From assembly GCA_045632345.1 (NCBI GenBank), contig JAZQWM010000082.1, positions 147,686-211,685 on the forward strand: 64,000 nucleotides of DNA, read 5' to 3'. The notes under the pieces are model-generated. The model was not told where the DNA came from. It saw only the letters and a list, made by a program, of their open reading frames with translations, and did no database searches. Positions 1 through 64,000 of this stretch are shown here, piece after piece; position 1 is the first letter of the stretch; each line of letters begins with the position of its first letter. This DNA is from Eubacteriales bacterium. Lineage in GTDB: Bacteria; Bacillota; Clostridia; Oscillospirales; CAG-272. Made by a program: the position numbers and the translations under genes.

Positions 1-1
1 T

Positions 2-1441
2 GGTGTTACAACGATTGCCGGTGGTATCGGTACGGATAATACGCCTAAGGGTCTTTTCTACGGAAACAAGCACCTTGAGGAAATTATTCTTCCAATGTCC
101 CTTGAAAACGTTGAGGCTACCGCGTTTGGTAACATCGACACGCTTTTAACAATTCAAGGTATTGAATATATTTCAGGCAAGATTGATAAGCAGGCGTTTA
201 AGCAAACAGCTAACTCCAAGCTCTTTATTGAAAGATTTGAAATCAACGCAAACAGCATCGGAGAGGAAGCGTTCTATAACATAACAATGACCTCTCTTAC
301 ATTTGGCGAAGGTGTAAGCACTATCAGTTACAGGGCGTTTGGTCTTGATGAGGGTGTTGAAACCAAGCTTCTTGAAATCTTCGTTGTTGGCAATGAAAAT
401 AAAGCATATGATGGAGTAACGCTTTCAAGATACAACACAGACTTCAAGCGTTTTTCTTCACTTAATAGCGGACATCAGTTTGATAATTTAGGTATGGTTT
501 ACGTTGAGCATGACTACATTGTTACAACAACAAAGCCAACGTGTCAAGAGGGCGGATTTGACTATAAGATATGTGAGCACTGCGGCGAAGAAAAAATTGA
601 TAACTATACTGATCCTATCGACCATGACTATAAGCTAATTGATCCACCTGTTCACTCAACATGCACAAAGCAAGGTTATGAGGGAACACAATGTACAATG
701 TGTGGCGACATTATCGTTACAAAGTATTATCCAAAAGACCCTAACACTCACGATTATACGTTCTCACAAAAGAACAGCCTTGAAAACATTTGCGAATACG
801 ATTATCACATTATCGGCGTTTGTGAATGTGGTGAGAGCGATCCTAACCCAGATAACTGGATCTTTATGGAAAAGACAGGCGAGCATATTTGGGACGAAAG
901 AAATCCTGTAAACTACGTAGCTCCTACTTGTGGCGAGGAAGGCAGAACTACCGTTCAATGCACCTACTGCGGATACACGGTTGATATTCTTCAAGCGCCA
1001 ACAGGCAAGCATACCATGGTAACAGACAACAAAAAGACAATTCCTGCTACATGCTCAACTAGGGGTACAATGGCATGGGTTTGCGACGTATGTGGGGAAA
1101 CCAAGGAAAGAAAGGTTGACAAGGATCCTAACAACCACGAATGGGAAAAGGACGAAAAGGGCAACCTTGTATGGACTGTAAGAGTTGCGGCGACTGCTGA
1201 AAAGGCAGGTACTGCACAAAACGTATGTACAGGCACTGGCTGTAAGAAGATTCAAACAAAGGGTATTCCTGTTACCTCAGAGCAAACAGAGGATACGTCA
1301 AAGCTCCTGCTTATTCTCTTAATTGTAGGCGGCGGTGTTTTAGTTCTCGGTGGTCTTGGTATCACTCTTTACTATACAGTATTTAAGAAGAACGCTTCTT
1401 CCGGATACAAATATAAGTTTAATACACTTGGTAAGAAATAA
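2..1441 (+). CDS. Cell-surface protein with BspA-type leucine-rich repeats, Cys/His-rich repeats and a C-terminal TM anchor (5' end outside window)
   Basis: Frame is open from position 2 (GVTTIAGG...LEEIILPMSLENVEATAF). LRR-like motifs (LTFGEGVSTISYRAF), repeated PTC..G..CxxCG..H units, hydrophobic helix plus basic tail. Confidence 0.75.
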   Translation, partial: GVTTIAGGIGTDNTPKGLFYGNKHLEEIILPMSLENVEATAFGNIDTLLTIQGIEYISGKIDKQAFKQTANSKLFIERFEINANSIGEEAFYNITMTSLTFGEGVSTISYRAFGLDEGVETKLLEIFVVGNENKAYDGVTLSRYNTDFKRFSSLNSGHQFDNLGMVYVEHDYIVTTTKPTCQEGGFDYKICEHCGEEKIDNYTDPIDHDYKLIDPPVHSTCTKQGYEGTQCTMCGDIIVTKYYPKDPNTHDYTFSQKNSLENICEYDYHIIGVCECGESDPNPDNWIFMEKTGEHIWDERNPVNYVAPTCGEEGRTTVQCTYCGYTVDILQAPTGKHTMVTDNKKTIPATCSTRGTMAWVCDVCGETKERKVDKDPNNHEWEKDEKGNLVWTVRVAATAEKAGTAQNVCTGTGCKKIQTKGIPVTSEQTEDTSKLLLILLIVGGGVLVLGGLGITLYYTVFKKNASSGYKYKFNTLGKK

Positions 1442-1444
1442 CAT

Positions 1445-1474
1445 AAAACGCAACCGAAATCGGTTGCGTTTTTT
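1445..1474 (+). terminator. Rho-independent terminator
   Basis: AAAACGCAACCG-aaat-CGGTTGCGTTTT then a T run. Confidence 0.85.
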
Positions 1475-1563
1475 AGTTGACTATGGCTAAGTAATAATTT
1501 TCTTGAAATTTATTTCTTTATATGATACAATATGTGTGTAAATTTGAAAAATGAGGGCGGAAT

Positions 1564-2223
1564 ATGATTACCTTTGAGCAAATTCGTAACGATACAAAAA
1601 TAAGAGCCTTTATAAAGGAAGCGTACAACAGCTTAAGAGAGATTGGCTATACTGAGCATGGCTTTGCCCACGTAGGCTTAGTGGCTGACAGAGCAAGCTA
1701 TATTTTAAAGGAGCTTGGTTATAGCGAAAGAGATATTGAGCTTTCCAAAATTGCCGCGTTTATGCACGATATCGGTAATATAGTCAACAGACGCGACCAC
1801 GCTCAGAGCGGAGCTATAATTGCATTTAGACTCCTTGATAATATGGGCATGGAGCCAGATGAGCTTGCCAAGGTGGTTTGTGCCATCGGTAATCACGATG
1901 AGGGTACAGGCGGAAGCGTAAATCCTATTGCCGCAGCGCTTATTTTAGGGGATAAGACGGACGTGCGCCGCAGCCGTGTTTCCGAAATAGACTCAGCAAA
2001 ATTCGATATTCACGATAAGGTAAATTATTCCGTTATAAGCTCTAATCTTGAGTTTAACAAAAGCAAAACAGAGCTTACATTATCTCTTGAAATTGACACG
2101 GAAATAAGCTCCGTTATGGATTATTTTGAAATTTTCCTTGAAAGAATGGTTATGTGCAAAAAAGCGTGCAACTATCTTGGCGTTACCTTTGCTTTAACAG
2201 TAAACGGACAAAAAATCGCATAA
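1564..2223 (+). CDS. HD-domain phosphohydrolase
   Basis: H...HDIG...HD...D motif pattern. Confidence 0.85.
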   Translation: MITFEQIRNDTKIRAFIKEAYNSLREIGYTEHGFAHVGLVADRASYILKELGYSERDIELSKIAAFMHDIGNIVNRRDHAQSGAIIAFRLLDNMGMEPDELAKVVCAIGNHDEGTGGSVNPIAAALILGDKTDVRRSRVSEIDSAKFDIHDKVNYSVISSNLEFNKSKTELTLSLEIDTEISSVMDYFEIFLERMVMCKKACNYLGVTFALTVNGQKIA

Positions 2224-2262
2224 AGAAATCACCAAATGAATTACTTCATTTGGTGTTTTCTT

Positions 2263-3378
2263 TTATAGATATTCCTTAGACAGCTCCTCAATATAGCTTG
2301 CAAGCTCCCTATCCTCAATTAAGTGGTTGTACTTTGCAATATAGCGTCTTAGAGCTTCCTTGTTGATTTCCTTTGGCTTTCCGCCAAGCTTATTTAAAAG
2401 GTTGTCGGAGAAAATCTTTTGAGCTGCCTCGTCTGAAATTTTAATGCCCTTTATCATAGTATCGTCAAAGGATGAAATTGTATCGTCAGTTGCTACGTAG
2501 CGATAAACTCTGTCGCAGAGCCAAACTCCCGCTTCTAAATGAGGTGTAAAGTCCATATCCGTGCCGAAGATAATTCTGTCTTGATACTTAGTAAAGAAGT
2601 CCTTAAAGTAGTCGTATCTTTTGTTAAAGCCGATGTACATTTCTCCGCCCGGAGTTAAGTCAACACAAAGGTTTTTGTATTTTGCAAGCATATCCTCTAT
2701 TTTCTCAGGGTTTTCAGAGCAGAAAAAGAAATGTGCTAGGCAAAGATTTAGATTAGGGTGCTTGCTTAGGAAATTATCCACTTGATTATATAGGTCGGTA
2801 TAGTGAGGGAATTTTGTCTTGTCGCCGTAATACCAGCCTCTTTTAATATTGTCCTCAGTTGCGTTAGTCCAGAAGGTGTCTGGGTCAATGGCGTGCATAA
2901 GAACGTAAGTGCCTTCTCTTTCCATTTTAGCTAACGCTTCATCAAAGAAGCTACTATCTAGAGGTTGACCTACCTTAGCGTAAAGATTTGGCTTGCCCTC
3001 AAGCATTTTAACTCCGTCAAAGCCGATTTCGTTAAGCTCGTCAAGCTGAGTTGTAAGGGACATATCCGCATTTTTCATTTCATCCTCATTGGCAGGATAT
3101 GATGGGTATATAAAGCCGCCGTATGCAAAGGTGTCCTTATTTGCCAGCTTATAAAACGCGCACATAATGTTGTTGCTTACGTCTCTTGGCGCAGGGATAG
3201 GATTGCCTGATGGAAGTGAGGCAAGAGCTATATATTTAAGTCCGCAGGTTTTTCTGTATTCCTCAAGACCGTGAATATAGCTTTCTCCTGTTTTCTCATC
3301 GCGCCATCTGTGTATATGTATATGTCCGTCAAAGGGGTTTTTGACTGTTGGAAACGGTATTTCTAAATATTTTCCCAT
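2263..3378 (-). CDS. Amidohydrolase family protein
   Basis: DGHIH, LAHFF and FGTD motifs. Start moved to ATG 3378, which follows an AAGGAG RBS. Confidence 0.8.
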   Translation of the reverse strand: MGKYLEIPFPTVKNPFDGHIHIHRWRDEKTGESYIHGLEEYRKTCGLKYIALASLPSGNPIPAPRDVSNNIMCAFYKLANKDTFAYGGFIYPSYPANEDEMKNADMSLTTQLDELNEIGFDGVKMLEGKPNLYAKVGQPLDSSFFDEALAKMEREGTYVLMHAIDPDTFWTNATEDNIKRGWYYGDKTKFPHYTDLYNQVDNFLSKHPNLNLCLAHFFFCSENPEKIEDMLAKYKNLCVDLTPGGEMYIGFNKRYDYFKDFFTKYQDRIIFGTDMDFTPHLEAGVWLCDRVYRYVATDDTISSFDDTMIKGIKISDEAAQKIFSDNLLNKLGGKPKEINKEALRRYIAKYNHLIEDRELASYIEELSKEYL

Positions 3379-3479
3379 GCTTTGCTCCTTAATTTTAGTT
3401 GATTTTATTGTATCATAATGCGTAATAAATTTCAAGGAGTTTGTTGCATTAAAAAAAGAGCCAAAGGCTCTTTTTTTAA

Positions 3480-3581
3480 TTAGGATTTCTTACGAATAAC
3501 AAACCAGAATAAGCTAAATCCACCGCCGCCAATAATAAGGACTGAGCCTATGCAAATAAGAACTACAACCCCTGTACCCAT
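3480..3581 (-). pseudogene. Orphan C-terminal membrane-anchor remnant of a surface protein
   Basis: GVVVLICIGSVLIIGGGGFSLFWFVIRKKS resembles the anchor of the protein at 2..1441 but has no ectodomain upstream. Confidence 0.45.
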
Positions 3582-3705
3582 TGTCTTTGGCACAAGCGGT
3601 GAAATTCTGGCGCAAGTGGTAAAATCTGCTCTCTTGCTTTGTAAGGACGCGCCCCGTCCCAAAAAAGAAAAAGCCCTTTGGCTTTACCAAACGGCTTTTA
3701 CTATT

Positions 3706-5337
3706 TTAAATTTTGCTTAAATCAAACTGCACTTCCATTTTAGAGCCCTTATCGTCGCACGCCTCTGCCTTAATAAAGTCTAAGCAAGAAATTGTGAGCT
3801 TACATTCTATACTATCGTCAGCGTTTACGCCCTCAGGCTTTTTAAGAGAAATTTTGCCTATTACGCGCTCGCCCTTACCAACGTCGCACGCAAATTGCTC
3901 ATCGGAGCATTCCGACTCGCATATTTCAATTTCAATAGCCTTTATTTCTCTGCCGTTATCCTCAGGGGAAAGTCCTCTGAATAACGCGGTAACAGGTAGT
4001 TACTCTCCCTTTTTAAGCAGATTTTGAACCACGTACTCGTTGGAGTCCGCCTTTTTGCATCTTACGCCGTAGGATAAAGGTAAAATATCCTTAAGCAATC
4101 CTTTGCCCTGCTTGTTGCTAAGCATAACGCCTGTTACGCTTCCGCAGGACGGTAATACGATGCTGTCAGCAGATACAGGTGGATTTATGATGCTCTCAAA
4201 GTCCTCAACCGTATCAACGTCATAGCCAAGGGATTCCACCTTATCTACAATCTTCTTAGCATAAATAGCGGCTCCGTCCGCTATTGCATATTCAGGTATA
4301 TGTAATATAATTTCGCAGTCCCCGAATCTGTCCTCTAAGGCTTCCCTTACCTGTGGCATATTAGACGCCCCGCCAACACAGATAATTTCCTCTATGTCTA
4401 TTTTGCCGCAATGCTTATTATAAATTTTTTCAAGCTTGGTTACAGTTTCATCTAAAAGCTCCACCGTTAACTCGTTAAAGGTGTCTCTTGATATTGGAAT
4501 TTCAAGCAGCTTTGGCTTGCCCTCTAAATCAAGGTTGACGCGGATTTTTACCTCGGCTCTTTTGCTAAGGTCCTCCTTTGCCTTTTTAACCGCCTTGAGA
4601 ATTTCGTTTTGGTTGGCTTGGTTAGTTAAGATATCGTTTCTTTCTACTCGATTTTCCTCTTCTTTGTCTATAACGTAATCAAAAAGCACCTGGTCCCAAT
4701 CTCTGCCGCCCACTCTTACCGTATCGCTATCTAATACCGTATATTCGGCAAGGTCCTGACAATCAGCGCAAACGAGAGCAATATCGCACGTTCCGCCACC
4801 AAGGTCATAAACCAATATGCCCTTGCCCGCCTCGGGTCTATTTGGGTTATTGTGATAATACGCAAGTGCCGCCGCAACAGGCTCTTTAATTCTTCCTAAA
4901 ATTTTGATAGGCGCACCGCCTAAGCAGCTCGCGGCGCTCTTTGTAAGCACGCTAATTTCAGTCATGCTGAACTTAGCATGGTGGCACACAACGATTCCCT
5001 TTATATGAGGGTCGTTTATTTGCTCCAAGCCCTCTCTCTACGCATGCTCAAGCACTTCCTTATAAATTGATTTTATAATATCCTCAGCTAAAAACGTTCT
5101 GCCGTCCAAATCAAAGCGTTGACCCATCTTCATTTTTACGTCGCGAACTATATTGTCGGCAAAAATTCCCTGCGCCGCATCGTCCGCCTCCTCGCCAACA
5201 ATTACGTTTTGAACGGAATCGTAATAAAACAAAGACGGAGTGCCGTAGGTTCCGCTTGATAAAAGTCTTAACGAATTTTGATTATGAAACACAGCCGTTT
5301 GTGAAAACACCGTTCCAAAATCCACACCTATATACAT
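3706..5337 (-). pseudogene. Hsp70/DnaK-like protein B, two in-frame nonsense codons
   Basis: GVDFGT, EPVAAA, DLGGGTCD and VGGASNMP motifs. One frame is interrupted by TAG (5038-5040) and TAA (4000-4002), with similarity to paralog A continuing past both. Confidence 0.85.
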
Positions 5338-5388
5338 TTTCGTTCCCCCTTAATGACTAAAAATGCTAACGTATAATTCTTTTGAAAT

Positions 5389-6959
5389 CTATTTTGCAAT
5401 TCTAAATGCTGCCTTGATGTGATTTCCGTTTGCATCATGGGCTTCAAGCTGAATATTGTCTAGGCTATTCATTGTCAACGCACATTCAACCTGCACGCCC
5501 TCCATAATGCCGTTTGGTATTTCAAGTAAAATATGTCCAACCTCCTCTGTATTTACAGAGCCATTTAACGGATAGTTACGATCGGTGCATTCGGATTCAA
5601 AAACCTCGATTTTTACAGACGTTCCGCTACCCACTAATCTGAAATTGTCATAGCTTCCTGTTGCAGGTAAAACGTCGCCCTTTGTAAGAATATTATGGAC
5701 CACGAAGTTGTTAGAGCCAACAAACTCCCTGCAACGGATTCCGTAGGAGAACGGAAGCTTGTCCTCAATAATATCTCTTATTACCACGCCTGTTGCTCTC
5801 TCTGTAATTGGGTCATCGCCAACCGGATTTAAGCCGTAGCCGTTTTCAATCATTTTACTCATGATTTTTCCTGCAAAAATAGCCGCGCCGTTTACGGTGG
5901 CGTATTCAGGCTTGTAAATTCTAACGGTGCAATCTGTGAATTTGTTTTTGATTGCTTCGCCTATTTGCGGCATATTAGATGCGCCGCCAACGCAAATTAT
6001 TTCCTTGATTTTCACGCTATCGCGGTTTCTTTGATACACTCTGTCAAGTAAATCTATGGCGTTATTAAGTAAATCAGCGGTAATCGCTTCAAAATCACGT
6101 CGCGTAATTGGAATACCTCTTGATAATCCCGGATATGAATATATCGCGCTGATGGTAGGTCTTATTAAGCAGTCTTCCTTTTTAGAAAGCTGGTGCTTGG
6201 TTGTGTTTACTGCCTTTCTTAAATCGTTTTCCATAGCAGCGTTGCCTGATACTGCAACTGCGCCGTTGGTTACCATGTTGATTTTCTCAAGCGCGTAATT
6301 ATAGAGTGCCTTATCCCAGTCTCTGCCGCCTACTCTTATCATGTCGCTGTCTGCTACGCAATATTCGGCTGCGTCGTTTTCGTCCACCTGCACTAAAGCC
6401 ACGTCGCAAGTTCCGCCGCCTAAGTCAAACACAATGATACCGTCGCCGTTACCAAATCTATCGCGTGTGTCGCGGTAATATGATATTGCTGCCGCAACAG
6501 GCTCCTTTAATGCGCCTACCACGGGAATCGGATTTTGACTGTCGATAGAGCTTCTTGCAGCCTCGCAAAGAGCGTTAATTTCTCTTATGTTGAACTTGGC
6601 TGGGTGTGTAATTACAATTCCGTCAATATTAAAGTCAATAATATTCTTTTTGCCCTCGTCATCAGCCTGCTCTAATATTGCTTTGTATATTTTTTAACGA
6701 TTTCATCAGAGGTAAATTCCTTGCCGCTTAAAATAAAGCGTTGTCCAAGCTTCATTTTAACCTCTCTTACAACGTTTGACGCGTTTATTCCTTGAGCTAA
6801 GTTTTCTGCCTCGTCGCCAACCACCTCGCCGTCCATGTCGTCATAGTAAAACGATGAGGGTAAGCCGTACACGCCTGCTGAAACTAATCTTAATACGTGA
6901 TTATTGTTATCAACAGCCACCTGTGAAAAGGACGTGCCAAAATCTACTCCTAAATACAT
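5389..6959 (-). pseudogene. Hsp70/DnaK-like protein A, frameshifted
   Basis: Same Hsp70 motifs. Adding one A to the A6 run at 6690-6695 restores IVKKIYKAILEQA, matching IIKSIYKEVLEHA in paralog B (~523 aa). Confidence 0.85.
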
Positions 6960-7006
6960 ATTTCTTCTCTCCTATAATTTTCTTATCCTAATAAAGATGA
7001 GGGATT

Positions 7007-8688
7007 TTAAGCCTCGGTACTGTCTGCTTCGTTGTCTGTTATCTGGCTATCCTCGGCTACGTTAACGGGAATTGAGCTGATTTCAACCTCTTCCTTTGAT
7101 TTAACAACGTCTCCCCACATAAAGCCCTTCTTCACGCTCTTTGTTACGTATGAGTTGCGTGGGTCATAATCGTTGCCTTGCACTCTTGCCTTGTGCTTTT
7201 TAACGTCAAATTTTTCGCCAACAGGAGTTTCGAAGGATACTAACGCATAGTCTTCAAGACAAAGCTCCACAATTTCCATAAACATTTCAAGTCTGTTTAA
7301 AACGTCGAATTTTGGAACAAGGTCCTCTGTATGACTATAACGGTAAGCGTTATACGTAGCAGAGATTTGGTCATAAATCTGTGAAAATTGACTCCATGCG
7401 TACTCGGTATTTTTGTATTCAATCTCGCTTGCCGCTCTGTTAAGAGTTCCCGTTAAGCCATTTACGGTTTCATTGATAGCGTATGAAATTGCTGATAAAA
7501 CGTCCTCAACGCCCTTGAAGGATTCCTGTGCCTGACTTAACGTTGCTTTAACCTCGTCCATGCTTGATCTCGTATCAACAACTGCCTTTTTAACGCTTGC
7601 TCTGTCTGCTATTACAAAGGAAGAAACCTCGTTTTTCTTTTCTGCCACAAAGCTCTTATATTCAGCCAAATATTTTGCTTCGCTTTCCTCCGCCTGTCTT
7701 AACGTCTTTTTTGCGTTATCAAGCATTTTATTAGCATTATTTTGAGCTTCCTCAATAATTGTTTTTGCTTGAAGCTCTGCGTTCTTTATTATACTTTCAG
7801 CCTGAGCCTGTGCTTCATCAAGGATTTTTTGGCGTCGTCCTTTTCTTCCTCGATTTCAGCTTCTGTGATTTCCACCTCGGTTTCTTCTGCTTCCTCAAGC
7901 TCAGCTTTCTCGATTTCGTTCTCCTCAAGCTCGGCTTCCTCGCTTGACTCCATAAAGGTAACGTTAATTGAGCCGTTTTCGTCTTCCTCTACAACGATTT
8001 CAAGCTCGCTGTTTTCCTCGGTGTCTTGGCTTTCAATAACGTCAATTTCCGTATTTTCAGCCTCTTTTTCAATCTCTTTTTCAATCTCTTTTTCAGCCTG
8101 TACCTCCGCTGAAATCTCCTCTGCCTTTACTTCCTTGGCAGAAGTATCGCACTCGATTTTTTGTTCAGCGGAAATAGTATCGTTTTCGAGACCTTGAGCC
8201 TTTGGCTCCTCGCTAGTCTCGTTTTTATTCGTTTTAATGCTAAAGATTCTGCTTATAAGCTTATCAAGCTTTAATATAAGCTCCTGACATTCCTTTTGAC
8301 CCGGTAATCTTTTCATTCTGTGCTGTTCCCTTCCGCTGTTTACAAATCTTACGTATGGATTTCCTGTAAATTTGCCGTTTGACATATAATATTCGTTAAT
8401 TAAATCAAGCCATCTGCATAGGTCCTCGATTTTTAAGGCATTTTCAACGTCAAATGCCTCATTGCAGGATATTTTAAGGCAAACTAATCTGTCGCCAATT
8501 TGCTTGTCTATTTCAAACGCATTTACGCCGCAGCTTATAAATGGACTTTCCATGCTTTCGTTTATCTCGCTTATAATCAAGCTTGCCACGTTTCGCACGT
8601 CATTTTCAGTTAAAGACCCCATTCTTCCCTCTTGACGAATACGGTCAATATATGCGCAAAATAGCTGCTTTGATGTAATATCCTTCAT
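7007..8688 (-). pseudogene. Long GrpE-like protein (N-terminal domain, acidic linker, coiled coil, GrpE-like C-terminus), frameshifted
   Basis: C-terminal GEKFDVKKH...VTKSVKKGF resembles the GrpE beta domain. Adding one A at 7825-7830 joins ORFs 7789..8688 and 7007..7726 (~560 aa). Confidence 0.7.
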
Positions 8689-8873
8689 ACAATACTCCTT
8701 CTATATGGCTATAAAGCCTGCTGACGCAAGACACCTAGCTGACCCCTGTCTTACTAAATCTCAATCGCGCTATCCTTCATTAAATGGAAGGTTGCGCCAC
8801 GCCATATCAATAGGACCAACAAAGCTATCAATATTTAATCGTCCGTGTTATATAATCACTTCGGACCTTTATA

Positions 8874-9788
8874 TTAAAATTCAATACCGCTTAAATACCG
8901 TGTGCCTGTGTCGGGTAATATCACAACGATATTTTTGTTTTTCTCTTTTTTAGCTATCTCTATTGCGCCCCAAAGCGCTGCGCCTGAGGATATGCCGCAC
9001 AGTATGCCCTCTTTTTTTGCAAGAAGCTTCATACAGCTTATGGCGTCCTCATCCTTAACCTTGATTATTTCATCATAGGACTTAGTATCAAGCACCGACG
9101 GGATAAAGCCTGCGCCTATTCCCTGTAAGCCGTGGGCTCCCTTTTCCTCTCCCGATAAAACGGCTGAGGTGTAAGGCTCAATCGCCACAACCTTAATGCT
9201 TGGATTTTGCTCCTTTAAGTATTTTGAAACGCCTGTTATAGTTCCGCCTGTGCCTACTCCGCATACTAAAATGTCAATTTTCCCCTCAGTATCCGCAAAA
9301 ATCTCAGGACCTGTGGTTAAATAGTGGGCTTGGGGGTTAGACATATTTTCAAATTGACCTGCGATTATACTGTTTTCTATACAAGATTTAATTTCATTCG
9401 CTTTTTCAATTGCAAGCTGCATACCCTGTGCGCCGTCGGTTAAAATTACCTCTGCGCCGTATGCTCTCATTAGCTGAATTCTTTCCTTGGACATGTTGTC
9501 AGGCATTACGATTTTCAGCGTATAGCCGCGTTGAGCGCAAACCAGCGCAAGACCTATTCCGGTATTTCCCGAGGTAGGCTCAATAATTACGGTGTCCTTT
9601 GTTATGAGTCCGCTTTTTTCGTAATCCTCAATCATTTTAAGCGCGGCTCTGTCCTTAATAGAGCCACCCGGATTTACACATTCAGCCTTTACAATTATAT
9701 CACTATATAAATTTAACTCTTTTTTAATATTTCCAAGTTTTATTAAAGGCGTTTTACCTATTATCTCTGTTACGCTGTTAAATATCAT
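8874..9788 (-). CDS. cysK: Cysteine synthase A
   Basis: NPGGSIKDR PLP-lysine motif, PTSGNTG, GVGTGGT, QGIGAGF. Confidence 0.95.
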   Translation of the reverse strand: MIFNSVTEIIGKTPLIKLGNIKKELNLYSDIIVKAECVNPGGSIKDRAALKMIEDYEKSGLITKDTVIIEPTSGNTGIGLALVCAQRGYTLKIVMPDNMSKERIQLMRAYGAEVILTDGAQGMQLAIEKANEIKSCIENSIIAGQFENMSNPQAHYLTTGPEIFADTEGKIDILVCGVGTGGTITGVSKYLKEQNPSIKVVAIEPYTSAVLSGEEKGAHGLQGIGAGFIPSVLDTKSYDEIIKVKDEDAISCMKLLAKKEGILCGISSGAALWGAIEIAKKEKNKNIVVILPDTGTRYLSGIEF

Positions 9789-9810
9789 TTTATTCTCCTA
9801 TTATAATCAT

Positions 9811-12015
9811 CTACTGACGTTGCAAGCGCAATGCGTTAGTAACCACAAAAATGCTTGATAAGCTCATAGCAAGCGCGCCTATCATTGGGTTTAGCGTTAT
9901 ACTTAACGGCACGAAAACACCCATGGCGATAGGAATACAAATCAAGTTGTAGATAAATGCCCAGAATAGATTTTGCTTGATTATTCTTAATGCTTTTTTG
10001 CTTAGCTTAATAAGCTTTGGTACGTCGGTTAAATTGTTTTTTGTTACAACTATTTGGGAAGAGCTTATAGCAATATCTGTGCCTGTGCCGATTGCTATTC
10101 CCATATCCGCTGTGGTTAACGCTACCGCATCGTTTATTCCGTCGCCTACCATGGCAACTCTGCCTTTTTTCTTAAGTTCCTCAATAACCTGTGATTTTTC
10201 AGTAGGTAAAACCTCTGCATACACCTCTTTTATGCCAACCTGTGTGGCTATTTCAAGTGCGGTACCATAGTTATCCCCTGTTATCATAACGGTGTCGATA
10301 TTCATTTTTTGAAGCTCTTTGATTGCTTCGGCGCTATCGTCCTTTACCGTATCGGCACATGCAATAATGCCAATTAGCTTAGTATAGTAAAACACCGTTA
10401 CCGTTTTACCCTGTAAGGATAAATTTTTAATTTGCTCTGATACGTCATTTGGTATTTCACACACCTCATTTATATATGATGCTTTACCGCCGTATGCATC
10501 TACACCCTCAATTTTTCCATACACGCCCTTACCTGAAGCCACATTAAAATCAGACACATCACGAAGGTTAATATTATTTTCCTTGCAGTATGACGTAATG
10601 GCGTAGGACAAAGGATGCTCGCTGTTTTTTTCAAGGGAGCATGATATTTCCATTAAATGCTCCATAGTGCAATCTATGGGAACGATATCGGTAATTTGCA
10701 TATTTCCCTTTGTTAAGGTGCCTGTTTTATCAAATGCCACTATATTGATTTTGCCGGCTTCCTCAATGGCGGTGGCGTTTTTATAAAGAATACCGTTTTT
10801 TGCGCCTGTTCCGCTTGACACCATAATGGCAACGGGAGTTGCAAGTCCCAATGCACAAGGACAGCTGATTACTAAAACGGAAACACCTCTTGCAAGCGCA
10901 TAACCAAAGGTTTTATCGCTAAATATAACCCATGCAAGTGTGGTTAAAATAGCTAACGATATAACTATCGGCACGAAAATGCCTGACACCTTGTCTGCTA
11001 ATTTTTGTGCAGGGGCTTTTGTGGTTGACGCTTCCTTAACTGTTTTTATTATTTCAGCAAGGACAGTTTCGCCACTTGATTTTGTTGCTTGGCATTTTAA
11101 GAATCCGTTTCCGTTTACGGTAGAGGCGAAAACGGTTTCTCCTGCTTTTTTGTGGGCAGGCATGCTCTCTCCTGTGAGCATTGATTCGTTTATATCGCTT
11201 TCTCCATCAAGGACTGTTCCATCACAGGAAACACGCTCTCCTGCCTTAACTATAAACACGTCTCCCACCTTAATTTCGCTGGCAGGGATAATTTTCTCGT
11301 TTCCGTCAACTATAATTGTTGCAGTTTTAGGGGTTAAGTCCATAAGTGAGCGAAGCGCGTTTGTGGTTTTGCCCTTAGAGTATGCTTCTAAGGATTTACC
11401 CAAGGTTATGAGAGCTAAAATCATTGCGCTCGATTCAAAATAAAGATTATGAAGCGTATGATTTTGCCCTTCAATATTCTTTCCTACCATTAAAAGCGTT
11501 GAGGCTAAGCTATATAAAAACGATGCAAGTGAGCCAAGAGACACTAAGGTATCCATATTTGCTCCACCGTTTAGCACGCCCTTTACGCCGTTTATGAAAA
11601 ACTTGCGGTTTATAATAATTACCGTAAGCGCAAAAGCGCCCTGTAATGATGCGATAATTATGGGGTTATTTACTAAAAACTTCGGCAACGGGAAATTCCA
11701 CATGGTATATCCCATTGAAATATACATAAGAACTAATAAAAACAGTATGGAGTATATAAATCTTCTAAAAAGCTGAGCTGATTCGTTACCGTTTTCGGCT
11801 TCGCTTTCCGATTCGTTATTATCTAATTTTATACCGTAGCCGGCTTTTTTGACTGCGTTTATAATATCCGACGTTTTCGTGCTGCCCTCAACGGTCATTG
11901 AGTTACTTAAAAGATTTACAGCGCAGCTTTCTATTCCATCTAACGATAAAACTGCCTTTTCCACTCTTGCTGAGCAAGCAGAGCAAGACATTCCACTAAC
12001 CTTAAACGCTCTCAC
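9811..12015 (-). CDS. copA: Copper-translocating P1B-type ATPase
   Basis: GMSCSAC HMA domain, TGES, CPCALGLATP, DKTGT, GDGIND, YN and MSLSS. GTG start at 12015 follows AGAAAGGGG. Confidence 0.92.
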   Translation of the reverse strand: MRAFKVSGMSCSACSARVEKAVLSLDGIESCAVNLLSNSMTVEGSTKTSDIINAVKKAGYGIKLDNNESESEAENGNESAQLFRRFIYSILFLLVLMYISMGYTMWNFPLPKFLVNNPIIIASLQGAFALTVIIINRKFFINGVKGVLNGGANMDTLVSLGSLASFLYSLASTLLMVGKNIEGQNHTLHNLYFESSAMILALITLGKSLEAYSKGKTTNALRSLMDLTPKTATIIVDGNEKIIPASEIKVGDVFIVKAGERVSCDGTVLDGESDINESMLTGESMPAHKKAGETVFASTVNGNGFLKCQATKSSGETVLAEIIKTVKEASTTKAPAQKLADKVSGIFVPIVISLAILTTLAWVIFSDKTFGYALARGVSVLVISCPCALGLATPVAIMVSSGTGAKNGILYKNATAIEEAGKINIVAFDKTGTLTKGNMQITDIVPIDCTMEHLMEISCSLEKNSEHPLSYAITSYCKENNINLRDVSDFNVASGKGVYGKIEGVDAYGGKASYINEVCEIPNDVSEQIKNLSLQGKTVTVFYYTKLIGIIACADTVKDDSAEAIKELQKMNIDTVMITGDNYGTALEIATQVGIKEVYAEVLPTEKSQVIEELKKKGRVAMVGDGINDAVALTTADMGIAIGTGTDIAISSSQIVVTKNNLTDVPKLIKLSKKALRIIKQNLFWAFIYNLICIPIAMGVFVPLSITLNPMIGALAMSLSSIFVVTNALRLQRQ

Positions 12016-12044
12016 GGTATAACACCCCTTTCTATGTTGCTTTG

Positions 12045-12180
12045 CAAATGAAGTTGCCCTGTGGTCAAATGAAGTCGCTTCGCGAATGATGTTGCTTCGC
12101 AAATGAAGTTGTCCTGCGGACAAACCACTGACCACTGACAGCTAACGGCTAAAAGCTAATAGCCAATAGCTATTAGCTTT
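12045..12180. repeat. Intergenic short-repeat cluster (ATGAAGTTG-like units, then GCTAA-type heptamers)
   Basis: Four ATGAAGT/ATGATGT units, then gctaacggctaaaagctaatagccaatagcta. Related arrays occur elsewhere in the window. Confidence 0.6.
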
Positions 12181-12314
12181 TTATAAGTTTAACACAATTT
12201 ATCTGCTTTTACAACATTATACAGCTAAATATTCAAAAAAGACTTTATTTTTTTAATATAATATGGTACAATAATAAAACAAAAGGAAATCTATGCTTAC
12301 GAAAGGGAAAGGGA

Positions 12315-13193
12315 ATGATTAAGGGTATTATTTTTGACTTAGACGGTACACTTGCCGACACAATGGGCGATTTACAGACTGCCATGAACAGCATGCTTTC
12401 ATTCCTTGGGTATAGCGAAAGATCAAGAACGGATTTAGTTCAAGCCATCAACAACGGTGCAAGAGAATTTGTTAGACGCTCCCTTCCTAAAGACGTGCAG
12501 AACGTTGACTTTATTTTAAGTAGCGCAATTAAGCAATACGAAAAGGAATACAGCAAATGCTACCTTGAAAAAACTGCTCCATATGACGGCATTGAAGCAA
12601 TGCTGATGGACTTAAAGGCAAAAGGAATTAAGCTAGCGGTTTTATCTAACAAGCAGGACAAGTTTGTTAAGGATATTGTATATAAGCTTTTTGACAAAAA
12701 GACATTTACGGTAGTAGAGGGACATGATAAGCTACCAACAAAGCCAAACCCAACCTCGACGCTTGCCATTGCAAAGAGCATGGGCGTTAAGCCTACCGAG
12801 TGCCTGTTTGTCGGAGACAGCGACGTTGATATTAAGACTGCTCAAAACGCAGGCATGAGAAGCGTAGGCGTATGCTGGGGATACCGCGGACAAGAGGTGC
12901 TTGAAAACGCAGATGCCACATTTGTTATAAAAAAACCGGGGGACGTGTGCGAAATTGTTGACCACTTAAAGAATGAAGCCACAACAAGACGTCAGTTAAA
13001 GACTAATCCTGACATGCAAAAGGCAACTGAAAGCTGTGAGCATTTTAACAAAAAGCTTCTTGCCACAGGCGAATTTAATATTGCTGCCCTTAGCGGTGCA
13101 ACAGGGGAAATCAACGTAAAGCTCCTTGAGCAAACCAGGGAACACAACATCAAAAAGGTTAAAAAGACTTCAAAAAACAAAACAACCAAATAA
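12315..13193 (+). CDS. HAD-family hydrolase (phosphoglycolate phosphatase-like) with C-terminal extension
   Basis: DLDGTLADT, LSNK, KP, VGDSDVD. Confidence 0.88.
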   Translation: MIKGIIFDLDGTLADTMGDLQTAMNSMLSFLGYSERSRTDLVQAINNGAREFVRRSLPKDVQNVDFILSSAIKQYEKEYSKCYLEKTAPYDGIEAMLMDLKAKGIKLAVLSNKQDKFVKDIVYKLFDKKTFTVVEGHDKLPTKPNPTSTLAIAKSMGVKPTECLFVGDSDVDIKTAQNAGMRSVGVCWGYRGQEVLENADATFVIKKPGDVCEIVDHLKNEATTRRQLKTNPDMQKATESCEHFNKKLLATGEFNIAALSGATGEINVKLLEQTREHNIKKVKKTSKNKTTK

Positions 13194-13308
13194 TAAAAAG
13201 AAGCCAACAGAACAACCTGTGGACTTCTTTTTATTCTTAATATGAAAGAGAATTTTTAATATTGCTTTAGCTATATTTTTCAAAATCAAATAAAAATTAA
13301 AAAAACTC

Positions 13309-13337
13309 TTGACAACTGACCAAAACTGTGATATTAT
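13309..13337 (+). promoter_or_regulatory. SigmaA promoter of tRNA-Arg
   Basis: TTGACA-17 nt-TATTAT. Confidence 0.7.
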
Positions 13338-13352
13338 ATTGTCTGCAAATAC

Positions 13353-13425
13353 GCGCCCGTAGCTCAGCGGATAGAGTGCCCGGCTACGAACCGGTAGGTC
13401 GCAGGTTCGAATCCTGCCGGGCGCG
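13353..13425 (+). tRNA. tRNA-Arg (ACG), CCA not encoded
   Basis: GCGCCCG/CGGGCGC acceptor stem, TAGCTCAG, anticodon loop CTACGAA, GGTTCGAATCC. Confidence 0.95.
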
Positions 13426-13436
13426 TAAAACAAATA

Positions 13437-14020
13437 GACAGGTCTTGTACCTGTCTTTTTGTTTTACTTGCTCCGTCGAGGATTCGCCCTGTTCAAGGCT
13501 CCGCCTTGAATCAGGTTCGGATGTGAGGCTAAGGCGGTGTCTGCTTGCAAGCACAAGCAGTGCCGAAACACATTTTCCAAAGGAAAATGCCTCCTGCCGT
13601 GGCGCGTCTCTTCATTGGTTCTTGCGACAGGTCTTGTACCTGTCTTTTTGTTTTACTTGCTCCGTCGTGGATTCGCCCTGTTCACGACTTTGTCGTGAAT
13701 CAGGTTCGCAAGTCCGCCGAAAGCCGTTGTCTGCTTGCAAGCATAAGGCTCGGCGTGACTCATTGCCTACGGCAATGTATCCTGCAAAATTGCAAAGCAA
13801 TTTTAGGGCGCTACCTCACGGATTCTTGCGATAGGATTTATTCCTATCCTTTTTCATTTATCCCGCTTCGGCAAGGATTCGCCCTGTTCAAGGCTCCGCC
13901 TTGAATCAGGTGCGGATGTGAGGCTAAGGCGGTGTCTGCTTGCAAGCACAAGCCGTGCCGAAACACATTTTCTAAAGGAAAATGCCTCCTGCCGTGGCGC
14001 GTCTCTTCACGGGTTCTTTT
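13437..14020 (+). repeat. Three ~190-200 bp tandem repeats downstream of tRNA-Arg
   Basis: Units start at about 13437, 13627 and 13830, each with a hairpin plus T tract. Shared GGATTCGCCCTGTTCA, GAATCAGGT and GTCTGCTTGCAAGCA. Confidence 0.85.
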
Positions 14021-14190
14021 TGTTTTTATATTGACATTTTTCCCGCTTTATGATAATATATTTTGCGGAGTCATCCACGCGGTGGCGGTTATGCTCTTTT
14101 CAATAAAATGAAAGGAGTTATTCTTTGCTCCTTTCAAATACATACGAAAGGAGTGGTGCGATATGAACTACTTATACGCACCTTTATTGT

Positions 14191-14274
14191 ATGTTTGTTA
14201 CATACAGCGATATGTTTGCCTTCGTTATTATGTTGGCAACAATAATTGCTATATTCTTAAACAAAAAACGATAA
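14191..14274 (+). CDS. Putative type I toxin (27-aa hydrophobic peptide)
   Basis: MFVTYSDMFAFVIMLATIIAIFLNKKR, one TM helix plus basic tail. Sense promoter TTGACA at 14031. Confidence 0.65.
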   Translation: MFVTYSDMFAFVIMLATIIAIFLNKKR

Positions 14275-14277
14275 TAA

Positions 14278-14365
14278 AGAAATAATCGCCTTTGCTTTTG
14301 GACGAGTAAGGCGATTGTTTCTTATTCAACTGAGAGCATAACCGTCATCGGATGGCTCTTTCTGC
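14278..14365 (-). ncRNA. Putative antisense antitoxin RNA of the type I TA locus
   Basis: Minus-strand TTGACA-17-TATAAT (~14398-14370) reads toward the toxin 3' end; hairpin at ~14278-14325. Confidence 0.6.
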
Positions 14366-14655
14366 TTCTATTATAAACGCATTGGCTTGAAATGTCAATA
14401 CCTTTTGAAAAATATTGTAAGACTTTAGTCATTATTACGAGCTTGCGAGTAACAAGGTTCTGCGTAGCAGGTTCTTATACCCGTTTAGTTTATTTTTGTC
14501 AATAGATTTTTTTAAAATTTTTTTGTAAAGAGCGGATACAAAGTGGGGTAAATCGCACATAGCAAACGCTTTCTCAAGTCCTTATATCGCAATCATACCC
14601 TTGACACACCCGCCTTTCTTTGCTACAATATATATCCCCCACGAAAGGAGCTCCC

Positions 14656-15096
14656 ATGTCATTTCTCAATTTAAAAACTGAATTTACATCTTCCTTAAGC
14701 AAGGAAGTAATTATAGAAAGACCAAACGAGGTTACCAACACTGCTGATGACGAGCTTTTCGTTGGCTACATATACGAAAACGGATTTAACATTCATAAAA
14801 AGCCAAAGGAAAACGTAAGAAATGCATTTTTGCCAATTATTGTTGGCTCAATTAAAGAAAATGAAAGTGGCTGTAATATTAGCATATTTGCAAGATTTAA
14901 TTTTTTTGTATGTGCTTTTATGATTATTTGGTCTTTTGGGGCGGTAGTGCTACCTTTAATAATTGGCTTTGTCGATCCATTCTTTTTTATTTTACCACTT
15001 GCGGTAATTGCAATTTTCGTTCCCCTACTCTATTTCGCTTTTTATAAACCGGCAAAAAAGCAAATTGGCTTTTTAACCTCAATTTTATCTAAATAA
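14656..15096 (+). CDS. Hypothetical membrane protein (2 C-terminal TM helices)
   Basis: AAAGGAG RBS before ATG 14656; hydrophobic C-terminus. Confidence 0.7.
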   Translation: MSFLNLKTEFTSSLSKEVIIERPNEVTNTADDELFVGYIYENGFNIHKKPKENVRNAFLPIIVGSIKENESGCNISIFARFNFFVCAFMIIWSFGAVVLPLIIGFVDPFFFILPLAVIAIFVPLLYFAFYKPAKKQIGFLTSILSK

Positions 15097-15137
15097 CAAA
15101 AAGACTTAACCGTTTGGTTAAGTCTTTTCTTATTTAA

Positions 15138-18100
15138 TTATTCGCCTTTTGTGATAACGATGTCGCCTCTGTCCGGAACAGCGTCAACTAAGAGATAGCC
15201 ATCCTTGATTGTGCAGTTTGCAACTGTCATGTTATCGCTATATTCAAAGTTTGAAACAAGATCGATTACCTTGTCGCCTTGCATTACGGTTACTGACGTC
15301 CAATCATCTGGAATATCAACCTTAATTGTAATTGCATGGTCAAACATGTAGTCCTCAAGATCATCTGTTAATGAAAGTGTAATAGACGTATCTGTGATTT
15401 CCTTTGTTTCAAGCTCAGCTGTAAGTGATTCCTTTAAGAACTGTGTAAGCTCTGTGTATGAACATACCCAGAGGCCTTGAGCCTTTAAGTAATCGAACTT
15501 AGACATTGTTGATACGTATGAGGAGTGAATCAATCCGCCAAGGTAGTACGTATTTGGTGCAAGTGAGTGAACACACTCAATTGTAAATGCGCCCTTTGAA
15601 AGAATTTCATCAATAACCTTTTCGTATGAGCCCTTTGACGTGTGGTTAAGTCTGTATGCACCTGAGCCGTCTGCCTTGAAGGTGTACGTTCTTGTGTTTG
15701 GATCGTAATCGTATGAGCCGCCCTCAACCCACTTCATTTGGTAATTTTCAGCATCATAGTAGTATGAGCCGTCAACTGTACCAACGTTTACAAGTGTCTT
15801 TGTTTCCTCGTCAAATACGTAGTTAACGTTAAGTGTTGACTTAGCAATGAACTTATAGTCTGCGCCAAGGTTGCCACCTGTAAAGTTGCCGTATGCTGCG
15901 ATGTAGTGAACTAAAATATAGTCGCCTGAGTCGCTTTCTGTGTAGGAATCAAAGTTTTGGCTTGTGTATGAGCCCTTAGTTGTCCACTCAAAGCCTGTAA
16001 GTGTCTTTGTTTCCTCGCCTGTTTCTTCATTTACTGAAATCTCATATACAGGCTTATATGTACCGCCTGTTGAGCCGTCCTTAATAAGAACGAAATCGCC
16101 CTCTGTTTCGCCAGCCTTAGAAGCGTAGCAGTTTAGGTTACCCCAGTCCTTTTGTGTCTTAAGGTCCTCGATAAAGTTGATATATCCGCCTGCGCCACCG
16201 TTACGTGCTGATACCATCAAGTTAGTAACGTAGTTAGACGTACCTGTTGACGTTGAACCGTTAGGTGTAGCGAAGGTAAGAATCTTTTGACCGTGGAAAT
16301 TATTCATAAACCAGTAGTGCGCTCTGTCAACATCGGAGAGCATATCTGCTTCACTTATTTGTCCTGAGTAAATACCGGCGTGGTTGTATGAGTGTGAGCC
16401 TAAGTCAAATGCGCCTGTTGCAAATATTTGTTGCCACTCTGCAACGTAAAGGTCAGCAAATGTAATAGCCATATTCATGGTTGCCTTATAGTTATACTTC
16501 TCAAATTGCTCAACGGACCATAAGCAAGCCTCAATATAGTTACCGTCATCGTAGGTTTGAGCCCATACTGCAGGAGCATCCTTAAAGTACTTTGTGATTA
16601 CTGCAGGCTCGTACGTTTCTGTGTAGCTTCTTGTTCTTGTTGTGCCGCACTCACGTGTACATGTAGCAGTTTCTGTTAAGCAGCCGTTTGTTGAAAGTGT
16701 TGTAGCGTTCTTAACGTATTCGCCAAAGGTATGACCTAAAGCAGATAGTGCGTCTGTCTTTAATTCATAGCCGCATGATTGGCAAGCATAAACCGTATAG
16801 CCTGCATCCATACACGTTGGAGCAACAACTCCGTCAGCCTTTGGTCTTACGCTTTGGTGTAAACAGCCGTAGTAGCCGTCAACGTCGTCAGCCTCTTCGT
16901 AAACTGTATATGGCTCGAAGCAATATACGTAGCTAGTCCAATATTGTGGCTCATTTACAAGTTGAAGCTTTAACTTGCTTGTTCTCTTTTCAAGCTTGAT
17001 TGTGTATAAGCACGCTGTGCTTCCGCCTGCATCAATAACCTGCATTTCCTCTGTGTTATTTAACTTGTTAGGAACAGTATATTGACCGATTTCCTCCCAG
17101 TATCCGTCTGGGTGCTCCTCATCTACTGTCCACATTTGAAGTGAAACAGATCTGCCCGCGTAAGCATGAATAGCAAATTGAACGGATGAAATAAATCTTT
17201 CGCCCGGGAACGTAAGAATTGCGTGTGAAGCGTTTGCATTTCTCCAGTCTGTGTACCATGCAGAGCCCATATCGCCGTCAACAAGGTTTTCAGCACCGCC
17301 TGCATAAGCGTTAAACTTACCGGAAATGCTTACTGAAGCATCACTTAAAAGTGAGTCTGGAATTCTTTGGATTTTATCTGTCTTTGCAAATACTTCCATT
17401 TCATAAATGATTGCATTTGCATATCTTGATGAATGTGTAACTGTTGCTCTTACAGCCTTTGCTGTAACTGTGTTAGCAAGCTCAAGTGTGATTGCGCCGT
17501 TGATACCGCTTGATCTTGCATCCTTATCGGACATTTCGCCAACCTTAATCCACTTTTCGCCCTCTCCGTCCTTAACTAACGCTTCAATATCGTATGAAAC
17601 GTAGCAGGCCTCGCCAAGCTCCCATGAGGAATAGAATGGAACGATAAGATTAAATGCGCCGATTTCAAAATAATCGTTAAAGGTAATTGTTGCGCTATCG
17701 CCTGTATACGTAGAGCCGTCAGCTAGTGTGTCAGCGCCCCAATACGTGTCAAGTCTGCCATCGTTAATGTTACCGCCTACGCAAATTGTATAGTAGGAAG
17801 AAACTGCTGCTCCGCCGAAGCCTGCGATATTAACGAATGGTGTTTCGCCCTTGTAAAGATAGTTATCAATTTGAAGGTCGAAAAGTGTCTTTAACCCTGT
17901 TGCAAGCGGCTCAACTGTAAAGGTTTGAACGCCTGCACATACCTTACATTGCTTAATTTCCTTACCTGGTGTATAGTCGGTTGGAAGAATTGTATATTCA
18001 TAGTCATCTCTTCCGTCGCCGTTCAAGTCATAATCGTGCTTGCCTGTCGCAGGAACTCTGTTATAAATTGCAGGCTCTCTGTTACAGCCAGGATTTGTAC

Positions 18101-18623
18101 ATTTACTTTCTGTATAACCCTCTAATGCGCAGGTTGGCTCAACAACTGTTTCAACCTTATTATGACCTAACGCTTGAATTGTTTCTGTCTTTGTAAATAC
18201 ACATTTTGTGCATTTGAAGTACTGCTTGCCATTTTTTGTACAGGTAGCCTCTGTCCAGTCCTCAAGGCGCGTTTCTACGAACTCGTGTTCGCAGCTGCCT
18301 GAGTTACCGCTGCTTGCGCTACCCTTAGCCCACCATGCAGTTAAGGTGATGCTTTCTGTAACTACGTCAGTATCAAAGTTCCACTTTGAGCTAGCTTGCT
18401 TTGTTGCATACCAGCCAGATACTGTGTAGCCGTCCTTTACAGCGTTTGGCGCTGTAAGCTTTGAGCCTTCCTTTACTGTGATTACCTTTGTTTCGCTTCC
18501 GTCAATAGTACCACCGTTGGCGTCAAAGGTAATTTCATACTTTGTACCGCCACAGGATGTGGTAGCAACGACTACGGCTAACAAAGTAGCAAGTAAAAGA
18601 AGTGTTGCTATAATTTTTTTCAT
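15138..18623 (-). CDS. Large lipoprotein: InlB B-repeat, Cys-rich repeats, two discoidin/F5-8-like domains, polysaccharide deacetylase-like domain
   Basis: Signal peptide ending TTSC, ITFDANGG...GWY, NINDG/NLVDG, TYDDG and GSHSYNH motifs. Confidence 0.7.
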   Translation of the reverse strand: MKKIIATLLLLATLLAVVVATTSCGGTKYEITFDANGGTIDGSETKVITVKEGSKLTAPNAVKDGYTVSGWYATKQASSKWNFDTDVVTESITLTAWWAKGSASSGNSGSCEHEFVETRLEDWTEATCTKNGKQYFKCTKCVFTKTETIQALGHNKVETVVEPTCALEGYTESKCTNPGCNREPAIYNRVPATGKHDYDLNGDGRDDYEYTILPTDYTPGKEIKQCKVCAGVQTFTVEPLATGLKTLFDLQIDNYLYKGETPFVNIAGFGGAAVSSYYTICVGGNINDGRLDTYWGADTLADGSTYTGDSATITFNDYFEIGAFNLIVPFYSSWELGEACYVSYDIEALVKDGEGEKWIKVGEMSDKDARSSGINGAITLELANTVTAKAVRATVTHSSRYANAIIYEMEVFAKTDKIQRIPDSLLSDASVSISGKFNAYAGGAENLVDGDMGSAWYTDWRNANASHAILTFPGERFISSVQFAIHAYAGRSVSLQMWTVDEEHPDGYWEEIGQYTVPNKLNNTEEMQVIDAGGSTACLYTIKLEKRTSKLKLQLVNEPQYWTSYVYCFEPYTVYEEADDVDGYYGCLHQSVRPKADGVVAPTCMDAGYTVYACQSCGYELKTDALSALGHTFGEYVKNATTLSTNGCLTETATCTRECGTTRTRSYTETYEPAVITKYFKDAPAVWAQTYDDGNYIEACLWSVEQFEKYNYKATMNMAITFADLYVAEWQQIFATGAFDLGSHSYNHAGIYSGQISEADMLSDVDRAHYWFMNNFHGQKILTFATPNGSTSTGTSNYVTNLMVSARNGGAGGYINFIEDLKTQKDWGNLNCYASKAGETEGDFVLIKDGSTGGTYKPVYEISVNEETGEETKTLTGFEWTTKGSYTSQNFDSYTESDSGDYILVHYIAAYGNFTGGNLGADYKFIAKSTLNVNYVFDEETKTLVNVGTVDGSYYYDAENYQMKWVEGGSYDYDPNTRTYTFKADGSGAYRLNHTSKGSYEKVIDEILSKGAFTIECVHSLAPNTYYLGGLIHSSYVSTMSKFDYLKAQGLWVCSYTELTQFLKESLTAELETKEITDTSITLSLTDDLEDYMFDHAITIKVDIPDDWTSVTVMQGDKVIDLVSNFEYSDNMTVANCTIKDGYLLVDAVPDRGDIVITKGE

Positions 18624-18846
18624 ATTTTCTCCTTTTTTGTGGCTCTGCCACAGCGAAATTATATCGCAAGCGATATAGCGAAATTTCACTGCGTGAAGCT
18701 AAATTAAATTTGCATTTCGCTCCCGAAGGGAATTTAACTTGCGCGAAGCGCAAATTTAGCTACATAGCCATGCTATGCAAAATGCTCTCTCGTAGCCGAG
18801 AGAGCATTTATAAATTGTCTAAAACTATTCGGCTATATTGTAAGGA

Positions 18847-20016
18847 TTATTCTGCGCTAATATCCTTTGCAAGTGTGATTTCCTGCCAGTAGTCAGTACC
18901 GTTTGATGGGTTAGGCATGTAAACAACAACCTTTGTGATTACCTTACCTTCAACATCAAACTTAGCTGGCTCATCACCGAATGAACCGATACCAAGCATC
19001 TTTGTTGAACCGTCTTCGTATGTAACTGTTACTTCGATTGAAGCTGAACCTCTACCCTTAACGTAGATCATATCAACTGCTGTTGGGTTAGTTAAGTCAA
19101 GAGTTGCTGTAAGAGCACCTGTACCCTTACCTGCGATTGTACCCTCGTTACCTGGTTCAAACGTACCGTTAACAAGGTTAGAAACCTTATCCTTACCCCA
19201 TGCATCGCCGTCGAACGTTGGATATACGCCTGGGCCGAGAGCGTCAACTGTTACGTTCTTGAAGTCTTGGAAATCTTGCTTGTTACATTCGTAGCATGTT
19301 CTTGATCTCTTCATGTATTCTTCAGACCAGTTAGACCAGTCGTGTCCCTTTGCAGCAGCACCTTCGTTGTATTCCTCGTGGCCGCAGATTTCGCACACAC
19401 GGGACTTACGCTCAGCTGTTTCACATGATTCTTGTGAAATTTGTTGCCATGGTAAGAATTGGTGGTTTTCTGTACCGTCGTTACAGTAAACGATCATTTT
19501 CCATTTAGCAACTAAAACTGTGTTTGACTTAATTACTGTTGTTTTTCTTGCTACTGTGATGCCGTCCTCAAGTGTCCAGCAATCAAAAATGTAGCCTTCT
19601 CTTGTAGGTGTTGGAAGGTTGCCGATATTGTCGCCCTTTTGAACGAACTTAACAGCATCGCTTTCAGCGATTTCGCCGCCGTTAGGGTCAAATTCAACTG
19701 AAACTGTGTTTTCGTCCTTGTCCCACTTAGCAACTAATACCATGTCGAACATAACGAAATCTCTTTGAGAAATCTTTTCTTCAAAGTTTGTGTCCTCTTC
19801 GTCGTACCAACCGGCAAACTTAAAGCCATCTCTCTTTGGAGTTGGAAGCTTACCAATCATCTCGCCGTCCTTAACCTTACGTGTTTCTTCACTGACTGTA
19901 CCGCCGTTAGCGTCAAAGTAAATGGTGTGAGCTTTGCCACATGCCATTACTAATGGAAGAACCATGATGCAAAGAACTGCAAGGCAGATAATCTTTGTTA
20001 ATGTGCTCTTTTTCAT
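18847..20016 (-). CDS. Lipoprotein with two InlB B-repeats, a Cys-rich repeat and a discoidin-like C-terminal domain
   Basis: VMAC lipobox; FDANGG...LPTPKRDGFKFAGW and a second similar repeat. Confidence 0.75.
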   Translation of the reverse strand: MKKSTLTKIICLAVLCIMVLPLVMACGKAHTIYFDANGGTVSEETRKVKDGEMIGKLPTPKRDGFKFAGWYDEEDTNFEEKISQRDFVMFDMVLVAKWDKDENTVSVEFDPNGGEIAESDAVKFVQKGDNIGNLPTPTREGYIFDCWTLEDGITVARKTTVIKSNTVLVAKWKMIVYCNDGTENHQFLPWQQISQESCETAERKSRVCEICGHEEYNEGAAAKGHDWSNWSEEYMKRSRTCYECNKQDFQDFKNVTVDALGPGVYPTFDGDAWGKDKVSNLVNGTFEPGNEGTIAGKGTGALTATLDLTNPTAVDMIYVKGRGSASIEVTVTYEDGSTKMLGIGSFGDEPAKFDVEGKVITKVVVYMPNPSNGTDYWQEITLAKDISAE

Positions 20017-20216
20017 TGTTTTTACTCCTTTAATTGTTTTTTAAATGAATTGCACGGGCGCACGCGCCCTTCGTTTGCGTTGATATTATATCATATATAT
20101 TACGTAAAATCAATCGGAAGATTATTTTTAGTCGGATTTTGTATTTATGCACAATTTGGCAAATAAAAAATGCACAAAACCGAACGAAGTTTTGTGCATT
20201 TTTTACAGAAGCCAAA

Positions 20217-20390
20217 TCAGGGGTCAGGGGTCAGGGGTCAGGGGTTCGCTTCGCTCACAGGGGTGGTTAGTAAACAATATTCTTCTAAAGTCCCTGCACA
20301 CATAGTGTGCCCTTGTCCCTTGTCTCCTGTCCCCTGTCTATATTCCCTGCGAATGTAATGAGCCCCTGTCCCTCGTCCCTTGTCTCCTAA
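20217..20390. repeat. REP/MITE-like family A copy
   Basis: (GGGGTCA)n, core GGGGTTCGCTTCGCTCACAGGG, CCCTGCGAAT-AATGAGCCCCT, TGTCCC arm. Confidence 0.85.
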
Positions 20391-20392
20391 AA

Positions 20393-21115
20393 TTAAGCCG
20401 TAGGCTTAATTTCCTGTGCTATTTCTTTTAGCTTTTGGCAAACAACATGGTCTGTATTATCAGGCTCATATGTTACCTTTGTTGCATCATTGCCTGTAAA
20501 AAACTTATACATTACAAGTCCTGCAAGGTATCTGCCGTAGTCAAGGGATAAATGGAAGCCGTCGCGGGTAATTGGGTGTGTTTTTTCGTCAAATTTGCTT
20601 AGCTTTCTTGCTTCCTCAACTGCGTCGCCGTTTGGGATAATGTCAAGATTGTATTTTTGGCACATCTCATTTGTTGCATTGATGATAGCTTCATACATTT
20701 TTGGGCGTGAATTTTCATAAAGGTAATAAAAATCATGATTTGAAAAATCGCTATATGCCCAAGTTCTATGAAATACGATTTTCGCATTAGGGCATGCACC
20801 CTTGATATAGCCTAAGATATAAGGTAGGTAAGGCTCATAGGTTTCTGCCATTCCTGAGTAGTGGCTAACCTGTTGTATAGACACATAGTCCCACTTTTTT
20901 GTATAAATTACCTCATCAAGATAACCATCGCCGATTGCTTCGCCGTTTACCTCATGAAGATATGTTTCTCTTTCTTTTGTAAGTCCGTTATAATGTCTTT
21001 CAAGGGAACAGCCGCCGATTGCCATATTGGTTACCTCAATTTCTCCGTTTGAAATTTGATGTAAATATCGTGTGGCATCCTGTGAAAAGCTGTTACCGAT
21101 GCATAATACATTCAT
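20393..21115 (-). CDS. DUF4886 / SGNH-like hydrolase, paralog 1
   Basis: IGNSFS, WDYVSIQQVS, RTWAY, RDGFH. Confidence 0.8.
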   Translation of the reverse strand: MNVLCIGNSFSQDATRYLHQISNGEIEVTNMAIGGCSLERHYNGLTKERETYLHEVNGEAIGDGYLDEVIYTKKWDYVSIQQVSHYSGMAETYEPYLPYILGYIKGACPNAKIVFHRTWAYSDFSNHDFYYLYENSRPKMYEAIINATNEMCQKYNLDIIPNGDAVEEARKLSKFDEKTHPITRDGFHLSLDYGRYLAGLVMYKFFTGNDATKVTYEPDNTDHVVCQKLKEIAQEIKPTA

Positions 21116-21169
21116 TTTGTTATTCCTCCAAAGATTTTCAATTTATAAAGCATTCTTGCCCACTTAGAA

Positions 21170-21298
21170 AGGGGACAGGAGACAGGGGATAGGGGTTCGC
21201 TTCGCTCACAGGGGTGGTTAGTAAACAATTTTCTTCTAAAGTCCCTGCACACATAGTGTGCCCCTGCGAATATATGAGCCCCTGTCCCTTGTCCCCTA
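21170..21298. repeat. REP/MITE-like family A copy
   Basis: Same core and heptamer arms. Confidence 0.85.
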
Positions 21299-21301
21299 AA
21301 A

Positions 21302-22024
21302 TTAAGCCTGTGGCTTAATTTTTTGTGCTATTTCTTTAAGCTTTTGGCAAATTTCGTGGTCTGTTTCATCAGGCTCATAGGTTACCTTTGTTGCATCGTT
21401 GCCTGTAAAAAACTTATACATAACAAGTCCTGCAAGGTATCTGCCATAGTCAAGGGATAAATGGAAGCCATCGCGGGTAATTGGGTGTGTTTTTTCATCA
21501 AATTCGGGTAGCTTTCTTGCTTCCTCAACCGCGTCTCCGTTTGGTATTATGTCAAGGTTGTACTTTTTGCAAATTTCCGTTGATGTTTTTACGATTGCAT
21601 CAAACATTTGTGGGCGAGAATTGCCATAGTTTACAAATCCGCCATGGTCGGAATAGTCGCTATACGCCCAAGTTCTATGAAATACGATTTTTGCATTAGG
21701 GCAAGCACCCTTGATATATCCTAAGATATATGGTAGATATGGCTCATATGTTTCAGCCATTCCTGAATAGTGGCTAACCTGTTGAACGGTTACAAAGTCC
21801 CATTTTTTCTTGGAAAGAGCTTCCTTGATTGAGATTTTACGCTTGAAGCTTGCATTTTTTTGGTAATCGTAGTCTGCGCTATCAACTAAAATATTGTTGT
21901 AATGAGTTTCAAGTGAGCAACCGCCTATATATAGGTTTCTTACGTAAAGCTCCTCATTTGAAATTTGGTGTAAATATCGTGTGGCATCCTGTGAAAAGCT
22001 GTTGCCGATACATAAAATGTTCAT
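21302..22024 (-). CDS. DUF4886 / SGNH-like hydrolase, paralog 2
   Basis: Same motifs and length as 20393..21115, with long identical blocks. Confidence 0.8.
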   Translation of the reverse strand: MNILCIGNSFSQDATRYLHQISNEELYVRNLYIGGCSLETHYNNILVDSADYDYQKNASFKRKISIKEALSKKKWDFVTVQQVSHYSGMAETYEPYLPYILGYIKGACPNAKIVFHRTWAYSDYSDHGGFVNYGNSRPQMFDAIVKTSTEICKKYNLDIIPNGDAVEEARKLPEFDEKTHPITRDGFHLSLDYGRYLAGLVMYKFFTGNDATKVTYEPDETDHEICQKLKEIAQKIKPQA

Positions 22025-22093
22025 AGTAATTTTTTCCTTTCCAAGTTATGCTTTAATTATAGTCCTTAGCTTAGCGAAAGTCAAGGAAAAATT

Positions 22094-22215
22094 AGGGGAT
22101 AGGGGTCAGGGGATAGGGGTTCGCTACGCTCACAGGGATGGTTAGTTATTCCCCGCGAATGTAATGAGCCACTGCGACAAGGTCGCCCCTGCGAATACAA
22201 TGAGCCCCTATCCCC
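22094..22215. repeat. REP/MITE-like family A copy
   Basis: Core GGGGTTCGCTACGCTCACAGGG; arm overlaps the stop codon of the radical SAM gene. Confidence 0.85.
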
Positions 22216-23164
22216 TATAATAGATTCCCTGATAAGAATTTCTTTCATAAAGCTCCTTATCTATATCGTTTATAATTGTTGTTTTTCTACGGGACCAGAC
22301 AGGCTCAACCAAGCGGTCGGCTATGCCGTCTCCCGTTAGTCTTTCAATTACCGTATCGGGCGGTAAAATCTCTATTTGGTCGCAGACGGTTTTTATATAA
22401 TCGCTTCTTTCCATTGGGGAATAATCGCCCTGCTTATACATGTGGTTAAGCATAGTGCCTCTTATGATATGAAGCAAGTGAATTTTAACCACATCTGGGC
22501 GTAATTCAGCCACATCCCTGGCAGTTTGCATCATATCCTCATAGGTTTCATAGGGTAAGCCGTTGATAATATGAACTGCGATTTTTACGTTAGGCGCATA
22601 CTTACGAAGCCTGTTTACACAGTCAACGAACACGTCAAATTTATGACCCCTGTTGATTATAATTGCAGTTTGGTCGTTTGAGGATTGCAGCCCTAGCTCC
22701 ACGGTTACGGGAATTTTCTTGCTTAGGTTATTTAAAATCGCAATTTTCTCATTTTCAAGGCAGTCGGCTCTTGTGGCTATGTTTATCATAACAGCACCCT
22801 CGAGAGAGGCGATTTCATTTGTGATTTTCTCTAAATTTTCGGGGGACGTGTGCGTATTTGTGTATGCCTGCATGTAAGGAATGAACTTTTTTACGTCCCA
22901 CTTTTTCCTAGCGTTTTCAATTCCTATTTCGTACTGCTCCTTAATATCCTTAACCTGTCGGCAGTTAACGCTTTGGCTTCCGCTATCGCAGTAAATACAG
23001 CCACCGCGACCAACCGTTCCGTCAATATTGGGGCAGGTAAATCCGCAATCAAGTGTAATTTTTGCGCACTTTTCCCCAAAGGTCTTGCGTAGGTAGTATT
23101 CATAGGTGTAATAACGCTTATTTGTATCGCTAAGCTTATACGGATTTGTTGATGCCTGTGTCAT
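22208..23164 (-). CDS. Radical SAM protein, TIGR01212 (YhcC/YtqA) family
   Basis: GFTCPNIDG..GGCIYC, YMQAYTNT, VELGLQS. ATG 23164 follows AAAGGAG. Confidence 0.9.
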   Translation of the reverse strand: MTQASTNPYKLSDTNKRYYTYEYYLRKTFGEKCAKITLDCGFTCPNIDGTVGRGGCIYCDSGSQSVNCRQVKDIKEQYEIGIENARKKWDVKKFIPYMQAYTNTHTSPENLEKITNEIASLEGAVMINIATRADCLENEKIAILNNLSKKIPVTVELGLQSSNDQTAIIINRGHKFDVFVDCVNRLRKYAPNVKIAVHIINGLPYETYEDMMQTARDVAELRPDVVKIHLLHIIRGTMLNHMYKQGDYSPMERSDYIKTVCDQIEILPPDTVIERLTGDGIADRLVEPVWSRRKTTIINDIDKELYERNSYQGIYYRG

Positions 23165-23240
23165 GTACTGCTCCTTTCTGCCGTCAGCAATAGAATATAA
23201 ATGAAACAAAAAACGACAAGCGTTTGATTAGCTTGCCGTT

Positions 23241-23316
23241 TGGAGCTACTAACCAGAATCGAACTGGTGACCTCATCCTTACCAAGGATGTGCTCTACCA
23301 TCTGAGCCATAGTAGC
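23241..23316 (-). tRNA. tRNA-Thr (GGT)
   Basis: Reverse complement GCTACTATGGCTCAG...CTTGGTAAG...GTTCGATTC...TAGTAGCTCCA. Confidence 0.95.
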
Positions 23317-23465
23317 ATTTATTTGCTAATGTATTATAGCAAAATATTTTTTATTTGTCAAGAGATTTTTTACAGTTATTATTTTTCATGCAGAGACACG
23401 CCCCCGTCCCCTGTCTGTAACCTTTTTTATCAACAGGCATACAATATTTTTGAGGTGATAACTGC

Positions 23466-24479
23466 ATGAAAAAAAGCGTTTGCATTTTATTTGGTGGAAA
23501 AAGTGAGGAATATGAGGTTTCCTTGTCCTCTGCTTATAATGTGCTTGGTAGCATAGATAAAAACAAGTACAATGTAAGCAAAATTGGAATTACCAAGGAT
23601 GGCAGGTGGTTAAGGTACTATGGTGGCAGAGATAGCATATTAAATGACACTTGGCAAAGTGAGACAAAAGAGGTTTTTATTGATTTTTCCACGGGATGTG
23701 TGGATAATTTACCATTTGACACCGTATTTTTTCCTGTAATGCACGGCAATTTTTGCGAGGATGGGCGATTACAGGGCGTTTTTGACACGCTAGGCGTAAA
23801 GTACGTAGGCTGCGGCAGCGCTTCCTCATTTTTATGTATGGATAAGCATTTAACAAAGCTTATGGCGAAGGAAATCGGCGTTTGCGTTGTGCCTTGGATT
23901 TGTGCAAGCAGAAAGCAAGATTTTAACGAAATAGCCAATAATGTGTCTAAATTTGGCTACCCTGTGTTTATAAAGCCAAGCAAGTCCGGGTCATCTAGAG
24001 GCAGCTTTCTTGTACGTAATGAAAATATGCTTTTTTCTTCTCTTAAAGGTGCGTTTGAGTATTCCGACACGGTAATTATTGAAAGGTACGTAAAAGCCAT
24101 TGAGTGTGAAATCGGCGCTCTTTCCACTTCGACCGGCACGGTATTTAGTGAGGTTGGCTCACTTAGATATAACGGCGATTTTTACGGATATGAGGAAAAG
24201 TATCTTTTAGGTAACACTACCTACGCTATTCCTGCATTAATTTCAGTAAAAAATCAAGAGAAAATCAAGGGGTATGCAAAAGCTCTTTTTGATAGTCTTG
24301 GATGCTATGGTCTTAGTCGCTTTGACTTCTTTGTTGACGAAAGTGAAAACGTATATTTTAACGAGGTCAACACGCTTCCCGGCTTTACAAAGGACAGCAT
24401 GTATCCTATGCTTTTTGAAAACGCAGGTATTCCGCTGACGCGTCTTATTGATATTTTAATAGAAAATGCCAAATTTTAA
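23466..24479 (+). CDS. ddl: D-alanine--D-alanine ligase
   Basis: FGGKSEEYEVS, HGNFCEDG, GSSRG, FYGYEEKY, NEVNTLPG. Confidence 0.92.
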   Translation: MKKSVCILFGGKSEEYEVSLSSAYNVLGSIDKNKYNVSKIGITKDGRWLRYYGGRDSILNDTWQSETKEVFIDFSTGCVDNLPFDTVFFPVMHGNFCEDGRLQGVFDTLGVKYVGCGSASSFLCMDKHLTKLMAKEIGVCVVPWICASRKQDFNEIANNVSKFGYPVFIKPSKSGSSRGSFLVRNENMLFSSLKGAFEYSDTVIIERYVKAIECEIGALSTSTGTVFSEVGSLRYNGDFYGYEEKYLLGNTTYAIPALISVKNQEKIKGYAKALFDSLGCYGLSRFDFFVDESENVYFNEVNTLPGFTKDSMYPMLFENAGIPLTRLIDILIENAKF

Positions 24480-24529
24480 AAAATCTATTGAAATACATTC
24501 TGAATTTATATATAATATAATGAGGTAGT

Positions 24530-25771
24530 ATGAAAACCTTAGGTCTTATTGGCTTTGGCGCATCTAACCGTGATGCTTACAATTATTTTAAGGATAGCTA
24601 CAAAATTACCGTACACAACCCAACGAAAATTGATGTGCCAAATGACGCTTCCTTAATTTACGGCGATACGTATTTAGAGTGTAATGAGGACGTAATTTTC
24701 CGTTCCCCTGCCGTAAAAAAGCGTGATATTATAACAAAGAGCCCTGTGCTTTGCGAAAGCATATACGCTCTTAATAATATGGCTGGAACGAAAATCTGTG
24801 TAACAGGCTCAGACGGAAAAACAACCACATGTAGCCTGATTTTCAACGTTTTGAAAAGCAAAAACGCTTTTTTAGGCGGTAATATCGGCACTCCTTTAAT
24901 TTCCGCCATGGATAAAAATTACTCCTATATTGTGGGAGAGCTTTCTTCCTTTCAGCTTCTTGACGAAAGCGTTTACGTTGACACGGCGGTAATTACAAAT
25001 ATTACTGAAAATCATTTAGATTACCACGCTGACATGGACGAATATATACGCGCCAAGGAAAATCTACTTAAAAACGCTGAGCATATTGTATTAAACTACG
25101 ATGATGCGATTTTAAGGGAAATGGGCGAAAGGTATGGGGCTCTTGGAAGGAGCGTTGAATTCTTTTCCTTAAAGGAAAGAGCCAACGCGTATTTAGAAAA
25201 TGGATACGTATATCTAAACGGAGCTAAGCTATTTTCAAGAGATAAAATTAAGCTGGCGGGAGACTTTAACGTTGCAAATGCTTTGGCTACTATTTTAGCA
25301 ACGTATAAATACGCTTCGCTTGAGGAAATTGAAGCTTCGATTTGCGATTTTTCGGGCGTTGCCAACAGGCTTGAGCTTGTCAGGGAGCTAAACGGGATAA
25401 AATTCTATAACTCCTCAATCGACTCTACTCCCTCTCGCACAATAGCGACTCTTGGCGCGTTTAATATAAACCGCTGCATTGTGATTTTAGGCGGCAGAGA
25501 TAAAAATTTGTCCTATGATATTCTAGAAAACCATCTTAAAAACGCCAAGGCGATTTTAGTTATGGGAGAAAACAGACAAAAGATTTTAAACGCCTTGTGT
25601 AGCGGTAAAACCATTTTGGTAAATAATATGGCTGAGGCTGTAAGCGCAGCATACTCATTTGCCGATATAGGCGACAACGTAATTTTATCCCCTGCCTCAA
25701 CAAGCTTTGATATGTATGAAAGCTACGTGGCGCGGGGACTTGATTTTATAAAACATGTAAATTCATTATAA
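24530..25771 (+). CDS. murD: UDP-N-acetylmuramoyl-L-alanine--D-glutamate ligase
   Basis: TGSDGKTTT, GGNIG, ELSSFQL, HLDYH, LSPASTSFD. Confidence 0.9.
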   Translation: MKTLGLIGFGASNRDAYNYFKDSYKITVHNPTKIDVPNDASLIYGDTYLECNEDVIFRSPAVKKRDIITKSPVLCESIYALNNMAGTKICVTGSDGKTTTCSLIFNVLKSKNAFLGGNIGTPLISAMDKNYSYIVGELSSFQLLDESVYVDTAVITNITENHLDYHADMDEYIRAKENLLKNAEHIVLNYDDAILREMGERYGALGRSVEFFSLKERANAYLENGYVYLNGAKLFSRDKIKLAGDFNVANALATILATYKYASLEEIEASICDFSGVANRLELVRELNGIKFYNSSIDSTPSRTIATLGAFNINRCIVILGGRDKNLSYDILENHLKNAKAILVMGENRQKILNALCSGKTILVNNMAEAVSAAYSFADIGDNVILSPASTSFDMYESYVARGLDFIKHVNSL

Positions 25772-25782
25772 AGGAAATAAAA

Positions 25783-26811
25783 ATGGAACTAAAAAAGGTA
25801 TTAAAGACACTTTGTGAGTGCCCTACTGCATCGGGAAAGGAAGCCACTCAATTTAAGATTGTAAATGAGATAGCTTCCCCTTATTTTGACCTTATTGAAA
25901 GAGACAATATGGGCAATATTATTTTAACAAAGCTGTGTGGCAAGGACAACGCAAAGAAGCTTATGCTTGATGCTCACTTTGACGTTATTGGCTTGATGGT
26001 TACGAAAATTCACGAAAATGGATTTTTGTCCGTTCATAATATTGGCGGTATTGATTTAAGAACGCTGCCGTCAAGTGAGGTTACAATTCACGGAAAAGAG
26101 GATATTTACGGCTTAGTTGTATCTACTCCACCTCATTTAACAGGCGGAAAGACCTCTGTGCCTGAAATCGAGAGCATTTTAATTGACACAGGGTACAAAA
26201 AAGAGGACCTTGAAAAAATCGTGTCCGTTGGCGATACGATAACAATAAACGGCGATTATATGGAAATGGAAAACGGATATATTATGTCCTCATTCCTTGA
26301 TAACCGCTCCTGTGGCGCTACCTGTATTCACGCTATTGCGGGAACTGAAAGAAAAGACCTTGAATATGACGTATTCGTTGTAATTTCAGCAGGCGAGGAA
26401 ATTGGCAGAATGCAAACAAGAGTTGCAGCGTTTAATATTGAGCCTGATATTATTATTACAACCGACGTAAACTTTGCAAAGGAGCCAAATATTGAGCCAA
26501 GACATTCAATAGAATGCAAAAAAGGTCCAAGCGTTGATATTTCCGCGCTTACCAATAGAGAGCTATCCCGCGCAGTTATAAATCTTGCAAAGAAAAACGG
26601 TATTCCTTGCCAAGTGGTAGTTGAGCCAACAGGCACAGGAACAAATAACGATATTTTAGCAATCACAGGCAAGGGCGCAAAAACCGTTGTTATGAGCTTG
26701 CCTTTAAAGTCAATGCATACAAGCTGTGAATGTGTAAATATCCTTGATATGGAATATTTAAGTCAGCTTCTTTCACTAATTGCAAAAACAAAGGAGAGTG
26801 ATTTACAATGA
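25783..26811 (+). CDS. M42 family metallo-aminopeptidase 1
   Basis: DAHFD, LDNR, GEEIG, MH. Confidence 0.85.
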   Translation: MELKKVLKTLCECPTASGKEATQFKIVNEIASPYFDLIERDNMGNIILTKLCGKDNAKKLMLDAHFDVIGLMVTKIHENGFLSVHNIGGIDLRTLPSSEVTIHGKEDIYGLVVSTPPHLTGGKTSVPEIESILIDTGYKKEDLEKIVSVGDTITINGDYMEMENGYIMSSFLDNRSCGATCIHAIAGTERKDLEYDVFVVISAGEEIGRMQTRVAAFNIEPDIIITTDVNFAKEPNIEPRHSIECKKGPSVDISALTNRELSRAVINLAKKNGIPCQVVVEPTGTGTNNDILAITGKGAKTVVMSLPLKSMHTSCECVNILDMEYLSQLLSLIAKTKESDLQ

Positions 26812-27854
26812 CAGAGTTAAGAGAACTGCTTAAAAAATTATCACTTGAATTTGGTATTGCAGGCTATGATAAAAAGGTACGCGACATTATAATTAGTGAG
26901 CTTGAGCCTTACAGCCACAAATTCAACGCATATACCGACAATGCAGGCGCGTACATAGTTCATATTGAAAATGAGGACAAGCCAAAATTGATGGTAAGTG
27001 CGCACATGGATGAGGTTGGCTTTATGGTTACGGAAATTTGCGATGACGGACGTCTTCGCTTCGGTAATGTGGGCGGAATTAACTCCCTTGTTATGTGTTC
27101 AAAGCGCGTAATTTCCGAAAACGGAGTTAAGGGCGCGATAATTTCAAAGCCTATCCACCTACAAAGCGCCGATGAAAGAAAAGAGGTTACCTCTCCAAAG
27201 GATATGTACATAGATATTGGCTGTGATACTAAGGAAGAAGCGGAAAAATTAGTTCAGCTTGGCGATTACTTTACCTTTATTTCCGACTACGTAGAGTTTG
27301 GCGATGGGTTTATTAAGTGCAAAGCGCTTGATGACCGTCTTGGCTGTGCTATTATGTGCCAGGCAATTAAGGAAATTTGCAAAAATGACTATCGGTTAAA
27401 TTATGATTTATATTTTGCGTTTACTTCCCGTGAGGAAATCGGCTATTCGGGAGCATTTTTAGCAACTGAGCAAATTAAGCCTGAATACGGATTTATAATT
27501 GAGTCCACCGCAGTTGGCGATATCCACGGCGCGCCAAAGGAAAAGCTTGTTGCAAAATTAGGAAACGGCGGAGCGATTTCCTTTGCAGACCTTGGCACAA
27601 TTTATGATGAAAAATTTATAAATCACATAATGAATACCTGCAAGAAAAACAACGTAAAATACCAAATCAAGCAATATGTATCAGGCGGAAACGATGCATC
27701 AAACATTCAAAAATCTGCACACGGCGTAAAGGTAGCCGTTATGTCCGCCCCATCAAGATATATTCACTCACAAGCGAATGTTATCCATAAGGATGATTTG
27801 GATAGCATATATCAAACACTGATGTGCTTGATATATGCAGGATATAGGATATAG
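26808..27854 (+). CDS. M42 family metallo-aminopeptidase 2
   Basis: AHMDEVG, ALDDRLG, EEIG, YIHS. Confidence 0.88.
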   Translation: MTELRELLKKLSLEFGIAGYDKKVRDIIISELEPYSHKFNAYTDNAGAYIVHIENEDKPKLMVSAHMDEVGFMVTEICDDGRLRFGNVGGINSLVMCSKRVISENGVKGAIISKPIHLQSADERKEVTSPKDMYIDIGCDTKEEAEKLVQLGDYFTFISDYVEFGDGFIKCKALDDRLGCAIMCQAIKEICKNDYRLNYDLYFAFTSREEIGYSGAFLATEQIKPEYGFIIESTAVGDIHGAPKEKLVAKLGNGGAISFADLGTIYDEKFINHIMNTCKKNNVKYQIKQYVSGGNDASNIQKSAHGVKVAVMSAPSRYIHSQANVIHKDDLDSIYQTLMCLIYAGYRI

Positions 27855-27932
27855 GGGATAGGGGCAAAAATCAATCGTTTGCTAATTTCCCTGTGAGCAT
27901 AGCGAACCCCTATTCCCTGACCCCTGACCCCT
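27853..27932. repeat. REP/MITE-like family A copy (short, reversed)
   Basis: CCCTGTGAGCATAGCGAACCCC followed by (TGACCCC)n. Confidence 0.75.
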
Positions 27933-27957
27933 AATTTCGACGAAGGAGAAAACTACT

Positions 27958-28935
27958 ATGATAGATTTACTTAAAAAACTAATGTTCACGCCTGGCATAT
28001 CAGGTCGTGAGGACAAGATAAGAGATTTAATAAAGAAAGAGATTGAGCCATACGCTGATGAAATCACAACCGACAATATGGGCAATCTTATTGCAAGAAA
28101 AAAAGGCAACGGCAAGAAGATTATGCTTTGCGCCCATATGGACGAAATCGGATTTTTAGTTACTAATATTGATGACAGCGGCTTAATCCGCGTTGCTCCT
28201 GTTGGCGCTATTAACTATTTAGCGGGATGCTTTACTGAGGTTGTTTCCGCAGGCGGCGTTCACGGTGTGCTTGTGCCATCATGCAAGGAAGGCATTCCAA
28301 AATCTGAGGAAACATACGTTGATATTGGCGCTAAGGACAAAAAGAGCGCTGAAAAGAAGGTTCAAATTGGCGAAGCGTTTACCTTTGAGCCAAAGCTAAG
28401 AAAGCTTCTTGGCAACAGATACGTTGGCAGACCATTTGATGACAGAATTGGTTGTGCTATTTTGATTGAAGCGTTAAAGTCAATTAAAAAGCCACAAAAC
28501 GATATTTATTTTGTATTTGCAACACAAGAAGAGGTTGGCTCAAGAGGTAGCCGTCCTGCATCCTACAACGTAATGCCTGATATTGGTATTGCATATGACG
28601 TTACTGCAACAGGCGAAAAGCCCGGTGGGCCAAAGATTGAATTAAAGCTTGGTGGCGGATGTGCTATTAAGATTAGAGACAATGACGTTATGTGTAGCAC
28701 CGATATAGTTGACAAGCTACGCCAAATCGCCAAGGACGGTAAGATTAAGTATCAGGACGAAATTCTTACGTTTGGCGGCACAGACACGTCCTCAATGCAG
28801 GTTACAGGCAGAGGCGCAAGAGTTAGCGCAGTTTCTATCCCTACCGCATTTTTACACACAGGTGTTGAAATGATTGATATGGCAGATGTGAAAGAGGCGC
28901 TTAAATTAACAATAAGTCTTTGCAATAAATTATAA
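27958..28935 (+). CDS. M42 family metallo-aminopeptidase 3
   Basis: AHMDEIG, FDDRIG, QEEVG, GGTD, LHT. Confidence 0.88.
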   Translation: MIDLLKKLMFTPGISGREDKIRDLIKKEIEPYADEITTDNMGNLIARKKGNGKKIMLCAHMDEIGFLVTNIDDSGLIRVAPVGAINYLAGCFTEVVSAGGVHGVLVPSCKEGIPKSEETYVDIGAKDKKSAEKKVQIGEAFTFEPKLRKLLGNRYVGRPFDDRIGCAILIEALKSIKKPQNDIYFVFATQEEVGSRGSRPASYNVMPDIGIAYDVTATGEKPGGPKIELKLGGGCAIKIRDNDVMCSTDIVDKLRQIAKDGKIKYQDEILTFGGTDTSSMQVTGRGARVSAVSIPTAFLHTGVEMIDMADVKEALKLTISLCNKL

Positions 28936-29002
28936 GCTGTTAGCCGTCAGCAGTTAGCTGTCAGCGAGATTACTTTTACAATTTACTTTCAAAGGAAAAA
29001 AT

Positions 29003-30109
29003 ATGAAAAAACTTCTTACTTTATTTTCAATTATTTTTGTGCTTCTGTTTTTGTTTTCCTGTCAAAATGGCGACGTGCCAAGGGGAATGAAGATTGCTTC
29101 CGACACGTCAAAGGTTCATTATTCCCTTTACGTGCCAAAGAGCTGGATAATTGACAGCATGGATAATATTTCTGCATGCCACGTATCCGACAGCGACAGA
29201 ACGTCAATCAGCATAAAAAAGACATCATACCCTGATGAGACGGTTTGGTGGAATGACTATAAAAATGCGGTAAACTCAACCTTTGACGATTTTACTCTCT
29301 TAACTGACGGAGAGGATATTGTCATATCCGCTCTTAACGCTAAAAGGTACGTATTTACCTGCAGCTTTCATGGGGAAAGCTTCCACAAATATGAGATTAT
29401 CGCCGTTAAAAACGGGGACTCTGTGTATGAAATTAGCATAAAATACCAAGGTCTTACAAAGGACGGCAATATAAACTATACAGACAGTCAGCACGCTGAA
29501 ACTATTAAGAGCATTTTAGATAATTTTAAGTTTAACGAATCATTAAGCGACGGCAGCGACGTTGTTTACAATGCAGAAAACACGCCTGACAGCATGAAAT
29601 GCGCTTCAAACACGAAAATCGTTGACTACTGTCTTTTTGTGCCATCTGCTTGGATTGTTGAAAAGACGGTTGGCACGGTTTCATCAGCTTACGTAAGTGA
29701 AAGCGACAAAACAAACGTAAGCGTTATGCAATGGAACATAAATAGCTACAACTATGACGCTTGGTGGAGCGAATACAAGCTTCAGCTTTTTAGCACCTTT
29801 GACCGTGATGCTCTTATTTATGACGATAAGGGTCAGGTTAAGGTTGACGAAAATGGATACGTTACGCATCTTGATTCTGAAATTGTTACCTTAAAAAGCG
29901 AAGGCGTTGACGCTAAGCTTGGAGAAAACAACTGCAAAAAATACGAGTATTCCGTAAAAATTGGCGGGAATGTGTACGATTATACGGTTTTTTCCGTAAT
30001 GCACAGAGCCAGCGTTTACGTTATGACCTTTACATTTGACTCTAAAAACGACAATACCGTATATAACGCGGATATTGAAAAAATCACAACTAATTTCAGG
30101 TTTGACTAA
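29003..30109 (+). CDS. Lipoprotein with two tandem homologous domains (PsbP/DcrB-like)
   Basis: LFSC lipobox; internal repeat LYVPKSW...VSDSDRT / LFVPSAW...VSESDKT; halves end NFKF and NFRF. Confidence 0.65.
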   Translation: MKKLLTLFSIIFVLLFLFSCQNGDVPRGMKIASDTSKVHYSLYVPKSWIIDSMDNISACHVSDSDRTSISIKKTSYPDETVWWNDYKNAVNSTFDDFTLLTDGEDIVISALNAKRYVFTCSFHGESFHKYEIIAVKNGDSVYEISIKYQGLTKDGNINYTDSQHAETIKSILDNFKFNESLSDGSDVVYNAENTPDSMKCASNTKIVDYCLFVPSAWIVEKTVGTVSSAYVSESDKTNVSVMQWNINSYNYDAWWSEYKLQLFSTFDRDALIYDDKGQVKVDENGYVTHLDSEIVTLKSEGVDAKLGENNCKKYEYSVKIGGNVYDYTVFSVMHRASVYVMTFTFDSKNDNTVYNADIEKITTNFRFD

Positions 30110-30110
30110 T

Positions 30111-31271
30111 ATGGAAATTTACTTTGACAATAGCGCCACAACGAAAATTTCAGTTGGCGCAAAAAACAAAATGATTGAGGTAATGGACAACCATTTTGGC
30201 AACCCCTCATCATTACACAAAATCGGTCTTAATGCTGAGCATGTTTTAAGCGATGCAAGAGCTATAATTTTAAATGCTCTTGGCATTTCACGCGGTGTTC
30301 GCGGAGAGCTTATTTTCACGTCAGGCGGTACGGAATCTAACAATATTGCAATTTTAGGCGTGGTAAACGCTAAAGCAAGACAGAATAATGAAAAGATTTT
30401 AACAACTGACAGCGAGCATGCTTCCGTTTCTGCCCCACTTGATATGCTTGAAAAGCAAGGCTTTAAAATTGTAAGAGTACCAACAAAAAATGGCGTTCTT
30501 GACCTTGAATTTATAAAAAATAACGCTAAGGGTGCTATTTTAGCTACGTTTATGCACGTAAATAACGAAACAGGCGCGCTTTACAATCTTAGCGAAGCAT
30601 TTAAAATTGTTAAGGAAGCGTCCCCTGCCTGTGTAACTCACGCAGACTGCGTGCAGTCCTTTATGAAGGTAAAATTCACTAAAAAATTATTAGGTGCTGA
30701 TTTAATTTCCATAAGCGCCCATAAAATAAACGGCGCAAAGGGCGTTGGCGCACTCTATATTGAGCCGAATATCATAAAGCAAAAGAAGGTTGTACCTATT
30801 TTCTTAGGCGGCGGTCAAGAGGAAAATTTCCGCTCCGGTACTGAAAATGTGTACGGAATTGCCGCGTTCGGTCAAGCAACCAAGGAGCATTTTGCTAAAA
30901 TTGATGCAGAGATAGAAAAAATGAGCTCTGTTCGTGAATTTTTAGTTGAAAATTTAAAAAATACCGAGGGAGTGTCGCTAAATTTACCTAAAAACAACGC
31001 TCCCCACATATTAAATATGTCCGTTATCGGTATTAGAAGTGAGATAACTCTCCATGATTTATCTTCAAAGGGAATTTACGTGTCCAGCGGAAGCGCTTGT
31101 TCCTCAAACGCTCCTAAAAAGACACATAATCCGCTAACCGCCTTCGGACTTGACACAAAAATGGCTGATAGCGCAGTCCGTGTCAGCCTCTGTCCCGATA
31201 ATACGGTAGAAGAAGCACAGTATTTTATTGAGTGCTTAAAGGAAACTATTGGAAAGAGGGCTAAACGATAA
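30111..31271 (+). CDS. iscS: Cysteine desulfurase (IscS/NifS family)
   Basis: IYFDNSATT, GNPSSLH, FTSGGTE, SAHK, SSGSACSS. Start set at ATG 30111. Confidence 0.88.
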   Translation: MEIYFDNSATTKISVGAKNKMIEVMDNHFGNPSSLHKIGLNAEHVLSDARAIILNALGISRGVRGELIFTSGGTESNNIAILGVVNAKARQNNEKILTTDSEHASVSAPLDMLEKQGFKIVRVPTKNGVLDLEFIKNNAKGAILATFMHVNNETGALYNLSEAFKIVKEASPACVTHADCVQSFMKVKFTKKLLGADLISISAHKINGAKGVGALYIEPNIIKQKKVVPIFLGGGQEENFRSGTENVYGIAAFGQATKEHFAKIDAEIEKMSSVREFLVENLKNTEGVSLNLPKNNAPHILNMSVIGIRSEITLHDLSSKGIYVSSGSACSSNAPKKTHNPLTAFGLDTKMADSAVRVSLCPDNTVEEAQYFIECLKETIGKRAKR

Positions 31272-31308
31272 CCTTGAAAAGATAAACGAAGGTTTATCTT
31301 TTCAGAGA

Positions 31309-31561
31309 ACAGGGGCGACCTTGTCGCAGGGGCTCATTGCATTCGCAGGGGCAACTTCAAAAAAGGGGCACACTACGTGTGCAGAGAATAGGGGCTCATT
31401 ACATTCGCAGGGGCACACGATGTGTGCAGAGAATAGGGAATACAACTAACCAACCTGTGAGCGAAGCGAACCCCTGACTCCTGACCCCTGACCCCTGATT
31501 AGGCGACCCCTATCCCCTATCCCCTATCCCCTATCCCCTGTCCCCTATCACCTGTCCCCTA
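31309..31561. repeat. REP/MITE-like family A copy (reversed)
   Basis: CCTGTGAGCGAAGCGAACCCC with (TATCCCC)n and (TGACCCC)n. Confidence 0.85.
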
Positions 31562-31579
31562 ATAAAAAGGAGAAAACCT

Positions 31580-32125
31580 ATGAAGTTATTGCTTGGAAGA
31601 CCAAAAACCAACGAAGACAGACTTGACAAGGAAATCCGTGTTTACGATTTACTTGACAGTCTTGGCATTGAATATTACAGAATTGACCACTCCCCTGCCA
31701 ATCATTTTGAGGATTGCGAGGAGATTGAAAGGGTGCTTGATAACGTGCTTTGCAAGAATTTATTTCTTTGCAACAGACAGCACACAAAATTTTATATGCT
31801 TATGATGCCTGCCGACAAGGTATTTAAGACAAAGGAGCTTTCAAGTCAAATAGGCTCATCCCGTCTTTCCTTTGCGGAAAGTGAGTACATGGAAAATTTC
31901 CTTGACGTAACTCCCGGCTCTGTCAGCATTATGGGACTTATGAACGATAAGGAAAACAATGTGCAATTACTTGTTGATGAGGACGTACTAAAGCCTGAAT
32001 ATGTTGGTTGTCATCCTTGCATAAATACATCAAGCATAAGGTTGAAAACAAGGGATGTATTTGAGACTTATCTAAACGCAGTACATCATGATTATATTAA
32101 GGTTAAATTGGTTGGAGAGGAATAA
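31580..32125 (+). CDS. proX: Prolyl-tRNA editing protein (ProX/PrdX, YbaK family)
   Basis: KNLFL, RLSFA, PGSVS, HPCINT. Confidence 0.85.
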   Translation: MKLLLGRPKTNEDRLDKEIRVYDLLDSLGIEYYRIDHSPANHFEDCEEIERVLDNVLCKNLFLCNRQHTKFYMLMMPADKVFKTKELSSQIGSSRLSFAESEYMENFLDVTPGSVSIMGLMNDKENNVQLLVDEDVLKPEYVGCHPCINTSSIRLKTRDVFETYLNAVHHDYIKVKLVGEE

Positions 32126-32136
32126 GGAGGAAAACT

Positions 32137-32466
32137 ATGTTTAGCAGTACTGGAAAGAAAATTAAACTTTTAGCACTTATATACAGTGTAATTATTGATG
32201 CACTTACAATCATTGGTTGCATTGTTTTTTGGAAAACATTAGGTGCTGAATTTTGCGTGATTTTGGGCGCTATATCAATTCTATCATCATCTATCATTTC
32301 ACTTGTTTTAGAAGGCTTTGGCACAATGGTGCAAAATAGCACAAATCAATTAAAATTGGAAAAAATTAATTGCGAATTGAATTTATCCGACCACCAAAGC
32401 TATCCAAGATTTAATGAATATGCAAAAGAAATAATTAAAATTAATGATGAAATAGAGGACGATTAA
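32137..32466 (+). CDS. Hypothetical membrane protein
   Basis: AGGAGG RBS; two TM segments. Confidence 0.65.
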   Translation: MFSSTGKKIKLLALIYSVIIDALTIIGCIVFWKTLGAEFCVILGAISILSSSIISLVLEGFGTMVQNSTNQLKLEKINCELNLSDHQSYPRFNEYAKEIIKINDEIEDD

Positions 32467-32630
32467 CAAAGTCATACACCCTTTTTGTCAATTTATGATG
32501 AAATCAATTTATGTCACGCAGTGATAATTTATTTATTAGTTAAAGTCCGCTGATTTCAAAAATGAATTGCACCTTCGGTGCATTAAAAAACACTCGAAAA
32601 AATTCGAGTGTTTTTTGTTTATGTGGCGTT

Positions 32631-33728
32631 TTATATCATAGCAAGTATTTGATTTGTGTTATTTTTCGCAAAGTCAGAAAGTGAATATGAGCGAATTCTT
32701 TCTTTTATAACGTTTGGTATTAAAAATCCGTTTGATGCAAGCTTAACACATCTATTTATAACGGTTTTATTGTTAACATTAAGCTTTTTGCTCATTTCGA
32801 TAGGTGTAAATTCATAAATGTGATTTGAAACAATAAATTTCAAAAATTCCTTTTCTTTGAGGTTTAGATAGGATAAGCTTCCGTTAATATCATCCTCAGC
32901 TGAGCTCTTAGAAAGCTCATAAACCTTCTTGGAATATAGCTCTACCATGCGAAGAAAATAGTTAAACCAAATTTCTGAATGAGGCGGATTTTCTCTGCCC
33001 GAATAGTATAATGCAGGCAATCCCATTTGAAGAGAAGAATAATACTCATCGGAGTCGTAAGCAAAATACTCTTCCAAAGAGCCTATACCGCCAAAGCCGT
33101 AACCGTATAAGTCTAATATATATCCAGACATAAGTCTTGCAGTTCTGCCGTTTCCATCCTCAAAAGGGTGAATTGTAACTAATTGATAGTGAACAATAGC
33201 CGCTATTATAAGCGGATGGTCGTCAGTTGTGTTAACATACTCTACAAGCTCATCAAGTAGTGCAGGAACATCTGAGTATTCCGGCGGAATGTATTCAGGA
33301 GCGCCGCTTTCAGTATCGTAAACAGCAAATAATACTCCGGGTGGCATTTGCCCTCTTAATCCGATTTTTTCTTTTGATGCGCCCTTTTCAACTATCCTTT
33401 GAACCTCTAGTATAAGCTCCTTAGAAAAAGGAGTTTTATTTTTAACCTTTTCTTCAAGTAGAGTAAGAGCAGAATAATAGTTTCTTATCTCTTGCTCAGG
33501 CTTTAAAAAATGCTTATGTGAATCACTTTCGATTACTTCACTAGCTTGCTTTTCTGTTAATGGATTACCTTCGATTTTATTGGAAGCATAAGAGCTTTTT
33601 TTCTTTGAATTTTTTCGTAGCTTATTTCTAGTAATTATCGGCAGCTCAACAGTGCCTAAAAGAAAACGATTTTCGTCAATAGCTGATATTCTTTTTAAAA
33701 TATCATTAGTAAGAATTGCTCTAATCAT
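32631..33728 (-). CDS. Fic-domain protein (self-inhibited type) with C-terminal HTH
   Basis: HPFEDGNGRTAR catalytic motif; SNKIEGN inhibitory motif. Confidence 0.9.
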   Translation of the reverse strand: MIRAILTNDILKRISAIDENRFLLGTVELPIITRNKLRKNSKKKSSYASNKIEGNPLTEKQASEVIESDSHKHFLKPEQEIRNYYSALTLLEEKVKNKTPFSKELILEVQRIVEKGASKEKIGLRGQMPPGVLFAVYDTESGAPEYIPPEYSDVPALLDELVEYVNTTDDHPLIIAAIVHYQLVTIHPFEDGNGRTARLMSGYILDLYGYGFGGIGSLEEYFAYDSDEYYSSLQMGLPALYYSGRENPPHSEIWFNYFLRMVELYSKKVYELSKSSAEDDINGSLSYLNLKEKEFLKFIVSNHIYEFTPIEMSKKLNVNNKTVINRCVKLASNGFLIPNVIKERIRSYSLSDFAKNNTNQILAMI

Positions 33729-34252
33729 ATTTTTCTCCTTTACATATTTCTAATAGTATTGTACCACAATTTAATTAAAAATTCCACTATTTTTCCACTA
33801 TTTTTCCACTATTTTTCATTATTTTATGATTTTGCTTGATTTATTAAATGATTAGTAGTAATCACGATGTTGTCTTCGCCAAACTGGCGGCTGACGCTAT
33901 CCGCTACTCGCTACCTGCTAACCGCTAATATATCTGCTTCGCGGAGCGATATAACCGAATAAATTCGGTAGCGATATGCTTACACTAAGCGAAAGCGCGA
34001 TATTCCGCCAAAGACGGAGCGATATGCACCTTCGGTGCGTGCTGACCACTGACCACTTAGCCACATAAATAAAAACGCTTGAATTTTTTCAAGCGTTTTT
34101 ATTTATGTGGCGTTTTTGTCCCAAGGAATGATGTAAAATGTAATCACTTAATAAATGGGACACGCTGTCCCGTTAGGCGTGCTAATTTATTAAGTGCCTA
34201 CGTTCCACTCCGCGTAGGGTAAAAATAAATATATATAATAGGAAGAAAAAGT

Positions 34253-34465
34253 ATGTGTTACATCTGTAATAGCAGTCCACATTTAGTATCTTGCCCATTT
34301 TACGTGGCAAAAAACGTTACCTGTGAGGTTTGCGGTGGCGTTATAAGATATGATGAGGTGTCCTATAAATTAAATAACGAGGTTTTTCATAGCCATTGTT
34401 TACGGGAGCTGAATGGAATGGACGTTATCGAGGCTTTAAGGATAGAGCCACAAAAAAGCAAGTAA
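34253..34465 (+). CDS. Small Cys/His-rich (Zn-finger-like) protein, phage-like
   Basis: CxxC...H...C, CxxC, HxxC; AGGAAG RBS. Confidence 0.6.
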   Translation: MCYICNSSPHLVSCPFYVAKNVTCEVCGGVIRYDEVSYKLNNEVFHSHCLRELNGMDVIEALRIEPQKSK

Positions 34466-34609
34466 ATTTAAAATTTCACGCAAGGAAACCACTCAGCCTT
34501 GCACAAAATCAATCATCAATTATTCAATTTCTTTCTTCCCCGTTGAAAGATAACTTACTTTACCATATTAGATTTGAACTATAAAAGCAGTCATAACTTA
34601 AGTGCGACT

Positions 34610-34736
34610 GCATTGCAGGGGCACACGGTGTGCGCAGAGAATAGGGGCGACTTCGTTGCAGGGATTTTAGCAGAAAATTGTTTACTAACCACCCTGTGAG
34701 CGTAGCGAGCCCCTATCCCCTGTCCCCTATCCCCTC
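34610..34736. repeat. REP/MITE-like family A copy (reversed)
   Basis: CCCTGTGAGCGTAGCGAGCCCC plus heptamers. Confidence 0.8.
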
Positions 34737-34752
34737 ATTCAAAAGGAGAAAT

Positions 34753-35142
34753 ATGAATATTAAAGAGATAAAAAAAGACCTAAGACAGTTAAAAAAGACT
34801 ATACATATTATTGAAGCATTAAAAAGAAGTCAAGCAAGATATACGGACAGGATTGACACCCTATCAAAATTCGTACAGACACCTAAAATAAAGGAGCAGA
34901 TTGAAACCACAAAAAAGGTAATGTCCTTACTTAAAATCGAGGAATACATAAAAGAAGCAAACGAAATTGAAAGCAAGTATATGGATGCAATAAACAGTCT
35001 TGACCCTATTGAAAGAACAATAATCATTGAAAGCTTTCTAAACGGCAATCCATATTGGAAAATCGGACTTGACCTTGGCTATGAGGAGGAGACAGTAAGA
35101 AAAAAAGTTTATAAGATTTTGAGAAAAATCGCAAATCGTTAA
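34753..35142 (+). CDS. RinA/ArpU-like phage transcriptional activator (sigma70 region-4-like HTH)
   Basis: AAAGGAG RBS; coiled-coil N-terminus; AINSLDPIERTII...YWKIGLDLGYEEETVRKK. Confidence 0.7.
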   Translation: MNIKEIKKDLRQLKKTIHIIEALKRSQARYTDRIDTLSKFVQTPKIKEQIETTKKVMSLLKIEEYIKEANEIESKYMDAINSLDPIERTIIIESFLNGNPYWKIGLDLGYEEETVRKKVYKILRKIANR

Positions 35143-35290
35143 GGTTCGCTATCCAAAAAAAGAGACGTTCTTTTATTGAACGTCTCTTTTTTCTCTCCTT
35201 ATAAATTAAAGCTACTTAGCTTTGTTAAGGTCTGTTTAAAAAAACAACCCCTCCAAAATATTGAAGGGGGATGCTTTTGTTTTTCTGGAA

Positions 35291-35494
35291 TTAGATTCCA
35301 AGTCCAAGTGCACCAAGATCAGCTGTGATAGTTGTTGAAACTGGAGTTACTGTACCTGCTTCTTTATCTACATCATAAGTAACAGACTGGCTATAATTGC
35401 CCTTATTTACTGCTGGCGATGTCCATGTAGATGTGGTAATAACATCGTTAGACTCAACTTGGATTGACACGTATTCCGGATTTACGTACTTCAT
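35291..35494 (-). CDS. Small hypothetical protein
   Basis: GGGAGG RBS, own promoter-like signal and downstream hairpin. Confidence 0.6.
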   Translation of the reverse strand: MKYVNPEYVSIQVESNDVITTSTWTSPAVNKGNYSQSVTYDVDKEAGTVTPVSTTITADLGALGLGI

Positions 35495-35620
35495 CTTTGT
35501 TTCCTCCCGAGAGATTTTTATATAATTAGATAATTATACAACTAAAGTTTACCATATAATAGTAGTTTTGTCAATAGTTTTTTTATTTTTTGTTTTGAAA
35601 GTACAAAATTCACTTTTCCA

Positions 35621-36382
35621 TTAATCCTCAATTACTATGCAGTTAACCTTTTTTGTATATGAGGTGCATCCATCAATGGCGATTATTCCCTCTCTACAAA
35701 ATGGGGAAAAGTCGTCATCATTGCCTTCAAAAACCTCATGTCCCCAGTTTGTGCGATAATGTCCGCACACGATGGTTTTATTTTCTTCCCTTACGCCGAA
35801 ATGATGTGCTGCCATTCCGTTATACCATCTGGCACTCTCCCAATCCGTTTTGGTGGATTCACGCCAATTCTTCCTATAATAGTAGGTTGTTTCCTTGCCT
35901 CTTACCTTAACAGAGGTGCATGGAATCCAGCCGTGAACGAAAATATAATTGTCCGTTTCATAATAATCAATCATATTTTCCATTATCTTTCTTACAAACG
36001 GAGTGCATAAAACTCTATTTCTGAACGCTTCAGGGTTGATTTCCACATCGGTCTTTTTCATTTTCGCAAGACTCAATGCAGTTTTATATGTTCCGTTTTG
36101 ACCGTGATGGAAAACGCTTGGGTCAGGCAAATAATCGTAAATATTATCAACTAAGTCAATAAGTAAATCCTCATGATTGCCGCGAATTAAAATTACCTCA
36201 TTCTTTTTCATTAGGTCAAGAACGAAATTTGTAATTTCATTTATTTGCGCGCCTCTGTCAAGCAGGTCGCCGCAAATAATCAATTTGTGAGGCTCTGTGT
36301 CGCTAAAAAAGCCTTTTTCCTCTAGCGACTGAATCATTTCATCATAGAAACCGTGGATATCGGAGATTACGTAATATTTCAT
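35621..36382 (-). CDS. Metallophosphoesterase (Ser/Thr phosphatase-like)
   Basis: SDIHG, GDLLDRG, RGNHE, FVHG, VCGH. Confidence 0.9.
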   Translation of the reverse strand: MKYYVISDIHGFYDEMIQSLEEKGFFSDTEPHKLIICGDLLDRGAQINEITNFVLDLMKKNEVILIRGNHEDLLIDLVDNIYDYLPDPSVFHHGQNGTYKTALSLAKMKKTDVEINPEAFRNRVLCTPFVRKIMENMIDYYETDNYIFVHGWIPCTSVKVRGKETTYYYRKNWRESTKTDWESARWYNGMAAHHFGVREENKTIVCGHYRTNWGHEVFEGNDDDFSPFCREGIIAIDGCTSYTKKVNCIVIED

Positions 36383-36389
36383 ATTACTT

Positions 36390-36596
36390 AGGGGTCAGTA
36401 GTCAGGGGTCAGGGGTCGCCTAATCATGGGTCAGGGGTCAGGAGTCAGGGGTTCGCTTCGCTCACAGGGATGGTTAGTAAACAATTTTCTTCTAAAGCCC
36501 CTGCGACAAGGTCGCCCCTGTTCTCTGCACACGTAGTGTGCCCCTGTTTTGAAGTCGCCCCTGCGAATATATGAGCCCCTGTCCCTTGTCTCCTGT
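36390..36596. repeat. REP/MITE-like family A copy
   Basis: Core plus heptamer arms. Confidence 0.85.
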
Positions 36597-36613
36597 AAAA
36601 AGACAAGCTCGGC

Positions 36614-39421
36614 TTATCTTTTTACTTCCTCCATTGTGAACGCTTCCATAATGTCGCCTTCCTTGATGTCGTTAAACTTATCAAGGCCTACGCCACATTC
36701 ATAGCCTGCGGCAACCTCTTTAACGTCATCCTTAAAGCGTTTAAGTGATGAAATCTTATCCTCGGCGATAACTACGCCATCACGGATAATTCTGATTTGT
36801 GAGCTTCTTAAAATCTTACCGTCTTGAACGTATGAGCCTGCAATAGTACCAACGCTTGGAACTCTGATTGTTTGACGTACCTCAGCGTGTCCGTTGATAA
36901 CCTCTTTATAGGTTGGCGCAAGCATACCCTTCATGGCAGCTTCAATTTCTTCTATGATTTCATAAATGATTCTATGTGTTCTAATATCAACGCCTTGTCT
37001 TTCAGCAGAGTCAATAGCGTTCTTATCCGGTCTTACGTTAAAGCCTACGATAATAGCGTTAGATGCAGCAGCGAAGGTAACATCGCCCTCTGTAATACCG
37101 CCTGCGGCTGTGTGAATAACGTTAACCTTAACCTCGCTATTTGAAAGCTTAACAAGGGACGCCTTAACCGCTTCGCATGAGCCGCCAACGTCTGCCTTTA
37201 CGATAATGTTAAGGTCCTTAACGCCCTCGCCCATTTGGTTGAAGAGGTCATCAAGATTAACCTTAGCGTTAGCCTTAAATACTTCTTCCTTAGCCTTTGC
37301 TTTTCTTTGCTCAGCAAGCTCTCTTGCCATCTTTTCGTCCTTAACTGCATTGAACTCATCGCCCGCGTTTGGAACGGAGTCAAGACCTGTAATTTCAACA
37401 GGAACTGATGGACCTGCAATCTTAACTGCGCGTCTGTTATGGTCTGTCATGGCTCTTACGTGGCCTACCGCAGTACCTGCAATTACAACGTCGCCTGCGT
37501 GGAGTGTACCGTTTTGAACAAGAATTGTAGCCACAGGACCTCTTCCCTTATCAAGCTTAGCCTCAATTACGATACCCTTTGCAAGACGGTTAGGATTTGC
37601 CTTTAATTCCTTAACCTCAGCAACTAAGAGAACGGATTCAAGTAAGTCGTCAAGACCCATTCTTGTGTGAGCAGATACAGGAATACACATAACGTCGCCG
37701 CCCCATTCCTCAGGAACTAAGTCATATTTTGTAAGCTCTTGGCGAATGTTGTCAGGGTTTGCCGTTGGCTTATCCATTTTGTTAATTGCTACGATAATAT
37801 CAACGCCTGCCGCTTTAGCATGGTTGATAGCTTCAACCGTTTGTGGCATGATACCGTCATCTGCCGCAACTACGATAATTGCAATATCTGTTGCCATTGC
37901 GCCTCTTAAACGCATAGCTGTGAACGCTTCGTGGCCTGGGGTATCAAGGAAAGTAATATCCTTGCCGTTAATATTTACGCTGTAAGCACCGATATGCTGA
38001 GTGATACCGCCTGCCTCGCCCTTAGTTACGTTTGTTTGTCTGATAGCGTCAAGAAGTGATGTTTTACCGTGGTCAACGTGTCCCATTACGCAAACAACAG
38101 GAGCTCTTTCCTGTAAGCTTTCAGGTGCATCTGTTTCTTCCTCGAAGAGCTTTTCCTCGATTGTAACAACTACTTCCTTTGTTACCTTAGCACCAAGCTC
38201 ATCAGCGATAAGGTATGCAGTATCATAGTCAACAACCTCATTTACGCTTGCCATAACGCCCATCATAAATAAGCGCTTAACAACCTCGCTTGAGGTTACC
38301 TTTAAGCGAGAAGCAAGCTCGCCAACTGTGATTTCGTCTGGAACTGTGATTGATAATTGAGTATTCTTTGCTTTTTCAAACGCTTCTCTCTTTTTCTTTT
38401 CAAGAGCTTGACGCTCCTTATCCTTCTTTGAGCTGAAAGCGTCCTTATTATTCTGCTTTTTGAGCTTTTGCTTGTTGCTTCCGCCAAAGCTATCGTATGC
38501 AGAGGTTAAGTGGTCTAAATTATCATCGTACTTAGAAAGGTCAACATCTGATGTTCTTGTGTCAACAACTCTTGTTGCACCTGTCTTTGTCTTAATTTCA
38601 CGAATGCCATCATCTTCCTTTTGTGGCTGCTTTTTCTTTGGAGTTACGTTATACTTTGGCTCTCTTTCTTCCTTATCGAAGAATCCGCCCTTAAATCCGT
38701 TATCCTTGTTAAAGTCCTTATTAAACGGCTTCTTATCTCCGTTAAAGTCCTTATTAAACGGTTTCTTCTCGCCGTTAAATTCCTTATTAAACGGTTTCTT
38801 TTCGCCGTTAAAGTCTTTATTAAATGGTTTCTTTTCGCCGTTAAATTCCTTGTTGAACGGCTTCTTTTCGCCGTTAAAGTCCTTATTAAATATCTTCTTC
38901 TCGCCACTTGCATCCTTGTTAAATGGTTTCTTTTCGCCGTTAAACTCTTTGTTAAACGGTTTCTTTTCCTCAACCTTAACCTCAGGCTTCTTTTCAACCT
39001 TTGGTTCTGGCTTCACTTCAACCTTTGGCTCAGCCTTAACCTCTGGCTTCTTTTCAACCTTTGGTTCTGGCTTTACTTCAACCTTTGGCTCAGCCTTAAC
39101 CTCTGGCTTCTTTTCTTCCTTAGGCTCAGCTTTAACCTCAGGCTTTTTCTCTTCAACCTTTTCTTCAGCCTTTTTCTCAACAGGCTGACCGCTAGTTTTC
39201 TTTTTCGCCTTTGAGGAAGGAATAACAGCTTCGCCGCTTAAGTATTTATTCATATTTTTTGTAGCTCTCTCTGTGGTAAACACGTGAAGAACTGTTGACA
39301 CGTCGCCATCCTCAATATTGGTGGCATTGGCTTTTGCTTTAACGCCTGCTCTTTCAATAAGGTCAAGCGTGTCCTTTAAATCTAAGCCTAAATCCTTTGC
39401 AAAATCCTTTATTTTAGTCAT
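36614..39421 (-). CDS. infB: Translation initiation factor IF-2
   Basis: [17 protein letters not shown]; operon context. Confidence 0.98.
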
Positions 39422-39454
39422 ATAGCTTACCTCACTTTTTTTAAGATATCCAAG

Positions 39455-39772
39455 CTATCCTTGGATAAGTGCTTTAAGTTGCCTTGAAAAATTGTCGTCC
39501 GTTACACCTACAACACATACTCCCGCGTTCATTCCCACCATTTTGCCGATTTTGTCCGATGGTGTGTCGATAATTATACATTCTGTATTATAGAATTTAC
39601 ATTTATCGGTTATACGCTTTTTTGTGTTATCTGATGCATCAGAGGTATAAAAAACTACCTTTACCTTACCGCTTGGGAGTGTACTTGTCACCAAGGGAGT
39701 ACCGATAACTACCTTTCCTGCACGACGACTAAGTCCTAGCATAGATAAAAACTTTTCTGCATTATTCGTCAT
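39455..39772 (-). CDS. ylxQ: L7Ae-family RNA-binding protein
   Basis: LGLSRRAGK, DASDNTKK; position upstream of infB. Confidence 0.85.
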   Translation of the reverse strand: MTNNAEKFLSMLGLSRRAGKVVIGTPLVTSTLPSGKVKVVFYTSDASDNTKKRITDKCKFYNTECIIIDTPSDKIGKMVGMNAGVCVVGVTDDNFSRQLKALIQG

Positions 39773-40038
39773 TGATTTTCAATTTCTCCTGTTAGAGCGT
39801 TAATTAGCTCCTCGCTAATTTCAACCTCTAAATTGTTTTGTATTCTCTTTGACTTTATAGCCTTTTTTAGACACGCGCTACTCTTACATATATATGCGCC
39901 TCTGCCTGATTTTTTACCTGTTAAATCAAGCTCCACGCTACCGTCCGGTAAACGAACAACGCGTACCAGCTCCTTTTTTGGGAAGCTAGCCATACAGCCT
40001 AAGCATCTTCTTTCCGGTTGCTTTTTAATTTTTTCCAC
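39769..40038 (-). CDS. ylxR: YlxR / RnpM family protein
   Basis: PERRCLGC, GRGAYIC. Confidence 0.92.
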   Translation of the reverse strand: MEKIKKQPERRCLGCMASFPKKELVRVVRLPDGSVELDLTGKKSGRGAYICKSSACLKKAIKSKRIQNNLEVEISEELINALTGEIENQ

Positions 40039-40057
40039 AACAGCACCTCTTAATATT

Positions 40058-40197
40058 AGGGATAGGAGACAGGGGATAGGGGATAGGGGTTCGCTACGCT
40101 CACAGGGTGGTTAGTTATTCCCTGCGAATGCAATGAGCCCCTGCAATAAAGTCGCCCCTGCGAATATATGAGCCCCTGCAACGAAGTTGCCCCTGTT
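40058..40197. repeat. REP/MITE-like family A copy
   Basis: Core plus subrepeats, between nusA and ylxR. Confidence 0.85.
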
Positions 40198-40199
40198 CA

Positions 40200-41264
40200 T
40201 TATATAGTCTTAATATCAATCTTACAGCCTGTAAGTCTTGCTGCAAGTCTTGCATTTTGTCCCATCTTACCGATAGCTAATGATAATTGGTCAGGAGCTA
40301 CGATAACCTTTGCACTCTTTTCTGTTTCCATTTCAACGCTCTTAACTGCTGCTGGAGAAAGAGCTGCCTTTACGTATTCAGCCATGTTGTCGCTATATGG
40401 AACTACGTCAATCTTTTCTCCGTTAAGCTCTTCAACAACTGCGTTGATTCTTGCGCCCTTATTACCAATACATGCGCCAACTGCATCAACCTCATCATCT
40501 CTTGAATATACGGAGATTTTTGTTCTTGAGCCTGCTTCACGGCAAATATTCTTAATTACAACTACGCCCTCAGTAATTTCAGGAACCTCGGATTCGAAAA
40601 GTCTCTTTACAAGGCTTGGATGTGTTCTTGTAAGTGAAACAAGTGGACCTCTATCGTTTGAGTTTACCTGTGTAGCAAATACCTTAATTCTATCGTCAAC
40701 CATAAGCTTTTCGCCTGGGATTTGCTCGTTTTTAAGTAAAACTGCTTGTGAAATACCTGTATCAACCACAACGTTTCCTGTTGAATCCTCAACCTTAGTA
40801 ACGATAGCTGAAAGCATTTCTCCACGCTTATCCTCGTATTCTCTTGCTTGGTAGCTTCTTTCAGCCTCACGAATGCCTTGAATAATAACCTGCTTAGCAT
40901 TTTGTGCGCTTAAACGACCAAATTCCTTTGGTTGAAGCTCGTATTCGTAATCGCTACCGATTGAACGCTTTCTTGAACGAGTCTTGAGCTTTAAGCCCTC
41001 CTCTTGATACTTCTTTTCAAGAGCCTCAATGCCTTCCTTTGTGATTTCTGTGTTTGGATCCTCAACCTCTGCTACGATGAGATACTTTCTGTAAACCTTC
41101 ATATCCATCTTTTCAGGGTCCATTACAACTGTAATGTTTGTTGTGCCCATTTCCTTTTTGCACGCTGCTGTTAAAGCTGCCTCAATCTTTTCAATCATGT
41201 AAGATTTTGGAATGTGGCGCTCCTTTTCAAGCAAATCAAGTGCCTCAAATAGTTCCTTGTTCAT
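40200..41264 (-). CDS. nusA: Transcription termination/antitermination factor NusA
   Basis: FGRLSAQNAKQ, REAGSRTK, LAIGKMGQNARLAARLTG. Confidence 0.97.
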   Translation of the reverse strand: MNKELFEALDLLEKERHIPKSYMIEKIEAALTAACKKEMGTTNITVVMDPEKMDMKVYRKYLIVAEVEDPNTEITKEGIEALEKKYQEEGLKLKTRSRKRSIGSDYEYELQPKEFGRLSAQNAKQVIIQGIREAERSYQAREYEDKRGEMLSAIVTKVEDSTGNVVVDTGISQAVLLKNEQIPGEKLMVDDRIKVFATQVNSNDRGPLVSLTRTHPSLVKRLFESEVPEITEGVVVIKNICREAGSRTKISVYSRDDEVDAVGACIGNKGARINAVVEELNGEKIDVVPYSDNMAEYVKAALSPAAVKSVEMETEKSAKVIVAPDQLSLAIGKMGQNARLAARLTGCKIDIKTI

Positions 41265-41297
41265 GTTTTATACTCCTTTTATAATTATTTCATAATT

Positions 41298-41485
41298 AGG
41301 GGTCAGGGGTCAGGGGTTCGCTACGCTCACAGGGTGGCTAGTTGTATTCCCTATTCTCTGCACACATCGTGTGCCCCTGCGAATGTAATGAGCCCCTATT
41401 CTCTGCACACATATTGTGCCCCTGTTTTGAAGTCGCCCCTGCGAATACAATGAGCCCCTGCAACACAGTTGCCCCTGTTCCCTGT
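41298..41485. repeat. REP/MITE-like family A copy
   Basis: Core plus subrepeats, between rimP and nusA. Confidence 0.85.
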
Positions 41486-41495
41486 TTACTTTCAA

Positions 41496-41948
41496 TTAAA
41501 ATTGAAAGTAAACATTCATCTTCGCAATAGCTTTTCTTGGAATTTCCTTGCCATCAATAGTTACGTTTTCCTCATCGTAGCCATCAAGTGAGCCGATAAT
41601 TTGCTTCGCTCCGTCAATAGGCGCGTAAAGCTTTGCGATAACTGTTTCGCCCATGCATACTGACATATGATAGTCGGTTTTAATATCTCTTTCGATTCCC
41701 GGAGAGGAAACCTCTAAATGATAAGCATCTTCAATTACGTCATGCTCGTCTAACTTAGGGTCGATTGCTCTTGACATTTTTTCGCAATCGTCAATGTCAA
41801 TCCCGTTTGGAGAGTCAATAGTAATTCTTAAATAGTACTCTGTGCCTTCCTTTACGTACTCTAAGTCCCAAATTGAGTAACCGATTTCTTTTGCGGTTGC
41901 TTCAACGACGGGAAGCAAGTAGGTTACGATTTGTTTTGCAGATTTCAT
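41496..41948 (-). CDS. rimP: Ribosome maturation factor RimP
   Basis: GIDIDDCE, YHLEVSSPGIER. Confidence 0.95.
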   Translation of the reverse strand: MKSAKQIVTYLLPVVEATAKEIGYSIWDLEYVKEGTEYYLRITIDSPNGIDIDDCEKMSRAIDPKLDEHDVIEDAYHLEVSSPGIERDIKTDYHMSVCMGETVIAKLYAPIDGAKQIIGSLDGYDEENVTIDGKEIPRKAIAKMNVYFQF

Positions 41949-41971
41949 GTGTCGCTCCTTTCAGTCGTAAA

Positions 41972-42100
41972 CAGGGGTCAGGAGTCAGTGGTCAGGGGTT
42001 CGCTTCGCTCACAGGGTGGCTAGTTGTATTCCCTATTCTCTGCACACATCGTGTGCCCCTGCGAATGTAATGAGCCCCTGTCCCTTGTCCCTTGACTCCT
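41972..42100. repeat. REP/MITE-like family A copy in the rimP 5' UTR
   Basis: Core plus arms. Confidence 0.85.
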
Positions 42101-42206
42101 ATTTTATTGCAAAACCTTTTTGCAATAAAATGAGAGCAGACTTAAAATCTGCTCTCGCCGTGGTATCAACTGCGTGTATTATAGCATAAGATTTCTTAAA
42201 TTTCAA
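42101..42206 (-). promoter_or_regulatory. rimP operon sigmaA promoter and leader hairpins (possible attenuator)
   Basis: Minus-strand TTGAAA-17-TATAAT (42206-42178), then GAGAGCAGA/TCTGCTCTC and TTTATTGCAAAA/TTTTGCAATAAA hairpins. Confidence 0.65.
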
Positions 42207-42358
42207 GTGTTTTTTCAATTTTTTTATTTATTGTATATTTTATTATAATATTTCTTATATTTTCTTATATTATTTTATTAAAAATCAATAATTTTTTGAG
42301 TACAATATTTACAAAAAGTCTTTTTTATGCTACAATACTTTAATAAATATAATAAGGA

Positions 42359-43480
42359 GTGAGTTATATGGACAATTTTGACAATATAAATAGCTCAACT
42401 GATATAGATAATGAAGCGCCCTTGACTGAGCAAACACAAAATGAGCAATCAAACGAAGAGCAAAGTCAAAAATTACCTGAGATTATAGAGAGCATAGCTC
42501 CTATCCCTGCATACGCGCCGAAGCAAAGCAGAGCCATGGAAATTTTTGTAGCTCTTGCAAAATGCGTTGGTTTTCTTTTCGTATGGCTTGGAGTTCAGTT
42601 CGTTTTAGTGCAAATTATGGGCATTGTTATTATGATGCAAAACCCTTCAATTTCACAAGCATCTCTTGAAAAAGAAATTTACAAGTACGCCCTTGAGCTA
42701 ACAGTTGACACAAATCTTATAGCATTGATTATCTTTTTCCTAGCTTATCTTTTAAGAGGTAAATCGCTTTTAAAGAAAATCAATATTTCTCTGCCAGATA
42801 AATCAGCATACGCACCTGTGGCTGTTATCGGCGCAACGGGACAGCTTGTAACCGCCATGATTTTAGGCGTGCTTATGAACGTTTTAAACCTTTTCCCCGA
42901 AAAATGGGTAGATGAGCTTAACAAAGCAAGCGGCGCTGTAACCGAGGGAAGTCCTTTACTTTCGTTCTTTGCGGTGGTAATTTTAGCACCTGTGTTTGAG
43001 GAAATTTTATGTCGTGGCTTAATTCTTGGCACACTTAAAAAGGTAATGCCAAAATGGTATGCAATCGTAATTTCCGCAGCTATTTTCGGTATCATTCACG
43101 GAAATCCAATTCAGTTTATTTATGCAACGGCAGTGGGCATCTTACTTGGCTGGCTCTATACTAAATATGAGTCCATTTTAGTGCCAATGCTTTGCCACCT
43201 TGCATTTAATTTAGTATCTACGCTTGTAGGATATATTGACCCTGAAAACATGGTTGCTACCGTGATTTTAGGCTTGGTTATGTATGCTTCAATACCGCTA
43301 TTTGTGCTGGCAATTATATATATCAACACCAAAAAAATTGACACAAAGACTGAGGATGTGTCTGAAAATCCTGTTTTCGTGCCAACAATTCCGGTAAACA
43401 CCGCGCCTGAATATAACGCAAGCGTTATTTTGGAGCTTGAAGAGCAAATAGAAGGAACAAATACAAATATAGAGGAGTAA
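42359..43480 (+). CDS. CPBP (CAAX protease-like) intramembrane metalloprotease
   Basis: EEILCRG, FGIIH, HLAFN, multiple TM helices. Confidence 0.88.
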   Translation: MSYMDNFDNINSSTDIDNEAPLTEQTQNEQSNEEQSQKLPEIIESIAPIPAYAPKQSRAMEIFVALAKCVGFLFVWLGVQFVLVQIMGIVIMMQNPSISQASLEKEIYKYALELTVDTNLIALIIFFLAYLLRGKSLLKKINISLPDKSAYAPVAVIGATGQLVTAMILGVLMNVLNLFPEKWVDELNKASGAVTEGSPLLSFFAVVILAPVFEEILCRGLILGTLKKVMPKWYAIVISAAIFGIIHGNPIQFIYATAVGILLGWLYTKYESILVPMLCHLAFNLVSTLVGYIDPENMVATVILGLVMYASIPLFVLAIIYINTKKIDTKTEDVSENPVFVPTIPVNTAPEYNASVILELEEQIEGTNTNIEE

Positions 43481-43483
43481 AAA

Positions 43484-44887
43484 ATGAACATTTATAATAC
43501 ACTTACAAAAAAGGTTGAACAGTTTAAGGAAAATGAAAACGGCAAGGTTAAGATGTACACCTGTGGCCCTACCGTTTACCACTTTGCGCATATTGGAAAT
43601 CTCCGTACCTATATGATGGAGGATATTTTAGAGAAGTTTCTTCGTTACTCAGGTCTTGACGTGCTTCGCGTAATGAACATTACCGACGTAGGACACTTAT
43701 CAAGCGATGGCGACACAGGCGAGGACAAAATGTTAAAGGGCGCTAAGCGTGAAAAGAAAACAGTTCTTGAAATTGCTGAATTTTATAAGAATGCATTCTT
43801 TGAGGACTGCAAGAAGCTTAACATCAAAACTCCTGATATCGTTGAGCCTGCAACTAACTGTATTCCTGAATTTATACACACAATCGAAGCATTAATTGAA
43901 AAGGGCTACGCTTATGAGGCTGACGGAAACATCTATTTTGATACGTCAAAATTAGAGGATTACAACGTTTTAACAGGACATTCAAGCGAGGAGCTTATGG
44001 TTGGCGTTCGTGAGGACGTAACTGAGGACACAAACAAGAAAAACAAGAGCGACTTCGTTCTTTGGTTTACAAAATCAAAGTTTGACGATCAAGAATTAAA
44101 GTGGAACAGCCCTTGGGGTATCGGTTATCCGGGCTGGCATATTGAATGCTCCGCCATTTCCATGAAGCATTGTGGCGAGTATCTTGATATTCACTGTGGT
44201 GGCGTTGATAACATTTTCCCACACCATACAAACGAAATCGCGCAAAGCGAAGCATATCTTGGACACAAGTGGTGCAATTATTGGTTCCACGTTCATCACT
44301 TAAACGATGAAACAGGCAAAATGTCAAAATCAAAGGGCGAATTCTTAACAGTTTCACTTCTTGAAAGCAAGGGCTATAACCCACTTGCATATAGATTCTT
44401 CTGCTTACAATCCCATTATAGAAAGCCACTTACCTTCTCATATGAGGCTCTTGACCAAGCTACTACAACATACAATAAGCTCTTAAAGAGAATTGACGCA
44501 TTAAACCCAAATACAGAGGTTGACAACGCATTCTTTGAAAGCGCAAAAGCTAAGTTTATCGACACAGTAGGCGCTGATTTAAACACAGCCCTTGGTATTA
44601 CATGTATCTATGACGTATTAAAGGCTGATACGACAGACGCAACAAAGCTTGCAGTATTAAAGAGCTTTGACGAGGTTTTATCAATCAATCTTGTAAGAGA
44701 AAAAACTGAGGAAGCGCCAAAGGAAAAGACGGAATTTGAGCTTCAAATTGAAGCCCTCATTGAGGAAAGAAAGCAAGCAAAGAAGGCCAAAAACTTTGCC
44801 CGCGCCGATGAAATCAGAAACGAGCTTGCTTCCATGGGCGTAACTATTAAGGACACGAGAGAAGGAACAATTTACACCATTGACTAA
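43484..44887 (+). CDS. cysS: Cysteine--tRNA ligase
   Basis: CGPTVY, HIGN, PGWHIEC, KMSKS. Confidence 0.97.
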   Translation: MNIYNTLTKKVEQFKENENGKVKMYTCGPTVYHFAHIGNLRTYMMEDILEKFLRYSGLDVLRVMNITDVGHLSSDGDTGEDKMLKGAKREKKTVLEIAEFYKNAFFEDCKKLNIKTPDIVEPATNCIPEFIHTIEALIEKGYAYEADGNIYFDTSKLEDYNVLTGHSSEELMVGVREDVTEDTNKKNKSDFVLWFTKSKFDDQELKWNSPWGIGYPGWHIECSAISMKHCGEYLDIHCGGVDNIFPHHTNEIAQSEAYLGHKWCNYWFHVHHLNDETGKMSKSKGEFLTVSLLESKGYNPLAYRFFCLQSHYRKPLTFSYEALDQATTTYNKLLKRIDALNPNTEVDNAFFESAKAKFIDTVGADLNTALGITCIYDVLKADTTDATKLAVLKSFDEVLSINLVREKTEEAPKEKTEFELQIEALIEERKQAKKAKNFARADEIRNELASMGVTIKDTREGTIYTID

Positions 44888-44907
44888 TGGTGTAAACAGT
44901 TCCTTCA

Positions 44908-44988
44908 AGGGGACAGGAGACAGGGGCTCATTGCATTCGCAGGGAATAACTAACCATCCCTGTGAGCGTAGCGAACCCATATCCCCTA
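44908..44988. repeat. REP/MITE-like family A copy (reversed)
   Basis: CCCTGTGAGCGTAGCGAACCC. Confidence 0.8.
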
Positions 44989-45226
44989 AAAAGAACGAAT
45001 GCAAGGGCTTTAGAGGGTGAGGGAAAATTTGGGAGCGCGTACACGTCGGCGTACTTGTGTACGACAGAGTAGCGTCTCACAAATAGAAAAGCAAAATGAA
45101 AATTCTTCCCAAAGGGAAAATTTTCTACATTAAAAAGGTTCGTTATCGTATTGATAAGCAAAGGACACTATTTTAAATTTTGCTTTTCGGTTTCACCAGC
45201 GTGTAAAGTCCGTAAGGAGCGAACTT

Positions 45227-45397
45227 ATGAACTGCGAAACATGCGAACACTACGACTACGACGAGGAATACGAAGCATTTGTGTGCAAATTAGACCTTGA
45301 CGAGGACGAATATTTAAACTTTATAACATGCAAAACTAAAAACTGTCCCTACTATAAATATTACGACGAATATAAATCTGTACAGAAGCAGAATTGA
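45227..45397 (+). CDS. Small Cys-rich protein (DUF6472-like), below the ORF-track length cutoff
   Basis: AAGGAG RBS; MNCETCEHYDYDEEYEAFVCKLDLDEDE...CPYY..YDEYKSVQKQN. Confidence 0.75.
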   Translation: MNCETCEHYDYDEEYEAFVCKLDLDEDEYLNFITCKTKNCPYYKYYDEYKSVQKQN

Positions 45398-45464
45398 TTT
45401 GTAGCAGCTGTGAGCTGTGAGCGCAACGAACCTCTGAACACTACAAAGCGACCGAAGGCAGTGA

Positions 45465-45650
45465 AATGAGTTATGAGTTTGCTATGCAAACGTTATGAAC
45501 TTAACTCCGTTAAGCGTTATGAATTTTGCAGAGCAAAATGTTATGATATGATTACCTTAATCACATCTAACGCCGAAAGGCTCATAACGGCGAAGCCTCA
45601 TAACTACGCGAAGCGTATCATAACTTGCCGCAGGCAATCATAACTGCTTT
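45465..45650. repeat. GTTATGA/TCATAAC inverted short-repeat array
   Basis: Several GTTATGA units followed by several TCATAAC units; a similar array lies at 46665-46810. Confidence 0.7.
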
Positions 45651-45679
45651 GCGGACAAAGTAACGAAAGGAGTGAACCC

Positions 45680-46651
45680 ATGTTCAACCGCAAAGCTATC
45701 CTTGCTCCAATGGCGGGCATAACGGACTACGCCTTCCGTGAAATTGCAAGGCGATACGGCGCTGACCTTTGTGTTAGCGAAATGATAAGCGCAAAGGCTG
45801 TGCATTATAAGGACGAAAAAACAGCCACTCTTGCATACATAAGAGAAAATGACAAGCCTATCGGTATTCAAATTTTCGGTAGCGAGCCTGATATTATGGC
45901 GGAGTGCGCTTTTCTTATTTCATCAGCTACATATGAACACGCAAAAAGCAATATCACACCAGACTACATTGATATAAATATGGGCTGTCCCGTTAAAAAG
46001 ATTGTATCTAACGGCGAGGGTAGCGCACTACTAAAAAACCCCGACCTGTGTGGACAAATCGTTAAAAAATGCGTAGAAGCAACCAAGCTTCCCATAACTG
46101 TAAAGATACGTGCAGGCTGGGATAAAAACACAATTAACGCCACAGAGGTGGCTAAAATCGTTGAAGCCAACGGTGCAAGTGCTATTGCCATTCACGGCAG
46201 AACAAGAGAGCAAATGTACGAGCCTTATGCCGATTGGCAAATTATAAAAGAGGTAAAGAAAGCGGTCAGTATTCCCGTTATCGGTAACGGCGATATTTTT
46301 ACCGCACAAGATGCAATAAGAATGTATGAGGAAACAGGCGTTGACTCCGTAATGGTCGGTAGAGGCGCCCTTGGAAATCCCTTTATTTTTGAGGAAATAA
46401 AGTGCCTTTTAAGTGGAAAATCATACACTCCCCCCACCGTTTCTGAAAAAATCGCCACCGCACGCGACCAAGTCGCTCTTATGATAGAGGACAAAGGCGA
46501 AGCTATCGCAATCTGCGAAGCAAGAAAGCATCTTGCTTGGTACATCAAGGGACTCCGCGGTTGTACCGATATTAAGGTGGCAATAAATAAAGCAACAACG
46601 TTTGATGAATTAAATGAGATTTTGACAAGCTATGAGCATTCACTGATTTAA
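45680..46651 (+). CDS. dusB: tRNA-dihydrouridine synthase B
   Basis: LAPMAGITD, DINMGCP, HGRT, GNGD. Confidence 0.93.
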   Translation: MFNRKAILAPMAGITDYAFREIARRYGADLCVSEMISAKAVHYKDEKTATLAYIRENDKPIGIQIFGSEPDIMAECAFLISSATYEHAKSNITPDYIDINMGCPVKKIVSNGEGSALLKNPDLCGQIVKKCVEATKLPITVKIRAGWDKNTINATEVAKIVEANGASAIAIHGRTREQMYEPYADWQIIKEVKKAVSIPVIGNGDIFTAQDAIRMYEETGVDSVMVGRGALGNPFIFEEIKCLLSGKSYTPPTVSEKIATARDQVALMIEDKGEAIAICEARKHLAWYIKGLRGCTDIKVAINKATTFDELNEILTSYEHSLI

Positions 46652-46664
46652 GCCACCTTAATAT

Positions 46665-46810
46665 CAGTTATGATTGCCTTCGGCAAGTTATGATGTGCCA
46701 AAGCACAGCTTAAGGTTACATAAAGGCAATCATATCATAACGTTTACGGAGTAAACTCATAACGCTTGCTTGCAAGCTCATAACATTTACGAAGTAAATT
46801 CATAACTTAC
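46665..46810. repeat. GTTATGA/TCATAAC inverted short-repeat array
   Basis: Two GTTATGA units then four TCATAAC units. Confidence 0.7.
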
Positions 46811-46887
46811 ATAAATCAATCAATAATCAAGCTTCGCTGACTGCTGGTTGCTGTCGGCTGGCATCTTCCAAACAACGTGAGGACTAC

Positions 46888-47799
46888 ATGAAAAAAACAA
46901 GATTTATTTACCCCTTCATCTGCCTTCTTGCCGCAATAATCTGGGGACTAAGCTTCCCTTTTCAAGATATGGCAGGAGAAAACGCCCACATATTTGACGG
47001 CTTTATGTTTAACGGTCTGCGCTTTTTAATAGGCGGCTTGGTTGTTATTCCTGTTTTCCTTCTTTTTGAAAAGGAAAAGGAGCTAAAAGCAGAGGAAAGA
47101 AAGGTCAAGCACAAAAACACTGTGCTTCTTGGCATAATTTCCGGTCTTATTCTCTCTTGCGCATCGGTTTTACAGCAATTCGGTATTCAAATGACGGGAG
47201 AAAGCGGAAAAGCAGGCTTTATTACAGGACTTTACCTAATTATCGTGCCTGTTGGAGCTTTCATTATGTTTAGACAAAAGGCTTCTCTTTTTGTTTGGAT
47301 TGCTATTCCTATTTCAGTTTTAGGCTTATATTTCCTATCAATTTCCGATGGCTTTACAATCAAAACAGGCGATATTTTAGTAATCTTATGTGCATTCGGC
47401 TACGCGGCGCAAATTATTTTTATTGACCGTGTTAGCACAAAAATCAGTGCAATCAGATTTTCCTGTACTCAATTCCTAACCACCGCCGTGGTTTGCATTA
47501 TACTCAGCCTACTTTTCGGTCATACCACCTGGGAGGGCGTTGTTTCAACAATCGTTCCTATTCTCTACTGTGGCGTATTCTCCGCAGGCGCGGCGTTTAC
47601 TCTCCAGGTTGTAGGTCAAAAGCATACTCCACCGGCAGTAGCCTCAATTCTCTTTGCAACTGAGGGACTTTTCGCCACAATCTTCGAGTGCCTAATTGAA
47701 TTAAAGCTACCAAGCCTAAAAATCACAATCGGCTGTGTCCTTATGCTTGTAGCCATTATGCTTTCACAGATAACTTTTTCTCCAAAGAAAAAGTTATAG
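46888..47799 (+). CDS. DMT/EamA family transporter
   Basis: About 10 TM helices; IWGLSF, KAGFITGLY, FTLQVVGQK. Confidence 0.9.
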   Translation: MKKTRFIYPFICLLAAIIWGLSFPFQDMAGENAHIFDGFMFNGLRFLIGGLVVIPVFLLFEKEKELKAEERKVKHKNTVLLGIISGLILSCASVLQQFGIQMTGESGKAGFITGLYLIIVPVGAFIMFRQKASLFVWIAIPISVLGLYFLSISDGFTIKTGDILVILCAFGYAAQIIFIDRVSTKISAIRFSCTQFLTTAVVCIILSLLFGHTTWEGVVSTIVPILYCGVFSAGAAFTLQVVGQKHTPPAVASILFATEGLFATIFECLIELKLPSLKITIGCVLMLVAIMLSQITFSPKKKL

Positions 47800-47874
47800 C
47801 CATTAGCGGTTAGCTGTTAGCGGTCAGCGAGATTAGTTGACAAATTTAATTGAATAATAAAAAATCGAGATTTA

Positions 47875-47919
47875 TCGGTAAAACTATACCGGTCAGTCCC
47901 GGTTTTTTTATTTTATAAT
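47875..47919 (+). promoter_or_regulatory. Conserved non-sigmaA promoter motif, copy 1
   Basis: TACCGGTCAGTCCCGG-T7-ATTT-TATAAT upstream of the initiator gene. Confidence 0.7.
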
Positions 47920-47959
47920 TGTATCAGAAGTAAATAAACAATTATAAAGGAGAAACAAA

Positions 47960-49120
47960 ATGGAACAACAAGGCTGGGTAAAATTTTATAGGGAATGGTT
48001 AGATAACCCAATAATAACAAAGGACAGTGAGCATTTGGCAGTATGGACTTATTTGAACTGTCAAGCAATACATACAGAAGTGGAATGTATTTTCAACAAT
48101 GAAAAAATCACTTTAAAAGCAGGACAAGCTATTTTTAAACAGTGCGATATGGCTGAATATTTGAAAATTGACAGATTTAAAGTGCTAAGAATATTAAAGT
48201 GCTTTGAAAATGCACGTCTGATTACACATCAAACAGATAAGCGAAAAACCCTGATAACGCTTGAACTTTGGGCGGTTTGTCAGGGATTAAATACACAACC
48301 AAATGCACTTCCATTGCACGTTCAATGCACATCTAACCAAGAAACAGAAAACGAAAAAGAGAAAAGAAGCAAAAGAGAAAAAGATAAAGAAAAAGAAATA
48401 AACAAGAATGAAAAGAATGAAAGAATATATATCCCCCCTTATATCCCCCCATTAGGGGAAATGAACGGAAACGCTCCTTTTTCCCTTTCGGAAAAACACG
48501 GACAGGGGACGGGGGCGTGTCCGCAGGACCTTGATAGGTGGCTTGAAGAGGATGACGGTATCGACGATTGGGACAAAGTTCAAATTTATTATAGAAATTT
48601 GAACAGCTGTCAGCAAGATAGCTTAACAGAGGATAACGAAACGAACGGTTTTGCACTTACCAATCCTATTCAGCAAGAAAAGGAAGAAAGAAGCAACCCT
48701 CAACCCCAACCCCCTTCTCCCTTTGCCACGGGCGAACATTTGCCGCAGGCAACTTCGTTTGAGGCAACGCCTCAACTTCATTGCGAAGTACTTCATTTGA
48801 ACAAGGTTCAACATCGTTCCGAAAAAGACCTTGAGGAGTTTTTCGGGCTTTTCTGGCAAGCATATCCTAAAAAGGTTGGCAAGGGATACGCTTTTGATTG
48901 CTTTAAAAAGATAAGAGTATCAAGAGCGTTACTTGATACCATGCTAGAAGCAATCGCCAAGCAAAAGAAAAGCGATATGTGGAAGCGAGATAAGGGTCAG
49001 TACATACCAAATCCGTCAACGTGGCTTAATCAAAAACGCTGGGAAGACGATTTAGGCGGCGAAGCTGACGACGACGGTCAAATTCCTTGGAGCAAATTTA
49101 ACCTTGGAATTGTTTTGTAA
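47960..49120 (+). CDS. Phage-type replication initiator / replisome organizer
   Basis: N-terminal GWVKFYR...ITLKAGQ; KE-rich linker; C-terminal FWQAYPKKVGK...IPNPSTWLNQKRWED. Confidence 0.8.
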   Translation: MEQQGWVKFYREWLDNPIITKDSEHLAVWTYLNCQAIHTEVECIFNNEKITLKAGQAIFKQCDMAEYLKIDRFKVLRILKCFENARLITHQTDKRKTLITLELWAVCQGLNTQPNALPLHVQCTSNQETENEKEKRSKREKDKEKEINKNEKNERIYIPPYIPPLGEMNGNAPFSLSEKHGQGTGACPQDLDRWLEEDDGIDDWDKVQIYYRNLNSCQQDSLTEDNETNGFALTNPIQQEKEERSNPQPQPPSPFATGEHLPQATSFEATPQLHCEVLHLNKVQHRSEKDLEEFFGLFWQAYPKKVGKGYAFDCFKKIRVSRALLDTMLEAIAKQKKSDMWKRDKGQYIPNPSTWLNQKRWEDDLGGEADDDGQIPWSKFNLGIVL

Positions 49121-49144
49121 TTTATTTGAAAAAAAGTTTGATTT

Positions 49145-49189
49145 TCGGTAAAAGTATACCGGTCAGTCCCGGTTTTTTTATGCAATAAT
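49145..49189 (+). promoter_or_regulatory. Conserved non-sigmaA promoter motif, copy 2
   Basis: 35 of 36 nt identical to copy 1, then TGC-AATAAT; upstream of the terminase. Confidence 0.7.
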
Positions 49190-49361
49190 AGAGTTGCAGG
49201 GGAAGAGAGAAACAAAACAAACGCTTAATGCAAGATTAAATCAATAATCAAATCTTGCTGACCGCTGACTCAGCCTTCCTTGTGTAAAGGAAGGGGGACC
49301 ACGAATGTGGTGGAAGGATTGTTCTTCCGCTGACAGCTTAAGCGACCGAAGGGGGCGAAAA

Positions 49362-51140
49362 ATGACCATTCATGACTTGATTAGTAAAAGAAAACAGCGG
49401 TGGCAAGAAATGCGCGATATTGAATACGACCGCATTTTAGTGGAAGCTATTGCCGATAAAATTCTGGAAAGCGAGGAGCTAAGAGGTCAAATTATTAAAA
49501 AGCCGTATTTGTTGATTGAATGCTGCTTCACTATCGTTGATAAGCAAAAAAGAACCGTTCCCTTCTTTTTGAATGACGTTCAACGTGATTTCATCAATAA
49601 AATTGAAGAATACGGCACGTCAAAGCCATTTTTCGTGCTAAAAGGCAGACAGCAAGGCTTTACAACTGTAATTACCGCCATTCAGCTATCCTATGCCATT
49701 GTGCGAAAAAACTTTTCCGGATTTACTCTTGCGGACAGAGATGACAACACCAAGGCAATTTTCATTGACAAGGCGAAAATGATTTACTCTAATCTGCCTG
49801 AAAGATTAAAGCCAACGGAAAAATTCAATTCAGTAAACGAATTGTTTTTTGACAAGCTGAACTCTTCATGGCGTATTGCCTCAGCCACCTCAAACGTAGG
49901 ACGAAGCAGAACATTATCCTTTATTCATTATTCAGAGGTAGCGTTTTTTAACTGTCCCTTGGCTGATTTACAAAAATCAATTCAAGAGGCGGCAATCAAG
50001 GATGCTCTTTGTATCTACGAGACCACCGCCAACGGCTTCAATGAGGCGAAATCTCTTTGGGACTTAAACTCCTGTCATAACCTTTTTTACGAATGGTGGA
50101 AAACTCCCGAATATGTGTCAGATGAATATGAATATCTTGAAAATACAGACACATGGTTAACAAATAGGCTTAAAAACCTTGAAAAAATCGGGCTTAGCCG
50201 TGAGCAGCGTACTTGGTATGCAAAAAAATATTCTTCCTATATAGACAAGTCGTCAATAAAGCAAGAATATCCCTGCTCACCTGAGGAAGCCTTCGTATCC
50301 AGCGGCAGCTGTGTCTTTAACAAGGACGAAATAAGCGAATATTTAAGCGTTTTTGACGTAAAATCAAGGATTGGCGTATTTGAATATGACAAAATAGCGC
50401 ACCCCGTAATCTCCCCTGACGGAAATCTGCTAGGCTGTACGTATTCCATTGAAAATATCCGTTTTATTGACACACCCTCGGGCTTTATATCAATAGTTGA
50501 CACGCCTTACTCTGAAAACAAAGGCACGCAAATATTAAAAAAGCCATACGTTATTGGCGCAGATACTGCGGGCACAGGCAAGGACTTCTTTACCGCCAAG
50601 GTTATTGACAACACAAACGCAAGATGTGTGGCAACGCTACGAAAGCAGTACATGGACGAGGATTTATTCGCCGAACAGCTTTACTGCCTTGGAAGGTTTT
50701 ATAATGACGCATTGATTGGCGTTGAAACAAACTATTCCACCCACCCTGTAAGGCATTTAAGGTCATTAGGCTATGAAAATCTTTACGTTTCAAAAACCAT
50801 GTCAACCTTCGGCGACGTAACGGACAAGCATTACGGCTTTATTACCACCTCAGTAAGCAGACCTATAATTATCTCTAACTTAGTGTCTGTAATGAGAGAA
50901 AACGTAAAGCTTGAAACCGACCGTCAAACGCTCATTGAAATGACAACCTTCATTAAGCGAAACGACGGTAAAAGCGGTGCATGTGATGGCGCTCATGACG
51001 ATTTGGTGTTAGCTGCAGCAATCGCGCGGTACATATCTATTGATTATGAGCATAATATGCAAATAATTGACACATCCCAGGACTTTCTTATTAAAAACTT
51101 CTCTTCTCCTTCCCCTGAAAATTCATTTATGGAGTGGTAA
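49362..51140 (+). CDS. terL: Phage terminase large subunit
   Basis: LKGRQQGFTT (Walker A), IHYSEVAF (Walker B), ETTANG, QEYP, IGADTAG, VETN, HDDLVLA. Confidence 0.9.
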   Translation: MTIHDLISKRKQRWQEMRDIEYDRILVEAIADKILESEELRGQIIKKPYLLIECCFTIVDKQKRTVPFFLNDVQRDFINKIEEYGTSKPFFVLKGRQQGFTTVITAIQLSYAIVRKNFSGFTLADRDDNTKAIFIDKAKMIYSNLPERLKPTEKFNSVNELFFDKLNSSWRIASATSNVGRSRTLSFIHYSEVAFFNCPLADLQKSIQEAAIKDALCIYETTANGFNEAKSLWDLNSCHNLFYEWWKTPEYVSDEYEYLENTDTWLTNRLKNLEKIGLSREQRTWYAKKYSSYIDKSSIKQEYPCSPEEAFVSSGSCVFNKDEISEYLSVFDVKSRIGVFEYDKIAHPVISPDGNLLGCTYSIENIRFIDTPSGFISIVDTPYSENKGTQILKKPYVIGADTAGTGKDFFTAKVIDNTNARCVATLRKQYMDEDLFAEQLYCLGRFYNDALIGVETNYSTHPVRHLRSLGYENLYVSKTMSTFGDVTDKHYGFITTSVSRPIIISNLVSVMRENVKLETDRQTLIEMTTFIKRNDGKSGACDGAHDDLVLAAAIARYISIDYEHNMQIIDTSQDFLIKNFSSPSPENSFMEW

Positions 51141-51141
51141 A

Positions 51142-51297
51142 ATGATAAAAATATTAAAAAGAATACGGGAGCTTGAAAAAAGAGTTTCCCATATTGAAAA
51201 AGCATTAGAAGGCGTAAATAACGTGCCTACCTCTGATGCTGACACGTCTGACTACAAGGAGGTGATTGACGAGTGGCTCAATGGCAAAAAGAGATAG
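51142..51297 (+). CDS. Small coiled-coil protein between terminase and portal
   Basis: GGAG RBS; ATG two bases after the terL stop; MIKILKRIRELEKRV...VIDEWLNG. Confidence 0.65.
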   Translation: MIKILKRIRELEKRVSHIEKALEGVNNVPTSDADTSDYKEVIDEWLNGKKR

Positions 51298-52899
51298 ATC
51301 GTGAAACGCATCTTTATAAAATGTATAAAAACGGTTTATCCTATCAAGCAAAAATCGGCATAAGCCAATCAATTCCGCAAGCCATTGATTTTTTTGAGGG
51401 TAGGCAATGGCCTGCTCCCACAGAAAGCACAAAGAATTTGCCAAGACCTGTTATTAACGTTGTTAAGCAAATTTGCCGCAGCAAGAAATCTGCAATTCTC
51501 TCAACTCCGGTTAAGCCTATTTTCAAAAGCTACACCCAATGCATTGACATATCAAAATTCAATTCCTTTGCAACGTCAATTTTCAAGGAGCTTGGGCAGG
51601 ACGCCCTTGACAAGCTTGCCATTGATGACGGCGTAAAGAAGGGCTCGTACTTCTACCATTACTATTGGGACAAAAACGCCATTGACTTAAACGGCATTAT
51701 GGACGGCGGCGTAAGATGTGAGCTAATTGACCCGCTTAACATTTTCTTTTCAAATCCGTCAATTTATGACGAGCAGAAGCAAAAGTGGATTTTGATTGCA
51801 TCACATCTTGATTTAAGTGAGGCATCTGCATTATGCGACGGAAATATAAGCATCGAAGCTCTTGAGACTGACAAAAACCAAGACGGCTCAATTACGGTGC
51901 TTACACGATATTTCAGAGTTGACGGCGAGGTTTACTTAGAGCGAGGAACGCGCTCACAAATGATTGCAGGTCCGTACCCCATCGCTCCTGCTGAGATAAA
52001 CCCCGTAAATGCTGGAAAGTTGGACGACTAAAAAACAGGCAGAGACAATAAAACGTGTGCGAGCAGGGCTATATCCTATCGTTTGCGGATTTTATGAAAA
52101 GCGCGACGGCTCAATTTTCGGCATTAGCGAAATTGACGGCATTATTCCAAATCAAAAGTCAATCAATTTCAACATTGCCATGAGCCTACTTAACGCTCAG
52201 GAATGTGCGTGGGGCAAATACGTTGCTCTACCAAACGCTTTAAAGGGTCAAAAGATTTCCAACGTGCCGGGACAGGTGCTTATCGACCATTCAGGCACAG
52301 GCAACGGCATTAAGCGTATGCAGGAGCAGCCATTAAGCTCCGTGCCTATGTCTATAACGGACAGCATTATTGAAATGACCAAGTCATCAAGCGGAGTTAA
52401 TGCCATTATGGGCGGCGACCTACAATGGTCCAACATGTCGGGAGTTGCGATAGCTCAGCTTCAAGCCCAAGCTCAGCTACCTATCGAGGAGCTTCGCTCT
52501 CAGTTTTGGGAGGTTAAGCGCAAGCAGGCTCTTGTTATAGCTCAGTTTATGAAGCTGTATTATTATAAGAAGCAATTTGTTACGGTAATTAACCAAGACG
52601 GCATGGATAAAGAAATTTTCGACTACTTTACGTCAAGGGACTACGAAAATTCAATTTTTGACGTATCGGTTGAGGTATGCGGTGGCTCTAATTATTCAAG
52701 CACGTCTGTAATTAGTATGCTTGATAGCTGCTTAAGTAGCGGAAAAATCTCTATTGAGACCTATATTAAAGCATATCCCGACTCTGCTCTTATCAATAAA
52801 ACTGAAATTTTAAAGCAAATCGAAGCTGAAAAATCATCAGAGCTTCAACGCTTAAGAAATGAGCTTAACGAGTTAAAATCATCAAAAATTAACGCTTAA
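51273..52899 (+). CDS. Phage portal protein (P22-like), split into two overlapping ORFs (51273..52031 and 52009..52899)
   Basis: DFFEGRQW, PRPVINVVK, ELIDPLNIF, YPIV, GISEIDGIIPNQKSIN, SGVAIAQLQ; position between terL and scaffold. Confidence 0.75.
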
Positions 52900-53015
52900 A
52901 TTTATCAAATTTGTTGACAAATCAACACATGATTTTGAATAAAATCCCAAACCGATTTTTTTACAAAACAGTTGACCCTGTGTCTGTAAATCAACATTTT
53001 TGAGAAAGGAAAATT

Positions 53016-53705
53016 ATGCAAAATAATAAGCAAAAATTTAAGGAGTTTTCCCCACTCTGTGTGGATAATTCCACAAAAAATCAAGAAAAATCAAATCAAA
53101 ATCAGTCTCTTTCAGGTGTTACTGATAAAAACGATGAAAAAACGCCTAATTTTCAAGAAAACAGCGACGTTTTGTCTGCAAGCGCGGTAGATTTACCCGT
53201 CGAGGGCGTTTCCGACATCAACAGTGCTTCAAATGCAAGTAAAACCGACGGTTTTGAGCAAAAAGCGGCTGAAAGCCAAGAGAACACAGGCGAAAGTCAA
53301 GAGAATGCAGGCGAAAGCCAAGAGAATACAGGCGAAAGCAAGGTTATTTTAACCTATGAAAGCCAAATCGAGCGTGATTTTAACGATTTTTCTATAATTT
53401 ATCCGCATATAAGTAAGGAGCATCTTCTTTCTAACGAAAGCTTAAGGCTTTTTGCTGAGGGCAAGGAAAGCAAGCAGCTTAGCGTTGTTTACGCTACCTA
53501 CTGCAAATTCGCTAATATTATTGCAAACGATGCAATTTTGCAGGAAAAATCACGAATTTCTAACGCCAGCAGCTCCTCAGGGTCATTATCTAGCTCACAA
53601 GGAGCAAACAAATCTTATTTTACCAAAGAGCAGGTAAAAGCCATGTCCGCCGAGGAAATTAAGCAAAATTACGATTTAATAAGACAAAGTCAAAGAAGCT
53701 GGTAG
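53016..53705 (+). CDS. Putative capsid scaffolding protein
   Basis: Acidic disordered N-terminus with ESQEN[T/A]G x3; C-terminal FTKEQVKAMSAEEI..NYDLIRQS; lies directly before the capsid gene. Confidence 0.65.
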   Translation: MQNNKQKFKEFSPLCVDNSTKNQEKSNQNQSLSGVTDKNDEKTPNFQENSDVLSASAVDLPVEGVSDINSASNASKTDGFEQKAAESQENTGESQENAGESQENTGESKVILTYESQIERDFNDFSIIYPHISKEHLLSNESLRLFAEGKESKQLSVVYATYCKFANIIANDAILQEKSRISNASSSSGSLSSSQGANKSYFTKEQVKAMSAEEIKQNYDLIRQSQRSW

Positions 53706-53777
53706 TACCTTTCTTGCTTGGCGCAAATATACGGTCATATCCCAAAGGGAATGAACCACAAGGAAAGGAAAAATATT

Positions 53778-54620
53778 ATGGCATATACTAACTTTATCCC
53801 ATCAGTATGGGCAGAAACAATCAACAGAGAATTAGAAAGAGCTTGCGTGTTCGTTGAGGACTGCAACAGACAATATGAGGGCTTAGTGTCCTCAAAAGGA
53901 GACAGCGTACATATTTTAGGCGTTGGCAAGCCTACAATCAAGACGTTGGACCGCGCAAACGCCTCAGGCGAGATCGACTCTGCCGAGGAAATCGAGGACA
54001 CGTCCGTTATCTTAGGCGTCAACCAAATCAGATATTTCAACTACATGGTTGGCGACATTGACAAGGCACAGGCAGTTGGCGGTCTTATGGATACGCTTTC
54101 AGCTGAAACCAGCGAGGGTCTTGCCCTTGAAATGGACAGATACATCTCATCAATGGCAACAAGCCAAGACGTTGAGAAGCTTACAGACACCGCTACCACG
54201 TTAACCAAGGACAACGTTCTTGACGTTCTTGATACAGCAATCATGAAGCTTCAAGAGAATGACGTTTCAATGGCGTCCGGCATTACAGTAACAGTATCCC
54301 CACGCTTCTACAAGCTCTTTAAGCAAGCGTACGTTGGCAAGGACACCGACAACAGCGATTTCCTTAAAAACGGCAAGGTCGCGATGTACGGCAACGTAAC
54401 GGTTAAGCTCTCAAACAACGTAGCAAGAACCGAGGACGGCGCAGTTGATAACATCATGATCCGTTCCAAGAGAGCTATCGCATTCGTTAACCCACTTACA
54501 CACACAGAAGCATACCGTCCTGAAAAGACATTTGCTGACGCTGTTAAGGGCTACGTTCTCTTTGACGGCAAGGTTGTAAGACCAAAGGAAATTATCAACA
54601 TCAACGTTAAGTACGCGTAA
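53778..54620 (+). CDS. Major capsid protein (P22 coat-like)
   Basis: NFIPSVWA, NRQYEG, GDSVHI, VGDIDKAQ, EAYRPEKTFADAVKG, GKVVRP; GAAAGGA RBS. Confidence 0.88.
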   Translation: MAYTNFIPSVWAETINRELERACVFVEDCNRQYEGLVSSKGDSVHILGVGKPTIKTLDRANASGEIDSAEEIEDTSVILGVNQIRYFNYMVGDIDKAQAVGGLMDTLSAETSEGLALEMDRYISSMATSQDVEKLTDTATTLTKDNVLDVLDTAIMKLQENDVSMASGITVTVSPRFYKLFKQAYVGKDTDNSDFLKNGKVAMYGNVTVKLSNNVARTEDGAVDNIMIRSKRAIAFVNPLTHTEAYRPEKTFADAVKGYVLFDGKVVRPKEIININVKYA

Positions 54621-54817
54621 GCGCATTACGCACAAGGCAAAATAAGGCGATTTAAGCGCATTATAACCTAAATTGGATAAATTACACTTAAAACTCAGAT
54701 AAGGGTCTTAAACGGTCTTATTTTCAGCCTAAACAGCATTTAAAATCAATTTGCAAGCGCCAAAGCAAGATAATTAACCAAATTTCATTGTTGACAGGAA
54801 ATTCAAAACGAAATAAA

Positions 54818-54853
54818 GGAAAGGGCAGCCCATACGGACTGCTCTTTCTTTTT
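54818..54853 (+). terminator. Terminator after the capsid gene
   Basis: GAAAGGGCAG...CTGCTCTTTC followed by a T run. Confidence 0.65.
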
Positions 54854-55512
54854 GGAATTTTATTCAGGATTTTCAGAGATTGAATTTCTTGCATTTTTTG
54901 AATTTCAGCTGACCCTGTGTCTGTAATTCAAATTTTTCTCAAAATTGTTATTTGCATAATTATACACACAAATCGCATAAATATACAAAAGCAATAATTT
55001 CGGGGTTTTGTTTGCCCTGTGTCTTTAAAATGGTATATTTTCCTTTCAAAACAACGCAAAGCCAAGGGTTTTTGGCGCTTTTTAATGAATTTTCTTTCAA
55101 TTTGCATGCATTTCTCTACTGAGGGGTTAAATTTAAGCTTAAAGCACGTAAAACAGCTGCAAAACAAGCTATTTTCGGGCAAAATTAAGGTATTTTAACC
55201 CACTTTAATCCATTCGGAGTCGGTTTAATCCATTTTAAGCATTTTAAGACATTTTAAAGCCACCCATAAGGCATTTTATAAGCCATTAAAGACGTTTCAA
55301 GGCGTTTTAAGCCACTTTAAGACGTTTCCAATACAAATTCTGTCTTTGTGGCGCATAAGCATGCAATGCGCGTCATGACAAGCCAAATAAGGCTGTTTTA
55401 AAGGAGATATAGCTCTATCAATGATTTATTGTCGTTATAAAGGAAAATTAAGCCAACGTCGTTATATCCGCTCTCAGACAAACAAAAGCCTTATATATGG
55501 CGTTATAGCATG

Positions 55513-55956
55513 CTATTTTTTCTCTATTTTCTTAATCAACCTAGAAGTTAAGCAAGCAACAGATAACACCACGAGCGCAGCAGCAACCAAATCGCAAAGC
55601 AATATACGGTAGGATTTCTCACAAACGAAAGCACCCTTACTTCTCTTTTCTTTAAGCTTTATTACTTTACGACAAGCATCCAAGCTACCGATATTTTCCT
55701 CTGCTTTAAAGGCAAAATGAGCTTCGTTTGTATCGGGTTTGTCATGCTCCAAGGCGTAGCTATCGCAGAAACAAGTGTCATTTTCCGGGCTTAAATCATG
55801 TTTATTTTCAACCTTATTTACCGCGCCTAAGGAAGCGTTTTCCAAAGCACAATTAACAATATCCTTACGTTTAAGAACATAAAAAGAGCGTTTAGTTTTA
55901 ACGGTTATGACAGTTCTTTTAGGGTCATTTCTGTATCTTTTAATAAAGCCAAGCAT
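55513..55956 (-). CDS. Hypothetical protein with C-terminal TM segment
   Basis: GAGG RBS; 147-aa ORF. Confidence 0.5.
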   Translation of the reverse strand: MLGFIKRYRNDPKRTVITVKTKRSFYVLKRKDIVNCALENASLGAVNKVENKHDLSPENDTCFCDSYALEHDKPDTNEAHFAFKAEENIGSLDACRKVIKLKEKRSKGAFVCEKSYRILLCDLVAAALVVLSVACLTSRLIKKIEKK

Positions 55957-56209
55957 ATAAAGGATTCCTCACGTTTTTATTTTTAGTATATGCATTTTCA
56001 CACGTAATATTTTTACATATTTTTCCATTTATTAGCATGTTTCAGCCGTTTTCGAAAGAAATATGCCTAATAATTTATATGATGACAACGCAATGCGACA
56101 CGTTGCGATAACGAAGGGTGCTAAAATAATCGTAAAAGATAAGGGAGTGATGGGAAATGTAAAATTTACATATTTTGGTAATATTTAAAGAAAACAAAGG
56201 AGAAAAAGG

Positions 56210-57022
56210 ATGTCAAATCAGCAAAACACAGTACAAAGCCAAGAAATTCAACAAATCGAAGTAACAAGGATATCGCCAAACCCCAACCAACCAAGAAAAA
56301 TATTTAATGAGGACAGCATAATCAAGCTAGCTGACAGTATCAACCAATACGGCATAATTCAGCCATTAACCGTAAGAAAAGTAGGCGAAAATTACGAATT
56401 AGTAGCAGGAGAAAGGCGTTTAAGAGCTGCTAAGGAGCTTGGGCTTAGCCACGTTCCCTGTGTAGTAATAGCCATAAACGAGGAAAAATCAGCAGAAATA
56501 TCTATAATAGAGAACCTTATAAGAGAGGATTTGAACGTTTTCGAGCAAGCAGAGGCAATAGAAGCTTTAATTGATACATACGGTCTTACCCAAGAGCAAA
56601 TCGCCGCCAAGCTATCAAACAGTCAATCTTTTGTGGCAAATAAGCTTAGATTATTAAGATATAACCCAAACGAAAGAGAGATAATCCTAAAAAACAACCT
56701 TACAGAACGTCATGCAAGGGCGTTATTACGAGTTTTAGACCCCGATTTAAGGGCGAAGCTACTTAACAGAATAGTTACAGAGCATTTGAACGTAAGCGCC
56801 TCAGAAGAGCTTATAGAAGCACATTTAAACCAAGAAGCCACAACGCAAAAGCAAGACAAACACACATATAAGTCAGTAAATTCGTTCTATTCCGCCATAA
56901 ATCGTGCCATTGATACAATAAAGAACAGCGGGATAGAAATCAAAAGCCGCAGGGTAGAAAGCGATAACTATACCGAATTAACAATTCTAGTACCCAAATT
57001 TAGCGAAATCACAGTAGAATAG
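56210..57022 (+). CDS. ParB-family protein, nucleoid occlusion (Noc)-like
   Basis: PNPNQPRK, AGERRLRA, ENLIREDL, VANKLRLL, LTERHARALL; upstream of parA-parB. Confidence 0.85.
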   Translation: MSNQQNTVQSQEIQQIEVTRISPNPNQPRKIFNEDSIIKLADSINQYGIIQPLTVRKVGENYELVAGERRLRAAKELGLSHVPCVVIAINEEKSAEISIIENLIREDLNVFEQAEAIEALIDTYGLTQEQIAAKLSNSQSFVANKLRLLRYNPNEREIILKNNLTERHARALLRVLDPDLRAKLLNRIVTEHLNVSASEELIEAHLNQEATTQKQDKHTYKSVNSFYSAINRAIDTIKNSGIEIKSRRVESDNYTELTILVPKFSEITVE

Positions 57023-57055
57023 CGATAAACCCACTAGCCAAGCTGGTGGGTTTTG

Positions 57056-57454
57056 TGTTTCACGTGAAACAAAGGTTCGCAGAGCGAACAGTGGTCAGTG
57101 GTCAGTGGTCAGTGGTCAGTGGTCAGTGGTCAGTGGTCAGTGGTCAGTGGTCAGTGAGGGGTGGATTGGTCAAGCGCAAGATTTCAAAACAAGTCAAACA
57201 GTATAAGAGTTGTTTCACGTGAAACGCTGAATTTTGTGTAAAATATAGCGATTTTTTCATTCTTAAAAACAAACAGCAAATAATACTCAACATTATTTTG
57301 ATAATTTATTTTAAGAACTGTTTTTGAAGTGTTTTTTGACGTTTCACGTGAAACATTTGAGTCGCCAGCCGTTAGCGGTCAGCGGTTAGCGAAATTAGCT
57401 ATATGCAAGTTTTAAAAATATAATCTAGCGTTAGCGTTTGTTTCACGTGAAACA
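57056..57454. promoter_or_regulatory. Four parS sites (57056-57071, 57211-57226, 57340-57355, 57439-57454)
   Basis: TGTTTCACGTGAAACA, two perfect and two with one terminal mismatch. Confidence 0.93.
57089..57156. repeat. (CAGTGGT)n heptamer microsatellite, about 9.5 units
   Basis: Perfect tandem array. Confidence 0.95.
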
Positions 57455-57637
57455 TGGGTGTTTTATTATTGAATTTTGTGTTTTGAATTTAATCATTTAT
57501 CTAACATCACTATCTGCTAACGGCTAACAACTAACAGCTAAAATTCACGGAATGTAAATTTTCATATTGATTTTACGATGTTTTCATGATATAATTTTAT
57601 CGTAAGGTTAGATATACATAAAAGAAAGGAAAACACC

Positions 57638-58411
57638 GTGCATATAATTTCATTTGCAAATCAAAAGGGCGGAGTAGGAAAAACAACGTCAGCGGTAAAC
57701 TGTGCCGCTTGCTTAGGTGGCTTAGGTAAGAAAACCCTTTTGATTGATTTAGACCCGCAGGGAAGCTCCACAAGTGGCGTCGGTGTTGCTAAAAACACAC
57801 TTAAATACTCATCATATGACGTATTAACCAAAAATTGTGCGCCAACCAAAGCAATCATTAAGACAGAGTTCGCAAATTTATCGGTTATGCCATCAAATAT
57901 GTCCTTAGCGGCAGCAGAATTAGAGCTTGCAACAGAGGAAAAGAGAGAGTATTTTTTAAAGGGAGCTTTAGAAGAGCTTGAAAAAACAAGCGATTTTGAT
58001 TACGTTATTATAGATTGCCCACCGTCATTAGGCATTATCACAATTAATGCGTTAGCTGCAAGCCAGGGCTTAGTTGTGCCAATTCAATGCGAATATTTCG
58101 CGCTTGAAGGACTTTCACAGCTTATGATGACGTTCAAATCAGTTAGACAACGCTATAATCCACGCTTAAATATTACAGGTATTTTAATTACAATGTTTAA
58201 TTCTAGATATAAATTATCATCTCAGGTATTAGAAGAATTAAATAAATATTACAGCTATCAGCTATTCGACACAAAAATTTCACGTTCAGTAACGTTATCT
58301 GAAGCTCCGAGCTTCGGCGAGCCTATTAAATATTACTCAAAATATTCAAAGGGTAGCTTAGAATACGAAAAGGTAGCTAAGGAAATTATTACAAGGACAG
58401 AAGGATATTAA
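57638..58411 (+). CDS. parA: ParA/Soj ATPase
   Basis: NQKGGVGKTT, DLDPQG, DCPPSLG, EYFALEG, EAPSFG. Confidence 0.95.
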   Translation: MHIISFANQKGGVGKTTSAVNCAACLGGLGKKTLLIDLDPQGSSTSGVGVAKNTLKYSSYDVLTKNCAPTKAIIKTEFANLSVMPSNMSLAAAELELATEEKREYFLKGALEELEKTSDFDYVIIDCPPSLGIITINALAASQGLVVPIQCEYFALEGLSQLMMTFKSVRQRYNPRLNITGILITMFNSRYKLSSQVLEELNKYYSYQLFDTKISRSVTLSEAPSFGEPIKYYSKYSKGSLEYEKVAKEIITRTEGY

Positions 58412-58508
58412 AAGAGAGGTCAGGGGATAGGAGACAGGGAATAGGGAAAAGTGCCTTATTTTATTGAATTTTAGAGAGACAAAAAACACGGAGAAAGGAA
58501 AATTAGTT

Positions 58509-59402
58509 ATGAAAAAAGGTTTAGGAAAAGGCTTAGATTCAATCTTTGCAGAGAATTATATTGAATCAACGGTTAAAAACGAAGGTGTACAAACGCTAAA
58601 TATTATTGATATAGAGCCAAAAAAGGATCAACCAAGAAAGTATTTTGACGAGGACGCTTTAAATCAACTTGCAGAATCTATCAAGCAACACGGTTTAATT
58701 CAACCTATTATTGTAAGAGAGGTTGGCGGCGGATTTTATCAAATTATCGCCGGAGAGCGTAGATGGAGAGCTTCAAAGCTTGCAGGACTCACAGAAATCC
58801 CTGCAATTATCATTGATGCAGACGCTTTAAAGGCTGCTGAGCTTGCAATTATTGAAAATATCCAAAGAGAGGACTTAAATCCATTTGAAGAAGCACAGGC
58901 TTACCGTTCACTTATGACACAGTACAGCTTAACCCAAGAAGAGGTTGCTTCAAAGGTAGGAAAGTCAAGAAGTGCTATTGCAAACACAATGCGCTTGCTT
59001 GATTTGCCTGAAGAAGTTCTTGAAATGCTACAAGCACAGGATATTTCAGCAGGCCATGCAAGAGCTTTACTTGGCTTAAAGGATAAGGACGTTATCGTAG
59101 ATACCGCCCATAAGATACTAATTCGTTCTCTTTCTGTAAGAGATACAGAGGATTTAGTAAAGAAAATGAACAAGCTTTATGACAAGGCTATAAATAATAA
59201 GGAAGAAGAAGACAGCACTGACGACCTAGTTGTTGACTACGCAAAGGACCTTGAAAGAAGAGCCATGTCTTTAACCGGTAAGATGATTAAGATTAAAAAC
59301 AAGGGCAAAATGAAGTCCATTGAGATTGAATACGTTGACAATGAGGACCTTGAGGAAATCCTAGTTAAGCTTTGCGGCAAGGCTATTACCGAGGAAAACT
59401 AA
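58509..59402 (+). CDS. parB: ParB/Spo0J
   Basis: KKGLGKGLD, AGERRWRA, ENIQREDL, GKSRSAIAN, SAGHARALL. Confidence 0.95.
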   Translation: MKKGLGKGLDSIFAENYIESTVKNEGVQTLNIIDIEPKKDQPRKYFDEDALNQLAESIKQHGLIQPIIVREVGGGFYQIIAGERRWRASKLAGLTEIPAIIIDADALKAAELAIIENIQREDLNPFEEAQAYRSLMTQYSLTQEEVASKVGKSRSAIANTMRLLDLPEEVLEMLQAQDISAGHARALLGLKDKDVIVDTAHKILIRSLSVRDTEDLVKKMNKLYDKAINNKEEEDSTDDLVVDYAKDLERRAMSLTGKMIKIKNKGKMKSIEIEYVDNEDLEEILVKLCGKAITEEN

Positions 59403-59403
59403 T

Positions 59404-59874
59404 ATGTATTTAACCGCACTTGAAAATAACTCAACTGAGTTAATTATATGGGGTATTTGCATTGGCGTTGTTTTGGGGTTTGTTGGTAACTTTATTTCAA
59501 AAGCCATTATGGGTCCATTCGTCAGAGCATTGCTTTCAAAGGGTGCTGTCGGAGAGGAAAATGCAATTTCCTTGCGCGACGCAGGCTTTCTTTACAGAAA
59601 GCTCCTTATGATAGCTATTCGCGATGGCTCAGCACTAAGAAACATCGTTTCCGTGGCGGGTGGCAAATTGCCAACCGTAACCGCAGGCGGCAAGACCGCT
59701 ATTGACTACGAAAAAGCGTTGTTTTATATCCCAGAGGACAAAAAGTCCAAAGCCGAAGCTACCTTTAATGAGGGAGAAAAGTGGTACGTTTTGCTTATAT
59801 TTATAGTTGTCGCAATCGCGTGCGCCTACGGAATGAGCAAGGTTATGCCCCTTCTTGTTGAAGCATTATTCTAA
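59404..59874 (+). CDS. Hypothetical membrane protein
   Basis: N- and C-terminal TM helices; starts right after parB. Confidence 0.7.
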   Translation: MYLTALENNSTELIIWGICIGVVLGFVGNFISKAIMGPFVRALLSKGAVGEENAISLRDAGFLYRKLLMIAIRDGSALRNIVSVAGGKLPTVTAGGKTAIDYEKALFYIPEDKKSKAEATFNEGEKWYVLLIFIVVAIACAYGMSKVMPLLVEALF

Positions 59875-59986
59875 TAGAAAACTGCCTTGCAGGTCGCAAG
59901 GCAGTTCTTTTCTTATATTATATATTATAGAAAAGCTGTTTTTCAGAAAAATTCAAAAAAAATTGAAAAAAATTTTAAAAAAGGTA

Positions 59987-60015
59987 TTGACAAATGACCC
60001 TGTTGTGTGTATAAT
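59987..60015 (+). promoter_or_regulatory. SigmaA promoter of the perR-rubrerythrin operon
   Basis: TTGACA-17-TATAAT, followed by the CAGTAATCATTACTG inverted repeat (candidate operator). Confidence 0.75.
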
Positions 60016-60073
60016 AATAACAGTAATCATTACTGATAAGGATTACTGAGTTACAGAAAGGATACAACAGTGT

Positions 60074-60442
60074 ATGAGAAACACAACACAAAGAACAGAA
60101 ATTCTTAAGTTTCTGCGTTCGAAAAGACATCATTGTAGTGCTGTGCAAATCTACGATGCTGTCCGTCAGGTAATTCCCAACATAAGTCTTGGCACTGTTT
60201 ACAGAAACCTTAATAATTTATTGGAGCAGGGAGAGATAATTTCCGTTGAGGCGGTTGATAAATGTATTTACTATGACGGCTTCATTCAAGACCATGCGCA
60301 TTTTGTGTGCGGTGTCTGCAAGGAAATTTACGATTTTCCTATTGAGGTTGAAAAAAGAACCTCGCTCGTTAATGCAGGCTTCTCGGTTGATAGCGAAAGA
60401 GTTATCTATTACGGCACTTGCGCTAAGTGCAAAATAAAATAG
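60074..60442 (+). CDS. perR: Fur-family regulator, PerR-like
   Basis: ISLGTVYRNL, HAHFVCGVC, GTCAKC; adjacent rubrerythrin. Confidence 0.8.
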   Translation: MRNTTQRTEILKFLRSKRHHCSAVQIYDAVRQVIPNISLGTVYRNLNNLLEQGEIISVEAVDKCIYYDGFIQDHAHFVCGVCKEIYDFPIEVEKRTSLVNAGFSVDSERVIYYGTCAKCKIK

Positions 60443-60489
60443 CGAAATTAAAAAAGTAAAAATTTATTTAACATAAGGAGTTAAAAGTT

Positions 60490-61140
60490 ATGAAAAAGTT
60501 TGTATGTAAGGTTTGCGGTTACGTTCATGAAGGAGATGCAGCACCAGAAAAGTGCCCAAAGTGCAAGGTTGGCGCTGATAAGTTTGAGGAAGTAGTTTCA
60601 AAGAAGTACGTTTGCTCTGTTTGCGGTTACGTTCACGAGGGCGATAGCGCTCCCGAAAAATGCCCACAATGCGGTGTTCCAGCAGATAAGTTTACCGAGC
60701 AAGGCGCTGAGCGTTATTGGGCTGCTGAGCATATTATAGGCGTTGCTAATGGCGCTCCAGAGGATATCATTATGGACCTTCGCGCTAACTTCATGGGTGA
60801 ATGCACAGAGGTTGGTATGTACCTTGCAATGGCAAGAGTAGCTCATAGAGAAGGCTACCCAGAAATCGGCTTATATTGGGAAAAGGCAGCTTACGAGGAA
60901 GCAGAGCATGCTGCTAAGTTTGCAGAGCTTCTTGGCGAGGTTGTAACAGACTCAACAAAGAAGAACCTTGAAATGAGAGTCGAAGCAGAAAACGGCGCTA
61001 CAATGGGCAAGTTTGACCTTGCTAAGAGAGCTAAGGAATTAAACCTTGACGCTATTCACGACACCGTTCATGAAATGGCTCGCGATGAGGCAAGACACGG
61101 CAAGGCGTTTGAAGGCTTGCTCAACAGATACTTCAAATAA
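60490..61140 (+). CDS. rbr: Reverse rubrerythrin / NADH peroxidase with two N-terminal rubredoxin domains
   Basis: Two CxxCGY...CPxC domains, then a ferritin-like domain (EEAEH, DEARH). Confidence 0.9.
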
Positions 61141-61332
61141 TCTTGTAAAGCCTTATACTACAAGGGTTTGTACAACTTAATACATCAAAGGGAATGAGTT
61201 ATGCTTGTTCCCTTTTTTGGCGCACTTTTCCACAAATTAGTGTAATTTTTATGGAATTTTGAGTTTGCTGATTTTCTAAAAAGCTCAAAATTCGGAAGCT
61301 CTAATTTTGGAAAGTTTTTATTTCAAAAAGTG

Positions 61333-61365
61333 TACCGGTCAGTACCGGTTTTTTTGTGTTATAAT
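61333..61365 (+). promoter_or_regulatory. Conserved non-sigmaA promoter motif, copy 3
   Basis: TACCGGTCAGTACCGG-T7-GTGT-TATAAT. Confidence 0.65.
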
Positions 61366-61549
61366 ATAATCACCCTAAGAACATATAATACTCATATGTA
61401 AGCAAAAGTTAATTTATTAGGCTTAGAAGAACTTCAAAAAAGTGAAAATAAAACAATCGAACTTTAATTAATTGTTTTGATGAAAACAGTTGAAATTTGG
61501 CGTTTTTTATGTTAGAATTTCTTTGTAATCAGACCAACGAGGTAATATC

Positions 61550-62518
61550 ATGAAGCCTAAAAGTATTAATTCATTAATGGCACATATGCGAGATGTAAAG
61601 CATATTCAAATAGAAGGAAGTATTCAAAAGAAAAAGCTAAGGCATATTGGATATTTCCACGGATACAAAGGATATCGTTATTGTAATTCTCCAAGTGTTC
61701 TTTTACCATATAATAATTTCAATGAGTTACAAGCAGTATACGATTTCGATATGAAAGTGAAATCTATACTTTATCCACAAATAATGTCGCTTGAAACAGC
61801 TTTAAAAAATTATGTACTTGAAGAAATTTTAACTGATGCGAACAGCAATAGATTTGCTGATGTTTACAGCAAATTAATGAAAGACTACAAAACTTATCCT
61901 ATCGGGAGCAAAGATTATAAAGATTCAATAACTAGACGAATGAATGTTCGCAACAAGATTTATAGCGTAATTTCTCGCGACTATGGCAAAAACAACATTA
62001 TCGCCCACTATTACGACAAAGATGAACCCGTGCCAATTTGGGCAATATTCGAACTAATAAGTTTAGGAGAGTTTGGAAATTTCATTTCGTGTTTAAATCT
62101 AAAAACAAGGTTAAATATTTCAAAATCTGTAGGAATTATTTCTAGTATAGACGGAGATGGAAAAATGCTTGAAACGATCGTTTATGCAATTAAAGATTTG
62201 AGAAATTCCATAGCACATAACAATATAATTTTTGACAACAGATTCAAGACTGGAAAGATTAACTCTCGCATTTCTAATTATATTTCTAAAGAAACGGGAA
62301 TTGCAAATATTACGTTTCAAACAATTGTTGACTACATAATTTTATTGTCTTTTTTGATGAAACTATTAAAATATAATAAATCAGATATACTTCCATTTAT
62401 TACACAATTTGAAGAAGCGTGTGAAGATTTGAGGGGAAAAATCCCAGTGAATATTTTTTCGAAAATTGTATATACTGATACTAGAGTAAAACTAAGTACA
62501 ATGAAAAAATACTTGTAA
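61550..62518 (+). CDS. Abi family (AbiD/AbiF-like, Abi_2) HEPN protein
   Basis: IGYF, YDFD..K, ETALK, PIWAIFELISLGEF, HEPN motif RNSIAH; own TTGAAA-17-TAGAAT promoter near 61490. Confidence 0.85.
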   Translation: MKPKSINSLMAHMRDVKHIQIEGSIQKKKLRHIGYFHGYKGYRYCNSPSVLLPYNNFNELQAVYDFDMKVKSILYPQIMSLETALKNYVLEEILTDANSNRFADVYSKLMKDYKTYPIGSKDYKDSITRRMNVRNKIYSVISRDYGKNNIIAHYYDKDEPVPIWAIFELISLGEFGNFISCLNLKTRLNISKSVGIISSIDGDGKMLETIVYAIKDLRNSIAHNNIIFDNRFKTGKINSRISNYISKETGIANITFQTIVDYIILLSFLMKLLKYNKSDILPFITQFEEACEDLRGKIPVNIFSKIVYTDTRVKLSTMKKYL

Positions 62519-62566
62519 TTTTTGCAAAGTACTTGATTTTATCTCCATATTGTGTTACAATATAAC

Positions 62567-62630
62567 ACAGAATAGCGGCGGACGTCTGCGGACTAAGCCT
62601 AAGAGAGTCGGATGCGTCCGGCTCTCTTTT
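62567..62630 (+). ncRNA. Candidate small RNA (putative AbiF antitoxin)
   Basis: TTGATT-17-TACAAT promoter (62533-62561); GC-rich ~63 nt ending in the AGAGAGTCGGA/TCCGGCTCTCT-TTT terminator; no ORF. Confidence 0.65.
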
Positions 62631-62808
62631 CATTGTCAAATCGCACTTGCTTTACTGAACACTATCTGCATGTGTGAGAAGTTATACGGCACTAATTTGA
62701 TAAATTATAATTAAACACTTGTATTTGATTTTAAAAAATGTTAAAATATGCTTATAGATAATGCCAGCAACTGAAAATGCATGATGCTACAACTTGAAGG
62801 AGTAAAAA

Positions 62809-63717
62809 AAGAGTGTTCCCGGTTATCAAGAATTTATGTTTCCTATATTAAAATTGTTATATGACGGAAAACTATATCGCAAAAAAGAGATTTTTGAACA
62901 AATGGCAGTTTCCTTTAACTTAACTATGGAGCAAATGGATGAAAGACTGCCATCACAATCAGAACCAACTTACATAAACAGAGTCGGTTGGGCGCTTACT
63001 TATATGAAGAAAGCAGGATTAGTGGAAAGTCCTGTTAGAGCTTGCTTTGCTATTACTGATGAAGGAAAGAAAATAGTAGATAATAACATTACAAATCTAA
63101 ACACAAAATATCTAAGAAAGTATCCGTCTTTTTTAGAATTTCAAAAAATATCTCACAACACAACAACTAAAAATGTAGATGTTGAAAAAGATAGCGAAAC
63201 CCCTTTTGAAAAAATAGTTTCATATAATGCGGTTATCAAAAAATCAATTTGTGATGACCTTTTAAATAAAATATTAGAGCAATCCCCTTACTTCTTCGAA
63301 CAATTGGTAGTAGATTTGCTTGTTTCTATGGGCTATGGAGGAAATATCGAAGATGCCGGAAAAGCTACTAAAAAGTCCGGAGATGAAGGGATTGATGGTT
63401 TAATAAAAGAAGACAAGCTTGGTCTCGACACAATATACATACAAGCAAAAAGATATAAAAAAGAAAACCTTGTTGGAAGACCGACTATACAACAATTTAT
63501 AGGTGCACTTCAATTAAAGGGGGCACGAAAAGGCATTTTGATAACAACATCAGACTTTACCAAAGAAGCGATTGAAGCGGTTTCATATAGTACAACAGTA
63601 TCTATTGTTTTAATAAACGGTACTAAACTTGTTGACTTGATGTACGAACACAACATCGGTGTAGGTTTGGAAAAAATAATCGAAATCAAAAAAATCGACA
63701 ACGATTATTTTGAATAA
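62809..63717 (+). CDS. mrr: Mrr-family type IV restriction endonuclease; expected start codon reads AAG
   Basis: SVPGYQEFMFPIL, NRVGWALTYM, FEQLVVDLL..MGYG, GDEGIDG, IQAKRY, ITTSDF. Confidence 0.88.
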   Translation, partial: KSVPGYQEFMFPILKLLYDGKLYRKKEIFEQMAVSFNLTMEQMDERLPSQSEPTYINRVGWALTYMKKAGLVESPVRACFAITDEGKKIVDNNITNLNTKYLRKYPSFLEFQKISHNTTTKNVDVEKDSETPFEKIVSYNAVIKKSICDDLLNKILEQSPYFFEQLVVDLLVSMGYGGNIEDAGKATKKSGDEGIDGLIKEDKLGLDTIYIQAKRYKKENLVGRPTIQQFIGALQLKGARKGILITTSDFTKEAIEAVSYSTTVSIVLINGTKLVDLMYEHNIGVGLEKIIEIKKIDNDYFE

Positions 63718-63822
63718 TAGAGTATAAGTTTAAACAAGTAAAATAGTTTTATAAAGAGAGACTTAGGCGAAAGCTAAGCCATCGCCTGTGGGCGATGGCT
63801 TTTGTCTTTGAAAGGAGAATTT

Positions 63823-64000
63823 ATGAAAAAGGTGCTTATATTAGCGGTTGCTTTAATTCTATGCTTTGCGCTTATTGGCTGCGGCAAGGAAACAGACAAG
63901 GCTAAAGAAACGGCAGAAGGCTTTCTTTCAAGCGTAGCATCAGGCGACTTTGAAAACGCAAAGACGTATTTGCATCCGGACAGAGCAATCAATATAGAAA
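63823..64000 (+). CDS. Lipoprotein, truncated by window end
   Basis: AAAGGAG RBS; MKKVLILAVALILCFALIGC lipobox. Confidence 0.75.
   Translation, partial: MKKVLILAVALILCFALIGCGKETDKAKETAEGFLSSVASGDFENAKTYLHPDRAINIE

What the first reader, a model, noticed from the sequence alone, without database searches (positions are those of the whole stretch)
47875..54853. Head-only phage module embedded in core chromosome: candidate gene-transfer-agent-like system
Seen: initiator, terL with all ATPase and nuclease motifs present, a small ORF, portal, scaffold, major capsid and a terminator. The module is bounded directly by a host DMT transporter and the noc-like/parAB locus. No integrase, repressor, helicase, terS, tail or lysis gene is recognisable in or beside it; the slot before terL holds only a promoter motif and a repeat-like hairpin (~49270-49320). 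Known: GTAs such as RcGTA, Bartonella BaGTA with run-off replication, and Brachyspira VSH-1 are domesticated phage genes spread over several loci under a dedicated activator. Inference: this is one locus of a dispersed clostridial GTA-like or capsid-compartment system, and the initiator could drive local amplification.
Basis: partly seen in the sequence, partly recalled or inferred. Interest (0 to 1): 0.88.

Follow-up and report, generated by a model that had tools for sequence, protein, structure and literature searches.

The report
Head locus of split GTA-like system
This stretch is the capsid-and-packaging half of an old phage that a genus of uncultured gut Clostridia keeps in its chromosome, with the tail half and a regulator at two other fixed places, which makes it a strong candidate gene transfer agent.

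Summary
Window 47.9-54.9 kb carries a replication-organiser gene, terL, a small ORF, a portal, a scaffold-position gene, a major capsid gene and a terminator, between a DMT transporter and noc-parAB, with no integrase.

The five head genes lie at this site in 25 distinct loci of related species. They form one clade, track the host tree, and have dN/dS of 0.06-0.26 with dS equal to that of flanking host genes.

A second conserved locus holds a terS-position gene, a head-to-tail adaptor, a T7-like nozzle and membrane proteins (contig C35 in this genome). A third holds a small sigma-region-4-like protein (window 34754-35142).

The head and tail loci, and related phages, share one ~55-nt motif: a direct repeat over the -35 region plus an extended -10. 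Its half-sites covary with the regulator's recognition helix.

Corrections:
- The portal is split by one extra A in an A-run here; it is intact in relatives.
- The initiator is a lineage-specific, multi-copy addition, not core.
- No lysis enzyme was found.

Closest known is FpGTA of Faecalibacterium, a podovirus-like GTA with two operons. GTA function itself is untested.

The parts
34754..35142 (+). Candidate late-gene activator (ACT): a small protein with a sigma-70 region-4-like HTH. It is the third locus of the system. The longest ORF starts at 34678, but the likely start is ATG 34754 behind an AAGGAG site.
   Evidence: It is 44% identical to the B11 protein that sits just upstream of the late promoter in type B phages. 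Pfam Sigma70_r4 scores 5.5e-5 at 23.0 bits, just under the 24.1-bit cut-off. It is present in 36 of 49 other genomes of the genus. It lies beside the same YbaK/tRNA_edit gene in 13 of 13 loci inspected. Omega is 0.12 against G054.
47876..47925 (+). Copy of the direct-repeat promoter motif in front of the initiator gene. Here it carries a TATAAT -10.
   Evidence: The same 5' version stands in front of the initiator paralogue on C40.
47960..49120 (+). Replication-organiser ('initiator') gene, with a DnaD-like N-terminal part and a phage replication-initiation C-terminal part. It is a lineage-specific addition, not core to the module.
   Evidence: PHROG hits are. Paralogues lie on C35 (69%), C60 (62%), C40 (52%) and C49 (90% over the C-terminus). 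On C49 the gene is followed by a DnaC-like helicase loader (phrog_50, 1.1e-43). It was not found upstream of terL in the relatives searched, apart from a fragment in L032.
49146..49200 (+). Late promoter/operator of the head operon. Direct-repeat half-sites 11 nt apart overlap the -35 region, followed by a T-run, an extended -10 (TGCAATAAT) and a TGCAGG box. In this genome the half-sites also fold into a terminator-like hairpin.
   Evidence: The same motif lies upstream of terL in type A loci, upstream of o82 in tail loci, and upstream of the first structural gene of type B phages.
49257..49296 (+). Two short hairpins in the long 5' leader of terL.
   Evidence: Most relatives have only 13-44 nt between the motif and terL. 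Function unknown.
49305..51140 (+). Large terminase (TerL). The probable true start is 49362.
   Evidence: phrog_2, 3.7e-19. The motifs KGRQQGFT, FIHxSE, YETTANG, GaDTAG, DEDlfA and HDDLV are conserved in at least 90% of 55 sequences. Omega is 0.067 against L031.
51067..51297 (+). Small conserved ORF (s76) between terL and the portal.
   Evidence: It has homologues at the same place in type A and type B loci. Omega is 0.29-0.67. No family hit.
51273..52031 (+). Portal, N-terminal part. The frame is broken at its end.
   Evidence: phrog_156, positions 34-233. Omega is 0.10. Compared with L031 and L032, the window has one extra A in the A-run at about 52022-52031.
52009..52899 (+). Portal, C-terminal part, in the +1 frame.
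   Evidence: phrog_156, positions 291-564, and P22_portal 4e-10. Omega is 0.08. The portal is a single ORF of 522-580 aa in 24 of 25 type A loci.
53016..53705 (+). Scaffolding-position protein.
   Evidence: It is named only from its position between portal and capsid genes; no family hit. Its C-terminal about 110 residues are conserved in all loci. Omega is 0.21-0.26.
53718..54620 (+). Major capsid protein.
   Evidence: phrog_267, 2.8e-34. The best deposited phage hits are 'P22 coat protein' genes at 31-34% identity. Omega is 0.058.
54825..54855 (.). Hairpin with T-rich tails at the end of the head operon.

Best explanation
The head-only module is the capsid and DNA-packaging half of a chromosomally fixed, vertically inherited, phage-derived particle system.

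The other parts lie at two further conserved sites. One is a tail locus: a terS-position gene o82, a head-to-tail adaptor, a T7-like nozzle, two large unknown proteins and three membrane proteins. In this genome it is on contig C35. The other is a small sigma-region-4-like activator at window 34754-35142.

Proposed mechanism:
1. The activator binds a direct repeat that overlaps the -35 region of a shared late promoter.
2. It switches on the head and tail operons together.
3. Scaffold, capsid protein and portal build procapsids, and TerL fills them.
4. Adaptor and nozzle close them into short-tailed particles.

No integration or lysogeny genes belong to the system, and no replication genes outside the window's own lineage. 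The particles therefore most likely carry host DNA, which would make this a gene transfer agent of podovirus type.

Shown: anatomy, conservation, selection, co-inheritance, the shared motif, and the folds of the adaptor and nozzle.

Inferred: the activator-promoter link, particle formation, packaging of host DNA, and release.
For: 1. Fixed site. The head genes lie in 25 distinct type A loci. noc is in the fetched DNA downstream in 22 of 25.

2. Single origin. 23 of 23 type A rows form one clade (SH-aLRT 100) in a 55-row terL+portal+capsid tree, nested among phage-like type B loci.

3. Co-divergence with the host. Every starred split of the noc+parA+parB tree and the module tree agrees for 15 loci. 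Module dS is 0.65-0.84, against 0.49-0.98 for flanking genes, window versus L031.

4. Purifying selection. Omega is 0.06-0.13 for terL, portal and capsid and 0.21-0.26 for the scaffold gene. Tail genes and the activator give 0.09-0.35. terL is one ORF in 24 of 25 loci, the portal in 24 of 25, and the capsid gene in 24 of 24 covered.

5. Partner locus. C35 carries the tail-module families next to host prmC. F13 homologues occur in 38 of 49 other genomes of the genus. The 18 tail-only loci form one clade (SH-aLRT 99) whose topology mirrors the head tree.

6. Tail identity. The F12 profile hits a solved 'head to tail adaptor' at E 4.5e-4. The F13 model has pLDDT 77.5, and its top 23 fold matches are podovirus portal-tail or tail-complex entries, including T7 nozzle gp12, with E down to 2.7e-20.

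7. Common motif. It stands upstream of terL, upstream of o82, and upstream of the first structural gene of type B phages.

8. Activator. It is conserved beside the same host gene in 13 of 13 loci. Its recognition helix differs wherever the half-site differs: GTACCG with SEEG(V/I)RK, GTATCG with TE(V/A)GIRKR, CTAACG with WVRAK.

9. Phyletic pattern. Across the 50 genomes of the genus, all three markers are present in 35, all absent in 10, and partly present in 5.

10. No resident helper. terL, portal and capsid genes are single-copy in this genome.

11. Precedent. FpGTA is a podovirus-like GTA in two operons. GTA-like packaging was also reported in Christensenellaceae MAGs, and the sections read name no gene cluster for them (PMC12946183; abstract, section 9 and passages read).
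Against: - No particle, packaged-DNA or expression data exist. No RNA run was listed, and that says nothing either way.
- No endolysin was recognised at any of the three loci. Release is unexplained. The three membrane proteins could be holins or ejection proteins.
- The terS role of o82 rests on position only. It had no sequence or fold match.
- The portal is frameshifted in this genome, so this strain as assembled may not make particles.
- Related type B elements share the promoter architecture and co-reside in about a dozen genomes of the genus. The loci might therefore respond to an infecting phage rather than act alone.
- The activator's Pfam match is just below the curated cut-off.
- The helix/half-site covariation rests on about three or four independent changes.
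- 10 of 50 genomes of the genus lack all three markers.
- The marker counts do not separate split loci from contiguous clusters or phages.
Confidence: 0.6

Rival explanations
1. A phage-responsive parasite or defence. The chromosomal head and tail operons are switched on by the late activator of an infecting type B phage. They then divert or poison its assembly, or hitch-hike on it, as capsid-forming satellites do, rather than acting as an autonomous GTA.
For: Type B elements use the same promoter architecture. About a dozen genomes of the genus hold a second full capsid-gene copy, and a type B locus beside the head-only one was shown for four of them. In this genome an Abi_2 abortive-infection gene also carries the motif. 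Type A portals and scaffold-position proteins are shorter than those of type B: portal median 555 against 643 aa, lacking the C-terminal extension. Satellites also alter these proteins, but that comparison is recalled and was not tested here.
Against: The host keeps its own activator at a fixed site, and the half-sites match it. A full set of packaging and tail genes is under purifying selection, which is more than interference needs. No integrase or excision function is present, and synteny held while dS reached saturation, so the element does not move. About half of the genomes of the genus, this one included, show only one capsid-gene match.
Confidence: 0.2
2. Killer or other non-transfer particles. 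These would be PBSX-like defective particles, or particles with some other cargo or role, that benefit the host without delivering DNA.
For: The same anatomy would be needed. No recipient-side uptake genes or DNA-delivery evidence were looked for or found. PBSX is the other Gram-positive precedent named in PMC12946183 (Discussion passage).
Against: Nothing here separates this reading from a GTA. Podovirus-type particles with an intact TerL nuclease and ATPase imply filled heads.
Confidence: 0.12
3. A decaying prophage remnant with no function.
For: The portal is frameshifted in this genome. L040 has a stop inside terL. No lysis, integration or lysogeny genes are present.
Against: Genes are intact in 24 of 25 loci. 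Omega is 0.06-0.26, with dS up to saturation. The module is a single clade congruent with the host tree. The tail locus, activator and promoter are conserved alongside it. Both portal halves still show omega of 0.08-0.10. Metagenome contigs of close strains carry a form 4 nt shorter, a length that keeps one frame.
Confidence: 0.03

Closest known systems
FpGTA of Faecalibacterium prausnitzii (Borodovich et al., Nat Commun 2026, PMC12946183; abstract, section 9 and passages read)
   Same: Both are in gut Clostridia and are phage-derived without replication or lysogeny genes. Both are split over separate operons and share the head gene order TerS-like, TerL, portal, scaffold, capsid. Both have short-tailed (podovirus-like) parts.
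   Different: FpGTA I keeps TerS, the head genes and several further proteins in one 10.5-kb operon. FpGTA II holds baseplate, fibre, receptor-binding protein, holin and endolysin. Here the head operon holds only five genes. The terS-position gene, adaptor and nozzle sit at the tail locus, no endolysin was found, and a separate activator and its promoter are identified. Sequence homology to FpGTA proteins could not be tested because no FpGTA sequence was within reach of the tools. No Faecalibacterium record appeared among 59 capsid-gene loci at 50% identity or more. FpGTA has particles, proteomics and DNA data; this system has none.
RcGTA of Rhodobacter capsulatus and its activator GafA (PMC6363796, search listing only; the rest recalled)
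   Same: Domesticated phage structural genes in several loci, vertically inherited, under a dedicated DNA-binding activator encoded elsewhere.
   Different: RcGTA is siphovirus-like, and its main cluster holds head and tail genes together. There is no detectable sequence relation. The hosts are Alphaproteobacteria.
Bartonella BaGTA with run-off replication (PMC5496983, search listing only; mechanism recalled)
   Same: In this genome and its nearest relative a phage replication-organiser gene stands beside the structural loci. This recalls a phage origin that amplifies the region to be packaged.
   Different: The initiator is absent from most species that carry the module. No origin or amplification has been shown.
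Capsid-forming PICIs (phage satellites that encode their own heads and take helper tails; recalled, not read here)
   Same: A head-only gene set: terminase, portal, scaffold, capsid.
   Different: cf-PICIs carry an integrase, regulators and replication genes, and they move. None of these is part of the conserved module, which is fixed and co-diverges with the host. A matching tail locus is also encoded by the host itself.
T7-like podovirus tail (adaptor gp11 and nozzle gp12)
   Same: F13 folds like nozzle proteins of T7, A4, Carin-1, Kp7/Kp9 and SU10. F12 matches a solved head-to-tail adaptor. The gene order capsid-adaptor-nozzle in type B loci matches.
   Different: Sequence identity is 7-11%. 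The terminase genes lie at the start of the operon. The portal is P22-like by Pfam.

Membership tests
Gene transfer agent (GTA) | Phage-derived structural and packaging genes in the chromosome, without integration, lysogeny or self-replication modules | tested here: met
   Between the host flanks, type A loci hold only terL, s76, portal, scaffold and capsid genes, plus an unknown 673-aa ORF in some. Tail loci are bounded by host genes. The exception is the lineage-specific initiator gene in this genome.
Gene transfer agent (GTA) | Vertical inheritance and purifying selection across host species | tested here: met
   One clade, congruent with the host tree. Omega is 0.06-0.35, and dS equals that of flanking genes.
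Gene transfer agent (GTA) | Genes dispersed over several loci under a host-encoded activator | tested here: inconclusive
   Three conserved loci and a shared promoter motif are shown. That the sigma-r4-like protein activates them is inferred from its position in related phages and from helix/half-site covariation.
Gene transfer agent (GTA) | Particles package host DNA at random, in pieces too small to hold the GTA's own genes | not testable with these tools
   This needs sequencing of particle DNA. Only metagenome contigs were on hand.
Gene transfer agent (GTA) | Release by lysis of the producer cell | tested here: inconclusive
   No endolysin was recognised. Three membrane proteins with 2-4 predicted helices end the tail locus.
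FpGTA family | Sequence homology to FpGTA I and II proteins | not tested
   No FpGTA sequence was available in any collection the tools reach. Only the architecture was compared, using PMC12946183.
Capsid-forming PICI / phage satellite | Integrase, att sites, own replication and mobility between sites or hosts | tested here: not met
   No integrase in or beside the module. The site is the same across 22 of 25 loci, and the trees are host-congruent.
Decaying prophage remnant | Relaxed selection, scattered pseudogenes, patchy presence | tested here: not met
   Omega is far below 1. Genes are intact in 24 of 25 loci. Presence follows an all-or-none pattern: 35, 10 and 5 of 50 genomes.
Podovirus (T7-like) tail machine | Adaptor and nozzle proteins that attach directly to the portal | tested here: met
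   The F12 profile hits a solved head-to-tail adaptor at E 4.5e-4. The top 23 fold matches of the F13 model are podovirus portal-tail or tail-complex entries, including T7 nozzle gp12.
Encapsulin / capsid nanocompartment | An HK97-like shell gene with cargo, but without portal or terminase | tested here: not met
   Portal and TerL are present and under selection.

The most novel reading that the evidence does not exclude
In the lineage of this genome, the activator's operator governs more than the head and tail operons. It also governs duplicated phage replication-organiser genes placed directly in front of both operons, a DnaC-like loader, and an Abi_2 gene. On induction the organiser copies would fire in situ, with run-off replication as in Bartonella's GTA. 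That would amplify the structural loci and their origin-proximal surroundings for expression or packaging. This would be a convergent, second invention of replication-coupled GTA production, in Gram-positive gut bacteria.
Probability: 0.15. Interest if true: 0.85.

Novelty: new variant of a known kind. Interest (0 to 1): 0.72.

Why it matters
Few GTAs are known outside Alphaproteobacteria. The first from the human gut, FpGTA, was described only in 2026. That paper reports GTA-like packaging in Christensenellaceae-type MAGs, and the sections read (abstract, section 9 and passages) name no gene cluster for it.

This finding supplies a genus-wide, well-delimited candidate in uncultured gut Clostridia. 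It comes with a complete parts list: five head genes, about nine tail-locus genes, a regulator, and the promoter it probably reads.

That makes the system directly testable. Possible tests are activator induction, gel shifts on the repeat, mapping of virome reads, and expression of the head operon to measure capsid size.

It also shows a clear evolutionary path. A contiguous podovirus structural operon, still seen in related phages and in structural-only clusters of sister species, was split into two chromosomal loci that kept the ancestral late promoter.

Tried and rejected
- Expression: no RNA holder was listed among 9 runs. This is no evidence either way.
- Reads: only low-depth metagenome contigs could be laid. 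They show a form 4 nt shorter across the portal break in 2 of 4 runs, both from one study. They give no depth or start information.
- Origin of replication near 42 kb: the local GC-skew change did not stand out in the whole-window profile, so the idea was dropped.
- Motif as a plain terminator: the scan calls it a hairpin plus T-run in this genome. Across species, however, the conserved feature is a direct repeat plus an extended -10. It is therefore read as a promoter/operator that may also terminate here.
- The 16-mer core of the motif (up to 3 mismatches) was found within 450 nt upstream of terL in only 15 of 25 type A loci. Diverged versions were seen by eye in G005, G009, G012 and G014. 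The remaining loci were not examined further.
- o82 as TerS: no Pfam hit above threshold, and PHROG only 'unknown function'. No PDB sequence match. The model was weak (pLDDT 65) and gave no fold match.
- F13 by sequence against PDB: nothing. The fold search gave the answer instead.
- Deposited phages: the best capsid match is 34% identity and the best TerL match 29%, so there is no close cultured relative.
- Homology to FpGTA: not testable, as no sequence was within reach. Supplementary files of PMC12946183, which may list the candidate loci of the Christensenellaceae MAGs, were not seen.
- The protein-atlas search did not hold the capsid protein and could not read new sequences.
- Rows left out of the head tree: L024 (no capsid gene on its contig) and L040 (terL split). 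Duplicate loci were dropped.

Full report
**What is in the window.**

- A replication-organiser gene lies at 47960-49120. Its N-terminal part is DnaD-like and its C-terminal part is of the phage replication-initiation type.
- terL lies at 49305-51140, and a 76-aa ORF at 51067-51297.
- The portal is P22-like, followed by an ORF in scaffold position at 53016-53705.
- The major capsid gene lies at 53718-54620, followed by a hairpin with T-rich tails at 54825-54855.
- The flanks are an EamA/DMT transporter gene and a ParB-like noc, then parA and parB.
- Further upstream lie dus, cysS, a CAAX protease gene, rimP, nusA and infB. No integrase, repressor or tail gene is among these.

- The portal is split into 51273-52031 and 52009-52899.
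- The window has one extra A in an A-run relative to its nearest relatives, whose portals are single 542-aa ORFs.

Metagenome contigs from two runs of one study bridge this spot with 113 letters where the window has 117. That is the length pattern of the intact relatives. Both halves still show omega of 0.08-0.10. The break is therefore recent or an assembly error.

**The module is fixed and inherited vertically.**

terL homologues occur in 20 of 24 genomes of the same genus first searched, and in 1 of 16 genomes from other families of the order. Fetching their surroundings, plus 59 capsid-gene loci from public MAGs, gave two kinds of locus.
- Type A is head-only: terL, s76, portal, scaffold, capsid. 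There are 25 distinct loci. They sit between host genes (metA, a PLP enzyme, DUF711 and an ACT-domain gene, or cysS-dus-DMT) on one side and noc-parA-parB on the other. noc is in the fetched DNA in 22 of 25.
- Type B has a terS-position gene, the same head genes, and then a run of further structural genes in one operon. The flanks of type B loci in this genus differ from genome to genome. I therefore take these to be phages or prophages; that is an inference. No close relative exists among deposited phages.

In a concatenated terL+portal+capsid tree of 55 loci, the 23 type A rows form one clade (SH-aLRT 100) nested among type B rows. For 15 loci that have noc, parA and parB, the host tree and the module tree agree in every starred split.

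Window against L031 gives the following.

| Gene | dN/dS |
|---|---|
| terL | 0.067 |
| portal | 0.08-0.10 |
| scaffold | 0.21 |
| capsid | 0.058 |

Module dS is 0.65-0.84, against 0.49-0.98 in the flanking host genes.

**The predicted partner loci exist.**

A search of the whole genome with type B tail-module proteins hit contig C35. Read along their own strand, its genes run: an initiator paralogue, the same motif, o82, F12, F13, F16, F21 and three membrane proteins. They lie between a surface-repeat protein gene and host prmC.

F13 homologues occur in 38 of 49 other genomes of the genus. Twenty such places were fetched.
- 17 are tail-only loci with the same gene order, making 18 with C35.
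- 13 of those 18 lie next to a pair of genes of one family. The member scanned is a transketolase subunit.
- 3, this genome's among them, lie next to prmC.

The 18 tail-only loci form one clade (SH-aLRT 99), and its branching mirrors the head tree. Omega is 0.09-0.35.

The F12 profile matches a solved head-to-tail adaptor at E 4.5e-4. An AlphaFold model of F13 (pLDDT 77.5) has podovirus portal-tail and tail-complex entries as its best 23 fold matches: A4, T7 (nozzle gp12), Carin-1, Kp7, SU10 and others. So the second locus encodes a short T7-like tail, and head plus tail loci together give a full virion gene set.

o82 has a conserved C-terminal core of about 85 residues. In the sister phage-like locus L053 it occupies the terS position. 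It has no informative sequence or fold match.

**A shared late promoter and a candidate activator.**

A roughly 55-nt element has this form: AAAGTGTACCG, five bases, GTACCGG, a T-run, ATGCAATAAT, then TGCAAGG.
- It stands 13-80 nt upstream of terL in most of the type A loci where it was recognised.
- It stands upstream of o82 in tail loci.
- It stands upstream of the first structural gene in type B loci.

The two half-sites change together as a direct repeat 11 nt apart: GTACCG, GTATCG, CTAACG or GTACCAC. They overlap the -35 position ahead of an extended -10. This fits an activator-dependent promoter. In this genome the half-sites happen to be self-complementary, so a simple scan calls a terminator.

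In type B phages outside the genus, a roughly 135-aa protein is encoded just upstream of this promoter. Its homologue in this genome lies in the window at 34754-35142.
- It has a sigma-70 region-4-like C-terminus, just under Pfam's cut-off.
- It is present in 36 of 49 other genomes of the genus.
- It lies beside the same YbaK-like gene in 13 of 13 loci inspected.
- Its omega is 0.12.
- Its putative recognition helix differs wherever the half-site differs. That rests on only three or four independent changes.

Across the 50 genomes of the genus, capsid gene, F13 and activator are all present in 35, all absent in 10, and partly present in 5. Four of those five are under 90% complete. In five of the genomes that lack them, the ACT-domain gene is not next to noc at all. 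That suggests a separate lineage rather than scattered loss, but no species tree was built.

**The initiator.**

It is not part of the conserved module. It was found upstream of terL only here and, as a fragment at a contig start, in L032.

The genome holds at least four further copies and a remnant, several at contig ends. On C49 the gene is followed by the motif and a DnaC-like helicase loader, so it comes from a phage-type replication module.

One intact copy with the motif stands directly in front of both the head and the tail operon in this genome. A fragment also lies at the start of the nearest relative's tail-locus contig.

**Comparison with what is known.**

A full-text search found one directly relevant paper, PMC12946183. 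I read its abstract, section 9 and passages. It describes FpGTA of Faecalibacterium.
- The particles are about 40 nm across.
- They carry about 9-kb DNA pieces.
- They are judged most likely podovirus-like; no tails were seen.
- They are encoded by two operons 125 kb apart.

The paper also reports GTA-like packaging in Christensenellaceae MAGs; the sections read name no gene cluster for them.

The present system is of the same kind, with several differences.
- It has a head-only operon.
- The terS-position gene, adaptor and nozzle lie at the tail locus.
- Its regulator and promoter are identified.
- No lysis enzyme was recognised.

Homology to FpGTA could not be tested. Searches for 'FpGTA' and for 'gene transfer agent' with 'Christensenellales' found no other description.

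**Verdict.**

The dispersed GTA-like reading is well supported as anatomy and evolution. The GTA function itself stays an inference, at about 0.6. The main rival is a phage-responsive interference or hitch-hiking system, at about 0.2.

Noticed in passing
window 61326-61366 (motif); 61550-62518 (Abi_2); 62836-63717 (Mrr): A further copy of the direct-repeat promoter motif, with a TATAAT -10, lies about 180 nt upstream of an Abi_2 abortive-infection gene. An Mrr-type restriction endonuclease gene follows. The stretch is low in GC (0.30-0.34). A defence gene may thus be wired to the phage-type late activator.
   Followed up: partly
G000 contigs C40 (end), C60 (end), C49, C39:24759; loci L092-L095: Initiator paralogues sit at contig ends. 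C40 and C60 both run into the same 141 bases of C49, where the motif and a DnaC-like loader follow. There are therefore at least two unresolved copies of an initiator-loader module. C39 holds a decayed initiator fragment plus the motif. This genome is 2.92 Mb, against roughly 1.4-2.7 Mb for the other genomes of the genus searched.
   Followed up: partly
L104 (G059), L111 (G049), L019 (G013), L028 (G021): Some species of the genus carry the whole structural operon (terS-position gene through membrane proteins, about 12.5 kb) as one cluster. In L104 it is flanked on both sides by host metabolic genes: a carboxylase subunit, a beta-lactamase-family gene, a GDSL lipase, an M20 peptidase and NAPRTase. 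The cluster has CTAACG half-sites, and a separate activator carries a WVRAK helix. This may be an unsplit GTA-like form.
   Followed up: partly
L050, L053 (G065, G019): These contiguous loci are the sister group of the head-only clade in the head tree (SH-aLRT 99). In the tail tree they lie far from the tail-only clade, whose sister is the in-genus type B group. The head and tail loci may descend from two different related elements, or the modules recombined.
   Followed up: no
window 34693-34740; C35 upstream of o82; weak copies at window 40059-40118, C69 and C35:4394-4495: A C-rich dispersed repeat (CCTGTGAGCG...CCCCT...) lies in the leader of the activator gene and in the leader of the tail operon. 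Further copies occur in this genome and in G057.
   Followed up: no
window 55160-55340: An AT-rich run of imperfect 9-10-nt repeats (TTTAAG-type units) lies between the head-operon terminator and a conserved minus-strand ORF of unknown function, 55513-55956. That ORF has omega of 0.33-0.40 and occurs only in this subclade.
   Followed up: no
L014, L021, L023, L026 and their duplicates, between the ACT-domain gene and terL: A 668-673-aa ORF with no Pfam hit (F20) is inserted divergently upstream of terL in four species.
   Followed up: no
window 51944-52060: The portal segment around the frameshift is a variable stretch. G002 lacks about 43 nt there. The window differs from L031 and L032 by one codon plus the extra A.
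   Followed up: yes
window 32631-33728: A Fic/DOC-domain gene lies about 1 kb upstream of the activator gene in this genome. It is not conserved at that place in the other 12 loci.
   Followed up: no

Follow-up and report, generated by a model that had tools for sequence, protein, structure and literature searches.

A putative activator-dependent promoter with tandem repeats in place of the -35 box marks the dispersed operons of a GTA-like element in gut Clostridia

A block of about 40 bp, in which two tandem half-sites stand where the -35 hexamer would be expected, precedes dispersed phage-type operons in one genus of uncultured gut Clostridia and is likely to act as an activator- or regulator-dependent promoter. 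Three copies lie in the window, the 64,000-nucleotide stretch of a Eubacteriales bacterium genome that was analysed. In the proposed mechanism two GTACCG half-sites, set 10 bp apart at approximately -40 to -24 and preceded by AAAAGT, would replace the -35 hexamer, and a T-run spacer would lead to a sigma-A-type -10 element that is read by the host RNA polymerase. A small activator, most likely a 129-aa protein resembling sigma region 4, would bind the direct repeats and recruit the polymerase in the way that the RinA/ArpU/Ltr late activators do. The box would then define a small regulon comprising a GTA-like element, initiator and loader cassettes and a cargo slot after rubrerythrin. The observations themselves are of conserved sequence and geometry, of gene context and synteny, and of phyletic co-occurrence; promoter activity, activation rather than repression and the identity of the binding protein are inferred from them. 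The composite-promoter and regulon explanation as a whole is considered probable. A preliminary description of this DNA had suggested activator-dependent promoters that lack a -35 element and define a RinA/ArpU-like regulon, a suggestion to which the comparative evidence lends support.

The three copies are present as first described and none is expected by chance, as a search of the window with up to three mismatches returned these sites only and none was found in 100 dinucleotide-preserving shuffles. Each copy reads TACCGGTCAGT[C/A]CCGG, followed by T7, 4 nt and a -10 hexamer (Table 1). Copies 1 and 2 are identical at 35 of 36 nt (47875-47910 and 49145-49180), with a sole C/G difference at 47884/49154, and the -35 position, given a 17-nt spacer, is indeed occupied by GGTCAG. 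The alternative that these two copies represent a simple duplication flanking the initiator is excluded, because other genomes of the genus carry the same 40-bp block with flanks that are unrelated. None of the three sites was listed in a promoter scan of the window, and an Rfam scan of the window returned two tRNAs only, with no match at the motif.

Table 1. Positions of the promoter-like blocks, the candidate regulator and the associated genes within the window
Feature	Position	Strand	Description
Cys-rich ORF, 70 aa	34253..34465	+	Upstream of the candidate regulator; accompanies it in 10/30 orthologous loci
Candidate regulator, 129 aa, all-helical	34753..35142	+	Predicted C-terminal sigma-70 region-4 fold, Ltr/ArpU type
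Block copy 1	47880..47919	+	AAAACT, ATACCGGTCA-GTCCCGG, T7, ATTT, TATAAT; initiator-type class, without TG before the -10; predicted start ~47926; initiator ORF 52 nt on from the match end
Replication initiator, 386 aa	47960..49120	+	DnaD-like N-terminal part, phage Rep C-terminal domain; phrog_270 5.9e-25, phrog_2514 1.3e-22
Block copy 2	49150..49189	+	AAAAGT, ATACCGGTCA-GTCCCGG, T7, ATGC, AATAAT; structural-operon class, TGn extended -10; predicted start ~49196; orthologous block upstream of terL in 16 genomes of the genus
Repeated element in terL leader	49257..49340	+	Heptad tract, CCTTCC...GGAAGG hairpin, then GGGGACCAC
Large terminase (terL), 611 aa	49305..51140	+	First head-operon gene; PHROG phrog_2 3.7e-19
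Portal gene	51273..52899	+	Two ORFs, 51273-52031 and 52009-52899; split at A6 run 52030-52035
Putative scaffold protein, 229 aa	53016..53705	+	Role by position only; without family match
Major capsid protein, 300 aa	53718..54620	+	PHROG phrog_267 2.8e-34
Block copy 3	61326..61365	+	AAAAGT, GTACCGGTCA-GTACCGG, T7, GTGT, TATAAT; TGn extended -10; predicted start ~61372
Cargo past copy 3	61550..63717	+	Abi_2 61550-62518 (Pfam 5.4e-29); Mrr 62836-63717 (Mrr_cat 7.1e-34)

Across the genus the conserved element consists of AAAAGT, the repeat GTACCG-N4-GTMCCG with its 10-bp period, a T-run, 4 nt and a sigma-A-type -10, to a total of about 40 bp. It is a tandem direct repeat and not a palindrome or hairpin, which revises the CCGG-N6-CCGG box originally put forward; the apparent palindrome arises by chance from the ACCGGT variant that this genome's lineage carries. 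When 72 unique sites were aligned, after 10 of 82 had been removed by eye as doubtful, the conserved block was seen to span -6 to +33 with unconserved flanks. The conservation in the resulting logo is partly imposed by the search pattern, but positions outside that pattern are also conserved, with AAAA[G/C]T at 1.3-1.8 bits and A-W-A-A-T of the -10 at ~1.5 bits, and a purine lies 7 nt past the -10 in 70 of the 72 sites. Of the canonical sigma-A features, the -10 is present, with TGn at many sites, and a TTGACA-like -35 hexamer is absent. The one box is joined to two -10 classes, TGn-AATAAT before structural operons and TTTTATAAT before initiators, and this division suggests a difference in strength or timing.

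A search of the whole genome with the 21-nt core and up to two mismatches gave seven sites, against none for the reversed control, and the relaxed pattern TACCGGT-N4-MCCGS-T7 gave nine. Copies had been predicted to stand before orphan phage genes elsewhere in the genome, and this was borne out: eight of the nine precede phage-type or defence genes, namely four initiator paralogs, a DnaC-like loader, the head operon, a terS-led structural operon and the Abi/Mrr genes, and one copy is an orphan. The idea that the orphan copy precedes an rRNA operon was dropped, Rfam having given nothing in the C39 or L099 loci. The genus-wide scan returned 102 matches, against 17 for the reversed control, with 2-12 box sites per genome. 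Among 73 sites the contexts include head operons (16), the terS-led operon (14), initiators of three unrelated families (15), loaders (2) and Abi/Mrr (1), together with 15 classed as other, of which at least two precede barnase/barstar. Moreover, when terL upstream regions were gathered by protein homology alone, the box, T-run and -10 were found directly upstream in 19 of 30, and in two more the box lies ahead of a terS-like ORF. Among 185,579 species genomes only six records contain the exact block, and it is absent from IMG/VR, where a looser repeat pattern led to one unrelated tandem repeat. Four DNA runs contained short, low-depth contigs of related strains only, with no informative joints.

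The preliminary description had set the grouping of replication and packaging genes against the expectation for a temperate phage. That frame of reference has to be corrected: judged by their synteny, the phage-like modules are no temperate phage but a domesticated, vertically inherited and apparently split GTA-like element at a fixed chromosomal position. In 15 genomes of the genus, noc is immediately preceded by the operon of terL, portal, scaffold and capsid genes. Vertical inheritance, a fixed place and purifying selection, as found in GTAs, are reflected in this synteny and in the capsid protein, which is 77-90% identical across the compared regions where the neighbouring Noc is 58-70% identical. 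No integrase was seen in the annotated module flanks. Of the 49 other genomes of the genus, 38 have terL homologs, and capsid homologs with 27-69% identity were found in 42 of the 120 further genomes of the family. The portal has a P22_portal match and its orthologs are intact at 542-562 aa, and the scaffold has syntenic orthologs at 27-71% identity. Separate from the box, the repeated element in the terL leader is a member of a family of dispersed repeats, similar stretches being present in C27 (3), C4, C40, C50 (2), C60, C8 and C82:32501. A similar element splits duplicated boxes in L163, L165 and L167.

The head and terS-led operons lie on different contigs or loci in genomes G000, G004, G010 and others and are contiguous in G019 and G183. 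The terS-led second operon has no Pfam or NCBIfam matches and only weak PHROG matches of unknown function. No PDB sequence relatives were found for its proteins of 914, 598 and 379 aa, and the nearest Atlas neighbours of the 379-aa protein are unnamed viral clusters (top score 0.92). From synteny and size this operon is presumed to be tail-side. The initiator in the window is one of four paralogs in the genome (52-69% identity), and phage collections provided domain-level relatives only. The cargo after rubrerythrin differs between genomes: in G010 and G020 the box is present at the same place after fur-rubrerythrin and barnase/barstar lies downstream.

A more ambitious and rather doubtful reading is that a single sigma-4-like master activator, together with one 40-bp direct-repeat promoter, drives an entire domesticated podovirus-like GTA, made up of the head operon beside noc and the terS-led tail-side operon, along with the initiator cassettes and a swappable toxin/defence slot. 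As part of the same doubtful reading, each structural operon in the lineage of this genome would have gained its own initiator just upstream. Such an arrangement suggests that the loci could be amplified in place on induction, much as run-off replication feeds the GTA of Bartonella.

The protein encoded at 34753-35142, which had already been put forward as the binding protein, remains the best candidate on account of its predicted sigma region-4 fold and its phyletic co-occurrence with terL, and the proposal that it is the regulator of the block is judged an even call. Among 49 other genomes of the genus, which are related and hence not independent, 35 have the regulator gene together with terL, 10 have neither and four have only one of the two. 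A Sigma70_r4 match was obtained for 22 of 30 regulator orthologs (E<=0.01). The window protein itself scores below the curated cut-offs for Sigma70_r4 (23.3 vs 24.1 bits), ECF sigma (32 vs 42.9) and ArpU TIGR01637 (22.1 vs 43.1), and a comparison of the regulator profile with PDB sequences gave a chance-level match only. Structural comparison of the AF2 model (pLDDT 94) aligned its C-terminal 55-60 residues with sigma-4 domains at 1.4-2.3 A, with weak Foldseek E-values of 0.03-0.4. The sigma region-4 feature appears in the predicted fold only, the sequence scores being sub-threshold. The near-invariant residues R116 and K117 sit in the predicted last helix; when the recognition helix and the box variants were compared by eye, both were largely conserved and no clear covariation pattern was seen. 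The gene's neighbours are host genes (Fic, IF-2, NusA) and the nearest box is 13 kb away; a search of the 900 nt upstream of the gene in 30 loci (<=3 mismatches) gave two poor matches and no other box.

The same observations have to be weighed against a different reading, in which the repeats are a repressor operator that keeps the modules silent until induction and the promoter itself is of the sigma-A type with an extended -10. The repressor could be the sigma-4-like or KorA-like protein itself, or another protein. A -35 box can be dispensable where there is an extended -10 (TGn) or a perfect TATAAT, so an operator role of this kind would suit the box equally well; TGn-AATAAT and TATAAT are both good -10 elements, and a protein bound to the box, which overlaps -35 to -24, would block the polymerase. 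The fold matches of the candidate include KorA, which represses a mobile element globally, and the co-occurrence with terL fits a repressor as well as an activator. Against this, there is no -35-like hexamer, the sequence affinities of the candidate are to sigma region 4 and ArpU-type activators, and its homologs occupy the classical late-activator place. In G056, from the one other genus that has the regulator, the gene lies directly upstream of terL, and weak regulator paralogs are found upstream of terL in prophages of the genus. Moreover, no CI/Xre-type repressor was found adjoining any module. On this balance, repression through an operator is unlikely.

The folding of the block raises a further alternative, that the hairpin and T7 form an intrinsic terminator of the upstream gene and that an ordinary promoter follows by chance. 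All three window copies do score as weak terminator-like hairpins (-7.8 to -10.5 kcal/mol, z -2.2 to -3.3), and each follows a co-directional gene, EamA at 86 nt, the initiator at 35 nt and rubrerythrin at 191 nt for copies 1 to 3. The stems are, however, only 5-6 bp long, and across the related sites their bases show no compensatory changes and never covary. The stem is missing from 45 of 72 sites at which the repeats, T-run and distance to the -10 persist, as in non-folding variants such as GTACCGCTCCGTACCGC. At 17 sites the closest ORF on the upstream side runs divergently (examples are ORFs of 671, 547, 840 and 537 aa), and at L069, L081 and L082 separate strong terminators lie upstream of the box, so no terminator would be needed at those sites. 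Termination as the main function is thus distinctly improbable, and a side role as a weak terminator may exist in this lineage. Least credible of all is the notion that the repeats serve as iterons or as an origin to which the flanked initiator binds, or that they are a site of attachment or recombination by which cassettes move, for although two copies flank the initiator gene, 10-bp direct repeats resemble iterons and the cargo after rubrerythrin is variable, the box precedes three unrelated initiator families as well as operons with no nearby initiator, always faces the downstream gene with the -10 at a fixed distance, has no recombinase adjoining the modules examined and is not repeated on the far side of the cargo.

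According to a 2026 report, GTA-like DNA packaging is common in gut Oscillospiraceae and Ruminococcaceae. The locus described here offers a testable circuit, with a 40-bp cis-element, a named candidate regulator and target operons conserved across at least 16 genomes. Most structural proteins of such elements match no family, and the box may serve as a cheap annotation marker for their scattered parts in metagenome-assembled genomes. Toxin-immunity and defence genes share the box with replication cassettes of three families; if the regulon is real, defence and possibly selfish elements would be tied to GTA induction.

The replacement of a -35 hexamer by an activator box has precedents in the pho boxes bound by PhoB and in the T4 middle promoters, where a MotA box at -30 is combined with an extended -10. 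These promoters carry ~10-bp repeats or a -30 box in place of the -35 and retain a good -10, as the block appears to do, but the regulators differ and the likeness would be one of working and not of membership. At the level of the circuit, GafA of the Rhodobacter capsulatus GTA and Xpf of Bacillus subtilis PBSX are dedicated sigma-like or activator proteins that turn on dispersed (RcGTA) or late (PBSX) genes. They have in common with the proposed system one dedicated activator of a domesticated phage; neither the proteins nor the DNA motifs are related, and there is a difference in phylum or architecture.

The closest known system to the box is that of the RinA/ArpU/Ltr late activators. The Ltr superfamily, which includes RinA, ArpU, LtrA with its Sigma70_r4 similarity, LtrB and LtrC, controls late promoters in Gram-positive phages (PMC3753634; PMC3152322), and Ltr proteins, including a Sigma70_r4 family, need 7-nt direct repeats in 2-4 copies upstream of the terS promoter (PMC3753634). 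The likeness lies in a small protein of phage type whose C-terminal domain is predicted here to resemble sigma region 4, and in the control, putative in the present case, of packaging and morphogenesis genes. It extends to direct repeats upstream of packaging genes, here GTACCG-N4-GTMCCG before terL (16 genomes) and the terS-led operon (14). In the Ltr systems, however, terS is immediately preceded by the activator gene, and the repeats follow that gene at once, whereas the gene in the window is unlinked. Unlike the Ltr arrangement, the present box stands in for the -35 and adjoins the -10 at an unvarying distance, its nine sites are dispersed and include replication genes and toxin/defence cargo, and the element is chromosomally fixed rather than a temperate phage.

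The closest known element is FpGTA of Faecalibacterium prausnitzii (PMC12946183). The two differ in partition, as terS in most of the present genomes goes with the second operon. The word 'promoter' and any passage on FpGTA regulation are absent from PMC12946183, and no other publication naming FpGTA was found, whereas a cis-element and a candidate regulator are proposed for the present element. FpGTA is a phage-derived particle system of gut Oscillospirales-type Clostridia, encoded by operons far apart in the chromosome, with a short TerS, TerL, portal, scaffold and capsid of podovirus-type affinities (PMC12946183). The present element, as a putative particle system, would resemble it in these respects, with separate operon loci in G000, G004, G010 and others and with the P22_portal match as its podovirus-type affinity.

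The motif that had been described at three places in the window, TACCGGTCAGT[C/A]CCGG followed by T7, 4 nt and TATAAT or AATAAT, is found there exactly as claimed, and a search of the window with up to 3 mismatches gives these three sites and no others (none in 100 shuffles). The stretches 47875-47910 and 49145-49180 differ at one base in 36. All three copies also have a weak intrinsic-terminator score, formed by a 5-6 bp stem and then T7, with folding energies of -7.8 to -10.5 kcal/mol (z -2.2 to -3.3), and a co-directional gene lies immediately 5' of each, so that promoter or terminator becomes the first question.

Coordinates of the boxes and associated features (window positions, unless a genome, contig or locus is named)
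Feature	Position	Strand	Remark
Box copy 1	47880-47919	+	EamA gene immediately 5'
Box copy 2	49150-49189	+	initiator gene immediately 5'
Box copy 3	61326-61365	+	rubrerythrin gene immediately 5'
Candidate regulator	34753-35142	+	129 aa
Cys-rich ORF	34253-34465		70 aa, 290-500 nt upstream of regulator gene
Hairpin array	46665-46810		between dus and eamA
Heptad tracts	47799-47830; 49257-49274		adjoin boxes 1 and 2
Initiator gene	47960-49120
Initiator 3' 350 bp + box 2	48851-49203		matches C35:18366-18014 and C49:1046-695
Dispersed element	49257-49340		terL leader
Portal gene split	52009-52035		A6 run
ORF between capsid gene and noc	55513-55956	-	147 aa
Box copy 3 with Abi_2/Mrr cargo	61326-63717		slot after fur-rubrerythrin
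Orphan box copy, contig C39	L005 6760-7300		same genome as window
Divergent box-like pairs	G005:C6:78013-78077; G164:C2:20389-20453; G166:C5:7505-7569		other genomes

Several repeats surround the window copies. The heptad tracts are of the GCGGTTAGC or GCTGACC type, and similar tracts are also found downstream of initiator-type boxes on contigs C35 and C60. The array near eamA consists of small variable hairpins with a constant TCATAAC linker, and the genome has similar arrays at over 30 sites, among them the regions 5' of the C35 and C40 initiator copies. The dispersed element combines a heptad tract, a CCTTCC..GGAAGG hairpin and GGGGACCAC; in three other genomes (loci L163, L165 and L167) a like element separates two GTACCG boxes 5' of terL, which looks like the outcome of an insertion into the box that duplicated it.

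A relaxed pattern has copies in 4 of 24 other genomes of the genus and in none of 16 genomes from other families of the order. Counted with its -10, the exact block is confined to 19 stretches in 6 records among 185,579 species genomes, records that overlap the genus genomes already counted and are not additional, and it was not found in 2.9 million viral contigs. When terL was located by protein homology, without recourse to the motif, and the 260 nt upstream were read in 30 loci, 19 had a box, T-run and ATGCAATAAT-like -10 directly upstream, two had these ahead of a terS-like ORF, and nine had coding sequence immediately upstream in the fashion of an ordinary prophage. In most species the box reads GTACCGCTCCGTACCGC, GTACCGTTTGGTACCGG, GTACAGGTCAGTACAGG and similar. 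The box is a GTACCG direct repeat with a 10-bp period, of which the ACCGGT-N4-ACCGGT palindrome in the window's genome is one variant. Searched with at most 2 mismatches, GTACCG-N4-GTACCG-N-T5 hits 102 times in the genus (31 of 50 genomes), and its reversed control 17 times. From the loci collected, 83 unique sites were obtained, 10 of which were discarded by eye as doubtful and one for lack of context. The 72 kept share a conserved block spanning -6 to +33, in the order AAAA[G/C]T, GTACCG-N-T-Y-N, GTMCCG-S, T7, R-T-K-N-W and A-W-A-A-T; conservation extends to positions left free by the search pattern, and a purine lies 7 nt past the -10 in 70 of 72. Divergent box-like pairs about 43 bp apart were also seen, in which the partner site often has no -10 and overlaps an inverted repeat (TTGTCCCGC...GTGGGACAA).

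The block is probably a promoter in which two activator half-sites take the place of the -35; these would lie on one face of the helix and be read together with a sigma-A -10. The main rival, that the box is a repressor operator, arises because the associated -10 elements might work alone, and is unlikely. A pure terminator, despite the score of the window copies, is improbable. A terminator-like stem (at least 5 bp, at least 3 GC pairs and an adjoining T-run) is possible in 27 of 72 sites and impossible in 45, the box at loci L069, L081 and L082 lies behind its own separate strong terminator, and the nearest upstream ORF is divergent at 17 sites, some intergenic regions adjoining long opposite-strand genes. 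Given the stemless sites, separate terminators and divergent contexts, termination is not what has been conserved; the conserved feature is a block with fixed geometry relative to the -10. A side role as a weak terminator in the window's lineage is possible. That the box is an iteron or att site is very improbable indeed.

The genes under the box were classified by sorting 73 sites according to the first downstream genes. The head operon (terL-portal-scaffold-capsid) follows at 16 sites, the terS-led second operon at 14, DnaD-like, DUF1376-like and winged-helix initiators at 9, 4 and 2, loaders at 2, Abi/Mrr at one and other genes, including barnase and barstar (Pfam), at 15; the remaining 10 have no ORF or meet a contig end. 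Two -10 classes can be distinguished. The TGn extended -10 is found at 14 of 16 head, 12 of 14 terS-led and both loader sites, and TTTTAyAAT without TG at 14 of 15 initiator sites, across three unrelated families. Since initiators with unrelated DNA-binding domains have the box in common, the box is probably read by a protein other than the initiator. The eamA-box-initiator junction is shared among genomes. The slot after fur-rubrerythrin has a box in three genomes, with Abi_2/Mrr as cargo in the window and barnase/barstar in G010 (loci L096 and L112) and G020 (L176), which suggests a swappable defence or toxin position.

Within the window's own assembly (2.92 Mb, 83 contigs, the window being part of C82), a 21-nt core with up to 2 mismatches gives 7 copies against 0 in the reversed control, and the relaxed pattern gives 9. 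Downstream of box copies lie four initiator paralogs with 52-69% identity (C82, C35, C40 and C60), a DnaC-like loader (its 1.1-kb contig is a collapsed repeat linking C40 and C60, by their ends, to the starts of C50 and C82), the head operon in the window, an eight-gene operon on C35 that is nearly devoid of family matches (products of 82, 212, 914, 379, 598, 201, 126 and 275 aa), and Abi_2 and Mrr after copy 3. With initiators, loader, head and C35 operons all preceded by copies, the prediction of further copies before orphan phage genes is borne out. No integrase or repressor was found beside the initiator copies, whose upstream neighbours are ordinary host genes. The C39 copy has no clear downstream ORF; a repetitive purine-rich stretch precedes it and about 300 nt free of ORFs follow, then a convergent gene, and it may represent a decayed cassette or a small transcript. 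The 3' 350 bp of the initiator with box 2 are about 90% identical to the C35 and C49 stretches, whereas the 5' parts of these paralogs reach only 70-80%, a contrast suggestive of gene conversion or recombination at this junction.

In G000 (the window's genome), G173, G004 and G010 the head operon sits directly upstream of noc-soj-spo0J, as it does in 11 of 18 further regions; among the other seven, two genomes carry head and second-operon genes side by side after a single box, two show no noc over the length covered, and three are truncated where the contig stops. Across the regions compared, the capsid is 77-90% identical to that of the window, the adjoining Noc 58-70% and Soj about 58-71%. 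The head operon holds a single chromosomal position across the genus and changes no more quickly than the host genes beside it, so this phage-derived operon is domesticated. The first gene of the second operon (82-136 aa) is read as a putative small terminase because its homologs precede terL in G019 and G183; it has no family match, and the assignment draws on position and on a small-terminase sequence pattern. The portal has a P22-type Pfam hit and is split in the window at an A6 run into two overlapping ORFs, its orthologs being single (542-562 aa); the split could reflect assembly error, decay or slippage. The ORF between the capsid gene and noc has no family match, and a 45% identical homolog occupies the same place in locus L095.

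The sigma-4-like candidate regulator, named earlier, has an even chance of being the activator. Its matches to the Sigma70_r4, ECF sigma and ArpU models fall below threshold, it has PHROG matches to transcriptional regulators and activators, and Sigma70_r4 is hit by 22 of 30 orthologs (E<=0.01). The AlphaFold model contains six helices (pLDDT 94). In Foldseek it comes closest to ECF sigma factors and to sigma-4 domains on their own, which superpose at 1.4-2.3 A across 55-60 residues; the E-values are weak (0.03-0.4). R116 and K117, both in the last helix, are among the near-invariant residues, which fits a DNA target that is itself conserved. Of 49 other genus genomes, 36 have a single ortholog and 38 have terL; both are present in 35, neither in 10, terL only in three (two of them 53% and 75% complete, one with a prophage-type terL) and the regulator only in one, a co-occurrence that is suggestive and no more because related genomes are not independent. 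Among 120 family genomes from outside the genus, a profile built on 30 orthologs detects the regulator in one alone (G056), where its gene is directly upstream of terL-portal-scaffold-capsid, and prophages of the genus carry weak paralogs just upstream of terL. There is no box at the regulator's own gene. The upstream Cys-rich ORF, which tblastn recovers at the corresponding position in 10 of 30 orthologous loci, may encode a partner or antagonist.

The box system involves no new principle. RinA, ArpU, LtrA (Sigma70_r4-like), LtrB and LtrC each depend on direct repeats of 7 nt that precede the terS promoter, and DNA with these repeats is shifted by ArpU and LtrC (PMC3753634), a close precedent for the box and candidate regulator. 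Most likely, a dispersed, domesticated, GTA-like element and the genes that ride along with it have taken an Ltr-type late promoter as their shared switch, which provides the first concrete regulatory hypothesis for a newly recognised class of gut GTA-like elements. The closest published counterpart appears to be FpGTA of Faecalibacterium: its two operons lie about 125 kb from each other, its TerS is short, and its podovirus-like particles package about 9 kb of host DNA (PMC12946183).
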